Assembly: GCA_002269645.1 (NCBI GenBank) | Contig: NIVC01000614.1 | Location: 89,835 to 153,834, forward strand | DNA from: Macrostomum lignano | Taxonomy: Eukaryota | Length of the DNA: 64,000 bases | Direction: 5' to 3' | In this document: positions 1-64,000 of the stretch, piece by piece | How the letters are laid out: each line of letters begins with the position of its first letter | How positions within the stretch are numbered: the stretch's first letter is position 1 | Notes under the pieces: model-generated | What the model saw: only the letters and a program-made list of their open reading frames with translations | Told to the model about the DNA's origin: nothing | Database searches by the model: none | Program-made: the position numbers and the translations under genes

Positions 1-723
1 CTGTGTCTGCCTGTCTGTGTCTGTGTCTGCCTGTCTGTGTCTGTGTCTGCCTGTCTGTGTCTGTGTCTGTGTCTGTGTCTGCGTCTGCCTGTCTGTGTCT
101 GTGTCTGCCTGTCTGTGTCTGTGTCTGTGTCTGCCTGTCTGTGTCTGTGTCTGTGTCTTTGTCTGCCTGTCTGTGTCTGTGTCTGCGTCTGCCTGTCTGT
201 CTGTGTCTGCCTGTCTGTGTCTGTGTCTGTGTCTGTGTCTGCCTGTCTGTGTCTGTGTCTGCCTGTCTGTGTCTGTGTCTGCCTGTCTGTGTCTGTGTCT
301 GCCTGTCTGTGTCTGTGTCTGTGTCTGCGTCTGCCTGTCTGTGTCTGTGTCTGTCTGTCTGTGTCTGTGTCTGTGTCTGCCTGTCTGTGTCTGTGTCTGT
401 GTCTGTGTCTGTGTCTGCCTGTCTGTGTCTGTGTCTGCGTCTGCCTGTCTGTCTGTGTCTGCCTGTCTGTGTCTGCCTGTCTGTCTGTGTCTGCCTGTCT
501 GTGTCTGTGTCTGCGTCTGCCTGTCTGTCTGTGTCTGCCTGTCTGTGTCTGTGTCTGTGTCTGTGTCTGCCTGTCTGTGTCTGTGTCTGCCTGTCTGTGT
601 CTGTGTCTGCCTGTCTGTGTCTGTGTCTGCCTGTCTGTGTCTGCCTGTCTGTGTCTGTGTCTGTGTCTGTCTGTGTCTGTGTCTGTCTGTGTCTGTGTCT
701 GCCTGTCTGTGTCTGTGTCGGCC

Positions 724-754
<31 letters not shown>

Positions 755-843
755 GTCCTTCCGTCTGTCTGTCTCTGTCTGTCTGTCTGTGTCTGTCTGT
801 CTGTCTGTCTGTCTCTCTGTCTGTCTGTCTGTCTGTCTGTGTC
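1..843. repeat. Compound microsatellite built of GTCT / GTGTCT / GCCT units
   Basis: Continuous low-complexity (CTGT/CTGTGT/CTGC)n from base 1 to ~843. The three long ORFs over it (VCVCLS...) are repeat artefacts. Confidence 0.98.
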
Positions 844-1043
844 TACTAGTATCCATATATCTACTTACGATTATCTGGTATCGCAATTGGGTGTTACTCT
901 TCTCTCTTACTTTCTAGTAAGAGAGAAATGTAGTTATGAGCAAATGTAGTATGAACGATAAACTAGCTATGGAAAAGCCACACTCTTCTCTTCATCCTTC
1001 TCTAGATTTCCATCTTACTCTCCCTCGCTTCCCCTCACCGCAG

Positions 1044-2702
1044 CTGGTCGCAGAGATCGGCGCCCATGCTCGCTTGATCACCGGCTTGGACGTGTGCGAA
1101 AAAACTGGCCTGATGGTCACCTGCAGCGAGGACACCTCGTTTCGCGCCTGGCAACTGTCTGACGAGGGTGGCAACCTGCTGGTTAGTGGCTTAATTGAAT
1201 TTCCCGGCTATCTATTCACCGATATGTTTCGATGTTTACTTTCATTGGCCTTTACGAACGTAAAGCAAGCATTATCAGTTAAAGACAATTTTCCCGATAT
1301 GTATCGACAAGTGTTATGTGCCCTTAATTTGCTTGTGTTGGCGTCATGGACTGCGTCGGACTTGCATTCTTTTCAAAATTAAATTTAATGACCATATCAT
1401 AGTCGGTAGTAGAATTATTATGCTAGTCTCCCGAAGTCGGCAGTGAAGCAGCCGCACAAATTTATAGTTCCGTTAATTGGAAAAATTTAACTTGGATGAA
1501 AAGTACGGCATTGAACAAAGGGCTCCGTTTAGAATCACCTGACTTTTATTTGATTTAATCGCAGACATAACAAGACGAGTACTTATACCACTAGAACGCC
1601 AGCACAGAAAACAACATGACAGTAGAAAAACAAACGATAAAGGAAGCTAAGCATGCAGCGTCAAAGCAGCTTGTTGCATCATAACTCCAGTAAGCATGTG
1701 CTTTTAGTTTTGAGCCTCGTGCCATGCTCTGAAGCACGGCTCAAGGCATAAGCTTGGCCTGTCCGTTGCAAGCGGCGCAGAGAATATCGCTGCGTGACAG
1801 GTGGCAAGCACGTGTGCAGATGCAGCACAGCAGCACAGCAAGACATGCTTCTAAATAGTGCAAGAACGTCCGGGAGCCGCCAATGTGCTTGTAGGTAATT
1901 AAGGAATCAATTCTTTGGAGAAGCTAGTAAGCGATTCGTATCGAGCAAAACCAGGTGTTACAAAAGATCCTGTACCCGAGGTCCAAAATATGAGTATCCC
2001 GAGGCAGTTCTACGACAAATCCTTTTGTCTATAGAAAACACATAGAGATGTCTATGCTTGCAATATCTTTGTCTCATCTCTTCACATCAAAATTAATAAG
2101 ATGAATATGAGACAATACCTGTCTATGGTAAAAACTTACAGGCTACGGGGTGAGCAAAATAGACGCTGGACGAGGCTAATTGGAAAACAAAACACGAGAC
2201 GGGAGGAATTAACAAATTCCTCTGTTAGTTTATTATAAACAGATTCCGTCCTTTGAAATAATCTGTGAACTGGCGTTTCTTCGGACGATGTACTTCATTC
2301 ATCTAAAGCTACCCAAAACACTGGCTTGCAGTGATAATTTCGGAAAACATCGCAATTGCGAACTACTATTAGTAGTATTTCAATTTTGCAATCTATCTTA
2401 ATTTTAACACAGCCAGTCCAGGTACCCACAGATTCAATATTTCCTATACCATCTAGCTAAGAAATATTTCCCGGACATACTGAGACTCGAACCCGGGTCC
2501 ATCCGATTACAAGTCAAACGCGTTAACCACTCGTCTAATAAAATGAAGTCGTGTTTTGTGCTTTTGTTCTCAGATCAAGCACCTCAGCTGCACAGTGGTG
2601 CCAAATCAGATGCTTCAAGGCTGCGCTTTCCTGCAGTCAGACCGGCGCCTGCTAACCGTGACTTTCGAGAGCAACGAGATTCGAGTATTTGCTAGGAAGT
2701 GA
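1044..2702 (+). CDS. WDR54: WD40-repeat protein, WDR54-like; last two exons 1044-1181 and 2574-2702 (5' exons lie outside or upstream of the window)
   Basis: Exon A reads LVAEIGAHARLITGLDVCEKTGLMVTCSEDTSFRAWQL, a WD repeat resembling the WDR54 motif HARxIxxLD...EDTFVxIWKL as I recall it. It has acceptor ccgcag|1044 and donor 1181|gttagt. Exon B follows the polypyrimidine acceptor ttctcag|2574 and reads IKHLSCTVVPNQMLQGCAFLQSDRRLLTVTFESNEIRVFARK*. Both junctions are phase 0. Confidence 0.75.
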
Positions 2703-2900
2703 ACAAGCCCTTGCGATCAGAGAGTGGCTCTGAGGATCAACTTGGCTGTTTTTTTTAAGTCAATAATCTCTTTATGCTTATCATCTGGCTGTCTGTCAGA
2801 GGTTTCACTTTCACCTAGAATTGTCTTTGTCCTCGTTTTTTGTCGCACAAATTCCTCTGTTAATTTATTATAAACAGATTCCGTCCTTTGAAATAATCTG
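2214..2900. repeat. 53-bp near-identical direct repeat (copies ~2214-2267 and ~2848-2900)
   Basis: caaattcctctgtta(g/a)tttattataaacagattccgtcctttgaaataatctgt occurs twice with one mismatch. Confidence 0.9.
2470..2537 (-). mobile_element. Truncated tRNA-like sequence (tRNA pseudogene or SINE head)
   Basis: Reverse strand reads TAGACGAGTGGTTAACGCGTTTGACTTGTAATCGGATGGACCCGGGTTCGAGTCTC, with an A-box, a CTTGTAA loop and B-box GGTTCGAGTC. The 5' arm of the acceptor stem is missing. Confidence 0.6.
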
Positions 2901-3105
2901 TTAGCTGGCACATTTAGCTGTGACATTTTTGTTCAACTATGGAAATATATAATCTTTCATTCTCAGTGTTTTACCGTGTTAGTTAAGTGTTCGCTTTTGT
3001 TAGCTTGTTGTATTGTGAAATTTAATTTTATTTTATCTTCCTTCACTAATCCATAATCTGCATCTGAAAATTTGTGTGTGTACTTTTGCCAGTAAGAATC
3101 GCCAT

Positions 3106-6100
3106 CTACTCAAATGAGGCCATAAAGTGAGATTGGCCATGCAGCTACTCAAATGAGGCCATGAAGTGAGATTGGCCATGCAGCTACTCAAATGAGGCCA
3201 TGAAATGAGATTGGCCATGCAGCTACTCAAATGAGATTGGCCATGCAGCTACTCAAATGAGGCCATGAAGTGAGATTGGCCATGCAGCTACTCAAATGAG
3301 GCCATGAAGTGAGATTGGCCATGCAGCTACTCAAATGAGGCCATGAAGTGAGATTGGCCATGCAGCTACTCAAATGAGGCCATGAAGTGAGATTGGCCAT
3401 GCAGCTACTCAAATGAGGCCATGAAGTGAGATTGGCCATGCAGCTACTCAAATGAGATTGGCCATGCAGCTACTCAAATGAGGCCATGAAGTGAGATTGG
3501 CCATGCAGCTACTCAAATGAGGCCATGAAGTGAGATTGGCCATGCAGCTACTCAAATGAGGCCATAAAATGAGATTGGCCATGCAGCTACTCAAATGAGG
3601 CCATGAAATGAGATTGGCCATGCAGCTACTCAAATGAGATTGGCCATGCAGCTACTCAAATGAGGCCATGAAGTGAGATTGGCCATGCAGCTACTCAAAT
3701 GAGGCCATGAAGTGAGATTGGCCATGCAGCTACTCAAATGAGGCCATAAAATGAGATTGGCCATGCAGCTACTCAAATGAGGCCATGAAATGAGATTGGC
3801 CATGCAGCTACTCAAATAAGGCCATGAAGTGAGATTGGCCATGCAGCTACTCAAATGAGGCCATGAAGTGAGATTGGCCATGCAGCTACTCAAATGAGGC
3901 CATGAAATGAGATTGGCCATGCAGCTACTCAAATGAGGCCATGAAGTGAGATTGGCCATGCAGCTACTCAAATGAGGCCATGAAGTGAGATTGGCCATGC
4001 AGCTACTCAAATGAGGCCATGAAGTGAGATTGGCCATGCAGCTACTCAAATGAGGCCATGAAGTGAGATTGGCCATGCAGCTACTCAAATGAGGCCATGA
4101 AGTGAGATTGGCCATGCAGCTACTCAAATGAGGCCATGAAATGAGATTGGCCATGCAGCTACTCAAATGAGGCCATGAAGTGAGATTGGCCATGCAGCTA
4201 CCCAAATGAGGCCATGAAATGAGATTGGCCATGCAGCTACTCAAATGAGGCCATGAAGTGAGATTGGCCATGCAGCTACTCAAATGAGGCCATGAAGTGA
4301 GATTGGCCATGCAGCTACTCAAATGAGGCCATGAAATGAGATTGGCCATGCAGCTACTCAAATGAGGCCATGAAATGAGATTGGCCATGCAGCTACCCAA
4401 ATGAGGCCATGAAATGAGATTGGCCATGCAGCTACTCAAATGAGGCCATGAAATGAGATTGGCCATGCAGCTACTCAAATGAGGCCATGAAATGAGATTG
4501 GCCATGCAGCTACTCAAATGAGGCCATGAAGTGAGATTGGCCATGCAGCTACTCAAATGAGGCCATGAAGTGAGATTGGCCATGCAGCTACTCAAATGAG
4601 GCCATGAAGTGAGATTGGCCATGCAGCTACTCAAATGAGGCCATGAAGTGAGATTGGCCATGCAGCTACTCAAATGAGGCCATGAAATGAGATTGGCCAT
4701 GCAGCTACTCAAATGAGGCCATGAAGTGAGATTGGCCATGCAGCTACCCAAATGAGGCCATGAAATGAGATTGGCCATGCAGCTACTCAAATGAGGCCAT
4801 GAAGTGAGATTGGCCATGCAGCTACTCAAATGAGGCCATGAAGTGAGATTGGCCATGCAGCTACTCAAATGAGGCCATGAAATGAGATTGGCCATGCAGC
4901 TACTCAATTGAGGCCATGAAGTGAGATTGGCCATGCAGCTACCCAAATGAGGCCATGAAATGAGATTGGCCATGCAGCTACTCAAATGAGGCCATGAAGT
5001 GAGATTGGCCATGCAGCTACCCAAATGAGGCCATGAAATGAGATTGGCCATGCAGCTACTCAAATGAGGCCATGAAGTGAGATTGGCCATGCAGCTACCC
5101 AAATGAGGCCATGAAATGAGATTGGCCATGCAGCTACTCAAATGAGGCCATGAAATGAGATTGGCCATGCAGCTACTCAAATGAGGCCATGAAATGAGAT
5201 TGGCCATGCAGCTACTCAAATGAGGCCATGAAATGAGATTGGCCATGCAGCTACTCAAATGAGGCCATGAAATGAGATTGGCCATGCAGCTACTCAAATG
5301 AGGCCATGAAGTGAGATTGGCCATGCAGCTACCCAAATGAGGCCATGAAATGAGATTGGCCATGCAGCTACTCAAATGAGGCCATGAAGTGAGATTGGCC
5401 ATGCAGCTACTCAAATGAGGCCATGAAGTGAGATTGGCCATGCAGCTACTCAAATGAGGCCATGAAATGAGATTGGCCATGCAGCTACTCAAATGAGGCC
5501 ATGAAGTGAGATTGGCCATGCAGCTACCCAAATGAGGCCATGAAATGAGATTGGCCATGCAGCTACTCAAATGAGGCCATGAAGTGAGATTGGCCATGCA
5601 GCTACCCAAATGAGGCCATGAAATGAGATTGGCCATGCAGCTACTCAAATGAGGCCATGAAGTGAGATTGGCCATGCAGCTACCCAAATGAGGCCATGAA
5701 ATGAGATTGGCCATGCAGCTACCCAAATGAGGCCATGAAATGAGATTGGCCATGCAGCTACTCAAATGAGGCCATGAAGTGAGATTGGCCATGCAGCTAC
5801 TCAAATGAGGCCATGAAATGAGATTGGCCATGCAGCTACTCAAATGAGGCCATGAAGTGAGATTTGCCATGCAGCTACTCAAATGAGGCCATGAAGTGAG
5901 ATTGGCCATGCAGCTACCCAAATGAGGCCATGAAATGAGATTGGCCATGCAGCTACTCAAATGAGGCCATGAAGTGAGATTGGCCATGCAGCTACTCAAA
6001 TGAGGCCATGAAGTGAGATTGGCCATGCAGCTACTCAAATGAGGCCATGAAATGAGATTGGCCATGCAGCTACCCAAATGAGGCCATGAAATGAGATTGG

Positions 6101-6218
6101 CCATGCAGCTACTCAAATGAGGCCATGAAGTGAGATTGGCCATGCAGCTACTCAAATGAGATTGGCCATGCAGCTACTCAAATGAGGCCATGAAGTGAGA
6201 TTGGCCATGCAGCTACTC
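3106..6218. repeat. 39-bp minisatellite, ~80 copies (CTACTCAAATGAGGCCATGAAGTGAGATTGGCCATGCAG)
   Basis: Near-perfect tandem units with a few recurrent SNPs (gaag/gaaa, tact/tacc). 25-bp deletion units occur near 3230, 3450, 3632 and 6155. Confidence 0.98.
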
Positions 6219-6501
6219 TTTACTGCTTAGCATTCGAGGAATTAATTGTTCTCAGGTGCAGAGAAGCAATAAAACTAGAAATGAATGCAATGCTGCTCGT
6301 TTATAAAAAATGTAGCCATTTTTGTCACACAACGATGGTTATACAGTAGATAATATAAAACCGAATTCCAGTCAGCACAGTTTTATTATCCTTGCATGAT
6401 GCTCGGGCGGACCTTTGCTTTGTATATATACGGTAAAGTTGGTTGAGAGTTTATAGTAGGCAATTTTATTTTGCCGAGTAAGGTGAGTTCGTCAAGCCGT
6501 C

Positions 6502-8815
6502 ATGCAGCTAATAGCAGCACTTTTCCTACTTTTGAGCAGTCGGGTCCTGCTTATACAGGCAGCTTGCGGCTGCTCTCAGGTGAGATATGTGTATTCCCAT
6601 TTGGGTAGACTTGTCTGCTACAGTTGCTTTAGTATTAGAAAAGCTTATAAACCAATCTACTGTACACGGGGGGCGTTGACCCCACCCCCCGGCTCGCCTC
6701 AAAAACGAAAATGATCGAGAGGTTACCTTACACTTAGACAACCAAGATCAATTGAGACAGGGGCGCCCACCAAGAGACAGGGGCGCCCACCAAGAGACAG
6801 GGGCACCCACCAAGAGACAGGGGCGCCCACCAAGAGACAGGCGCGCCCACCAAAAGATTGAGGCGGCCACCAAGAGACAGGGGCGCTCACCAAGAGACAG
6901 GGGCGCCCACCAAGAGACAGGGGCGCTCACCAAGAGACAGAGGCGCCCACCAAGAGACAGGGGCGCCCACCAAGAGACAGGGGCGCCCACCAAGAGACAG
7001 GGGCGCCCACCAAGAGACAGGGGCGCCCACCAAGAGACAGGGGCGCCCACCAAGAGACAGGGGCGCCCACCACGACACTATGATCAATTTCTCTTTTGTA
7101 GCTGCTTGTGTATTTAGCGACTTTATAATAACTAGCTAGGTCTAAATGTAATTTGGTATACAGATGAGAAGCAATTCAAAAAATATTTAATTTAACTGTA
7201 AAGCACTACAGGAATATTTGCATGAAGGTGCACAAATGTACAAGTACCATATGACATACATTAAACTGTAAACTGTACCAAAAGCGACTAGTTTTATAAA
7301 GAACACAACGCAGGTTTTCATCAATCTGTGGTGTTTCTGCTATCATGCAGAAGAGGACGACTCGGCCTAAGATTTTCCAAAAAACTCCGTCGCTCGTATC
7401 CGTCCATACTTAAATATACAGACTTCCAGCCTCTCGCCTCTCGTCATCAATAACGCAAGCACGACCAACAGCTCTAACAAGCAGAACTCCAGCACAGGAG
7501 TCGTCATTCAAATCGACGACATGCTGATCCCCATCGAGGACTTGCAGGCGCCAACAGCGCCTGTTCGATCTGACGGGTCCAGCTCTGATCAAGCCAGCAG
7601 CAGTAGCAGCAACAGTTTGCCGTCAAGCTCCTACCTCAGCTGTCGCCGCCTGTGGCCCAAAGGCCGTCTCTACTACCGGTTCGGCCTGGGCTTTCCCAGC
7701 TCCTATCGCAACATGGTTCGCTTGTAGCTTTCCCGATTGGCAGCCAGAATCAGTTCGGCCAGCAGCAATCAGCAGCTGGTCACCTTTGTCGAGTCCAACT
7801 ATTTCATTGACGTGCAGCACGTTGAAGTTATCGACGATGTCGGGTGTTATTCCTATGTTGGCCGGCAGAGCAGCAGCAGTAGTTATAGTCAGGCTCTGTC
7901 CCTGCAGGTACCCAACTGCATGCTGGAGAGCATCATCCAGCACGAGTTCATGCACGCCCTGGGCTTCTATCACGAACAGTCTCGACCGGATAGGGACAGC
8001 TTCGTCACGGTGCTGTGGAACAACATTGATAGTGACGTGAGTCGCAATGTTTTTGTCTGAGCCACCACTGAGCAGAACTTATTCAGCTATTTACATGGAC
8101 ATGGGTAGGTGATCTGTATATACCCAGAAGCATTGAAAAGTCACCATGCACCAGCTTGAGCCAGTAAAGCGACTTCTCTCGCATCGCCCTTGCAAGTTGC
8201 ACAAGTTGCACTTTACACTGGACGGATTAACTACGTAACCATGTATCACGCTGAGCATAATAGGGTGTAACGCAAAAATAATGAAAACATTTGAATTAAA
8301 ATGTGCAATTCAAAAAAGTCCTTATAGCAACGATGAATGTGTCCTTCACGAGAACTCAGCCAAAAGGAACTGTCCTCTTCACATTCACAGCTAGAAGTTT
8401 CTTACTGACGCAAATGGTGCGTGTTGATTTTTCAATGTTGCGGAGATGGAAAACTACATGTACGTTTCTTAGAAAATTTTAATTTGAATTTTAAAATGAG
8501 CAGGAATGCAACAATTTTCTGAAGACCTCGTACAAACTTACAAACGACTATCCACGATACGACTATGGCTCAGTGATGCACTACCAGTCGCACTACTTTT
8601 CCTGCCTCAGCGGTTCAAAAACCCTGCTGATGAAAAATGGAAGCTTAATTGACGAAAGGAACAACTTGAGCAGTCTGGACGCTGAGAAACTGTCCTACAC
8701 ATATTCTTCAACCAACTTGGCCTATTGCAGTACTCGTAGCGACGCCGCGTTCGAATTTGCGTCAAAAGTCCTCACAGGTTCGCTAACGGCTTTAATCTTT
8801 GTTATAATAAATTAA
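6502..8815 (+). CDS. Astacin-family (M12A) zinc metalloprotease, exons 6502-6579, 7422-8036, 8504-8815; in-frame TAG at 7725-7727 (possible pseudogene or null allele)
   Basis: Signal-peptide exon MQLIAALFLLL... with donor gtgaga at 6580. Domain start LWPKGRLYY, GCYSYVG, zinc motif HEFMHALGFYHEQSRPDRD, donor gtgagt at 8037. Exon 3 has NNFLK...YDYGSVMHY (Met-turn) and a hydrophobic C-terminus. All junctions are phase 0. Confidence 0.9.
6754..7071. repeat. 20-bp minisatellite (CAAGAGACAGGGGCGCCCAC), ~16 copies, in astacin intron 1
   Basis: Direct tandem reading. The array is bracketed by an 8-bp direct repeat GATCAATT (6746-6753 and 7082-7089). Confidence 0.95.
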
Positions 8816-9350
8816 AATAATTTAACTTCTTGGAAACTGAAACGACAGCGCTTGCTGAAATAACCTTCTAAATACCGTCTTTTTTAACTCTTCCAAATTA
8901 TAGAACTTACAAAAATGTCTGTAGCCTGTATTATTCCTCTATTCAATTTTTTTATAGTTTTGCAGACTTCCTAACAGCCAAAAAGAAATTACTATTTTCG
9001 TGTTAGACAACAATAAATAAATTAAGTCTATAAATCTCTGTAAACGTATTTTTCGCGCAAAACAAGCTTTCGAAGATTATTTAGAATTAATCTTTGGGAA
9101 ACGTAAATCTGCAGGCATATATTTTTCATAAAAGATAAGAATTATTCATGCTATTGTGCCGCTACATGCAGGTCGATAAAGCCAGACAGAAAATTAAGCG
9201 AAGCCATTACAGTGCTAGAAAGAAAAATTGACCTGGAATACAGCGCAACAACACGCGTTTAAACACTTACGGCAAAAAAATTTGATTTAAGATTGCCGGT
9301 TTTGAAAAAAATGCACACGAACTGCATTAAACCCAAATCAATTAGCAAGT

Positions 9351-11875
9351 TTAAGCACAGAGATCAATACCGAACAGGTGTTTCAAGCGGTCCCTAGCGC
9401 CGATTAACGCAGTCTCAATGTCCCGTTGAAGCGACTTCATGGATTGATCCTCAATCATTTCACCAGCTGCCCAGTGTCGATAGTGATGCAGCAAGCCTTC
9501 GCTAATGGGGCTCAGCTGTTTAGTTTGGCAGCTCTGCCACGAGTTCCACACAAAATGTATGCCAATCTCTTTGATCTGACGAGCTACTACGAGTAGTTTG
9601 CTACGCTCAGTGAATGGTAGAATAGATTTGATGCGTCGCCTGCGCAATAAGCTGACAATCTGTTGAAAAGAGTTAAGGGGGGGGGGGCTGTACTTAACAG
9701 CTAGTTTTAGTGGAATGATGATAAACGGCTTGTACAGTGTACAGGGGCGTCGCCATGGATTTTATGGTGGGGGACAAAGTCAAGAATTCTACATTTACAA
9801 CCGTAAATATCATTTTTAGAATCGGTTGTCAGCGTTCAGCGCTCATTTTAGCGCCACAGGCACTCATTTTAGCGCCGCAGGAACTCATTTTAGCGCCACA
9901 GGCACTCATTTTAGAGCCGCAGGCACTCATTTTAGCGCCACAGGCACTCATTTTGGCGCCGCAGGCACTCATTTTAGCGCCCAGGCACTCATTTTAGCGC
10001 CGCAGGCACTCATTTTAGCGCCACAGGCACTCATTTTGGCGCCGCAGGCACTCATTTTAGCGCCCAGGCACTCATTTTAGCGCCGCAGGAACTCATTTTT
10101 GGCGCCGCAGACACTCATTTTAGCGTTGCAGGTGCTATATTTTGTCGCCCTGAAGCAAAATTACTAATTTCCATAACGGAACACAAAGTTGGGGTGGAGG
10201 GGACACAGCATTGGTATGCCCCCTCATATCTTTTACTGGAGGACATGTCCCCCTGTCCAACCCCCCTCCCCCCGGTGGCGACGCCCCTAAGCTTGTTTCA
10301 ACGGAAAGTCGCATTCCATCTCTAGAGCAGTCTTGTTTGTTACCTTTCGCTAGAGCAAAACTCTAAACTCTTGCTTTTGATAGAAGGCAGACTCAATGTT
10401 CATCTTTTGATATGGCGAACCTTTCTTATAGCTCTATCGATATTCATTAAGATTTTCGTTTAGACAATTAGGATACACCTCCTATCATAGGAGGATAAAC
10501 CTCCTATCTTCGTAATGTATTTTTTCGCCCCTTTCCCGCCCCTCTACTTGAGTAGTCTGCTTTGTCTATAGGAGAGTTTACCATTTTGAAATGGCGTTTA
10601 AAATAACCGCTGAAAGAAAAGTCAAATGCGCAACCGCGTACCTTGCAGCCAATAAGCGAGGTCGGCATTTTAATTTCGCCACTTTTCTCCTGCTTCGGCG
10701 ATGGAGGAAACACGCCGTGACGAAATCCCAGAGCACAGTTACCGCCTCGATCATCTAGTGAGTGCAACTGTGCCGCTTTAACCAGATTAATAGCCTCGCC
10801 TTTGCTATTAGTTGGCACTAACATTTCGTCAATGTCAATGAACGTCAACAGTCTGTATCTGTCTCGGGCAGAGTACAAGCAATCGTTGAGAATAACCATC
10901 TGGCCATAATAGTGAATGTCCTTGTCTAAATCAATTCCCTCCGCCAAGGACCACGGGGTCACCGTGATCCAGCCAATACCGATATAGTGCTTCATCACTG
11001 CACTAATTTTACTAGGCAGACTCATATTGTAGAAGTAGAAATGCTCAACACCCAGCAGTCTATTGACCTCAATGAATTCCACTAGACGCATTATAAACTG
11101 ATTTTCGCTCTCCTCGCTGGGTAAATAGCGCAGGGCTGTGATACAAGCGGCAACTTTATCTGCCGGTTTCGATGACTCAGCAACATGTACAGGCAGTTTA
11201 ATCTTGCCAGATGCCCTGTTGGATACATCGACACCGTTCACTTCTACAAGATAAGACGACTCTGTTGGTACAACTGGACAGAAGTACAGCACACCATCGT
11301 ATGGCATATAATGACCTTCGTGCATTGAGTAACCAACAGCTTGTTGCCATGGTCTTGCATCCAAGTTCGTTGATGACTTCAAGGAACTGAGTCTACAGGT
11401 GACGCGAGGCGGCTGTTTCGATAATCTATTGTTGAAATAGCCAACAAGTACTATCAAACCAAGCTGGAAATCGAATCTAGCTGAAAACAGAACCAATACA
11501 GGCTTGCCTACTAGTGAGAACACAGTTTGCGGACTGGGACTGCTAGCCTCTGTAGCAGTATGTACCGATGAACTAACATTTACTTGCGAATAGGACGAGC
11601 TCATCAAGGGACTACCGAAATAGTAGTCGTATGCCAAATAATGTCTGATAGGGTTGGCGTCTGCGGGATGAAAACCAGTTATTATAGACAGCAATTTGGA
11701 ATGTTTGCAACAGTATTAAGTAAGCAAGATGGAATTTATCGGACTTACCAAAATCCATCCATTTGTAAAAAACATAGCATGCCGCGGTGCATAGCAGACA
11801 GATTGCTATGACAAGGTACCGCCGGCATTTTAACGATATCATTAACTGAAATCGGTTCCGTTTGAGCCTTGGCAT
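9351..11875 (-). CDS. Glycosyltransferase family 92 / DUF23 type II membrane protein; exons 11875-11749, 11582-10642, 9659-9351
   Basis: N-terminal TM (RRYLVIAICLLCTAACYVFY). GT92-type motifs LVEFIEVNRLLGVEHFYFYN, HYYGQMVILNDCLY and DxD motif FIDIDE. The last exon supplies ERSKLLV...EIGIHFV...GLLHHYR. Donors gtaagt (11748) and gtacgc (10641) and acceptors caag/caacag have compatible phases (1 and 0). Confidence 0.88.
9743..10288. mobile_element. MITE-like non-autonomous element with 13-bp TIRs and an internal 21/20-bp tandem repeat
   Basis: AGGGGCGTCGCCA (9743-9755) and TGGCGACGCCCCT (10276-10288) are perfect inverted repeats. Internal (GCACTCATTTTAGCGCCACAG)n spans ~9838-10130. Lies in GT92 intron 2. 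Confidence 0.8.
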
Positions 11876-11963
11876 AAGTTAGCGCAATGATGAGTTTGAA
11901 ATACTTTAATAAACCTTAAACAACTAGAAAATCATATCTTGTGATGTTTCTTTTAATTTGGTA

Positions 11964-13593
11964 GATCAGTGAGATCTGGTAATGGAGTGGAGGATCAGTG
12001 AGACCTGGTAATGAGGTATCAATGAAATCTAGTAATGGAGGATCAGTGACATCAGGTAATGGGGTATCAATGAAATCTAGTAATGGAGCATCAGTGAGAT
12101 CAGGTAATGGGGTATTAATGAAATCTAGTAATGGAGGATCAGTGACATCAAGTAATGAGGTATCAATGAAATCTAGTAATGGAGCATCAGTGACATCAAG
12201 TAATGAGGTATCAATGAAATCTAGTAATGGAGCATCAGTGAGATCAGGTAATGGAGGATCAGTGAGATCAGGTAATGGAGCATCAGTGAGATCAGGTAAT
12301 GGAGCATCAGTGAGATCAGGTAATGGAGGATCAGTGAGATCAGGTAATGGAGGATCAGTGAGACCTGGTAATGAGGTATCAATGAAATCTAGTAATGGAG
12401 GATCAGTGAGATCTGGTAATGGGGTACCAATGAAATCTAGTAATGGAGCATCAGTGACATCAGGTAATGAGGTATCAATGAAATCTAGTAATGGAGCATC
12501 AGTGACATCAAGTAATGAGGTATCAATGAAATCTAGTAATGGAGCATCAGTGAGATCAGGTAATGGAGGATCAGTGAGATCAGGTAATGGAGCATCAGTG
12601 AGATCAGGTAATGGAGCATCAGTGAGATCAGGTAATGGAGCATCAGTGAGATCAGGTAATGGAGCATCAGTGAGATCAGGTAATGGAGGATCAGTGAGAT
12701 CAGGTAATGGGGTGGAGCATCAGTGAGATCAGGTAATGGAGGATCAGTGAGATCAGGTAATGGAGGATCAGTGAGATCAGGTAATGGAGGATCAGTGAGA
12801 TCAGGTAATGGAGGATCAGTGAGATCAGGTAATGGAGCATCAGTGAGATCAGGTAATGGAGGATCAGTGAGATCAGGTAATGGGGTGGAGCATCAGTGAG
12901 ATCAGGTAATGGAGGATCAGTGAGATCAGGTAATGGGGGATCAGTGAGATCAGGTAATGGAGCATCAGTGAGATCAGGTAATGGAGGATCAGTGAGATCA
13001 GGTAATGGGGTGGAGCATCAGTGAGATCTGGTAATGGAGGATCAGTGAGATCAGGTAATGGAGGATCAGTGAGATCAGGTAATGGAGGATCAGTGAGATC
13101 AGGTAATGGAGGATCAGTGAGATCAGGTAATGGGGTGGAGCATCAGTGAGATCTGGTAATGGAGGATCAGTGAGATCAGGTAATGGGGTGGAGCATCAGT
13201 GAGATCTGGTAATGGAGGATCAGTGAGATCAGGTAATGGAGGATCAGTGAGATCAGGTAATGGAGGATCAGTGAGATCAGGTCATGGGGTGGAGGATCAG
13301 TGAGATCAGGTAATGGGGTGGAAGATCAGTGAGATCAGGTAATGGAGGATCAGTGAGATCAGGTAATGGAGGATCAGTGAGATCAGGTCATGGGGTGGAG
13401 GATCAGTGAGATCAGGTAATGGGGTGGAAGATCAGTGAGATCTGGTAATGGAGGATCAGTGAGATCAGGTAATGGAGGATCAGTGAGATCAGGTAATGGG
13501 GTGGAGGATCAGTGAGATCAGGTAATGGAGGATCAGTGAGATCAGGTAATGGAGGATCAGTGAGATCAGGTAATGGAGCATCAGTGAGATCTG
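11964..13593. repeat. 24-bp minisatellite (GGAGGATCAGTGAGATCAGGTAAT) with an alternate 24-bp type and 29-bp variants
   Basis: Direct tandem reading. The left part alternates two unit types; the right part is homogeneous with GGGGT insertions. Confidence 0.97.
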
Positions 13594-14496
13594 GGAGTTA
13601 GTAAGTGTTATCGGCAATGCGAAAAGCGTATATGTTACAAAATAACTAAATAAAAGAATGTCACAAAAGACCAACTCTATGCTAGGGCAGTGACTTTTAC
13701 ATGTATAATAGACAGGCTTAGACAGGTTTTATTAAATGTTGCAGTTTTTAGACAAAATCTCCCGACAAGCAAAAAACAAGCACTTTTGTTGCAGGTTAAA
13801 TAAGATTCAAGATATTTTAAGTGTCGTTTCTATCACAAAAATCCATACGTTGATTCAGTCTCAGTCGCCTAACAGCAAAGCAAAGGAAATTCATTAGGGG
13901 CACAAAAGACTATAAAACAGAACAAGAGAGAAACGTGTTAGTGCCCAAAAAGACAAAATGAAAGCAAATATGAGTCAACCCCTGCTTTCACCCCGCACCT
14001 ATATATAGTAGTGATAAATATTGTTGTTTACAATTTGTCCCACGCCCAGTCTAAAATTAGTTGTACTTAAACGTGCCACACCGAAACTAAAAAAAATTTG
14101 ACCAACTCCCAGTTGCCATTTTCAAACATGGAATAATCATTTTTGTTAATACATTATAGCAAAGGCTACGTTTAACATACAAGAATATTGTGGCCGAAGC
14201 AGTCTGAACAAAAACAATATTTAATTTTCAGTTATTAGAAAAACACAAACACTGTATGAGCTTCAGTTGACAGGCCCTTTATAGCCGGGACACTTCCTAG
14301 ACATGTCATCATCAAAGCTTGTTACAGCAGTAAAAAAACGAACAGTTTATAAGTTTTCAGATAGCAAGCGCACAGCCAGATAAGGATGAAGTTTGTGTTG
14401 TGTTTTTTTTCTGCTGCAAATCAAGCAAAATAAATGAAGGGAAAAAGGAATTTGTCTGTTCATCTTTCTTCACAGCAGCATGCTGCCTGTTGATTC

Positions 14497-17400
14497 TCAA
14501 GAATTGGACTCCGGCCCAATGACCAGGGCGGACATGGCAAATAGCAGAAAGATGACGCCACCGCACAGAGTCACAGTGCGCACCGAGATGCGCTGAGCAA
14601 TGAACCGACCGCCTAGAACGGCCAGTCCAGTGCACAGGGCGTGACCAAGCGTGCCGCCAACAATAACGCCAACTACATCGTCGCGAGCGGCAAGAATTAT
14701 TGTGGCAATCTGCGACCGGTCGCCCCATTCGGCAAGAAATGTAAGCGAAAACGATTCGATGAGCACTTTGTTGACGAAGCTATAAATGATAGACCGTCTG
14801 GGACTGCGTATGACCCCAGTCTCCATGTCCTGCTCAACTGAGGCAGTCTGAGATTTGCAATACTCTTCGTCGCGTTTCTTTAAATCGGCTTGAACCTCTT
14901 CGTATTCTTCCATGCCCTCGTCCGGTTTCATATAATAACCTTCGCGAAGCATCTTCAAGCCGAAGATGGCGAACAGGGCGCTACTGACGTAGTAGGTGAA
15001 CCAGCGAGGTATAACGGTGGTTGCGTAACCCAGCACAGCCGACAAGATAGTCATGGTGGCCAGTGCTAGGATAGCGCCAGCGAATACGATTAGACGAGAA
15101 TGACGCATCGCCATAATAGCCGCGATGAAGAACGTTTTATCGCCCAGTTCGGAAACTATGATGACAGACAAGCTGGCTACGAATGCGTGGATGAAGCCGA
15201 AACGGGAGGCTGAGGACTCCACGGTTGCGCTGGAGTCGCCTTTCAGGTATCGCTACAATTTGTGCGCGTGTGTGTGAAGGGGGAATTAGATTATGAATAT
15301 GAAATTTTTGTAAGCATCCGGTATTAGTGCCAGACGTTTTTTAATAGTTAATGCCCATAAATATTCATTTAAAAATTACCAAAATAATAAACTAGGCAAA
15401 ACAATTTCCAACCTTCAGCAAGGCCATTAAGCTGGCAACAAAATTCATTTTCGCATTCATTCTTTTTCATCCTTGGGCTCTTTGTGATCTACACCCATGA
15501 AGGCCTTACAATGAAAATTCTATAGGCCAAAAATATGATACACAAGCTTGGAATGCTCTTAGATCCCTGAGCTTAAGACCATTAAGTACTTCAACAGCAG
15601 AGTTTTGACACCACATACAAATTGTGGTCGAGTGGTAAGGACTAAAGTTAATATGAACGTTTTTACTTTCTAGTTGAGCTGCAAATCCATAGAACCAGGG
15701 ACTATAATCGGGTTGATTTGGTAGAAACTAAATTTAAGATAAATATTTTTATTTCCAATATAAGAGACGGGCTCCTAAGTCCCTAGAATTAGAAACTAAT
15801 ACAACAAAGATAGGAATGTTTGACACTACATACATGTGTATCTGGGTTCAACTTGGGGGAGGAGAAGCTAAAGTTAAGATAAATCTTTTGACTTTCAATA
15901 CAAGATAAGCTCTTAAGTCTATAAATAACATTATAGTGCAGTAATTTTTCCTAGCTATATGCATATTTGTTAAATGATTTGGAAATTCGTACACACATTA
16001 TTAGGATCTCTACTTTAATATTTTTTTTATATTTTAACACATTCTAGTTTGGAACTAATTTGATATAATTATGATATATACTTTATTTCATTTTAAGGCT
16101 TGGCTCCTCTTCAAATGATGACAACATAGCCAGCAACAACTTGATGCCAACTGATGATCCCAAGGTTGACTTTGGAGCCCTTTGTGCTGAAGTTATTGGC
16201 TCTGGTCCTAGAGAGACTACCAGTTAGAGCCATGTTCTCTGCAGGTTTATTATAGCAAATTTATCAGATAATATATTTGATATTTATTAGCCAATGAAAG
16301 AGTTGGATACCTATCTGGCTCAACCAAGTGTTGAATTTTGTATCAACCTTGCATACTTCTGGAGAGACTACTGGGCTTATAAACAAATTAAGAGTTTATT
16401 CTGCAAATTTTTTAGACCACCTACTATTAATATCCCAAGTGAGATGATTTTTGTCAATATGCTGGTCTTTCTCTACTCCAATTTACTACTACTCAATTAT
16501 AATTAAAAGTGCAACCACATTTGAAATCAAATCAGAAGCTTTCAAAAATGTAACTAGCATTTGAACTTTTTGGATATTAATTGTTATTTAATACTTAGTC
16601 TATCTTTAAAATTAAAGAAACTAATTAGCTAGGACTTTTTTAAATTATAGTTGCAATTTCTATGCATTTATACTTTTTATATTTTTATATCTAAACTTTA
16701 AAATTTACATATTGAGATCATACTAGAACTTTTACAATCTTGCACTATATGTTTTTATTAATATCATTGAAATTTACTAGCAATAAATAAGACAACAGAT
16801 GATAGCCCTTGTGTAGCAATAAATGCATAGTTAAAAGGTTTTTTTAATGGCACTCAAAAGATACTAAACAAAGCCTACAATTTAGTTATACACATTATAG
16901 TTATACAAAATGCATAACAAAGTTCATAGATTGCACTATATATAAGCTGTTAGTGCAATATACTGCATTTAAGGCATAGTATAACCTCCATATACATTTT
17001 ATCTATTTTATTATAATGTATTGAATTATTACTATAGCAAGCAGATTTTGTCAGTGAATATAACTATTTTGTGTAGTCTTTGTTTTACTATTTTTGAGCT
17101 ACTTTTTATATCCATATGTCAAAGGGCTAAACTTCTGTCTTTAATGATCATACTAACACCACCAAAGTTGTTGCAGGCATGTTTCCTATATGCTAGGAAA
17201 TCCCACAAACTGTCACCAAAGTTGACATAGGACTTAATTCTGTCCTCTAAGTTATCCCATTAAATGCCACGGAATTTGTACTAGGGGTGACTTCTCTTCT
17301 TTTAAATCCTAATGATTAAATAGTGATTTAATTCGATCTTTTGCAATGATCCTATTGCTGTTATTTATGTACTTTTACTAGTGGCACATGAATATACTTA

Positions 17401-18606
17401 ATGCTTATATTTATCTATTGGTAGCATAAGTACATGTACTATACTTCTAGCCTAAGCAGTCTAATGGCAGTCTTTCAATTCAAAAAAAATTCAAAAAGAC
17501 AAAATGTATATTATAATATCATCTAGACTAGTTTATATCATATCAAGGCCAACAAGGGTCCACACTCAGGATCATGTTATGTACGCTGGAAATTTCCGGT
17601 GCACATTTAGGATAGCTAGCATACACTTGGTGCATAAAATTTTTGAAAGGGTCTTTTGGTATACATCTTGGCGTATATACAATTGGCATACCTTGCATGG
17701 TGCACATGCATAGCGCACACTAGAGGAGGCTACGCCATGGCCATTGCGAAAGACAAAATCAAAGAATGTAAAGTACATGAAATGTGAAATTTTGCACAAA
17801 GTTTTACAATGATTTTGCAAATATATTGTTATGACAATTGACAACTATTGCTTCATTTAAAATATTCTCTAAATTGTGTTTTATTTCTCTTTTTTATTCT
17901 TTATTTTTGAAGTTAAAAACATTAAATCTTCAAATCTTCAATTTATAATCTTTACTTGCAATTACGCAAAATGTTACAACTTATAATATATTATGATTTT
18001 GTATATATTGTGCATTTTAAAAAAATTAGGATTAGGATTTAGGACTCTTGCACCTGGCACACTTTTGCATTTTACCTGGCATACCTGGAGCACCAAAAAA
18101 ATTTTTGGGGTGGCTTCCGGCACACACGACACAGCATGATCCTGACTATGGACAAGGGTTAACTTTAATATAATTTTATTACTTTAGTGCCTTTTAAAAG
18201 GAATTAATGATATCTAACATATGCAAGATAAAATTATAATAATGTAAAAAGAGGATTTAAAAAAAGAAAACTAAATAATGTTGTATTGTATCCAAACCAT
18301 TTTGATATGACATTGGCAATTAATTTATTTAATTCTACTTATTATATTTAAGTTAAATGATTAAATTTATTAGTTAAATTTACTTACTTCTGCTTTTTCA
18401 TTAGCTTTCATGGCATTCTTAATTTTGTTTTTAAAGTTGTGCAGGAATGAACTATCTTCGGGTTTTGTATCATCACGTTTGCCAATGTTCAAGGATCCTG
18501 GGTTTTGACCATCATTTTCTTTAGCTAATACAGTGCACGGCAATAGCAGGCCACACAAGCAGATAGAAATAAAGATAAATCCAAAAAACGATAATTGGCG
18601 AAACAT
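14497..18606 (-). CDS. TMEM165: TMEM165/GDT1 (UPF0016) Ca2+/Mn2+ transporter; main exon 15252-14497, probable signal-peptide exon 18606-18388
   Basis: Both UPF0016 motifs are present (SELGDKTFF and FLAEWGDRSQIAT), with a central acidic loop. The upstream exon MFRQLSFFGFIFISICLCGLLLPCTVLA ends gaa|gtaagt in phase 0 and joins acceptor ttgtag|15252 in frame. The exon-1 assignment is less certain than the main exon. Confidence 0.93.
16140..16580 (+). mobile_element. Degenerate hAT transposase C-terminal (dimerisation domain) fossil
   Basis: KELDTYLAQP...FW...PPT..PSEMIF, then GCTGGT (AG) after a frameshift, matches the hAT ELxxYLxxP...W...P.TS..SER.FS.AG pattern. The downstream tttgaaatcaaatcaga looks like a CpG-decayed ttcgaaatcgaatcgga. 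Confidence 0.6.
17560..18151. mobile_element. 592-bp non-autonomous DNA transposon with ~23-bp TIRs and 8-bp TSD
   Basis: Left end CCACACTCAGGATCATGTTATGT; right end reverse-complements to CCATAGTCAGGATCATGCTGTGT. ACAAGGGT is duplicated at 17552-17559 and 18152-18159. Confidence 0.85.
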
Positions 18607-19116
18607 GCCTCAGGTTTTGCCTAAAGTTTACTTTTATTGCTATCGTAAAACTGAAGGAAAGTTTTGACCTGTGAAACAAGGCTTGATCTAATATTAAAGG
18701 TCTGTCAATTATTATAGTGCGATGCTATAAAGCGTTTCGTATACAACGTAAACTGAAATATTAAGCACAACAATTATAAAACTCTAAAGTCGACGCCGTT
18801 GAGCCCGCTGAAGAGAGTAATATGGGTCGTCGACGTGTCCGCTCCGAAAAAGTGGCTCACCGTGTTAAATAAACATTTTTTTAAAGTTATCGTGCTTCTA
18901 TGAAAAGGGTAAGTCTAACAAAATTTTCCTACCTTGCAACTAAAAACGTTATATGAATGGTAATTCGGTATTTTTTTATCAATAGAAGAACAAATTATTT
19001 ATTTTTTCAAAACCGGTCAGCAAGTTCACAAGTTCCCTCGTACTTGTGAGGATTGTAGCTGCCATAATGAACAGATACCAACCGAGGAACGAAGGAGAAG
19101 CAAGGAAAACTGTATA

Positions 19117-19765
19117 TAATATAATAATAATAATTGATTACACCTGCCCCAATTAAGTGAGAGGGTGCAGCTGACAGCAGTGCAAGGACTGGGGGGTTGC
19201 CACACCGCACCACCCTCAATTTACCCCAGCTAATGCTGCTGGTACCCTTTTACATGCAGCTAGGTGAACTGAAGCAATGCAGAGTTAAGTGTCTTGCTCA
19301 AGGACAGAAATTGTTCTAGTGGGATCGGGAATCGAACCCGGCCGACCTTTAAGTCGTGAGTCCCCTAGAGGACATTCTGTTTCTCAAACTTAGCAGATCT
19401 TTGTCTCTCTGTGCCATTCTTAGCATATCTTCTAAATCTGCTCGGTTCTTGCAGGATCTTCTAAGAAAGGAGGTACATTTGTTTTGTCATTGTCATTCAT
19501 TTGGCCAAAGTGTTCTTTATTTTTTATGGCAAAATGGGACAAAAATTTAATAAAATATGCGATTCGAAGCTATGTAAAAAGATATATAATTAAAAGTTAA
19601 AATCTTATACGATGTATCGCCCAGATCTGGTAAGTTTACCTAATTATTATCATAGCGAAAATCTTGCTCGTTCTTGCAACTTGCGCAGCAACCCAAGAAG
19701 ATTAGATAAGATCTGTTAAGAATCAACACGTCAATGTCTTATAGGGTCCGAAGCTCTTAATAACC
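19117..19765 (-). mobile_element. tRNA-derived CORE-like SINE copy interrupted by a MITE (SINE ~19117-19362, head remnant ~19749-19765)
   Basis: Reverse-complement match to the SINE at 33842-34195 (B-box GGTTCGATTC, ccttgagcaagacacttaactc, ATT tail). It lacks ~50 bp present in the other copy. Confidence 0.85.
19363..19745. mobile_element. 383-bp MITE with CCTA(G/T)A(G/A)GACATT TIRs and 3-bp TSD GTC
   Basis: CCTAGAGGACATT...AATGTCTTATAGG, with GTC at 19360-19362 and 19746-19748. Removing it restores gagtccgaagctc, matching the SINE head gagtccgacgctc. Confidence 0.85.
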
Positions 19766-19808
19766 CCCTGGTACATGTACATGTACGTCGTCGTATATAT
19801 AATAATGT

Positions 19809-21288
19809 ACAGGACGTAAAACTCGAAGATCGTGTGATTTTTAGGTCAATTTCGATATACAGCGGTTGTTGAGGAAAAGCTAAAATTCGAATGAAAACTA
19901 TATATTGATTTGCTTGCCACAGTCTGCATGGTATTATGTGTAGTCTTTGACTCTGCTGAGTAATATATAGTTAAATGATGGGTTTCGGCATTTTTGGTCC
20001 CTTTCGGGAAGCCTTCGGGCCTCAGGTCTCAGAAATAAATCAATTTGAGTCCTGGCCCCCCACTCCTGTCAGATGGTCAGCCCCATGGTATAGCTTGATC
20101 GTGTGGCGAGCAGTCTAGGTCCTATAGCTAAGAGAGGGACAGCGAGAGACAAAGCAGGGAGAATTCTGAAGGTAGAGATCAGCTAATCCGCAGATTAACT
20201 GTATTAATATTATTGGTAATATTATATTATATTACTATATTATATATTATTATATTATATATATTACTAATATTAATAATATTAGTAACTGACCCGCTGC
20301 CACCAGCCCGTGCGTTCTGGCTCACCAAACCGGAACTTTCGAAATCGGGCTTCCGACTAGAGGGGGCTTAGCACTAACCTGCCAACTAGTGTCTTTTTGC
20401 TGTCAATCTCGAAGTCATAGCCGATGATAAGGGACACTGCTGGGACTTGATCGCATTGGCCATGCAGGTACAGAGGGGACTTGTGCAGGGGATTCTTGCA
20501 GTGGCGAGACTATGGGGTAGTTACATGTACTATTGCATAGCTAAATACGAGGAATTGTACTTTTGGCCTTCAACGCGCCAACCAGCCTCTAAAATAACTG
20601 TCAGATTTAACCTTCTCACTGATTCACTTCACACTTCAGATTGAATTGGAGTATCAGACTACTAACAGTATTATTGAATGATCTCTGCCTGTTTGGCTGA
20701 GCCGATTTGTTATAACTGAAGTCGAATTTTCTGATTGGCTATGCTTGTTGCCACCCAAACTCACGTGACCAGAAAATCCTATCAGTTCCCTCGGGGACAT
20801 AAAAATACGCCAGGTGCAGTCATAAATCACTTAAAATCGCTACGTAATTATTTATGACCCTTCGCGTAGGAACGACAAAAATTAATGAAAAAATATACAT
20901 TAGAAAGATCTTATTAAGTAGAAGGTGAAGATGGTGAAGAGGAATCGCTAATCGCTAATCCCAAAGTACTTTTAAGGGTAAAACGCATAGCTGTCAAAGC
21001 TTGTCAAAATAGCTGTCAAAACTTGTGAGTATTTGCAACTTTGGGCTTATGAAATAAAGTGAAAACAATCTGAAAATGAAAACTTCACTACACAGCTATA
21101 TGAAAATATAATAGAGTAACATGTAGTGCATGTTAAATTAAAAGAATGTTAGTCTTCACTGCCCCAGATCAAATACAATCACTGATTTTGTGACGAAAAA
21201 CTAATTTTTTCCTATCTTCGCAGTGTATTTTTTTCAGGAAATCGTGGCCTCCAAAAGAATTGCACGATCTTTGAGTTTTACGTCCTGT
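19809..21288. mobile_element. Pair of 26-bp inverted repeats, possible termini of an old DNA transposon
   Basis: ACAGGACGTAAAACTCGAAGATCGTG (19809-19834) versus CACGATCTTTGAGTTTTACGTCCTGT (21263-21288), one mismatch. Confidence 0.6.
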
Positions 21289-23238
21289 TAGTCTAGAAGT
21301 CCTTGGTTAGATACTCGAGGTACTTCCCTTAGGATTCTAATTTTGGGTTGTTTACGCATCTCTGAAGGTCAGGCTGTCCGGGTCTGAGGTGGATTGACCT
21401 CTAACAGTCTAGACAGGCGACACTAAGTCTGGGAGGAATGTTTTTAATCCCATCCTGACCCCCGATTTGTGACTTTTTCACTATTTTTAGTGACTTATAG
21501 CGGTCTAGCTGTCACTTTTGGCTCCAGCCTGTCTGGGTCAAAGGGTCTTTCCAGCCTCCTCCCCACTCGCTCTGTTACCTTCTCCTTTGATTTATGGGCT
21601 TTTTGCAGTCAGTTTTGGCGTCAGGATGTCTAGACAAGTGACTTTTATTCGGTTTTGCTCGTGATTTATGACCGCACCAGTCAACTTCTCTGGGGTCTGA
21701 TGGCCACCTGGTGGGGTGGGTTTTGGAGTCTTGAGCTCAGCCAATCAGAGTCGACCTGACCGCCCCCGGCTCGACCAATCAGAAAACTCGGTGCCGATTT
21801 TAACAAAGGCTCTCAGCCAATGGGAAAATTCGGCGCTCGTTATAACAAATCGGCCGCGTGAGAGCTATAAAAGGCGGCATGTCGGCCCGCGCTCGAGTAA
21901 GGGTGTTTCTTTCGGTCCCTGGCAACCTTGGACTTCTTGGGCGAAGCTCTCTCCAACGTTCGTCCTTCGGCCGAGGTCACTCGTGATCCCTTTCCCCCGG
22001 CAGTTTCGGCTTCAATAGTTAAGTCTCCCCTGATCAGCATCGTTAGTACTCCCTGGTCGCGATCTAGGAGCAGCAACAGCAACCGGCAACTGAAGAGTAA
22101 CGGCGGCACTCGTCAGTTGAGATCAGCATCAGCATCCCGTCCGAGCGCTTCGGTCTCTGTGGAATCCTTGGCTACCAGCAGATAAGTCCTCTGATTGGTC
22201 GGGTGAGAGGCTTTCTTGACCTGCTGAACTGGGTGCGCCCTTTGTCTGACCCCTTCCTAGGTAGTCTGATAGGATTTGCACTTTTGTTTACTTGTTTTTG
22301 TGTGCCAAACTTGAGGCAGAAGTTTCATTTAATACTAAAAGTAGCCATTCGCTCTGACTCAATTTAAGGCGTTTAGGATTGCGGATTAAGTAAGAAAGTT
22401 AAATCTGGAAGTTAAAGATTGGCGTTTTCTTTCTTTTTCGCAATGCCAGCTGAGATGAGTGGCTAGATCTAGAGAGGCAGAGGTCACAGTGGACCGGAAG
22501 CGGCACAGTTCCCAGTCAAATAGTCGATCTAAGCAATCATGATAAGCATGCAAATTAAGTGCCAGACTGGTACTTTCGCGCGGTCTCAGGCAGCTAAGCG
22601 GCTAAGACAAGTTAAATGTTAGTCTAAAGATCTCCAAAGGCAGCAATACACCTACATCATCGCTATCTGTCGACGTGTTAACACATTTAGTGCCAAAAGC
22701 GTGCAGTTACGTGTACTTATACATGTACTTCTGGGAATTCGGTAATTCGGTATAGTGTATACTCTATACACTAGTAAATTTAGTAGTGTATAGAGGCTCG
22801 CCAGCGCAAGAATCCCCTGCAGAAGTCCTCTCTGTCCCTGCATGGCCAATGCGATCTTAGTCCCAGCAGTGTCCCTTCTATTCGGCTATGACTTCGAGAT
22901 AGACAGCTAAATGACACTAGGTGGCAGGTAAGTGCAGTGCCCCTCTAACGTCGGAAGTCCGATTTCGATAGCTCCGGATTGGTGAGCCAGGACGCACGGT
23001 CTGGTGGCAGCGGGTTGGTTAATCTGTGGATTATCTGTGGATCTCTACCTTTCAAATTCTCCCTGCTTGTCTCTCGCTGTCTTCTCTTAGCTATAGGACC
23101 TTGCTGCTCGCGGACAACCTATACTAGCTACCACGGGGCTGACCATCTGACAGGAGTGAGAGGCCAGAGTTCTAAGTGATTCATTTCTGAGTTCTGAGGC
23201 CCGAAGCTACAGGCTCAAAAAGGCCGAACCCATCATTT
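19973..23238. repeat. Long inverted repeat: arms ~19973-20510 and ~22797-23238 (~450 bp aligned, roughly 80-90% identical by eye)
   Basis: For example ctcgaagtcatagccga...gggacactgctgggac...gatcgcattggccatgcag on the left, with its reverse complement at ~22830-22900. The left arm carries an AT-rich (TAT)n insertion at ~20200-20290. Confidence 0.9.
21741..21872 (+). promoter_or_regulatory. Pol II promoter-like cluster: three CCAAT boxes, GC box, TATA box
   Basis: CCAAT at 21741, 21775 and 21817; CCGCCC at ~21760; TATAAAA at 21866-21872. No recognisable coding sequence follows. Confidence 0.55.
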
Positions 23239-24697
23239 GGCTCAAAATCCTTTGGGACATGCACATGATACATATGTACATGTAATTATACAGTAACCTG
23301 TGTACATATATACGCGATGTATATTTGCTTTATTTGTTAGAACTGTGACTCCAGAAACAAGATGTACAAAGAACCACTATCGACAGCAGTATATCAGATT
23401 ATTAGCAGTATAGCCGACATGCTGCTATAGTGGTCCTTGCTCGGAAATTTGGAAGGTGAGCTACACATGGACTCATATATTGTCTTACTGAAAACTGAAA
23501 TTTTTTAGAGTAATATTTACAATCGTTAAGTGACGCAATTAAAAGTTTGTTGCTATCCGGCAAACCCGAAAAGCCGAGAGATTGCTATCAGGCCCCGGGG
23601 AACGGCTTCAAAAAAGTGACAGGTGCGACCATAAATCATCCAATTTTGATACAATATGATTTATGGTTTTCAGCTGTAGCATGCCATGCCAAGTTTATGA
23701 AATCCACATATGCACCATTCTATCACTGGTAATATATATACAATTAATTTGTTCGCGGTGTATCGTACAACACTGTGCAGTGCTTTTTTTAAAGCAATGA
23801 AACCGCGTACAATGCAAAAGAACTCATTCATCCAACTGAGAACGGCTAGATTAATAGTTTAGGTGGCTCATGAAGGGCTGCGTTTAACCAACTCAATTCT
23901 CTCTCTATCATATGCACTGCAACCCCAAAACACGTCTGCAGCAACATTGCAGTTTCGGTTTGACAGTAAAAATAGAAACAAGGCTCGTACTGCTGCAAAT
24001 TCAGTGCATCGACTGCATGCATAAATATAGGCGCTGCATACTTATAATTTTCCCAGCTATAGATTCTCGCGCAATTAACACAATCTAGTGTGAAAATATG
24101 CGATTTTAAAAGTAAATTTAATCATCTCTATTCAAGGATTTCAAGCGAACTTCGGGTAAGCATTCGTTCTGTTACGGTTATCACGGTTTGGGTCGTTTGA
24201 TAGTTTTTTAGTTTTCTGTTTTTCCTAAATCAACCTTGCAAAGGCGCTCTAATATCCAGTGACAGCAATGTCTTCTTCAAAGGAGGTAAAACGCACTATT
24301 CCAAGTATTTATTATTGTCATTAAAGGGTAGCACTAGTGGCAGTAAAGCAGTAAAGTACAAAGCAATCTCGTTCAGCAATTTCACATCTATATCGACGTC
24401 GTTGGAAAATAATGGATACTTTTACCCTAGACTGTCGTCATCCGTTACGTTGACCATCGTAAGTTTACTATCCGCGTCAGGTATGTCGGTACGTCGGCGG
24501 ACGTCCGAATGTTGAACGGATAAATTTGAAGTATTTATATAGGCTTAAGTTAATCTATTGTTCAAATATTTTTTACCCTGTCTGTGGTAACTTCTCATTT
24601 GACATAACATGGTAGACCAGTTAGCTGTTTCTTAAAATGACAATGAAACCATGAATTGACAGATCGTCGCAGAGAGCCGTCCCACCATTAACAAAGG

Positions 24698-27600
24698 ATG
24701 GCGGATGACATATCAAGTGGAAGCAGTGACGGCAGCCACAACGTCAGGGAGTTGACAATTGTAGACGTCGATGCGAACTTTGTTGGCGGCAGCTCTACCG
24801 AGCAAAGCCTCGCTGAAAAAAAGTCGTCAGCCCAGTTCCATCAGCGGGACGGTGAAGATGATGAAGCACAGCTGCCGAAACCCACTGAACTTCATCAATC
24901 TGGTCTGCATGTAAAATCCAATGCCGTCCTTCAACTGGACTGCGACAGTAGCGACTCAGAAGCCGAGTTGGACCAAGAAGACGGCACTACTATGAATGCT
25001 CGTGAGGATTCTTCAAGCGACTATCAAGATTCAACAGACGCTTCGCACAAGGCCGCAGAGCTGCTCTAAGAGTGTGCAGAGAAGGACTTTATGAGAAGAA
25101 TTATTCGTCTAGCAAAGGTTGGTAGATTCTCAGAAGCCAATGAACTGCTCATGCAAATACCCGATGACTTTTCGGGTCAGCATGTTCACGATAAAAGCAG
25201 ACGAACTGCAACTCACTATGCAGCGATGAGCACCGATGGAGAGTCCACATTGCTGCACATTCTGCGACTGTTCGGGTCTCGAGCTCTGCTCAAAGAAGAC
25301 TACAAGTCGGTCACGCCGCTCCACCTGTCGCTTGGTTGCCATTCTACTGGCACTGTGAGAAAAATTCTCTCTGACATCACAGATAGCGGTGAAATGGTTT
25401 CCAAACTGCTCAAGACGCTGAAGACGTCACGCAGAAACACCATAGCGCACTATGCCGCCTCAAACACAGAGCACCAGGACGTGCTGAGTCTGCTGGTTGA
25501 CTCAACACCCACCAGTTGCAGTGATCTGTTTGCTCCGAACTCCGCTGGACAAACAATGCTGCACATGTCGATTGAGAAGTTCAGTCCAGAGAGAATACCG
25601 GCTTTATTAGAGATTGGTCACACACGCAGTGGCTGTCTCACGAAGCATCTTAAAACGAAAGACCAACAGGGAAACTCCAGCATTCACTATGCTGCCATGC
25701 GAGGTGCAGACGAGGCTGTACTTCGGGCTTTTGAGTTTTTTCCAAAGAGTTTTCGGTGGAAAAATAACAAAAAGCAATCGGTGTTGCAGCTGGTGCTTCA
25801 AAACTGCAGAGTAGATACCATAAAACAAATGCTCAGGTTGTCTTCAGAGTTGCCTTTGAACCCGGAAGTTGCCCAAAGGTTTGGCCTGGTTGATTGGGAT
25901 GGAAACACGTGGATGCACTATGCCGCTATGAACGAAAATAATGATGACGCAATGTTTGCTGCCCTTGAGGACGCTGAGAGGCAGGCTATGAACAACGCCA
26001 TGTTAGATAAGCATAAAGCAGCACTGCTGAGAAATCTCAGATGCCCCTGCTGGTTAAACAACAAGTCAGAGACGGCATTACATCTGGCGTCGGTGCACTG
26101 CCAGCCAAGCGTGCTGTTGCGACTGCTGAATGCAATGAATACCGCATGCGTCAGCTTGCAGGACACTTCTGGAAACACGTGCATGCACTACATGGCCCAT
26201 AGGACAGACTGTTCAGAAGCACTTCTCACTGCACTCAGGATTTCTGGCTCAGAAGGCCTGTTGAAGCAGAACAAACTGGGTCAGACAGTGCTGCATTGCT
26301 TGGCACACCGTGAAGATGAGGCCACTCTATTGGAGCTGCTACCAGCTGCCAGGGTTGCTGTTCTCAAAGCCGCAGATGACGCAGGCAACACAGTATTGCA
26401 CCTCGCTATCTCGCGGGGCATGCTCACTTTCACTGATGCCGCTGTGAAGAAGCTCGCGAGTGACTGCATCTTCTGGCGAAATAACAAGCAGCAAACCGTG
26501 GCGCATCTTGCTTTCGCGAACGTCAAGTCTTACAATTTCATGAAGGAAAATTTCCTTGGCGAACTCGATAAGTCATTGAAATCCTTGGACGCATCAGGGA
26601 GAAACCCGCTTTTCTATGCGAGCTTCAACTGGAACGTGGCTGCACTCGAGGCTTTCAAATCAAGCGACGAAATGACTCGCGTTGACGCTGACGGGAACAC
26701 CCTGATGCACGCACTCTTCATGAACACTGCTGCAACCAGCGGCATAGAAGCCTTCATCAAATCGCTGAAGCTCATTGCCAAAGCCGGAGTAAATCCGGGA
26801 ACTGAGAACAGCATTTGTAAGACTTGTCTCCAAGTGTGCGAAATTCGAGAGAACTTGTTGAAGCAAATTTTAGAAGCGGCTGCGGACACCAACAATGTTG
26901 GAAAGCTGATCAAGGCGATGCTTCACAGCTCAACCGGGACGCATGCGGTTCATCTCGCTGCCACCAGGTACCGCTTGAAAGACTTTGTTGAGCCACTTGC
27001 CTGCTTATCTGGCATCGAAGCATCCGAACTGCTGTCACTGACAGTCTCGTCAGGAACTCACAGAGGAGCTTCTTGTCTTCACTTTGCGTGTCAAGCAGGT
27101 CACGAGGGCAACATCAAGTTTCTCATTGAAAAGGGCTTGTCGCTGTCCTCACCGACCCATGACGGACTCACACCGATCGACTTTGCCTGCAACAGTGGAA
27201 AGGATGGCGCAGTTGAGAAAGCATTTTTAAATGGCGGTGGTAGAAAGACAAACCTGCTGAGACTTTTGGACTTGCCAAAGCGAGCATTGGATCTGCCTGA
27301 TAGGGAGACGGCCAACAGAGTTCTGAGCTCCGTCAGTGTATCAGCGCGTGTCCCTAAGCAACATCAGAGAGCACTCTCAGGTGTAAACCTTCTTGTCACT
27401 TCCATTGAACTTGACGCACCTGAGATTCTGCGTAGTGCAATAAGCATGGGCTTCATCAGCCTGGAAACTGAGTACTTGGCTGCATCGATTTTACATCCTG
27501 AAAATCTTACTCAGGCAACAGAGATGTCCATCATTGAGACAGCGTTGTTTCTCAATAAATTCAAGATCATACCGGACCTAGTGCTCACAAGACAGTTCGA

Positions 27601-29605
27601 GCTAATTCCTACATGTCTGAAAGTGCTAGTTGAGCTCAAGCGAAAGTTGAAGGAGATTCCTGAGCAGCGCGAGGAGATTAAGGAACTGAGACAGAAGCTC
27701 AAATGCATCGCATTCAACGCTATTGATGAAATGTTTCGCAATGCCAGCGCCTATGAGCAGCAACTGCTCTTCGACTATATTTGCGGCCGGATGGAGCCAG
27801 AAAACAGCGGTCCACTTTTTACCTGTGCGCACCCGCTGCGGGGCATGTTTGGCGAGACTAAGAAAGATGCTATCGAGCCGTGCACAGTGCTGCGACTGCT
27901 GCTGGAAGCTGATTGTGACGAGCTGTTTGTCAGTGAGTGCATGACCAAGCTGGCCGACACGGAGTGGAAGAACCGGCACAGCAGCCTGACTAGGGATCTG
28001 CTGCCTAACGATGACAACGTCAAGAAGGATATCGGTATTATTTGGCTAGAGAGATATCCAGCTGCTTCACCTCGAGTAAAGTTTTTTTCTAACTTCCTCT
28101 CAGACGTGGCTATGCTCATTCTACTCACCCTGGTTAGTATAGGGACTCCACTGGCCAATGGGTTCGGCAGTTTGTATGAAACACTGTATATATTCGTTTT
28201 CTACGGAATTTCAACTTACGTCAAGTTATCGTTCCGTCTTCTAACCAGGTCTTCTCTGCCTTTCTCGAGCACCAACAGAGCATTCTCTTGGCTAGAAGTT
28301 GCTAATGCCGTTGTCATTGTTTTTGGCTGTGCAGGCGCGTTGGCTTTTAGACTTTACTACTTTAGAATGCTGGCAGCCACCTGCTTTCTTGTATGGGGAA
28401 TTCGACTGATTTCCTTCTTGACATTCTTTGAGAAGACGGGGCCCATGGTTATGATGCTGGTTCAACTGCTACTTCAGGACCTGCTACCGTTTCTGTCAAT
28501 CATCCTGATTGTGATATATTCCTTCGGGATTTTCTTCTTTCACCTGCTGTTCCCTGTTCCCGCGGGAGCGAACTACTGGCTGTCGCTTGTCCAGGTATTT
28601 ACGCTACCTCTGAAGCTAATGTTCACAAATTTCGATAGGATTCAGTTCAAAAGCGTGAACAGTACCAATCTGACTGGGTATGAAATCGGCTCCATGGCCT
28701 ATGACAAAGGCAGTGATGCGTTCTACAACTGCTTCATGTTTGTATTCCTTCTGCTGGTCAACATCGTCATGGTTAATCTGCTGATTGCACTGTTCAGCCT
28801 GAGAGTGAGCAAAATTGCCAGCAAGTCCAAGATAGTCTGGAGAAGAATGTACTTCGACATGCTGGTTGAGTGCAACCGGATGAGCGTAGTGCCATCGCCC
28901 CTCTATCTGGTCAATTCGATGTACTTCATTCTTCTTTCTGTGGCTTTGGCATTTCGAAGTGACCTACTGAAAATTTGGAAATGCGGCAAGAGAAGCGTAA
29001 GTGAAATACTTCCGTGCCATTGCAGGTTTCCATTGAAAACTATGAGAATTATAGCTATTACTAGTTGCTAGGTTCTCATATTTTACAGACGGAGCAATTT
29101 GGGTGACTTAAATGTCATAAATATCCGTATCATTTAGCCACGGGCAAAAATGATCCATTAGCCCACATTTTCCCAAGTTTGATTCTGCAATGAACAACAT
29201 AAAAATAGTATACCGTTCACTGAAAAGATATTAGCACCCTAATCAACATTTCAGAACTGGTGGCACAGCGAGACGAACTACCCAAAGGTGTACATCCAGT
29301 TCCTCAAGTTTCAAGCCAAACAGTTCCGACGGTTCGGCCGAAGAAATCTAACTCGTCGAATTGTCGACGCCAACAGCGACCCGGACGGAGTGCAGGCTCG
29401 CGCTGACAACAACTTTGCGGCTGTAAAGCGGGGCATCGATTCGCTGGACCGGACTCGGTCGGCGGCGACTTCAAAGCGGTCAGATTTGAGGGGCATCGAA
29501 GCAAAGCTGGACAACCTGAAGCTGCAGTCGAAACGTCGACGAAAACAGATTAACGACATTGAAGCGAAGTTGGATCGGTTGATTCAACTGGTGGAAAGGC
29601 GCTGA
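24698..29605 (+). CDS. Ankyrin-repeat TRP cation channel (~18 ANK, 6 TM, TRP helix, coiled coil); exons ~24698-28996 and 29255-29605; in-frame TAA at 25067-25069
   Basis: About 18 ankyrin motifs (TATHYAA, TPLHLS, TVLHLAI...). S4-S5 linker RLISFLTFFEKTGPMVMMLVQLLLQDLLPF, S6 NIVMVNLLIALFS, TRP-box region SKIVWRRMYF...PSPLYLV. Donor agc|gtaagt at 28996 and acceptor tttcag|29255, both phase 0. C-terminal coiled coil IEAKLDNLKL...IEAKLDRLIQL. Confidence 0.92.
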
Positions 29606-30437
29606 CCTGTTCCATTTTTTAAAGCACATGCTGTGTCAATTTTATTTGGCTGAACACAAACGCTTTAAATCCATGCAGAAATAGTTTGACGATATAATCT
29701 TTTTTGATGAGCATGTAATGTATCCCTTTAGCGAAACATTTTTACGGATGTTACCTGCACAGTGAAAATATCGACTACTCATCTCTGTACTCTACATATA
29801 TGCCTTTTACCTACTAATTCATCTGTACCTACATGTTCTAGCGTATTTAGTTGGCACTCACCTCTATTTTGATGCAGTGCCAAAAGTTTTAGACGAAAGA
29901 AGCTACAAAAGTACAGTAAAAAAATAAAGCAGTGCTTACTTTGACCTATATTTTAGCGTGCAAATTTAACTAAACCGTATTGAACATTTTTGATTAAGTT
30001 TCTAATGAATTGATTATCCTGTGATATAAACAAAAATCCAAGATAGTTTACTTCTAGAACAAGATATATTTTACGATTTATTTGTCGTGGATACTTTATA
30101 CTTACAATTGTCTTGTGGTAATTTTTTGTTCTAATATTGTAATGAATTGTTAATTGTGTTTCAAATATATAATTGCAAATATAACTATGTAAATATCATC
30201 TTATTATCCAGAAAACAAATTAAAATAATATCATCAGATACAGGTAATTGCAAGAGTTTGCATTTCTAATTGTAATTTAAATTAATTCTTATGGCATACG
30301 ATGAGTCATACATGGCGTAGTATAAATAATGAAGTGCAGGTGGTTTTCCAAATTTTACAAATTTGCGGAACAAATTTGGAAGTTAGGGCAGCTAGCAAAT
30401 TCGTATTGCCGCCTGCGTTGAGTTCACACGAATTAAT

Positions 30438-30577
30438 CCAAACTTGAACGACCGCGCAGTCGAATCTCAAGAAAATTCTACAGGGTTACTCCGTCTGTCG
30501 GGGTCCTCAATTCCGGGGGGATGGTAGTTGGAGTCGCGGTCGAGCGGTCGTAAATAGGCACGGTCGTTCAAGTTTGG
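30438..30577. repeat. 17-bp perfect inverted repeat enclosing ~105 bp (mini-MITE or hairpin)
   Basis: CCAAACTTGAACGACCG (30438-30454) and CGGTCGTTCAAGTTTGG (30561-30577). Confidence 0.7.
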
Positions 30578-32039
30578 GTCCACAGACACCGGAGTTCAAT
30601 GTACGTCGATATGCGTTGAAGCTTACTAAGAGTAGCGTATCGCTGCCACCACCGTAATTTACGTATTACGGAATGGTAGTTTTTCAGAGCTCGCTTAGAG
30701 TTGAGAAAAATTGGTTGTTTTACGCCTCACGGGCAAAGTATTTAAGATATTGCTATTGGCTAATTTATTTATCAATGAATAAGTAGTAGAGTTCGTTGTT
30801 TATTGTCTAGTTTAATAATCGCCTTCAGCCGAGCCGCTACGAGCAAGATATCCGGCGGAGCCGCGAGGTGCGGGATGAGTAAAAGTTGGTTAGCAAAATT
30901 AATAAAAACAACAGCCAGACCAAGAGTCGGTAACAGAAAGTTCGTTGCAGTGATTATATATGAGCATGCACAACTTATTGCCGTCGCATTGGGGCACCCA
31001 CTGGGGCAGAAGATGGGGCAGGCCATTAGGCAACAGATGGGAAGCAAAGAAAAACAAAAATGGGGCAACAAACATGCAGGACAGAGAATGGCGGACAGAG
31101 GCCAGAGGATGGGCCAGACGTGGCCAGACGTAAGAACGGGACGACAAGGTGTGTGTTCCGGTGAGTTAGTAGTTCAAAGTTAGAAAAATTAAATCATCGT
31201 GGTAGCCCATCTACCACAAATATACGAGCCCTCTGGATGCCCATTCCTATCATCAAACGTGCCCAAGATTTTTTTTCGATTTTTTAAATTTGCACCTGCA
31301 CCTACGGGTCACGCCGATCCAGCTAGTCTTGAAAGAGTGTCTTCGACATCTTCCACCGAAAATCGATTAGAATCATAGTCTACAGCAAGTAGTGAACTTA
31401 TTGAATAGTGACTAGGGGGCTTTGGCTGTAGTATTCTTCCATTAAAAATTACTGACACTAGCTCTGATGTCGATCCTGAATTATCGAATGAGAATGGAAT
31501 AACTATCTAATGAAATAACTTGTCAACAGTAATTCAGCTACAAATTTCATTATGCATTTTCTCTATTTGAAAAAAAGTAATTATATTATGAAGCTTGAAC
31601 ATTTTCCAAGTTTTTTCGAAGTTCAGCAATAAGATTGCGATATAGCGCATACTTACATGTATGTAGAATTTCAGGATGCAAAGTTATAACAAGAAACTTC
31701 AAAACGAATTCTCAAATCAACCAAATTCCCTAGATGCTTTATCTTACGATCGTAATGCCTAAAAAACTGTCTAACCACCAAACTCGGATGAAATCTAGAG
31801 GATCGAAAATGCTGTGCAATTTTGAAGAGTCTGGAGCTTTTCATTCGTTCAGTGTACGGTGACCGACCATCAACAATGAAATACATTGAAGTGGAGCATT
31901 ACACTGACAATCTTCCTTTCAACTACGAAATCTATAGCTACTTGAAGTGTATGAAAAGTTAAAGTTGTTTAAATTGATTTTTTTACTGCGATCTTTGGCC
32001 AAAGTTATTTGACAATGAAACTTGGAATAACCCGGGAAC

Positions 32040-33205
32040 TACTACTATTATTAGGCTCAGTAATGAAATATATCTGCTTTTATTTTTCAGTAATGTGTTG
32101 ACGACAGACTCAATATGACTCAAAGACTATATGCGCCATCGCATCGCAACTGGTTCACATTTATTTTGTCTGTTACTTATTGTGGCGAAAATAGTTACAA
32201 TATCCAATCCTTCTATATATCAAAATTCTTGAACCCACGAAAATATGGAAGCACTTGTAGTTTTTTTGTTTTAACAACTTGGAACCCGGGAACTACTACT
32301 GCTTTTATCATGCTATGTGGAACTGGGGACATCCAAAACGGAACGGCCCATAGGGTTCGACCTCGACCTAGAAGGAACGATTTGAGCTTTTCACAGAGAC
32401 AAGACGCTTTTATTTTCTAACGATTCGTCGAGCTAAGTTACGGTCGTATAAATGGCACCGCAAATTTCTGTACGCGATCGACAGTGTATCATAGCCGCCT
32501 TGCATCGTGGACTGTCGATGACGGATGTTTCAGTTTTGTTAGGAATATCTGTGTAGTGGACGCAGAGATGCAATTTTTTGCAACAAGAGGTGCAGCAAAA
32601 TCCCTCTCTAACGCTAAAGTCAATGGCTGAGAAGCTGGTTGGAAGCTTTCCTGACAAGCCGCATGTGAGCCTTAAAACAATTGATCGAGCAATGGATGGT
32701 TTGCTCTTTACGATCAAACTTGCTACCTTGGGGATCATGGATGTCGACGCCAGAAGCGAATACGCTAACGAAGAGTTGACCTTTTTATATTTGATGGTTT
32801 CAATTTGTGTCTTAAAATGGGCTTCATTAATGTCTGTTTTTATTATTTCTGTAAATAAAACTCAAACTGTTCCTTCTATTCCGGCTCACCGTTCCATATT
32901 GCATGACAGATCGAGTTGTCTATGGCTTGCCTTCCCCGAGTTAATTCAAACACTTGGCTATAGAATTCTATGGCCCGTTCCGTTTTGCATGCCCACTGTT
33001 ACACATAGCACGACAAAAGCAATCCTATTATTACATGTAGGCTCAGTAATGAAATATATCTGTTGCCATCGCAACTGGTTCACATTTATTTTGTCTGTTA
33101 CTTTATTGTGGCGAAAATAGTTACAATATCCAATCCTTCTATATGTCATAGTTCTTGAACCCAAGGAAATATGGAAGCACTTTTAGTTTTTTTGTTTTAA
33201 CAAGT
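32040..33205. repeat. ~170-200-bp direct repeat flanking the Tc1-like remnant (copies ~32040-32280 and ~33030-33205)
   Basis: taggctcagtaatgaaatatatctg...atcgcaactggttcacatttattttgtctgttac...gaaatatggaagcactt occurs twice. Confidence 0.85.
32300..33020 (+). mobile_element. Internally deleted IS630/Tc1/mariner-type element with ~50-bp imperfect TIRs and a transposase HTH remnant
   Basis: Inverted repeats tgctatgtg..ac.g.gg.cat.caaaacggaacgg.ccatag at ~32300-32352 and ~32968-33020. The internal peptide FLQQEVQQNPSLTLKSMAEKL...VSLKTIDRAM..LLFTIK fits the winged-HTH of IS630/Tc1 transposases. Confidence 0.7.
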
Positions 33206-33217
33206 AAATTTCTTTTA

Positions 33218-36200
33218 CTAATTCTGCTGTTGCTTTTCTTGCTGCTGTTGCTGCTGTTGCTGCTGTTGTTGCTGTTGCGGCAGACTAAATTGCATTGGAC
33301 GCCTGTAGGTTGGTGAATTCCGGTATTCAGCCGCAGTCGTCTGCAGTTCCGCACTTTCATCCAAACTTTGCTGCTGCTTGAAGCCTCTGGCAGCCCAGAA
33401 ATTTGCCAGCTCCTGTTCCTCCTCCAAGCTCTGGTTAACCAGCACTTGACGGAGAAGATTTTCCAACTCGCCAGCCGTTAGCCCTGGCGTTGCACCTGCC
33501 CCACCGCTGCAGACTCCCGGAAGTCTCATCAACCGCCTGTCACCCGAGTCCTTGGTTGAGCAAGCTTTGAACAGGATGAAAACTAGTTCGACGAATTCGC
33601 ATACGCTCAACAGAGAGATGCCTGCAGTTGTAAAATGAAAAATATTGGTTAGGAAGCATTGAAACTTCGTAAATTTATGGATCAAAGTATCCAGTAAGAA
33701 TTATTTCAGGAATGGTAGCTTCAAAGAGTCATCTCATCTTTTAGGAAACTGGAGTCCAATGAATGGTATGTGCTCAACTAAAATATATATTTATTGAGGT
33801 CGCTTATACAATACACATACTCTAACATTGTGTTCTAAGGGCAGGTGGTTGTAGCCTAGTGGTTGGAGCGTCGGACTCATGACTGTAAGGTCGTGGGTTC
33901 GATTCTCGACCCATTCAGAACAATTTGTGTCCTTGAGCAAGACACTTAACTCTGCATTGCTTCAGTTCACCCAGCTGTAAAATGGGTGCCAGCATTAGCT
34001 GGGGTAATTGAGGGTGTGCATGGCGACCCCCCAGTCCTTGGACTGAACAGCCGTACGCAGCCTTCAGATGCGCTGCGCAAATAGCTGCGGCTGAGCTGTC
34101 GGTTGCACATCTGCCTATTGGGGTAGGTGTAATCAAATATTATTATTATATTGTCACTCTTATTATTAATATTATTATTACTATCGTTATTATTACTATT
34201 TCGGGCATATGACTGATAGTTAAATAACTTCTTGAATTAATGGATTCAAGCTTACTAAAAAAATTTCCATAAGCTAACAGGGCGAGTCGTGTCTGGCATG
34301 GATACATGCTACTTTGTCATAAGATAGCTTCAGGTAGAAACCTGGAATCTCTCATGAACTTTCCTGGCTGAAAATAAATTGGATTGTTTTGAATCTGAAC
34401 AGCATTCGATACTTTTTATTCTTATCTTACATTAAAAGCATTCCATCACGAGCCCAATGCACAATGGATCTACCAAAACAAGAAGGAAAGTAGTCACGAC
34501 TAAGCCTGTACGAGCGTAAATGCAAGTAGAGCAGTGAAGGTTGATTGGGGTAGTTTGTGCCGGTATTATAAAGGCTAATATCAAGCATTTGATGTACAAG
34601 GCAACGACTACAAAAAAATTCGTACTATTCGAGAATAATTCAACGAATTTTGTGAAACTTTATAGCAATTAGAACGAGCGTCATTAAAAGGTTACATTAT
34701 CGATTTTGAGTGCTTCAATGGGGAGATAGTGCACGGCTAGAGAGTGAATATAATGCCTAGACCACGAGTGCGCTTTGTACTCGTAGATTGGGCAGTTCAC
34801 TTTGTAGATTGGGCAGTTCACTTTGTAGATTGGGCAGTTCACTCTGTAGATTGGGCAGTTCACCCTGTAGATTGGGCAGTTCACTCTGTAGATTGGGCAG
34901 TTCACTTTGTAGATTGGGGTTAGCGCACTTGTGGTCTAGGCATTATTGCACTCTTAAGCCGTGCATCTATCACATTGACGACTGGTAGAGCCAACTGTGG
35001 AGAAGAATTCAAGTTTACCATAGACAAAAAGATCAATTAGCGTGCAATAATGCCTAATTGTCTGCACACTAAGTGATCTACCAAGTATTTTTATATAAAG
35101 TATTTTAACGTCTCTGGTAAAAGCCATGATTAACTGCTTTCACTTGTAGCTATACCATTAATGGATGGTACCAGCAATGATGTGGTGCACGATATAGCCA
35201 TTCTCCACTGGCATTGTATTATTTTGGGCGCCTATTACCCATAGACATTTGGAGCGTGCAACAATAAAGTAATCTGAGCGTGCAACAATACTTCAATGTT
35301 GCACGCTCCAAATATGTCTATGGCCCAAAGATCTGGGCAGTTTAGAGCAGTGAAGAGACGGGCCAAGCCAAGCCAAGCGAGGTCAGCGAGGTAATGCTAA
35401 ATATATACTGTCCGTCAAAAGTTCCGGAACCCTTGCTACGATGTCTTCTAGCGGACATAATTTCAGTCCGTTTCAATTGTAACTTGATTCAAATGAAAGC
35501 TGCGGATCTCAGCTCCATGCTGTGGTCAAGAAAAAAGTTTATTCGAAGGAGCGCGTATGAACATGCCAGTGTTATGTACATAAAGGTTAGAGAAAAAAAG
35601 TGAGGAAAAGACAAACAAGCAATTGTCTATGGTTGCTGAGTCTATGGAGCAAACACACAGGGCTATTTACACACTTGCTGCCGGCACACAAAAACAGATG
35701 GCGTCCTGAATTCTCAATAGCGAATTCTCAATAGCGAGTCGCGCCGCCCTGTGCACGAATTACAGCTTCGCAGCTTACAGCCTACAGTTTTGGCCATAGA
35801 CTAATGTTAGCCAGGCTGAACACTGCGCGCAAACCGATTCCTTCCCATGTGTGTTTGCTCCATAGACTCAGCAACCATAGACAATTGCTTGTTTGTCTTT
35901 TCCTCACTTTTATTCTCTAACCTTTATGTACATAACACTGGCCTGTTCATACGCGCTCCTTCGAATAAACTTTTTCTTGACCACATCATGGAGCTGAGAT
36001 CCGCAGCTTTCATTTGAATCAAGTTACAATTGAAACAGACTGAAATTATGTCCGCTAGAAGACATCGTAGCAAGGGTTCCGGAACTTTTGACGGACAGTA
36101 TAGCATTAAGTACTTAGCTCAGACGTTGGCTTCGGCCATAGACATTCAAAGCATGCAACAATCTGGCTTGATTGCTATACCCCTAAAAACCCCTCCAAAA

Positions 36201-38216
36201 TGATACAATGACCATTCTAACAACTTCGAACAAATTTAATCTGCAGTGCTGTTGTATGTTAGCAGAGAAGACACAGAGTATGCCCCCCAGCCCAATATTT
36301 TGTTGTCTAGGGCACAACCTATTATTTTATCATAAAGTAGTTACAAGATGAATCCCAAGAGGAGTTTGTATCAACCGGAGCAATGCGATAGCTCGAACCG
36401 CTTAAGCAAACCATTGCCTTCTTACTTAAATGTAGCAGCTCCACGTCGGAGCAGAAGACATAACAAGTGCTCTAAAATAGTATTTTTGAGAGAATTATTA
36501 AAATAATTAGCATAAGTTGAAGCCCACCGCTGTCTCACCCATCCACAGACCGAAGATGCCTCCAATTTCGCTGAGAGCCTCCGGCCAGTCGTAGCTGTAG
36601 TCCTCCATGTACACCGCGGCCCTCGGTGAGTCCGGCTTGATCCACACTCTAGCTACGTTAGTGATCAACTTGTGCTTTGACAAGCACCAGGCGTCTTCTA
36701 AACTGCTATTAAGACCACCAGGCTTGCAGGTTGCGTTGAAAAGGTTTTTAAGCACCGACTGTCCCCGACTCGAATTAGAACTGCCGAGCAGATGATGTAG
36801 TCTGGATGATTTGTATTCCTTCGGTTCAGTAAAGCGCGGCAGGACAATATAGTTGACAAAGTCGATTAGTTCGTCGTTTCTTGGCCAGGACACCTCAGTC
36901 TTTGTGGCATGCAGTTTCCAATTGTTGCATGGTGTGTAACCTTCCATGGTTTGCATTAGGTCGGCGGTCCGACTTTCCGCTTCCTGGTAGGCAGCATCGT
37001 GACAGTTCATCCGATCAAGCAGAGCTCGAGACGGTTCATGCCGTTCCCCATGCGGCGCAAACATGCACAAGGTCGACGTATTGTGACGAAACGGTAGCAG
37101 GTGCGAATAGCAGCTGCAGGTTTCGTACACCATGCGTTGCTTGGCCTCAATTACGGCTAGCGACTGCGTGAGACTGTAATTTTTAAACCCGACTCCCGTT
37201 GAATTATCTCCAAAGAACCGCACGTAGAGTATCTCATCTGGTGTCTTCTCCTGGCACACATGCTCCGGAGGGATGTTTAACGCGTTCACCTGCACCTCGG
37301 AGAACTCAATGGTTGTCGAGGCCCCACTCGAGATGTCATAAGCCAGGCCAGTTGTCATCGGGTGTTGGCCTTCTCGGTGGACAAAAATTCGCAGACCCTC
37401 AGCTTCCCAGCTGTTCCCGGTGAGAACCTGGTTCATGGTGCGATCACCGACGCTGAGATACTCCTCCAGGTCGTACGGCCGGTGCATTTCGTCATCTGCG
37501 CTTTTTTTACGCTCGTAAAGTGTCTGTTGGTTAAGTCGATCGTCATCAAAGTTTGAGTCGGTGAATAAAATTAACTTCAGTCCACTATTCTGATCGCTAC
37601 TGTCGATGCTTCTATCGCCGTTCGTTGGTAAAAACGTGTAGCAGTTCCAGTAGCGATTATGCTGGATCAGCTTTAGATTGTCGCTGTTGCACTGGCGACC
37701 TTTGTAGACGCACGAGAGCAGCATGTGCAGATCGCTCTGGCCAAAGTCGCGCGTGTCGTCCGTAGCCCAGAACACATCCATGTAGGTTTTGAACAGGTCT
37801 CTCTGGCGCAGCTTGTAATCGACTCGCGTCTCATTAAATCGTCGCTTTCGCTTCTCCGGTAGCCAGTTGCGAAAGAAATTCCAATTGTTCTCCAGGTGCT
37901 GGAAAAGCAGACTCCGCTCTGAGGGCGTATGAAGCAGCGTTTCTGACACTGGCTTCAAATTGCAAATTGTCACGTCGGGAAAAGTGGCCGAGACTCCCTC
38001 GTCTCTAAAGATACTGGTGATTGGCGACTCCAAGTAGTTAGAGATGGTTGCGTAGGTGTGGTAGAAGCAGGCCGCACACCCACCGAAGGTCAGGATCACC
38101 CAGAAGGCGCGTCGCCACGGATCCCCGCTCTGGTGCATGTGGCTGAGGCCATGGAGCGTAGAGCGCTGGCCGTAGTCGTGCAGCACGGAGACCGCCGCTT
38201 TCAGATTCGGGGGCAT
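33218..38216 (-). CDS. DEG/ENaC family sodium channel, FaNaC-like; exons 38216-36539 and 33621-33218
   Basis: N-terminal STLHGLSHM (HG motif), TM1 RRAFWVILTFGG, FPDVTICNL, YWNCYTF, Cys-rich thumb. TM2 LSEIGGIFGLWM|GISLLSVCEFVEL is joined across a phase-1 intron (g|gtgaga...ctgcag|gc) and carries the GxS filter. Poly-Q C-terminus. Confidence 0.93.
33842..34195 (+). mobile_element. Full-length tRNA-derived SINE with CORE-like central domain and (ATT)n tail
   Basis: A-box TAGCCTAGTGGT and B-box GGTTCGATTC, then TGTGTCCTTGAGCAAGACACTTAACTCTGCATTGCTTCAGTTCACCCAGCTGTAAAATGGG, which resembles the MIR/CORE consensus as I recall it. (TAT)n tail. Second copy at 19117-19362. Confidence 0.88.
34730..34964. 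mobile_element. MITE-like element with ~45-bp imperfect TIRs enclosing a 21-bp minisatellite (TTGTAGATTGGGCAGTTCACT)n, ~6-7 copies
   Basis: ATAATGCCTAGACCACGAGTGCGCT (34749-34773) versus AGCGCACTTGTGGTCTAGGCATTAT (34922-34946). Pairing extends outward to GCACGGCT/AGCCGTGC. Confidence 0.85.
35239..35323. mobile_element. 85-bp palindromic mini-element (CCATAGACATTTGGAGCGTGCAACA...TGTTGCACGCTCCAAATATGTCTATGG)
   Basis: Near-perfect ~25-bp inverted ends. A related end, CCATAGACATTCAAAGCATGCAACA, occurs at 36136. Confidence 0.75.
35408..36098. mobile_element. Fold-back MITE with ~250-bp near-identical TIRs, TA-flanked, Tc1/mariner-like termini
   Basis: Arms ~35408-35659 and ~35848-36098 are reverse complements with few mismatches. 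Ends are TA|CTGTCCGTCAAAAGTTCCGGAAC and GTTCCGGAACTTTTGACGGACAG|TA. Confidence 0.85.
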
Positions 38217-40117
38217 GGCTGACTTTATGATATCTAGTTACTTCCAGAGAGTTAATTCAGATCGACTTAGTCTTTGTGGGCAAGAGCTTTTGCAAATAGC
38301 AGAAGTATATCAATGTTCTTGGCTGTAGCTTCGGGCTGATGGAAGCCAATGAAAGTTCGCGCAGTGCTTTGATTTGCTGCAGTCGAAGTTCATCACCTTA
38401 CGGGCTGGCTTTTCGTGAGCTAATAAGCAGGGCGGAGCCATGGCTATGTTATTTTTTTCGCTCAACCATCAAGCTGCACGGCGGGGGGTCGTGGGTTTGG
38501 GTCCAGAACTTTTCCCATGTTGGTTGCCTATCTAACATACCTGCTTTAGCTTCCTTCGATTCAGAAAGACTGTATAATCAGCGAAATCTTTCGACAACAA
38601 GAACGCTGCCGGCGTTGTACGAAAAGCTTTTTCCTAGCCGTTGGTTGCAACTTTTCAAGCTCCTCCCCCACCTCAGTGAAAGGTTCCTCTCTGGGCCGAA
38701 AACTCCCATCGGGGCAGTGGAGAAAATTGGGCTGCCAGCCACCCTTCTCGCAGGCTTCTTTCCGGACTTTTTCGAAACCGAATTGTAGTGCAAAGTCGGT
38801 CGATCGAACGAGTGAGGGCAACGGATTAGTCCACAGCCGTGCCATTCGAAAATTGGAATCGAGCCCCTAGTTGCACAGTTTTTAATTACTCACATTGGCT
38901 TCGCATGTCTGCAGTGAGGATTCTCTTCTGGCAGAATGCACTGGTCCCTCTGAGCATGTAGGAAGGCCCAAAGGGAATTCTCCTGAAACTAAAAACTTTT
39001 ACGGGTTTTTAAATACTCTAGAGAATTATCCAATTGGGTAGAGGAAGTAATAAATTGAAATTACACTGCGTGGCCTCTAGAGAAGTGTTCGAGTTTCATT
39101 TTCTACGATACTGATTTAATTTTGGGCTGTCCTGCCAGCCTATGTATAGTAGTATTCTTCCAACTTCAAATATGATCGGCGAACTTGTGAACCTGTCTAT
39201 CGGATCAAACACAAAACTATCGACGTCCATGACAGATATGTTACTTTTACAATTCACCGAAGTTAATCAGCCGACGTATGATGTCGTTAAAGGTCGATTT
39301 GTCCTTTTGATCAACTGAAAAATCCTATGTATTTTACGAATTTATTAAAGAAATTTGGCCTTCTGAACCTAAATCAGAACATAGAAAGCATAAAATTTCA
39401 CAGGCAAGCTTTTTCCCTAACGTTAAAATTTTAGGTTGTGAATGATTATTATAGATTATGAGGAATTTTAAAGTTCCGGTCCCTTTTTCGATGGTACCAA
39501 AAAACCATAAATGAACCTTTTTTAAAGTCCTTCTAGGTTTCTAAATCCTTCCAATTTTTATAAAAATCCATTTGTAGACAGAGTTCATATGTAAACGTTT
39601 CATTTGGAAACCGTGCTGTTCAATTCAATTCCAGCATACTTCCAAGGCCATTCAGTCTGCTTTCGTGGACAAATCTGCTGACAGAATACACCTGACGAAA
39701 TCGCGTTTGTTAGGGGATTTTTCATCGTTCGAGGTTTGTTGATTGGGAAATTATTCTACACTGACGAATTGGCTGACGTATTATCGGCTGCAGCATCAGT
39801 CTGCGCAGTAGGCAGTAGCCCACCTGAGAGGCATTCGAATTGAAGCAAGCAAATTGAAAAAACTGCTTATTGTTTAAATCGAGAAACAGCTTCAGAAAAA
39901 GCCACTTCCGTTTGAAAAATGAACAAAAATACGAGCCTATGGTTGTCAGTTGTTTTCATTTCATGCTGTAAAATATACGAGCGCACATTTAGTTTATTCA
40001 CTCAGTTCGGCACTCAGTTATTGCTTTCACTTTTATCAGATTATATGTTCAAGAGCTCGTCAGTCCCCTTAATTGTTTTACGCTCAACTCAGTTCCGTTA
40101 CTAAACCACAACTACAA

Positions 40118-41936
40118 CTACTTGTCGCGCCAAGCGGCCTCGACCTCGCGCATAAGACTCAGGCAGGCCTCGTCCCGCCAAGGCAGAGCCGCGCACTGAA
40201 CGCTCACCGGCAGGCCTTCGCTGCCAGCCTGCATGCGCGCTACTGTCGCATGACTAACCGACCTGCCAGCGGGGTAGTTCGACATCGCTGCTACGTCGCT
40301 TGCGGTCACCCTGGTAACTGGCACGCTGCCAGCGGGGAAGTTAAACAAGTTGTAAAGTACCAGATAGCTTAAACAGCCGTTGAATGGTGACTTCGGCTCC
40401 AAATCAACTGCTGGACAGCCGAGCGCTGGACAAATAATAGCGTCGAGTTTATCTTCTCGCCAGCGGTGCGTGAATTCCTCGCGTAAACTGGTCACCTCTT
40501 GGTTGAAGTACCACATGCTCAACACGTTGGGCATTGGGACGCTCGACCTGAGCCATTCTTCGGTCTCAGAGTCACCTGTCAAACGGCACCATCGCTGACG
40601 GACCCATCTACCTGGCCAAGGTACCTGTAAATGAACAGCGGGTAGTCATGAAAAAGTGCATGAGGTGCTGTTCAAGACCTACAAAATCGAAGCCTACTTG
40701 AATCGCGTGCAGTCCTAGCTTGACAGCGTATGATACTCGATCACCGTTCAAAGCATCATCAAGTATGCCGGCGCCATCGCAGGTCACAGCGCGCAGGTAG
40801 GTCTCCATCAGGTTTAGTCGACGAATTGGCGGGTCCCAAGGTACCATTGTATGGCCCCGACTTGCCAGTCGATCAACTGTTTCTTTCACAGCCCGTTCAG
40901 CGCTCGGTACTGCCTGGAACTGGTGATCGTACAAGTAGAATCCAATTCGAAGGGGACGCGACTCAACATAGATGGTCTCATTGAAGCCCAGCGGCGGGAC
41001 GCCCGGATCAATTTGATCGTGCAATTCGCTGTTGCAGAAGGCCTTCATGAAGGTCGCAAGCGAAGCAACATCCGGTCCCATCGGGCCCCAAGACGCTGGC
41101 ACAAGTTTCTGAACGCTGACACTACGCTGTCCCTGACGCGACAGTCGCCCACTAGTCGGCTTGAATCCGGCGATGCCGCACCATGCCGCAGGCAGACGAA
41201 TGCTGCCTCCAATGTCGGAGCCGAGGCCTAACGGTGAACCGCCAGCGGCAATCAACGCCGCTTCACCGGAGCTGCTGCCACCAGGTGACCTATTCTCTGC
41301 TGTTGGGTGCTTCACCGCTCCCTCGATAGGGTTGTGGCTGAGTACACTCATCATCGTCTGAGGCACGCTGGTGCGGACAAAAGGCACACCACCTAGGGCT
41401 CGCAGGATTTTCACCGTGGAACAGTCCTCCGTTGGCAATGGTTTCTCAGCAAAGGCCGCCAGTCCAAAGCAGCTGTATTTACCCTTTACAGCCATGCTCT
41501 CCTTGATGCTGATTGGTAGACCTGCGAGTGGGCCGTCTAGATTGACTTCGGCCAGGTCCGGCTGCAAGAACTCGATGACGCAGTTCAGGTCGCGGTCAAC
41601 TTCGTAAGCTCTTGCCTGGTAAGCAAGTAGAACGCGTGCGGGATCCAGTGACTTGGCTCGCAGCCGACTCAGTAGCTCGCCGGTGCTTAGACTCAAAATT
41701 TCCGACTTCTCACTGTCTGTCAGCTGCTGTCGACGCACCTCCTCGTTAATGTGCTCGCCAAAGCGAGTCTTTGCCTCTCGATAGGCTGCCTGGAGACGAG
41801 AGCGAAGCGCGGACAGATGTCGCGAACGCCGCCAACGACGTACCAGTCGAGAGGCGCTTAATAACCCGACTGCGGTTGCTGCAACAGCAGCTGCCGTCAC
41901 CACTGACGAAGAAGTCACAGTTTCACCGCCGGGCAT
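40118..41936 (-). CDS. FAAH: Fatty acid amide hydrolase (amidase-signature family); exons 41936-40698 and 40624-40118
   Basis: PISIKES (catalytic Lys), GGSSSGEAALIAAGGSPLGLGSDIGGSIRLPAAWCG (Ser-cisSer), N-terminal hydrophobic anchor, and C-terminal GLPVSVQCAALPWRDEACL. The 73-nt intron gtaggc...tttacag is phase 0. Confidence 0.93.
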
Positions 41937-44690
41937 TTCAGGTCAAGCTCCTACGACAGGCGTTTGATTGCAGAATGTTTTTGTTTTAAAACTCGGCAGA
42001 CTGCTTTCCTTGCCTTGAGCAGGCTTATTGAAAATTCTGCTCGTGGCTTCTCGAGCATGAGAGAAAAATGGCGCAGAGCACAGGTGTCTTGCATTGATAT
42101 ATGGGCGGTATTAGTTGTTCTTATCTGTGTTTCTAGCTGGCCCTATAAGACTAATATGCGTAATATATACCCTGGGCATTGATGCAACTAACTTTGATTG
42201 TAACCTACAGAAGATAAGGACTGTATAAGGCTGTATTAAAAGAGGTACTACAGTAAAATATATCCAAAAAAGTAAGAATACAACGTTCTACGGTAAAAAT
42301 ACAGTACGATATTTTTCTGCTTACTACGACCTACCAACTAGGCGATAATGACTACATTGATTATAGGCAGTATGGTTCAGTAAATATCTTTCATGTTTGA
42401 AAGCTTCAACTTTGGCTGCTATGCAAACGTTTAACGTTGAAACTAAGTAAGCTTCGATAAATAAAAAACGGAATAAAAAACTGCCGAAAAAAATTACTGA
42501 ATTATAAAATTTCTTGCTTTGTAACATAATTGCACACTAATTTATTATACGTGTGTTCGTTCCGTTGATGTTTGAACGTACGCTCATACATCAAAACTGA
42601 ATAGCAAACGACTGCACGCAAAGTTGCATGATAACAATTTCTTGACTGATATTTCTTTCTTAATTGGACCGCTACGCATTGAGAACTTTATTCAGGACGA
42701 CACTGGAAGAAGCAGAACGTCTATAGTTTTAGGGAAAAACATTAATGTAAAAGGCTTTTTGATGTGCCATATTACAGTGAATATCAGTCAATCAGTTCAA
42801 TTTAACTGCATTAAACACGCGTTTAGAACGAAAAAAAAACAATCAACTCAAAATGGCGCCAAAAAGAAACTAAAGAAAAACAAAAACCGATTTCTCACAA
42901 ATAGCATAACACCCATGAGTTAAACAAATTAATATACAGTTCTTTCAAACAAAATTAAACGATAAAGAAGTATTTTTGATTAGTAGTAGGAGCATTTATA
43001 CACTGAAAAATTAAATATACATCTGGAGACAAAGTCAAACTGAAATTTAATTAATTATTTCGATGTGAAGCAGTCAAAAAAATTTTTACCACCACTCAGC
43101 CATTACCTACGCGGCTTCATTTTTTGACTTCCTTTGCAACTATCTTATAAAAATGTACAATAAATCTCTGCCCGAAGTGAATTCCTTCGATCGCAGGCGG
43201 CAGGCAAGAGTCCAGCTAGCAGCGCGCCTCCTCACTCCGCGATCCGTCGCCAGTCGGGGCGAAACACCGAAGAGTCAAAAGGAGGCGCCGAACCCCGGAA
43301 AAAGAGATTTCCGGGGAGCTCTGACAAGCGACTCAAAAATTGCCGACAACGGACCGAAAAGTTTTCCACTCCGAATAGCAGGGAAATCATGAAACTATAT
43401 TGAATTTAAACTTATTTAAATATTTAAATACATAAATGGCATCTGGTGGTGAAAAAGCATTTTTAACTGCTTGCCTGCTAGAGTATCAGGAAACTGGGGG
43501 TAAACAAACTTTGGTAGGACCAAAAGTTTTAAGACATGCATAGATTATTAAGAGCCAATATAATAGGGCATTAACATATACCTTCCTCGTGTAAAAGTTA
43601 TTTTAGTCGGGATAAATTAAGTTGCCTTCAGCTAGGACTTTGATAATTGATGCGCAATGTCTGTAGCTAAAGCGATTTAAATAGATTTTAGTTGCCATGT
43701 CGTAGCTTTGGAGCGGAATGATAGGCATTTTACGAGTTGCGAGGGGTGAGGTGACAATTAAGGCTATAATAGTTGTTAAATAAAAAATTTGCTTACCTCC
43801 GGGTCAAATCATGACAGATAGAAACACGTGCATGAAGCGGGAACTGATATTGAATTGATATCTCAAGGTCTTTCAGTGTCATCGGGGCCAACAATCGTGA
43901 TATTATCTTATCAAATTGCATGCACATGCCAAATTTCAAAAAGGGATAAAAGCGAGAAACACAAACAGTAAGGAACAAACAAAACCTGTTAAGGTCACGG
44001 AACCAGTAATAACAAACCAAGGGGAGTTAGAAAAAAAACAAAATTATAAAGCAGGGATTTGAGAGGATCTTATTAAGGCCATGGAAGACGCCTCAAACAT
44101 GGCATTCTAAAATAACGGATTGAATTAAAGCAAAAAAACTCGGTTCAAAAGTTTAACAAACTGTACAGACGACGGAGGAGGAGAATGAGACATTTAGAGG
44201 GCATGCGCAGAGCTTCAAAGCAGCGCAATAAAGTACGATATTCAACTGTCTTGGACAATGACTATTCGATGATTGACTTGTCATGGATGTTTCACTACAC
44301 ATCGATTCAACAGTGACTATTAGCCATTTGAAATGGTGCGAAAAAACTTAAGTTATAGTATTTAGTAATAATAATTGCGTCGTCATGAAAATTGCATTTT
44401 TGATGCACACACAAGAATAAATCCGTACATAATGCCTTGAATATGGTCAGCAATTAGGAATGACAAAATGACAAAGAAGAATCAGACGCTCATGTTTTCA
44501 AAAAAACAAAAGAAATACAATGTCAGGTAAAGTGAGTGCTGCATCAGAGTCAAAAAAATCGATGTAAGTAAGTTACTCTTACATCGATAAATAAACAAAA
44601 TAAAAAGCAAAAAGCTTTTTTCAGTCTAAGTTTGCATCACCCTACTTATCGTCTTGTACGCCAGTAGTCTGTATAGCGCAGTGCAGTGGC

Positions 44691-47600
44691 TCATGCCCGG
44701 GATTTCTTTAGGCCAAAGCACAGGCCAAACAGGCGTCCTCTGTGAATCCCATGCGGCATCGCCTTTGGACTGGTGGGACCTGCGTGGCAAAGCGGGGTAA
44801 AGCCAGTGAATTAAGACTACTGACCGGATGTCATTTAGTGGAACTACAATCAATTAAAAGGGAATATAATCTAATTTGAGTATAGATCTTAATTAAATAA
44901 GTATAGAGTCACAGAATTCTAACTTGGACACTTGAGTAACCCCCGCTTGTACTTGAGTAGCCAGAAAGCTAAATACTTCTCAGGTTACGAGTAACGTGCG
45001 ACAATCATAATCGGATCAGTGAGATCGATCGAAACAAAATCAATACCGATACTGCCCACGCACGGATACGCGAAATTTTTCTAATGTTTGCAATTCCCCC
45101 TGAGCAGAAATTTAACAAGCCAAATATGGAAATAAAAGTGTAAAACTGAAAAAAACTACAAGACAAAAGCAAGTCTAACCGTCGCCCCCTGTCCTGTCTG
45201 TCTCTGTCTCTGGCTTCTAAGCTTTTCTTGCATTAAAATAACTACTAACGAGCGTGTTATCTTTACATTTTTCCAATGCAATTACTAGAGAATTGCTGTT
45301 CTTGTTATAACAACCTTTTTCCCAATACGGTTTTCTAGGTGGCGTCTAATACAGAGGCTTTCCGTGAAGTCATGCATGAAGAAAAGAATGCATGTGGATG
45401 CTCTTGAAGCTCCATGACAACGGCAATGATGTACTTGTGCGTTACAAAGATCTTGTAACCCCGATTGTCTCAGGTCAAGGGTATCGATTTTTAATCATAG
45501 CACATCTGGGCGTCATCTTAAATGAGTCTTTTAAATCTTGAAGACAATTATTTCCTACCTATGGCCCAATAGGCTTCAAATCCAGAAAATTTGATAAATA
45601 AGATAAAATAAAATAAACCTAACGAATGTAATTGATGGCAACTAAGAGGTAGATATAACCTATATGTAGTTGACTCCAATCCAACTACAAAGACGTATAT
45701 AAAAAGCAATAATTTTTGCATTGCAACTTGTTAACTTGCAACAGCCTCCATTTTTGAAGTACATGTAGTACTTTCATCATATATTCATCATGGCTTAGTA
45801 CAAATGGATGCACATTTTAGGTACTGAAAGTTATCGATTGATCTATTTTTAGAAACAGCCCTGTGTCCTTCACGATTGCAATTACTTGTAAACAATAGTA
45901 TAGTATAGTATACGATAGTATAGTGCATGTAAATACTTATGATGTTAACATAAACGTACACAAAGGAGTGAAATAATTTATTTATTTCTGTTTTTTTAGA
46001 AACATGACGTTCATACAGACAGTATATATAATTTTATTATGCCATCGTAAACTTAAAAGCCGGAGAAAAAAATGTTAATTGCACGAGCAGAGCCAAGCCG
46101 AGATTCCAATTTAGCCTCAAATTAATGTGACTGCACTTGGAATCGAGCCTGGGCCGCTAGCACATCAGAGCGCCGGCCCAGACTACTGGGCTACGCCCCA
46201 CCCTCCAAAATTAAAGCATTGCCATGCAAACAAAATCGTGGAACCGGTCTGCAAAAGGGCAGTCGCTTGTGCGCCGACAGCTTAACCAGGGGTACACACT
46301 AAGCGATATAGATATACCAGCTAGGAAATATTCAACCCCAACGAAGACCCGACCCTACCAAATAATTTAGCACCGATGCAATTCAGTGCGGGAGGCAGCT
46401 GGAATATACGCAAAAAAGCGGGCTAATCAGAAGGGAGAGAAGAGGCAGCTGAAAGACTACTCTGCTGTGCTGCGTTGATAAGGCCTGTCTGCCTGGGGTG
46501 AATCGTAAGAGGGAACCCCGACCCCGACGGAGGAGGGGATGAAAAATGGGGAATAAACAGAGTGCCAATCTGGGAGCTTATGGCCCCCGGCTTGAAGCTA
46601 AATCCCTCACCTTTGCGCGATTCAAATCCCAAATGCCGGTCAGTAGGATTCACCGCATGACAATATAACGATAATTCTCTCAATATGAAAGTGAAATGAC
46701 TTTCCCTTGTACGGAAGCTCAGTTGCTAAAGTGGGAGATAAAATTATGGGAATCGAGGCGAGGAGATGGAGATAAATGTGGAGATAGGGATGAGGCGGGG
46801 AGATTAAGATACTCGTAGATGCAGGAAGATGAAGATAGATGCGGGGAGACGGGAATAGATGCGGGGAGACGGGAATAGATGCGGGGGAGATGGGGATAAA
46901 TGCATGGAGAGGAGGATAGATGCGGGGAGATGGGGATAGATGCGGGGAGATGGGGAGGGATGCGGGGAGATGGGGATAGATGCGGGGAGATGGGATGGGG
47001 GCGGGGAGATGGGATGGGGGCGGGGAGATGGGATGGGGGCGGGGAGATGGGGATAGATGCGGGGAGATGGGATAGATGCGGGGGAGATGGTGATAGATGC
47101 GGGGATACGGGGATAGATGCGGGGGAGATGGTGATAGATGCGGGGAGATGGGGATAGAGGCGGGGAGATGGGGATGGAGGCGGAGAGATGGGATGGGGGC
47201 GGGGAGATGGGATGGAGGCGGGGAGATGGGATGGGGGCGGGGAGATGGGATGGGGGCGGGGAGATGGGATGGGGGCGGGGAGATGGGATGGGGGCGGGGA
47301 GATGGGATGGAGGCGGGGAGATGGGATGGGGGCGGGGAGATGGGATGGGGGCGGGGAGATGGGATGGGGGCGGGGAGATGGGATGGGGGCGGGGAGATGG
47401 GGATGGAGGCGGGGAGATGGGATGGAGGCGGGGAGATGGGATGGAGGCGGGGAGATGGGATGGAGGCGGGGAGATGGGATGGGGGCGGGGAGATGGGATG
47501 GAGGCGGGGAGATGGGGATAGAGGCGGTGAGATGAAGGTAGATAGATTGAGATACAGTTAAATGTAGTAGATGACATTAATCCATGCAAAGATAAGAAAA

Positions 47601-49985
47601 ATTCAGAAACTAGATGTACATGTAGTTTTTGTTTAATTGGCGGAATAATTTTTCAGGACACGTGTACTTTTACCTACCCATTAGTTAAAAAATTAAAAGT
47701 TAAAAATGCAAAAGGCAAAAAGTAGCCTCTTTAAATTTTTCTAAAGAACTCAACTAGATAAATATAAAAAAGCAATACTCAAAAGGAAGCTACAAATAGA
47801 ACCATGCGAGCTCCTCAAAGCATTCCGTTTCGAAAGTGAAGTTATGTGGTGAAAACTAGAGTTAAAAACAGCTAGCGGTGTTGACAATTTGCTGCAGGAG
47901 AATAATCTTTGTAATTAACCGGCTTTACATTTTGTATTTAATCTGATTTAAAAAATGCCAAAGCTCAAGAGGGAGTTTTTGAGATGCCAAGGTTCACAGA
48001 GGGAGTTGCTGGGATCCCAAGACTCAAAGGGGAGTTACTGAGATGCCAAGGCTCACAGGGGGATTTTTTGAGATGCCAAGGCTCATAAGGGAGTTGCTGG
48101 GATCCCAAGACTCAAGAGGGAGTTGCTGAGATGCCAAGGCTCAAGAGGGAGTTGCTGAGATGCCAAGGCTCATATAGGGGAGTTGCTGAGATGCCAAGGC
48201 TCATATAGCTCGTAGGGGAGTTGCTGAGATGCCAAGGCTCATATAGGGGAGTTGCTGAGATGCCAAGGCTCATATAGGGGAGTTGCTGAGATGCCAAGGC
48301 TCAAGAGGGAGTCGTTGAGATAACACACAAGTAAAAATTTCGTGAACTAGCTACAGAAATCTAGTGTAGTATACTTCTGTCCATTTATGATACCTATACT
48401 ATACAGCGCAAGCTAGCGGTCCCCTGCCAGATCCCTTCTGCCTGCATCTAGCGAGCATCTATCGAAGCTGCAAACCCCATATCTGCTATCACTGCTTCCC
48501 CAGATCCTTGCTTTCTACACTCTACCAGCCAAGCTTGACCTGCAGTAGATATCTTTCTTGCAAGGGGAATCGTTTGGTGGGAGGTAAGAAGTTAGCGCTT
48601 TTTACCCCGCAGCGTCGAGGACTGAAAGATTAACGGCCATAGACGGGATTTTCGCTCACTTTAACCTTTTTCTGCTTTCCTTCCGTCTCTCCTCCCCATT
48701 CGGGCCAAAGCAACAGACTGCTGGGTGCGAGGGAACCAATTTCTATGTGGGAGGAACACACGCTTTGACTTTACGCAACAACTCGCCCCAAAGATTAACA
48801 AGTAACAAAGAGATTCGATGTAGGATTTGTGAGATTCAGCGTAATATTTTATGGAAGATTCCCTGTGACTTTTTAACCGATAAAACTGCGATAAAATATC
48901 AATAGTAGAACAGATTCATGTAAATTAAGCACAAATGTTACACAGTAAAATATCTCACCTGAGACGGTCAGCTGACAGTCCTCGAAGCTGGCCAACTGAG
49001 GCGCTTCAGATTTGCGCAAGTAGGACCACCGGCTGTCGTCCGTGATGTACCAGTCGTCTAAGACGAAGAATGTCTCGTCGTCCATGTAGGGCACGTCGTA
49101 GTCGTTCAGGAGCCCGCTGTCCACCTTGCAGGGTGTCACGGCGTCCGGAAACAGGTGATCATCGTTGATGACGCTGCAGGCGGAGTGTCGGCCGGAATCG
49201 TTGGCTAAGCTGGAGGGCGTCATCAGCAGCTCCTGACGAAGCAGAAGCTGCTCCTCAGTAGCCACGATGGCCGCTGCGGCAGCATCAGCGGCTCCCCGGG
49301 CCTGGTGCCGCATTGTTGGCGACCGCTGCGGACGCAGACGCGGGCCCAGAAGTTCGTGGCGCTCCTCAGTTTCCTCTGGCGGAGAGGTGGCCGGTTCGGG
49401 CGACGCCGACCGATGACGCCGGTCTTCTTCGCAGCGAGATGCCAGCTCTTCGAAAGCGCGCTCAAACTCTTCGGTGCTCAGCTGGGAGATGCCGCTGTCT
49501 CGCTGACGATGACCCGGGACAGTCTTGGCCTCCTTGGCATCAACAGGCTGATTCTCCTGCGTTGGCGGTGGCAGCGAGACGTCCTCGGACCAGGTGCGAT
49601 TAGCAGAGTCCGGCGTTGGGGTCAGCTCTGCCACCACGACTCTAGCCTCTGTCTTCCGGCTCGTCTCCTGCGTTAGAGTCTTCGGCGGCTGCGTCTGCCT
49701 CTCCTTGCCGGCAGTGCTGGCGCCGGTCACCACAGCAGGCTCCGCCGTCTTCGCTTTCCCATTGCTGCCGTTGCTCATCTTAGGTGTCCCAGAGGCTGCT
49801 GCTGTTGCTGCTGCTGCACTGGTGGCACCAGACTGACGGGATTTTCCTCCGGACAGCCAGTTGGGCTTCTTCAACTGACGCTCATTTCGCTTCACGGGCT
49901 GGCGTGTTTGCAGCTGCTTTGGCGGCGTCTGAGGCTGCTGCTGTTGCTGTTGCTGTGACTGGCTTGATGTGGCTTGGTTGCCCAT
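44691..49985 (-). CDS. Orphan, largely disordered protein with N-myristoylation motif; exon 49985-48959 and probable last exon 44779-44691
   Basis: A 370-codon GC-rich ORF starts MGNQATS and has donor tca g|gtgaga (phase 1). A polypyrimidine acceptor (ctttgccacgcag|) at 44780 continues in frame as GPTSPKAMPHGIHRGRLFGLCFGLKKSRA*. No family recognised; intermediate exons are possible. Confidence 0.65.
46133..46199 (-). mobile_element. Degenerate tRNA-like SINE head
   Basis: Reverse strand GGGGCGTAGCCCAGTAGTCTGG...CCAGGCTCGATTCCAAGTGC has A-box-like and B-box-like motifs but no clean cloverleaf. Confidence 0.5.
46760..47540. repeat. G-rich ~20-bp minisatellite (GCGGGGAGATGGGATGGGGG)n
   Basis: Direct tandem reading; degenerate on the left, homogeneous ~47150-47520. 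Confidence 0.95.
47965..48310. repeat. ~30-31-bp minisatellite (GGGAGTTGCTGAGATGCCAAGGCTCA...), ~11 copies
   Basis: Direct tandem reading. Confidence 0.93.
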
Positions 49986-51523
49986 GTCGACTTATCGGTA
50001 AGTAATCGGCGAGTTGTACAATGGAGCAATGAGCTCTGTTGTATTCAAAATCCAATGGATGATTGGTTGTGCGACTGAGCTTCAGTTCAGGGTTGAACAA
50101 TGGCAGTGACAATTTTTTCCAGTTGTATTATATATTATAATTCAATCGCCCTCAAATCAGACAGGGGTGGTGAGTGAGCATGGGGCTCAGAAGCACTGTT
50201 TTGATCGGCAATATAGATTTTTGTCTAGGCTACTATAGCTATTAGCCTTTTTAGGCAGGCTGGTATTGGTCGCACTCGCTGCACTGACGAAACAGCAGCC
50301 TCCACTCCGCCATGGGTTTTCCTCGCCTTTGGGGGCGGCCACTGAACAACCGCTGGGGGGGGGAGGGGTAGTGGGGGTTGGTCCTCCAACCCGAAACCCC
50401 CGACGCCAACGTGCGTAGACTAAAAACCGGCGACCACCTCCCCTCAGACCCAGGCAGTCTCTCTGCCCCCTCTACCCCGCTCCTCGCCCCGACGGCCATC
50501 CAGGCCATTCCGCACTCTGCAGCTGCAGCTTAAGTGCGCGACAAGCGTCGAAAACAGGGCCCGGGGAGTGAGCTCACGTCGATCGATAGGAGAACAGCGG
50601 GCTTCAGTTCTCGTCTACGCTTCATGGGAAAGAGGTTGAACAGTTTCTGCCCGCTGCCATGGGACTGGGAGAGAGAATACAGCGGCTTTCTCTCTATCCC
50701 TCCTCTCCCCTTCTGATCCCCCCCCCCAGTGTGAAATCCTTCCGCTTCACTCTCCTCTCAATTCTGCTTCTTCTTTTACGATGCAACCGCTAAGAGAGTA
50801 TGGCTAACTCTCTAGGCTTTGATCCCCTCACAGCAGGTCATCTACCCGCCCCAAGAGACGCTGTCTGTACACCACCGTTTCGCTCTCTTCCTCTCTCCCC
50901 TCTCGATCCCGTCGTTGAAAAGAAATACAGAAATCTTTCTTTTTCAGCGGCGTTAGCAATAGAAAAGAATTAGACTTTACAATAAGTTCCGTTTCCCTCT
51001 CACTCTCTCTCTCTCTCTCCGAGTTCATTTGAAGGACGTTTTCTGCCAATGCTAAATCATATGATGGCGCTTGCTGAGAAAGAAAAATAAAAAAGCACGC
51101 GCGGCTATTATGACTATATAGAGGTTTAGTACTCTTTTAGAAGCAGAAAATATAAGTCCAGCAATGGGTGGGGAGTTCGCTAGTCAAGCTCTCTCCCTCG
51201 CCGTCTCCTGCTTCAAGTTTGCTCAACACTTGAGAGTTGCATTATTTTTAGTCTTGCAAAGCTTTATACGAGCTTAGGGCTGTATTTTGCACAGCCGCAG
51301 CAGGGCGCCCTCACCAAACAGTTCTACTCTTATTGTTTACCAAACCAAATTGTAAACAGCCCAGAGACCAACTGAAAACTTAGACTCAGAGCTATTCTAA
51401 GCTTCTATTTGAGCTCATTCGCTCTAAAATCATAACCGTAGCTTAATGTAATGAGTATAGTGTGAAAGTGTACATGTATGCATGTAAAGAGAGTTTTTCA
51501 TGTTTGAAATCTTTAGTGTCTTG

Positions 51524-51968
51524 TGTCTGTGTCTTGAATTGGGTGTCTGTGTCTTGAATTGGGTGTCTGTGTCTTGATTGGGTGTCTGTGTCTTGAATTG
51601 GGTGTCTGTGTCTTGAATTGGGTGTCTGTGTCTTGAATTGGGTGTCTGTGTCTTGAATTGGGTGTCTGTGTCTTGAATTGGGTGTCTGTGTCTTGAATTG
51701 GGTGTCTGTGTCTTGATTGGGTGTCTGTGTCTTGATTGGGTGTCTGTGCCTTGATTGGGTGTCTGTGTCTTGAATTGGGTGTCTGTGTCTTGAATTGGGT
51801 GTCTGTGTCTTGAATTGGGTGTCTGTGTCTTGAATTGGGTGTCTGTGTCTTGAATTGGGTGTCTGTGTCTTGATTGGGTGTCTGTGTCTTGAATTGGGTG
51901 TCTGTGTCTTGAATTGGGTGTCTGTGTCTTGATTGGGTGTCTGTGTCTTGAATTGGGTGTCTGTCTTG
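51524..51968. repeat. 20/19-bp minisatellite (GGGTGTCTGTGTCTTGAATT), ~22 copies
   Basis: Direct tandem reading. Confidence 0.96.
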
Positions 51969-52139
51969 AAGAGGGCTCTACCTGACAACCTGACATAGAC
52001 CTTAATTGCATTTTGGCATTTATTCATAGATTAAAATACCTGGCTGGTAATTGCTAAGAAAAAATAATGTTAAAATGTCACTTCTAAATATACTAATCCT
52101 CCTTCCTTCCTCCTTCCTCCTATCCTAATACTAAATCTC

Positions 52140-55100
52140 TATCTATCTTCTATCTATCTATCTTCTATCTATCTATCTATATATACTAAAGTTGACGCGT
52201 TGTTTGTCTGTCTGTCTGTCTGTCATTTCGACAACTCCTCCTTGAATAGTGGCAACTCAGCGTTGAAACTTATATGGGAAGATTGGAAATTATCCGAGGT
52301 CGGCTATAGGCTATTTTAATTATGAAATTTTAATTTCTAAGATCCTCAAAAAAGCAGAAAACTGCCTTTTTGACCCCCAATAACCTTCTTTTGCCACTCT
52401 GCCTGGGGCTTCAGCCAGTTTGTAAAAATAGCCACCCAACCTCCGCCCGCGGGCCGCTGTGTATTGAGGGGTGGTGGGTGCGCGTGTTCTGGGTTCAATG
52501 CAAAAAAAACCCCGCGTGTCGGGGGGTTGGGTTAAATTTAATTATCCCCCCGGAACGGGGGGTTGGGCTTGGGCTGAGTGTACATAGCTGTTGTGAACAG
52601 ATAAAACTGTGCAGAGATTCAATTGGTTTTATTATCGGCCCTGTGTATTAGCTGGGCAGTGAAATTCAATGAATAAATTTGCGAGCTTCTCTAGCAAGAA
52701 GTCGGGAAATCGGTAAATTTCAAACGCTAACTGTTCCTCGAGTTTTAAACTTTGAGAGGAGAGACTTATATTGCTGGAAAGATCTTGCAACGCTGAGTTT
52801 AGGGATATAAGTTGTTTGCTTTAAATATGAAAAGAAAAAGCACCGCATTTAAAAAACTATTTCCATACTTTTAACTTTCTGCATAAATTGTACTCAGTTT
52901 TGCGAGACGTAAGAGATAAAGTTGGGGGAGGGTTTAACTTCTCACAGCTGCTGTGTATTGGAGGGTTGATTTAGATTGCGCAATGTTTTTGTTAACTTTA
53001 ACTGAGACTGATACTGACTGACTGTAAAATCGGTTGCGCAATGAATTGATTCAATTAGTTCAATATTTTTATCAGTGCCTTTTAACACGAAGCTGTGCGT
53101 AGTTCTAACCCTAACCCTAACCCTAACCCTAACCAATGAATCCGGAGAGTTGAGTTGTTTGACGGAAAAAATTCGATTGAGTCCTGTTTAGCGAAGACGA
53201 TTTCAATGTTTTAATTTTGACGGAGAGGATTTCTGTTTCGTGGAGAGGATTTCGATGGTGTTCAGTTTCACGGAGAGGATTTTGATGATGTTCAGCCTCA
53301 CGGAGAGGATTTCTGTTTCGCGGAGATAATTAATGATTGATTTCTGCTTTATGGAGACGATTTTGATGGATTTAAGTTTCAAGGAGAGGATTTCGAAGGA
53401 GTCCAGTTTCACGGAGAGGATTTCGAAGGAGTCCAGTTTCACGGAGAGGATTTCGAAGGAGTCCAGTTTCACGGAGAGGATTTCGATGGTTTTCAGTTGC
53501 ACGGACAGGATTTCTGCTTCGCGGAGAAGATCTTGATAGATTTGGCATCTTCAATCAGTCAGAGAAGAGAGTAAAGAGAAGAATGAAAAGAGAAGAGAGA
53601 TGAGATGAGATGGTAGAAAACAGAGTAGAAATGAGTGGAGAGATTAGACATGACAGATGGGAGAGAAGAGGTGAGTAAGGCGGGAACGAAGGAGAGAGAA
53701 GAGAAGAGAAGAGAGGAGACGAGACGAGAGGAGAGATATGAGATAGCAGAGGGAGACAAGAGAGATGATAGGAGAGAGAATAGAGATGAGGGATAAGAGC
53801 GTACAGAGGTAACAGAAAAGAGGGGAGAGTAGAGGAGAAAGAAGGAGTGAGATGAGAGTTGGATGATGGGATTCAGTTGGTGGATTTCAGGGAATGGAAT
53901 TCCGGTGATGGGAGTTCTTCCCCTTTCTCCTCCAGCGGAGGAGTTGGCCTCGTATATACTAAAGTTGACGTGTTGTTTGTCTGTCTGTCTGTGTGTGTGT
54001 GTGTCATTTCGACAACTCCTCCTTGAATAGTGGCAACTCAGCGTTGAAACTTATATGGGAAGATTGGAAATTATCCGAGGTCGGCTATAGGCTATTTTAA
54101 TTCTGAAATTTTAATTTCTAAGATCCTCAAAAAAGCAGAAAACGGCGGTCTTGACCTTTGATAATCTTAATTGTCCCCTCTTTCTGCTTGGAGCTGAAAA
54201 TTTGCATGAATTTCAAGTGATTGCGCCACAACTTTTCCCTATCTCTGCAGTGTATTTTCTCTCCAGTGGGGGGATGGGGCGTTCTAAATGGCTGCCTGTG
54301 TACAATCGGACCCTGGCTCACTGGCTGACTGTATAGACAATTGCGCAAAGATTTGTGTTCTAATTTTCAATAGGCAGCCCTGTGATTTTGTTGAACCTTG
54401 AAATTCAATGCATAAACTTGCGGGCCTCTTTAGCAGGCAGTGAACGTACAATTGATATTTTAATGCTTTAAATCAGAAAGTTTCAAACGCAAACTGTTGC
54501 TCGAGTTTTTAACTTTGAGAGAAAAAATTTATATTGCTGGAAAGAACTTGCAACGCTGAGTTCGGGGATATAAGTTGTTTGCTTTAAATATGAAAGAAAA
54601 AACACAGCATTTGAAAAACTTTCATACTTTTAACTTTCTGCAAAGATTGTACTCATTTTTAGTTCAATGCCCCCAACAGTTGGGGGTTCAATTTCTAACT
54701 GCCACTGCGTATTGAAAAGGGGTCAGTCTCTGTGTACTGGAGGGTTGATTTAGATTGCGCAATCTTTTTGTTAACTTTAACTGAGACTGATACTGACTGA
54801 CTGAGAAATCAGTTGCGCAATCAATTGATTCAATTGGTTCAATTTTTTTATTTGGACACGCAGATGTGTGTAGCTTTAACCCTAACCCTAACCCTAACCC
54901 TAACCCTAACCAATGAATTCTGATATTTTATTCTTTTTGACGGAGAAAATTTCGATTGAGTCCAGTTTTAAAGAGAGAATTTCGATGGTTTTCAGTTTCA
55001 CGGAGAGGATTTCTGTTTCGCGGAGAGGATTTCGATGGTCTTCAGTTTCACGGAGAGGATTTCGATGGTTTTCAGTTGCACAGACTGCTTCGCGGAGAGG

Positions 55101-58100
55101 ATCTTGATGGATTTGGCATCTTCAATCAGTCAGAGAAGAGAGTAAAGAGAAGAATGAAAAAAGAAGAGAGATGAGTGGGTAGAAAACAGAGGAGAAATGA
55201 GTGGAGAAATTAGACATGACAGATGGGAGAGAAGAGGGAAGTAAGGCGGGAACGAAGGAGAGAGAAGAGAAGAGGAGAGAGGAGATGAGAGGGAGATATG
55301 AGATAGCAGAGGGAGGCAAGAGAGATAATAGGAGAGAGAATAGATGAGAGATAAGAGCGAACAGAGGAAATAGAAGAGAGGGGAGAGTCGAGGAGAAAGA
55401 AAGAGTGAGATGAGGGATGAGAGATGAGAGAGGAAAGAAGAGAGAAGAGAGGAGAAAAGAGGGGAGAAAGGAGACAGGAGCGAGTACAGACGAAATACCA
55501 GGGAGAAGATATAAATAAGGTAGTAGAGATGAGAGGAGAGAGAGAGGAGAGAGAAGCGAAAGGAGAAGAGAGAGAGGAGAGAGGAGAGATGAAAGATGCG
55601 ATGAGAAGAGATGAGTGAGAACATAAGAGAGAAGAGATTAGAGATTAGAGAAGAGCGGGGAGAAGATGAAAGGAGCAGGGAGAGGAGAAAAGAGAGAATG
55701 GAGAGGATAAAAAAGAGAGAAGAGAAGAGACAGGGGATAGTGGTAAGGAGGAAAGAAAGATGGGAGACAAGAAAGTAGAGTGTGAGAGCGTATATGAGAT
55801 ATGAGAAATGAGAGCAGAGAGAAGAAAAAAGAGAAGAGAGAGAGGGTTAAGAGAGACGATAGATAAGTGAGTAGAGATGACATATGAGAGAGGAGAGAAG
55901 AGGGAGAGATAAGAGAGAAGAGACGGGACAAGAGACAGGAGAGGGTACAGACGAAAGACGAGGGAGAAGAGATAAATAAGGGAGTAGGGGTAGAGATGAG
56001 ATGAGAGAGAGGAGAGAGAAGAGAGTCAAGAGAGGGAGAAAAGTTTTGTAAAGGTCTTTGAAAAGGTCTTTGAAAAGTTTTGTAAAGAATTTGGAGACCA
56101 TTTGGAAGATAGGGTTCAAAACATAGAATTTCAGTTGATGGATATTTCAGGGAATGGAATTCCGGTGATGGGAGTTCTTCCCCTTTCTCCTCCGAAGGAG
56201 GAGTTCCACTCGTATATACTAAAGTTGACGTGTTGTTTGTCTGTCTGTCTGTGTGTGTGTGTGTCATTTCGACAACTCCTCCTTGAATAGTGGCAACTCA
56301 GCGTTGAAACTTATATGGGAAGATTGGAAATTATCCGAGGTCGGCTATAGGCTATTTTAATTCTGAAATTTTAATTTCTAAGATCCTCAAAAAAGCAGAA
56401 AACGGCGGTCTTGACCTTTGATAATCTTAATTGTCCCCTCTTTCTGCTTGGAGCTGAAAATTTGCATGAATTTCAAGTGATTGCGCCACAACTTTTCCCT
56501 ATCTCTGCAGTGTATTTTCTCTCCAGTGGGGGATGGGGCGTTCTAAATGGCTGCCTGTGTACAATCGGACCCTGGCTCACTGGCTGACTGTATAGACAAT
56601 TGCGCAAAGATTTGTGTTCTAATTTTCAATAGGCAGCCCTGTGATTTTGTTGAACCTTGAAATTCAATGCATAAACTTGCGGGCCTCTTTAGCAGGCAGT
56701 GAACGTACAATTGATATTTTAATGCTTTAAATCAGAAAGTTTCAAACGCAAACTGTTGCTCGAGTTTTTAACTTTGAGAGAAAAAATTTATATTGCTGGA
56801 AAGAACTTGCAAAGCTGATTTCAGGGATATAAATTGTTTGCTTCAAATATGAAAACTAAAAGCTCTGCATTGCAAAAACTATTTCCATACTTTAAACTTT
56901 CTGCAAAGATTGTACTCATTTTGGCGAGAGGTGAGAGATAAAGTTGGGGGTTTCGACTTCTAACTGGCGCTGTGTATAGGAAGGGGGTCAGTTGCTTTGT
57001 ATTGGAGGGTTGATTAGATTGCGCAAACTTTGTGTTAACTTTAACTGAGACTTATACTGACTAACACAGAAATATATTGCGCAATCAATTGATTCAATTG
57101 GTTAGCTTTTTTATTATCGGCCCTGTGTATTAGCTTGGCAGTGAAATTCAATGTACAAAATTGCGAGCCTCACAGGCAAGCAGTCAGGAAATCGGTAAAT
57201 TTCAAACGCTAACTGCTCCTTGAGTTTTAAACTTTGAGAGGAGAGACTTATATTGCTGGAAAGATCTTGCAACACTGAGTTTAGGGATATAAGTTGTTTG
57301 CTTTAAATATGAAAAGAAAAAGCACCGCATTTAAAAAACTATTTCCATACTTTTAACTTTCTGCAAAAATTGTACTCAGTTTTGCGAGACGTAATAGATA
57401 AAGTTGGGGGAGGGTTCAACTTCTCACTGCTGCTGTGTATTGGAGGGTTGATTTAGATTGCGCAATGTTTTTGTTAACTTTAACTGAGACTGATACTGAC
57501 TGACTGTGAAATCGGTTGCGCAATGATTTGATTCAATTAGTTCAATATTTTTATCAGTGCCTTTTAACACGAAGCTGTGCGTAGTTCTAACCCTAACCCT
57601 AACCCTAACCCTAACCCTAATGAATCTGGCGAGTTGAGTTGTTTGACGGAAAAAATTCGATTAAGTCAAGTTTAGCGGAGACGATTTCAATGTTTAAATT
57701 CTGACGGAGAAGATTTCTGTTTCGTGGAGAGGATTTCGATGATGTTCAGTTTCACGAAAGGATTTCCATGGTGTTCAGTTTCACGGAGAGGATTTTGATC
57801 ATGTTCAGCTTCACGGAGAGGCTTTCTGTTTCGCGGAGATAATTTATGATTGATTTCTGTTTTATGGAAACAATTTTGATGGATTTAAGTTTCAAGGAGA
57901 GGATTTCGAAGGAGTCCAGTTTCACTGAGAGGATTTCGATGGTTTTTAGTTGCACAGACAGGATTTTTGCTTCGCGGAGAGGATCTTGATGGATTTGGCA
58001 TCTTCAATCAGTCAGAGAAGAGAGTAAAGAGAAGACTGAGAAGAGAAGAGAGAAGAGATGATAGAAAACAGAGTATAATTGAGTGGAGAGATTAGACATG

Positions 58101-61100
58101 ACAGATTGGAGATGATAGGAGAGAGAATAAATGAGGGATAAGAGCGTACAGAGGCAATAGAAGAGAAGGGAGAGTAGAGGAGAAAGAAAGAGTGAGATGA
58201 GGAGATGAGGGATGAGAGAGCAGGGGAGAGAGGAGGGAGAAGAGAGATGGAAGATAGAGATGAGAGAGATAAAAGTGCAGAGAGAAGTAATTAGTGAGGA
58301 GAAAGAAGAGAGTAAGAATAAAAATCAGAGCGCAGGCCGCAAGAGTTGAGAGATGGGAGTTGATAGATTGTAGAGGATTTGGAGATGATTTGGAAGATGG
58401 GATTCAATTCATTGAATTTCAGCTGATAGGAGTTCTTCCCCTTCAGAATTCCGGTGATGGGAGTTCTTCCCCTTCAGAATTCCGGTGATGGGAGTTCTTC
58501 CCATTTCTCCTCCAGAGGAGGAGTTCCACTTATATACTAAAGTTGACGCGTTGTTTGTCTGTCTGTCATTTCGACAACTCCTCCTTGAATAGTGGCAACT
58601 CAGCGTTGAAACTTATATGGGAAGATTGGAAATTATCCGAGGTCGGCTATAGGCTATTTTAATTCTGAAATTTTAATTTCTAAGATCCTCAAAAAAGCAG
58701 AAAACGGCGGTCTTGACCTTTGATAATCTTAATTGTCCCCTCTTTCTGCTTGGAGCTGAAAATTTGCATGAATTTCAAGTGATTGCGCCACAACTTTTCC
58801 CTATCTCTGCAGTGTATTTTCTCTCCAGTGGGGGATGGGGCGTTCTAAATGGCTGCCTGTGTACAATCGGACCCTGGCTCACCGGCTGACTTTATAGACA
58901 ATTGCGCAAAGATTTGTGTTCTAATTTTCAATAGGCAGCCCTGTGATTTTGTTGAACCTTGAAATTCAATGCATAAACTTGCGGGCCTCTTTAGCAGGCA
59001 GTGAACGTACAATTGATATTTTAATGCTTTAAATCAGAAAGTTTCAAACGCAAACTGTTGCTCGAGTTTTTAACTTTGAGAGAAAAAATTTATATTGCTG
59101 GAAAGAACTTGCAACGCTGAGTTCGGGATATAAGTTGTTTGCTTTAAATATGAAAGAAAAAACACAGCATTTGAAAAACTTTCATACTTTTAACTTTCTG
59201 CAAAGATTGTACTCATTTTTAGTTCAATGCCCCCAACAGTTGGGGGTTCAATTTCTAACTGCCACTGCGTATTGAAAAGGGGTCAGTCTCTGTGTACTGG
59301 AGGGTTGATTTAGATTGCGCAATCTTTTTGTTAACTTTAACTGAGACTGATACTGACTGACTGAGAAATCAGTTGCGCAATCAATTGATTCAATTGGTTC
59401 AATTTTTTTATTTGGACACGCAGATGTGTGTAGCTTTAACCCTAACCCTAACCCTAACCCTAACCCTAACCAATGAATTCTGATATTTTATTCTTTTTGA
59501 CGGAGAAAATTTCGATTGAGTCCAGTTTTAAAGAGAGAATTTCGATGGTTTTCAGTTTCACGGAGAGGATTTCTGTTTCGCGGAGAGGATTTCGATGGTC
59601 TTCAGTTTCACGGAGAGGATTTCGATGGTTTTCAGTTGCACAGACTGCTTCGCGGAGAGGATCTTGATGGATTTGGCATCTTCAATCAGTCAGAGAAGAG
59701 AGTAAAGAGAAGAATGAAAAAAGAAGAGAGATGAGTGGGTAGAAAACAGAGGAGAAATGAGTGGAGAAATTAGACATGACAGATGGGAGAGAAGAGGGAA
59801 GTAAGGCGGGAACGAAGGAGAGAGAAGAGAAGAGGAGAGAGGAGATGAGAGGGGAGATATGAGATAGCAGAGGGAGACAAGAGAGATAATAGGAGAGAGA
59901 ATAGATGAGAGATAAGAGCGAACAGAGGAAATAGAAGAGAGGGGAGAGTCGAGGAGAAAGAAAGAGTGAGATGAGGGATGAGAGATGAGAGAGGAAAGAA
60001 GAGAGAAGAGAGGAGAAAAGAGGGGAGAAAGGAGACAGGAGCGAGTACAGACGAAATACCAGGGAGAAGATATAAATAAGGTAGTAGAGATGAGAGGAGA
60101 GAGAGAGGAGAGAGAAGCGAAAGGAGAAGAGAGAGAGGAGAGAGGAGAGATGAAAGATGCGATGAGAAGAGATGAGTGAGAACATAAGAGAGAAGAGATT
60201 AGAGATTAGAGAAGAGCGGGGAGAAGATGAAAGGAGCAGGGAGAGGAGAAAAGAGAGAATGGAGAGGATAGAAAGAGAGAGAGAAGAGACAGGGATAGTG
60301 GTAAGGAGGAAAGAAAGATGGGAGACAAGAAAGTAGAGTGTGAGAGCGTATATGAGATATGAGAAATGAGAGCAGAGAGAAGAAAAAAAGAGAAGAGAGA
60401 GAGGGTTAAGAGAGACGATAGATAAGTGAGTAGAGATGACATATGAGAGAGGAGAGAAGAGGGAGAGATAAGAGAGAAGAGACGGGACAAGAGACAGGAG
60501 AGGGTACAGACGAAAGACGAGGGAGAAGAGATAAATAAGGGAGTAGGGGTAGAGATGAGATGAGAGAGAGGAGAGAGAAGAGAGTCAAGAGAGGGAGAAA
60601 AGTTTTGTAAAGGTCTTTGAAAAGGTCTTTGAAAAGTTTTGTAAAGAATTTGGAGACCATTTGGAAGATAGGGTTCAAAACATAGAATTTCAGTTGATGG
60701 ATATTTCAGGGAATGGAATTCCGGTGATGGGAGTTCTTCCCTTCTCCTCCGAAGGAGGAGTTCCACTCGTATATACTAAAGTTGACGTGTTGTTTGTCTG
60801 TCTGTGTGTGTGTGTTCGTTTCGACAACTCCCCTTGAATAGTGCCAACTCAGCGTTGAAACTTATATGGGAAGATTGGAAATTATCCGAGGTCGGCTATA
60901 GGCTATTTTAATTCTGAAATTTTAATTTCTAAGATCCTCAAAAAGCAGAAAACTTGAATCTTGACCTTTGATAATCTTAATTGTCCCCTCTTTCTGCTTG
61001 GAGCTGAAAAATGCATGAATTTTTTGTGATTGCGCCACAACTTTTCCCTATCTCTGTACTGTATTTTCTCTCCAGTGGGGGTGGGAGCGTTCTCAGTGGC

Positions 61101-64000
61101 TGCGTGTGTACACTTGGACCCTGGCTGACTGGCTGACTGTAAAGATAATTGCGCAATGATATGGCTACTGATAAGTTTTCCTGCCTTTCAATGGGCAGTC
61201 CTGTGTATTTGTTGGACATTGAAATTCAATGCATCAACTTGCAAGCAGGCAGTGAACGTACACTCGATACTTCAATGCTATAAATCAGACAGTTTCAAAC
61301 GCTAACTGTTCCTCGAGTTTTAAACTTTGAGAGGAGAAACTTATATTGCTGGCAAGATCTTGCAACGCTGAGTTCGGGGATATAAGTTGTTTGCTTTAAA
61401 TATGAAAAGAAAAAGCACAGCATTTGAAAAACTATTTCCATACTTTTAACTTTTTGCAAATATTGTACTCAGTTTTGCAAGACGTAATAGATAAAGTTGG
61501 GGGGAGGGTTCAACTTCTCACTGCTGCTGTGTATTGGAGGGTTGATTTAGATTGCGCAATGTTTTTGTTAACTTTACCTGAGGCTGATACTGACTGACTG
61601 TGAAATCGGTTGCGCAATGAATTGATTCAATTAGTTCAATATTTTTATCTGTGCCTTTTAACACGAAGCTGTGCGTAGTTCTAACCCTAACCCTAACCCT
61701 AACCCTAACCCTAATGAATCTGGCGAGTTGAGTTGTTTGACGGAAACAATTCGATTAAGTCAAGTTTAGCGGAGACGATTTCAATGTTTAAATTCTGACG
61801 GAGAAGATTCTGTTTCGTGGAGAGGATTTCGATGATGTTCAGTTTCACGAAAGGATTTCCATGGTGTTCAGTTTCACGGAGAGGATTTCGATCATGTTCA
61901 GCTTCACGGAGAGGCTTTCTGTTTCGCGGAGATAATTTATGATTGATTTCTGTTTATGGAAACAATTTTGATGGATTCAGGTTTCAAGGAGAGGATTTCG
62001 AAGGAGTCCAGTTTCACTGAGAGGATTTCGATGGTTTTTAGTTGCACAGACAGGATTTTTGCTTCGCGGAGAGGATCTTGATGGATTTGGCATCTTCAAT
62101 CAGTCAGAGAAGAGAGTAAAGAGAAGACTGAAAAGAGAAGAGAGAAGAGATGATAGAAAACAGAGTATAATTGAGTGGAGAGATTAGACATGACAGATTG
62201 GAGATGATAGGAGAGAGAATAGATGAGGGATAAGAGCGTACAGAGGCAATAGAAGAGAGGGGAGAGAGAGGAGAAAGAAAGAGTGAGATGAGGAGATGAG
62301 GGATGAGAGAGGAGGGGAGAGAGGAGACAGGAGAGAGTACAGACGAAAGACTAGGGAGAAGATATAAATAAGGTAGTAAAGATGAGAGGAGAGAGAGGAG
62401 AGAGAAGCGAAAGGAGAAGAGAGTGAGGAGAGAGGAGAGAGATGAAAGGAGCAAGGAAAGGAGAAAAGAGAGAATGGAGAGAATAGAAAAGAGAGAAGAG
62501 AAGAGACAGGGGATAGTGAAAAGGAGGAAGAAAGATGGGAGACAAGAAAGTAGTGTCAGAGCGTATATGAAATATGAGAAATGAGAGCAGAGAGAAGAGA
62601 AAAGAGAAGAGAGAGAGAGGGTTAAGAGAGACGATAGATAAGTGAGTAGAGATGACATATGAGAGAGGAGAGAAGAGGGAGAGATAAGAGTGAAGAGAGG
62701 AGACAGAAGACAGGAGAAGGTACAGACGAAAGACGAGGGAGAAGAGATAAATAAGGGAGCAGGGGTAGAGATGAGATGAGAGAGAGGAGAGAGGAGATAT
62801 GAGAGACTTGAGAGTCTTTGAGCTATGGTCTTTGAAAGATTTTGTAAAGAATTTGGAGACGATTTGGAAGATAGGGTTAAAGACATGGAATTTCAGTTGA
62901 TGGATATTTCAGGGAATAGAATTCCGGTGATGGGAGTTCTTCCCCTTTCTCCTCCGAAGGAGGAGTTCCACTCGTATATACTAAAGTTGACGCGTTGTTT
63001 GTCTGTCTGTGTGTGTGTGTGTGTGTGTGTCATTTCGACAACTCCTCCTTGAATAGTGGCAACTCAGCGTTGAAACTTATATGGGAAGATTGGAAATTAT
63101 CCGAGGTCGGCTATAGGCTATTTTAATTCTGAATTTTAATTTCTAAGATCCTCAAAAAAGCAGAAAACGGCGGTCTTGACCTTTGATAATCTTAATTGTC
63201 CCCTCTTTCTGCTTGGAGCTGAAAATTTGCATGAATTTCAAGTGATTGCGCCACAACTTTTCCCTATCTCTGCAGTGTATTTTCTCTCCAGTGGGGGATG
63301 GGCGTTCTAAATGGCTGCCTGTGTACAATCGGACCCTGGCTCACTGGCTGACTGTATAGACAATTGCGCAAAATTTGTGTTCTAATTTTCAATAGGCAGC
63401 CCTGTGATTTTGTTGAACCTTGAAATTCAATGCATAAACTTGCGGGCCTCTTTAGCAGGCAGTGAACGTACAATCGATATTTCAATGCTTTAAATCAGAA
63501 AGTTTCAAACGCAAACTGTTGCTCGAGTTTTTAACTTTGAGAGAAAAAATTTATATTGCTGGAAAGAACTTGCAAAGCTGATTTCAGGGATATAAATTGT
63601 TTGCTTCAAATATGAAAACTAAAAGCTCTGCATTGCAAAAACTATTTCCATACTTTAAACTTTCTGCAAAGATTGTACTCATTTTAGGATTTCAATGGCG
63701 TTCGACCGACCCCCCAACAGTTTAGGAGGTCGGTCGGTGTGTATTGATTTGGGTTGATTTAGATTGCGCAATCTGTTTGTTAACTTTAACTGAGACTGAT
63801 ACTGACTAACACAGAAATATATTGCCACAATCAATTGATTCAATTGGTTCATTTTTTATTATCGGCCCTGTGTATTAGTTTGGCAGTGAAATTCAATGAA
63901 TAAACTTGCGAGCTTCTCTAGCAAGTTAGTCGGGAATTGGTAATTCAAACGCTAACTGTTCCTCGAGTTTTAAACTTTCAGAGGAGAAACTTATATTGCT
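52140..64000 (+). repeat. Head-to-tail array of composite ~1.8-2.3 kb units (Helitron/DINE-like head); heads at ~52180, 53953, 56214, 58531, 60772, 62976; runs off the window end
   Basis: Each unit starts TATATACTAAAGTTGACG(C/T)GTTGTTTGTCTGTCTG. It continues with a ~370-bp subrepeat (1-2 copies), (TAACCC)n, a 30/20-bp minisatellite, a GA-rich tract and the hairpin CTCCTCC-NNN-GGAGGAG. Confidence 0.92.
53106..61714. repeat. Five short interstitial telomere-type arrays (TAACCC)4-5 at 53106-53134, 54877-54911, 57588-57620, 59437-59471, 61682-61714
   Basis: Perfect TAACCC hexamers (TTAGGG on the minus strand) at an equivalent position in each array unit. Confidence 0.95.

Follow-up and report, generated by a model that had tools for sequence, protein, structure and literature searches.

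Gene structure and source of the locus

The window (the whole 64,000-nucleotide stretch of DNA that was analysed) contains an intact two-exon gene, which upon splicing yields a protein of 1418 amino acids (Table 1). In this protein about 18 ankyrin repeats are followed by a helical linker, six transmembrane (TM) helices with a pore helix, a tryptophan-containing TRP helix and C-terminal helices. The unspliced, ATG-initiated open reading frame (25091..29071, + strand) comprises 1326 amino acids; the actual C-terminus comes from splicing between the donor AGC/GTAAGT after 28996 and the acceptor TTTCAG before 29255. The homologs P0003 and P0011 are continuous over the splice junction ('..NWW..YP..Y..FLKFQAKQFRRF'), and the intron site, just ahead of 'NWW', is common to the annotated paralog P0011 (locus L001) and an environmental homolog (L002). 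All sequence strings cited in the earlier note on this DNA (IIETALFLNK, LKCIAFNAIDEM, TVLRLLLEADCDELFVSECMTKLADTEW, GPMVMM, LLLQDLLPF, FLTF and PSPLYLV) were found.

Judged by sequence identity, the organism is the free-living flatworm Macrostomum lignano, because the encoded protein is 99.4% identical to UniProt A0A1I8JIP8 (P0014, M. lignano) and a paralog locus in GCA_002269645.1 (L001) is 92% identical to the window gene. The public gene model A0A1I8JIP8 omits three coding segments and is corrected by the gene model given here.

Table 1. Features of the ankyrin/TRPM-type channel gene (positions in the window)
Feature	Position	Strand	Description	Basis
Upstream in-frame ORF	24698..25069	+	123 codons, acidic, Ser-rich, ends in TAA 25067..25069	
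Exon 1	25091..28996	+	1302 codons, starts at first ATG past TAA; ankyrin array, linker, S1-S6, TRP helix, post-TRP segment	ORF list, GT donor at 28997
Ankyrin solenoid, ~18 repeats	25196..27229	+	aa about 36-713	Pfam Ank_2/3/4/5, AF2, Foldseek
Helical linker	27230..28066	+	aa 714-992; family motifs LLRLLDLPKRALDLPDR, LTRQFELIP	
Channel domain S1-S6	28067..28840	+		Family profile, AF2 model, Foldseek
S4-S5 linker	28439..28459	+	GPMVMML	
Pore helix and filter	28604..28636	+	LPLKLMFTNFD	
S6	28760..28795	+	NIVMVNLLIALF	
TRP helix and post-TRP segment	28832..28912	+	IVWRRMYFDMLVE, PSPLYLV	Aligns with TRPM 'IWKFQRYxLIxEY...PPPF'
Intron	28997..29254	+	258 nt, GTAAGT...TTTCAG, phase 0	
Exon 2	29255..29605	+	116 codons and TGA; NWWHSETNYP, clade motif FLKFQAKQFRR (29300..29332), long C-terminal helices from about 29492	Translation

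Ankyrin array and linker

Ankyrin repeats were detected by Pfam (Ank_2, E=2.3e-31), and the AlphaFold2 (AF2) model of residues 1-720 (pLDDT 87.6) consists of an N-terminal cap and ~18 successive helix pairs. When the array was used as a Foldseek query, long ankyrin solenoids were matched (ankyrin-1, AnkB with 24 repeats, NOMPC and fly TRPA1). The estimate of ~18 repeats made in the earlier note is thus borne out by the modelled helix pairs, the Pfam hits and the structural matches to ankyrin solenoids. Pfam gave no match to the SLOG/MHR1-2 domain (PF18139 LSDAT_euk) at E<=0.1; the N-terminus is made up of ankyrin repeats.

The linker was compared with other channels by HHalign. Aligned to the TRPM_MCLZ-like clade described below, it gave a probability of 94% (E=1.6e-7), the match falling in the region of P0052 called as PF25508. 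The whole module was colinear with canonical TRPMs through MHR4 (E=4e-38), and the linker alone matched TRPMs weakly (E=0.08). PF25508 (TRPM2-like domain) was not found by Pfam in the window protein or in the linkers of four paralogs, even at E<=10; in a related Macrostomum clade it was detected (45.8 bits in P0048 and 29.3 bits in P0052). By these alignments, the linker appears to be a divergent, reduced counterpart of the MHR4 and pre-S1 regions of TRPMs.

The channel core is TRPM-type

The channel core is of the TRPM type. In searches of the PDB the family profile matched every solved TRPM over positions 1-305 with 73-117 bits (TRPM2 117, E 8e-33; TRPM3 107; TRPM4 104; TRPM7 88; TRPM8 73-78), and the best 60 distinct chains were all TRPMs. 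The same profile gave 23.6 bits with TRPV1, 9.8 with human TRPA1 and 7.2 with TRPC6, whose reference fragments were confirmed against the PDB. With the single sequence as phmmer query, the best matches of the TM/TRP region among solved structures were TRPM3/TRPM1 (E about 2e-11); the scores were about 45 bits for TRPM3 (whole-sequence), 42.8 for fly TRPA1 and 13.9 for the NOMPC channel domain. The 50 PDB matches listed by Foldseek for the channel module were all TRPM3, TRPM4 or TRPM7, with none from TRPA or TRPN (E about 1e-11, query TM-score about 0.45-0.51, 680-890 aligned columns). Of the 37 long non-family hits found when all 1.84 billion representatives were searched exhaustively, 35 carried PF25508 and 26 SLOG.

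The AF2 channel model contains six TM helices and a pore helix, followed by two long C-terminal helices (model residues 706-736 and 744-778), which probably form a coiled coil. Pfam found no match to PF16519 (TRPM_tetra, C-terminal coiled coil), a domain that it detected in only 5/37 of the canonical hits. The protein corresponds to canonical TRPMs in the VSLD, the S4-S5 linker (GPxxxMxxxLxxDLxxF), the pore helix, S6 (NLLIA(L/M)F), the TRP helix (W-R/K-x-x-Y/R; aligned as W-R-R-M-Y in the window protein), the post-TRP PPP(L/F), the colinear MHR4-like linker and the fold of the module; by score, TRPM2, TRPM3/1 and TRPM4 are the nearest of TRPM1-8. Unlike the canonical channels, it has ~18 ankyrin repeats, lacks SLOG/MHR1-2 as well as Pfam-detectable MHR3/4 and TRPM_tetra, and carries Thr-Asn in place of the Gly-Glu/Gln of the filter. 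An acidic residue is conserved after the filter (F-(T/G)-x-F-(D/E)).

The earlier note had described the protein as a mixture of TRPM-like and TRPN-like features. The first half of this description stands for the linker and the core, which are TRPM-like without the canonical TRPM N-terminus, whereas the TRPN cues turned out to be non-specific: the post-TRP segment has (S/P)PP(L/F) counterparts in the aligned TRPMs and in TRPC6, and the score of the NOMPC channel domain was low (see above). TRPS channels (soromelastatin, ced-11-like) possess a SLOG domain and are free of ankyrin repeats (PMC7306681). In architecture the window protein is the reverse and does not fit this family.

Relation to flatworm TRPM_MCLZ and position in the TRPM family

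Ankyrin repeats combined with a TRPM-like channel have been published for the flatworm TRPM_MCLZ, Smp_333650 (PMC10788528, PMC11731825, PMC12861061), so the window protein is not a new mixture of features. Smp_333650 of Schistosoma mansoni responds to meclonazepam with a rise of cytoplasmic Ca2+ and an inward current (PMC10788528), and TRPM_MCLZ and its orthologs in parasitic flatworms were named the 'TRPM-like' clade (PMC12861061). Our searches returned proteins with ankyrin and Ion_trans domains from Opisthorchis, Schistocephalus, Dicrocoelium, Paragonimus, Hymenolepis and monogeneans. In the Opisthorchis models the channel part is present twice, in agreement with the published duplication of TRPM_MCLZ exon 3 in this genus (PMC12861061). 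From the architecture, the taxon set and the exon-3 duplication, we infer that this parasite clade is TRPM_MCLZ-like. It also holds five Macrostomum paralogs, and it scored 131-142 bits with profile B vs 105 for canonical TRPMs. All 13 members of the window family contain the post-TRP, C-terminal motif [FY]L.[FY]Q[AS]...[RK], as do 5 of 6 TRPM_MCLZ-like proteins from Macrostomum and at least 5 of 12 from parasites; it was present in none of the 38 remaining (canonical-TRPM-type) hits.

In neighbor-joining (NJ) trees, computed with TRPA1 as outgroup and without NOMPC and Smp_333650, bootstrap support was 88-93% for the window clade and 71-82% for the TRPM_MCLZ-like clade, and the two were joined in just 8-11% of the replicates. 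Judged from these trees, in which the parasite clade stands for TRPM_MCLZ, the window gene and that channel are not orthologous, and the gene belongs to a separate paralogous clade. This clade comprises ~20 paralog clusters (50% identity), whose members come from M. lignano wherever the species is named, and from one contig mis-binned as bacterial. The window protein and the Macrostomum member P0052 share 16% identity (HHalign).

The two kinds of channel have much in common. In both, N-terminal ankyrins replace SLOG/MHR1-2, S1-S6 and TRP helix belong to the TRPM type and C-terminal helices follow; both are encoded by few exons with the complete channel domain in one, and both are confined to flatworms. 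The post-TRP motif Φ-L-x-Φ-Q-(A/S)-x-x-x-(R/K) is likewise common to the window protein and the inferred TRPM_MCLZ-like clade. It differs from TRPM_MCLZ in its much longer ankyrin array (~18), in the shorter, Pfam-undetectable MHR3/4 region, in the filter F-T-N-F-D and in the expansion of its clade to ~20 clusters in Macrostomum. The lineage-specific subfamily named as one possibility in the earlier note agrees with the search, taxon and tree results, which place the gene in a group restricted to flatworms and not among the orthologs of NOMPC or TRPA1.

In the rooted NJ tree the window clade branched off first, followed by the TRPM_MCLZ-like clade and then by the SLOG-bearing TRPMs. This order, together with the lack of SLOG and of detectable PF25508 in the window protein, is what one would expect of a TRP family of its own and of ancient origin, a sister of TRPM (plus TRPS) that kept ancestral ankyrins, never acquired SLOG and survived in flatworms only. 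We consider this rather unlikely: the deep nodes had a bootstrap support of only 20-29%, the root is expected to attract long branches, and the named members are all Platyhelminthes, so that all other phyla would have to have lost the family. Moreover, the Pfam-detectable TRPM MHR3/4 domain of the related Macrostomum clade (P0048, P0052) points to descent from true TRPMs. It seems similarly doubtful that the window and TRPM_MCLZ-like clades are surviving early melastatin branches whose ankyrin N-terminus dates back to a time when SLOG had not yet been fused on. If the ankyrin N-terminus did precede SLOG, this would conflict with the published ankyrin-free, SLOG-linked ancestor of TRPM/TRPS, and Macrostomum, a transgenic model, would show how the TRPM architecture arose.

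Integrity of the gene copy

Compared over 1414 codons with the 92%-identical paralog, the gene had a dN/dS of 0.30 (dS 0.19), a value indicating that it is under purifying selection. A 4-kb open frame combined with such a ratio is far beyond chance expectation. The upstream in-frame ORF is the counterpart of the N-terminal extension that the same protein has in another assembly: both P0014 and L001 read '...KAAE(L/V)LKECAEKDFMRRII...', with Lys at the site of the TAA in the window. Acidic N-terminal extensions also occur in other paralogs, e.g. P0017 and P0004.

The replacement of this Lys by a stop codon, which removes the extension, could mark the window copy as a decaying or non-functional duplicate, an incipient pseudogene of a genome that has recently been duplicated. 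The S1-S4 region also departs from the paralogs, and the nearest paralog locus, L001, is itself frameshifted near codon 470 in its assembly. Decay is nevertheless unlikely, since the other 1418 codons are open, the splice sites are proper, an ATG lies 7 codons past the TAA, and the dN/dS of 0.30 speaks against it; moreover, the TAA or the frameshift may stem from the assembly or from a difference between alleles. In the alignment, the S2 and S3 helices of the window copy lack polar residues that are retained in the paralogs, so this copy could be functionally altered. These residues lie at the positions of the Ca2+ site of some TRPMs.

Exon structure

As one exon holds 92% of the coding sequence, retroposition had been suggested, i.e. 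that the gene derives from a retroposed processed mRNA and owes its single large exon to this origin. This suggestion did not hold up and is very unlikely: the 3' intron is kept, and its position is common to L001 and the distant family member L002. No poly(A) tract was found past the stop codon, and at least two unrelated neighbours are likewise single-ORF genes, namely an ASC channel with a full ASC domain (568-aa ORF) and GDT1. TRPM_MCLZ, too, has its channel domain in one of only three exons (PMC12861061).

Comparison with TRPN and TRPA

The window protein resembles TRPN/NOMPC and TRPA1 in having a long N-terminal ankyrin solenoid before a 6-TM channel; its predicted array can be superposed on those of the two families and is matched to them by Foldseek, its ~18 repeats are near the 17 of fly TRPA1, and the phmmer score of fly TRPA1 is close to that of TRPM3. 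That it is a very divergent TRPN or TRPA with a convergent or superficial likeness to TRPMs is nevertheless hardly credible, because ankyrin arrays resemble one another generically, NOMPC has 29 repeats, the core and linker are of neither the TRPN nor the TRPA type, TRPA1 lacks the W-containing TRP box, the linker aligns to MHR4, neither family appears in the 50 structural matches listed for the channel module, and in the profile and phmmer searches TRPA1 and the NOMPC channel domain, respectively, scored far below the TRPMs (see above).

Interpretation and significance

Taken together, the locus probably carries an M. lignano gene for an ankyrin/TRPM-type channel that belongs to the flatworm TRPM-like group, in an expanded clade apart from TRPM_MCLZ. 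The protein would be one subunit of a presumably tetrameric TRP-type cation channel. Cation conduction would be in keeping with the conserved acidic residue after the filter, and gating may proceed, as in TRPMs, through coupling of the VSLD and the TRP helix. TRPM_MCLZ, the characterised member of the group to which the window gene is assigned, responds to meclonazepam at its S1-S4 (VSLD) pocket. The ankyrin array may be a cytoplasmic module for interactions or for bearing force, and the expansion of the clade may serve to diversify sensing in an animal that is free-living.

Channels of the TRPM_MCLZ type are targets of anthelmintic drugs, and those known so far come from parasites. M. lignano, a flatworm that is free-living and genetically tractable, possesses relatives of the TRPM_MCLZ-type clade and, in addition, a second, ~20-fold expanded ankyrin/TRPM-like clade. 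It offers a non-parasitic laboratory system for studying the role of the ankyrin array on a TRPM core and the stimuli to which such channels respond, and it adds data to the question whether the SLOG domain was replaced by ankyrin repeats or came after them.

Gene model and closest copies

The ATG-started open reading frame of the channel gene encodes 1326 amino acids, the final 25 codons of which are intronic read-through. When the phase 0 intron is removed, the frame runs on from the acceptor to a TGA stop codon, and the spliced product has 1418 amino acids. The junction is read through by the homologous proteins P0003 ('..ENWWRDPKKYPEEYMDFLEFQANQLRRF') and P0011 ('..STNWWYSQTDYPKVYTQFLKFQAKQFRRF'). 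The peptide strings quoted in the earlier note were all found in the translated protein, and a chance open reading frame was rejected as an explanation of the gene. The raw product of the unspliced frame had no exact match on record in public assemblies. The coordinates of the gene, of related loci and of other features are collected in the table.

Features of the window and of homologous loci (positions refer to the window unless a contig is named)
Feature	Position	Strand	Remarks
ATG-started ORF	25091..29071	+	1326 aa, unspliced
Exons of the channel gene	25091..28996, 29255..29605	+	1418 aa, spliced
Splice junction	donor after 28996, acceptor before 29255	+	AGC|GTAAGT and TTTCAG|, phase 0
Stop codon	29603..29605	+	TGA
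N-terminal extension	24698..25066	+	acidic, in frame; context 24698-25090
Interrupting stop codon	25067..25069	+	TAA
Voltage-sensor-like domain	28067-28440		S1-S4
ASC/DEG-ENaC gene	36507-38216	-	complete domain in single 568-569-aa ORF, Pfam E=6e-48
GDT1	14497..15222	-	divalent cation/proton antiporter, single ORF
Amidase	40608..41936	-	long single ORF, most of amidase domain
Glycosyltransferase family 92	10504-11694	-	long single ORF
Large minisatellite arrays	3103-6218; 1-844, 11988-13591, 46841-47534, 51523-51964
Spurious long ORFs	3..949, 3630..6155, 11998..12726		inside minisatellite arrays
Direct duplication	53897-56985 / 58477-61541		3.1 kb, 95% identity, spacing ~4.6 kb
L001, close paralog or homeolog	NIVC01000717.1 (GCA_002269645.1) ~2892-8332
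L002	GCA_036350755.1 JAZBNS010000602.1		5106 bp, deposited within Kangiellaceae MAG

Upstream of the start codon, an in-frame acidic extension is cut by a TAA codon. This position is a lysine codon both in L001 and in the public model P0014 (UniProt A0A1I8JIP8), which derives from another assembly. Possible explanations of the TAA are a nonsense allele, a mistake in the assembly or loss of the N-terminal extension at an early stage. If it is neither allelic nor erroneous, translation of the window copy would begin at Met 25091.

Word-indexed searches returned homologs from Macrostomum lignano only. P0014, from the same species, was recovered by an exhaustive profile search; across 1251 aligned residues it shares 99.4% identity with the window protein, which identifies the window as M. 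lignano DNA. Three segments, with lengths of 79, 61 and 23 amino acids, are absent from P0014 and in frame in the window, and there is a further gap of four residues. The segments include part of the pre-S1/S1 region, and paralogs conserve at least two of them, the second and the third. Coding sequence appears to have been spliced out of the P0014 model, and the continuous frame 25091-28996 looks like a better model than A0A1I8JIP8. L001 shares 92% nucleotide identity with the window gene across 4.46 kb and has its 3' intron at the identical position; as assembled, its frame is shifted near codon 470, and its annotation is limited to the 255-aa partial protein P0011. The comparison of the two genes over 1414 codons gave a dN/dS of 0.30 at a dS of 0.19, which indicates purifying selection.

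The channel core is of the TRPM type

A profile of ten aligned clade members, extending from S1 to the post-TRP region, served as the query for a search of every PDB chain. Each of the 60 top-scoring distinct sequences was a TRPM channel, aligned to profile positions ~1-305. TRPM2 scored 117 bits (E 8e-33), followed by TRPM3 (107), TRPM1 (105), TRPM4 (104), TRPM7 (88), TRPM5 (86) and TRPM8 (73-78), whereas rat TRPV1, human TRPA1 and human TRPC6, whose reference fragments were 100% identical to PDB chains, obtained 23.6, 9.8 and 7.2 bits, respectively. The earlier note had seen TRPN-like features in the protein; in a single-sequence search, however, the channel domain of NOMPC scored 13.9 bits versus ~45 bits (whole-sequence) for TRPM3, and the claim could not be upheld. 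With these values for NOMPC and TRPA1 against 73-117 bits for the TRPMs, TRPN or TRPA identity was rejected.

Exhaustive profile search of 1.84 billion representatives yielded 677 matches. About 25 of them spanned the whole profile including the helical linker between the ankyrin array and S1, every named one being from M. lignano, and the remaining matches covered the channel part only. Among the 37 long matches outside the clade of the window protein, 35 contained PF25508 (the TRPM2-like domain, which we take to be the counterpart of MHR3/4), 26 the TRPM SLOG domain and seven ankyrin repeats. When a structural model of the channel module was compared with the PDB by Foldseek, the 50 listed matches were all TRPM3/4/7 (E ~7e-12 to 1e-9, query TM-score 0.41-0.51, 680-890 aligned columns). 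These results agree with the earlier proposal of a TRPM-like core joined to ankyrin repeats in a lineage-restricted group.

Ankyrin array and linker

The only Pfam families reported in the window protein were ankyrin ones (Ank_2 E=2.3e-31); domains specific to TRPM were not among them. In the AlphaFold2 model of residues 1-720 (pLDDT 87.6, pTM 0.73) an N-terminal cap is followed by ~18 consecutive ankyrin-type helix pairs, the number of repeats estimated before; a regular-expression count of 15 motifs, one of them doubtful, was an under-count and is superseded by the structure model. The Foldseek matches of this model, to ankyrin-1, NOMPC, the AnkB array of 24 repeats and the fly TRPA1 array of 17, are a generic likeness between long solenoids. 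In the model of residues 640-1418 (pLDDT 74.5, pTM 0.71), the final ankyrin repeats lead into a helical linker of ~280 amino acids; six transmembrane helices, a pore helix and a long S6/TRP helix follow, and two long helices lie at the C-terminal end.

The linker had been likened to TRPM MHR4, and the likeness stands despite strong divergence of the region. Pfam did not detect PF25508 in the window protein and the linkers of four paralogs, even with relaxed thresholds, and HHalign of the linker alone with canonical TRPMs was insignificant (E=0.08) and covered only the last MHR4 helix. The linker did align with residues 462-587 of P0052 (probability 94%, E=1.6e-7), an ankyrin-bearing Macrostomum channel in which PF25508 is Pfam-significant at residues 381-574. 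When linker and channel were aligned together with the canonical TRPM profile, the match was colinear from MHR4 onward (E=4e-38), pairing 'IIETALFLNKFKIIPDLVL' with 'DLFIWAILHNRLEMAKYFW', 'KCIAFNAIDEMFRN' with 'NEMALALLDEAYNN' and 'TVLRLLLEADCDELFVSECMTKLADTEWK' with 'ATCLQLATEAGNQRLFAHRAVQDLLNRMWW'.

Relationship to TRPM_MCLZ

The combination of ankyrin repeats with a TRPM-like channel, presented earlier as new, has already been published for TRPM_MCLZ (Smp_333650), the schistosome channel targeted by meclonazepam, which is the nearest characterised relative of the window gene. TRPM_MCLZ, formerly labelled 'TRPM7-like', is encoded by three exons and consists of a long N-terminal region of ankyrin-like repeats, six transmembrane segments, a TRP helix and C-terminal helices (PMC10788528, PMC7138929). 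In contrast to all other schistosome TRPM paralogs it has no MHR1/2/SLOG (PMC11731825). In a maximum likelihood tree of flatworm TRPs its clade, named 'TRPM-like', adjoins the TRPMs, and Clonorchis, Opisthorchis and Paragonimus have two copies of exon 3, the exon for the entire channel domain (PMC12861061). A supplementary BLAST table lists strong matches of Smp_333650 in the free-living triclads Dendrocoelum and Schmidtea and contains no Macrostomum identifier.

One clade among our matches, clade Z, has ANK and Ion_trans domains and comprises proteins of Opisthorchis (P0038, P0165, P0166), Schistocephalus (P0050, with one cluster member called 'TRPM7' by its source), Dicrocoelium (P0060), Paragonimus, Hymenolepis, Echinostoma and two monogeneans, as well as five M. 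lignano paralogs (P0048, P0051, P0052, P0070, P0134). Starting from the Dicrocoelium protein, a further homolog search recovered orthologs from Paragonimus, Hymenolepis, Echinostoma and monogeneans and no Schistosoma sequence, and a search of papers for the Opisthorchis and Paragonimus locus tags gave no match. The Opisthorchis viverrini models P0038 and P0165 contain the linker and channel part twice in tandem, which fits the alternative exons 3a and 3b of TRPM_MCLZ having been fused in one predicted protein. From the domain content and taxa of the parasite set and this tandem channel we infer that the parasite part of clade Z is the TRPM_MCLZ orthogroup.

A neighbor-joining tree was computed from 79 sequences (278 trimmed columns, S1 to post-TRP) and rooted with TRPA1, TRPV1 and TRPC6; Smp_333650, NOMPC and TRPS were left out. 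The window protein and 13 paralogs formed clade B with 88-93% bootstrap support. Clade Z obtained 71-82%, its membership having been set after viewing the tree (the initial TRPM_MCLZ-like set had 0% support). This tree did not settle how B, Z and the TRPMs with a SLOG domain branch relative to one another: Z grouped with TRPM in 20-29% of the replicates and with B in 8-11%. Cross-scoring of sequence profiles agrees with the tree: with the B profile, Z obtained 131-142 bits, canonical TRPMs 105 and the outgroups 16. The post-TRP motif [FY]-L-x-[FY]-Q-[AS]-x-x-x-[RK], FLKFQAKQFRR in the window, was present in 13/13 members of B, in five of the six Macrostomum and at least five of the 12 parasite members of Z, and in none of the 38 remaining matches; in the remaining parasite proteins the closely similar QSFALQ(N/D)RR stands in its place. 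By this distribution the motif is a shared derived character of B and Z. It speaks for descent of the two clades with ankyrin repeats from one ancestor.

Since B and Z are separate clades, the window gene is a paralog of the TRPM_MCLZ type, not an ortholog. Clade B comprises ~20 clusters at 50% identity, from M. lignano wherever the source names a species, except for the L002 contig. Judged by sequence, the window gene is a new, uncharacterised flatworm ankyrin-bearing TRPM-like channel in a separate, strongly expanded Macrostomum clade.

Intron content and genomic surroundings

One giant exon followed by a short 3' exon is the layout common to the window gene, L001 and L002. L002 contains a 1537-aa clade B ORF and, at the same position, a ~75-nt GTAAGT...CAG intron followed by the second exon 'TQKWWRNADMDQYNEEYKDFLKYQAEILRK'; although deposited as bacterial, it is almost certainly mis-binned animal (flatworm-like) DNA. 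No poly(A) tract was found after the stop codon of the window gene, and at least two unrelated neighbours, the ASC/DEG-ENaC and GDT1 genes, are single-ORF genes. The shared intron layout and these neighbours indicate that having few introns is a property of the family and of the region. Retroposition, suggested earlier from the large exon, was rejected, because the 3' intron is kept at a position common to L001 and L002, there is no poly(A) and the neighbours are intron-poor.

With the ASC/DEG-ENaC gene, another ion-channel gene lies 7 kb downstream of the window gene. Among the minisatellite arrays, a 39-bp unit is repeated ~75 times (95% matches), and other arrays have units of 19-26 bp. The direct duplication lies in the 52-64 kb stretch, which has a strong positive GC skew and 30-bp repeats; minus-strand ORFs there had no Pfam match.

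Predicted function

In its fold and motifs, the window protein corresponds to a TRPM-type channel subunit. By what is established for TRP channels, it would assemble as a tetramer, cations would pass through the filter F-T-N-F-D, and the S6 gate would lie within NIVMVNLLIALF, coupled to the voltage-sensor-like domain via the S4-S5 linker and the TRP helix (IVWRRMYFDMLVE). The filter reads F-(T/G)-x-F-(D/E) in paralogs, thus its acidic residue is conserved. For the ankyrin array, a docking platform or a compliant element are the obvious candidate roles; the array of NOMPC is a compliant element.

Divergence of the window copy is greatest in its voltage-sensor-like domain. The polar residues 'QE..D' (S2) and 'N.FD' (S3), which in the alignment coincide with the TRPM Ca2+ site, are kept in paralogs but absent from the window copy, and its gating may therefore differ from theirs. 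In TRPM_MCLZ, ligand at the pocket of this domain leads to a rise of cytoplasmic Ca2+ and an inward current (PMC10788528). One may speculate that the large expansion of the clade in a free-living meiofaunal animal reflects sensory diversification.
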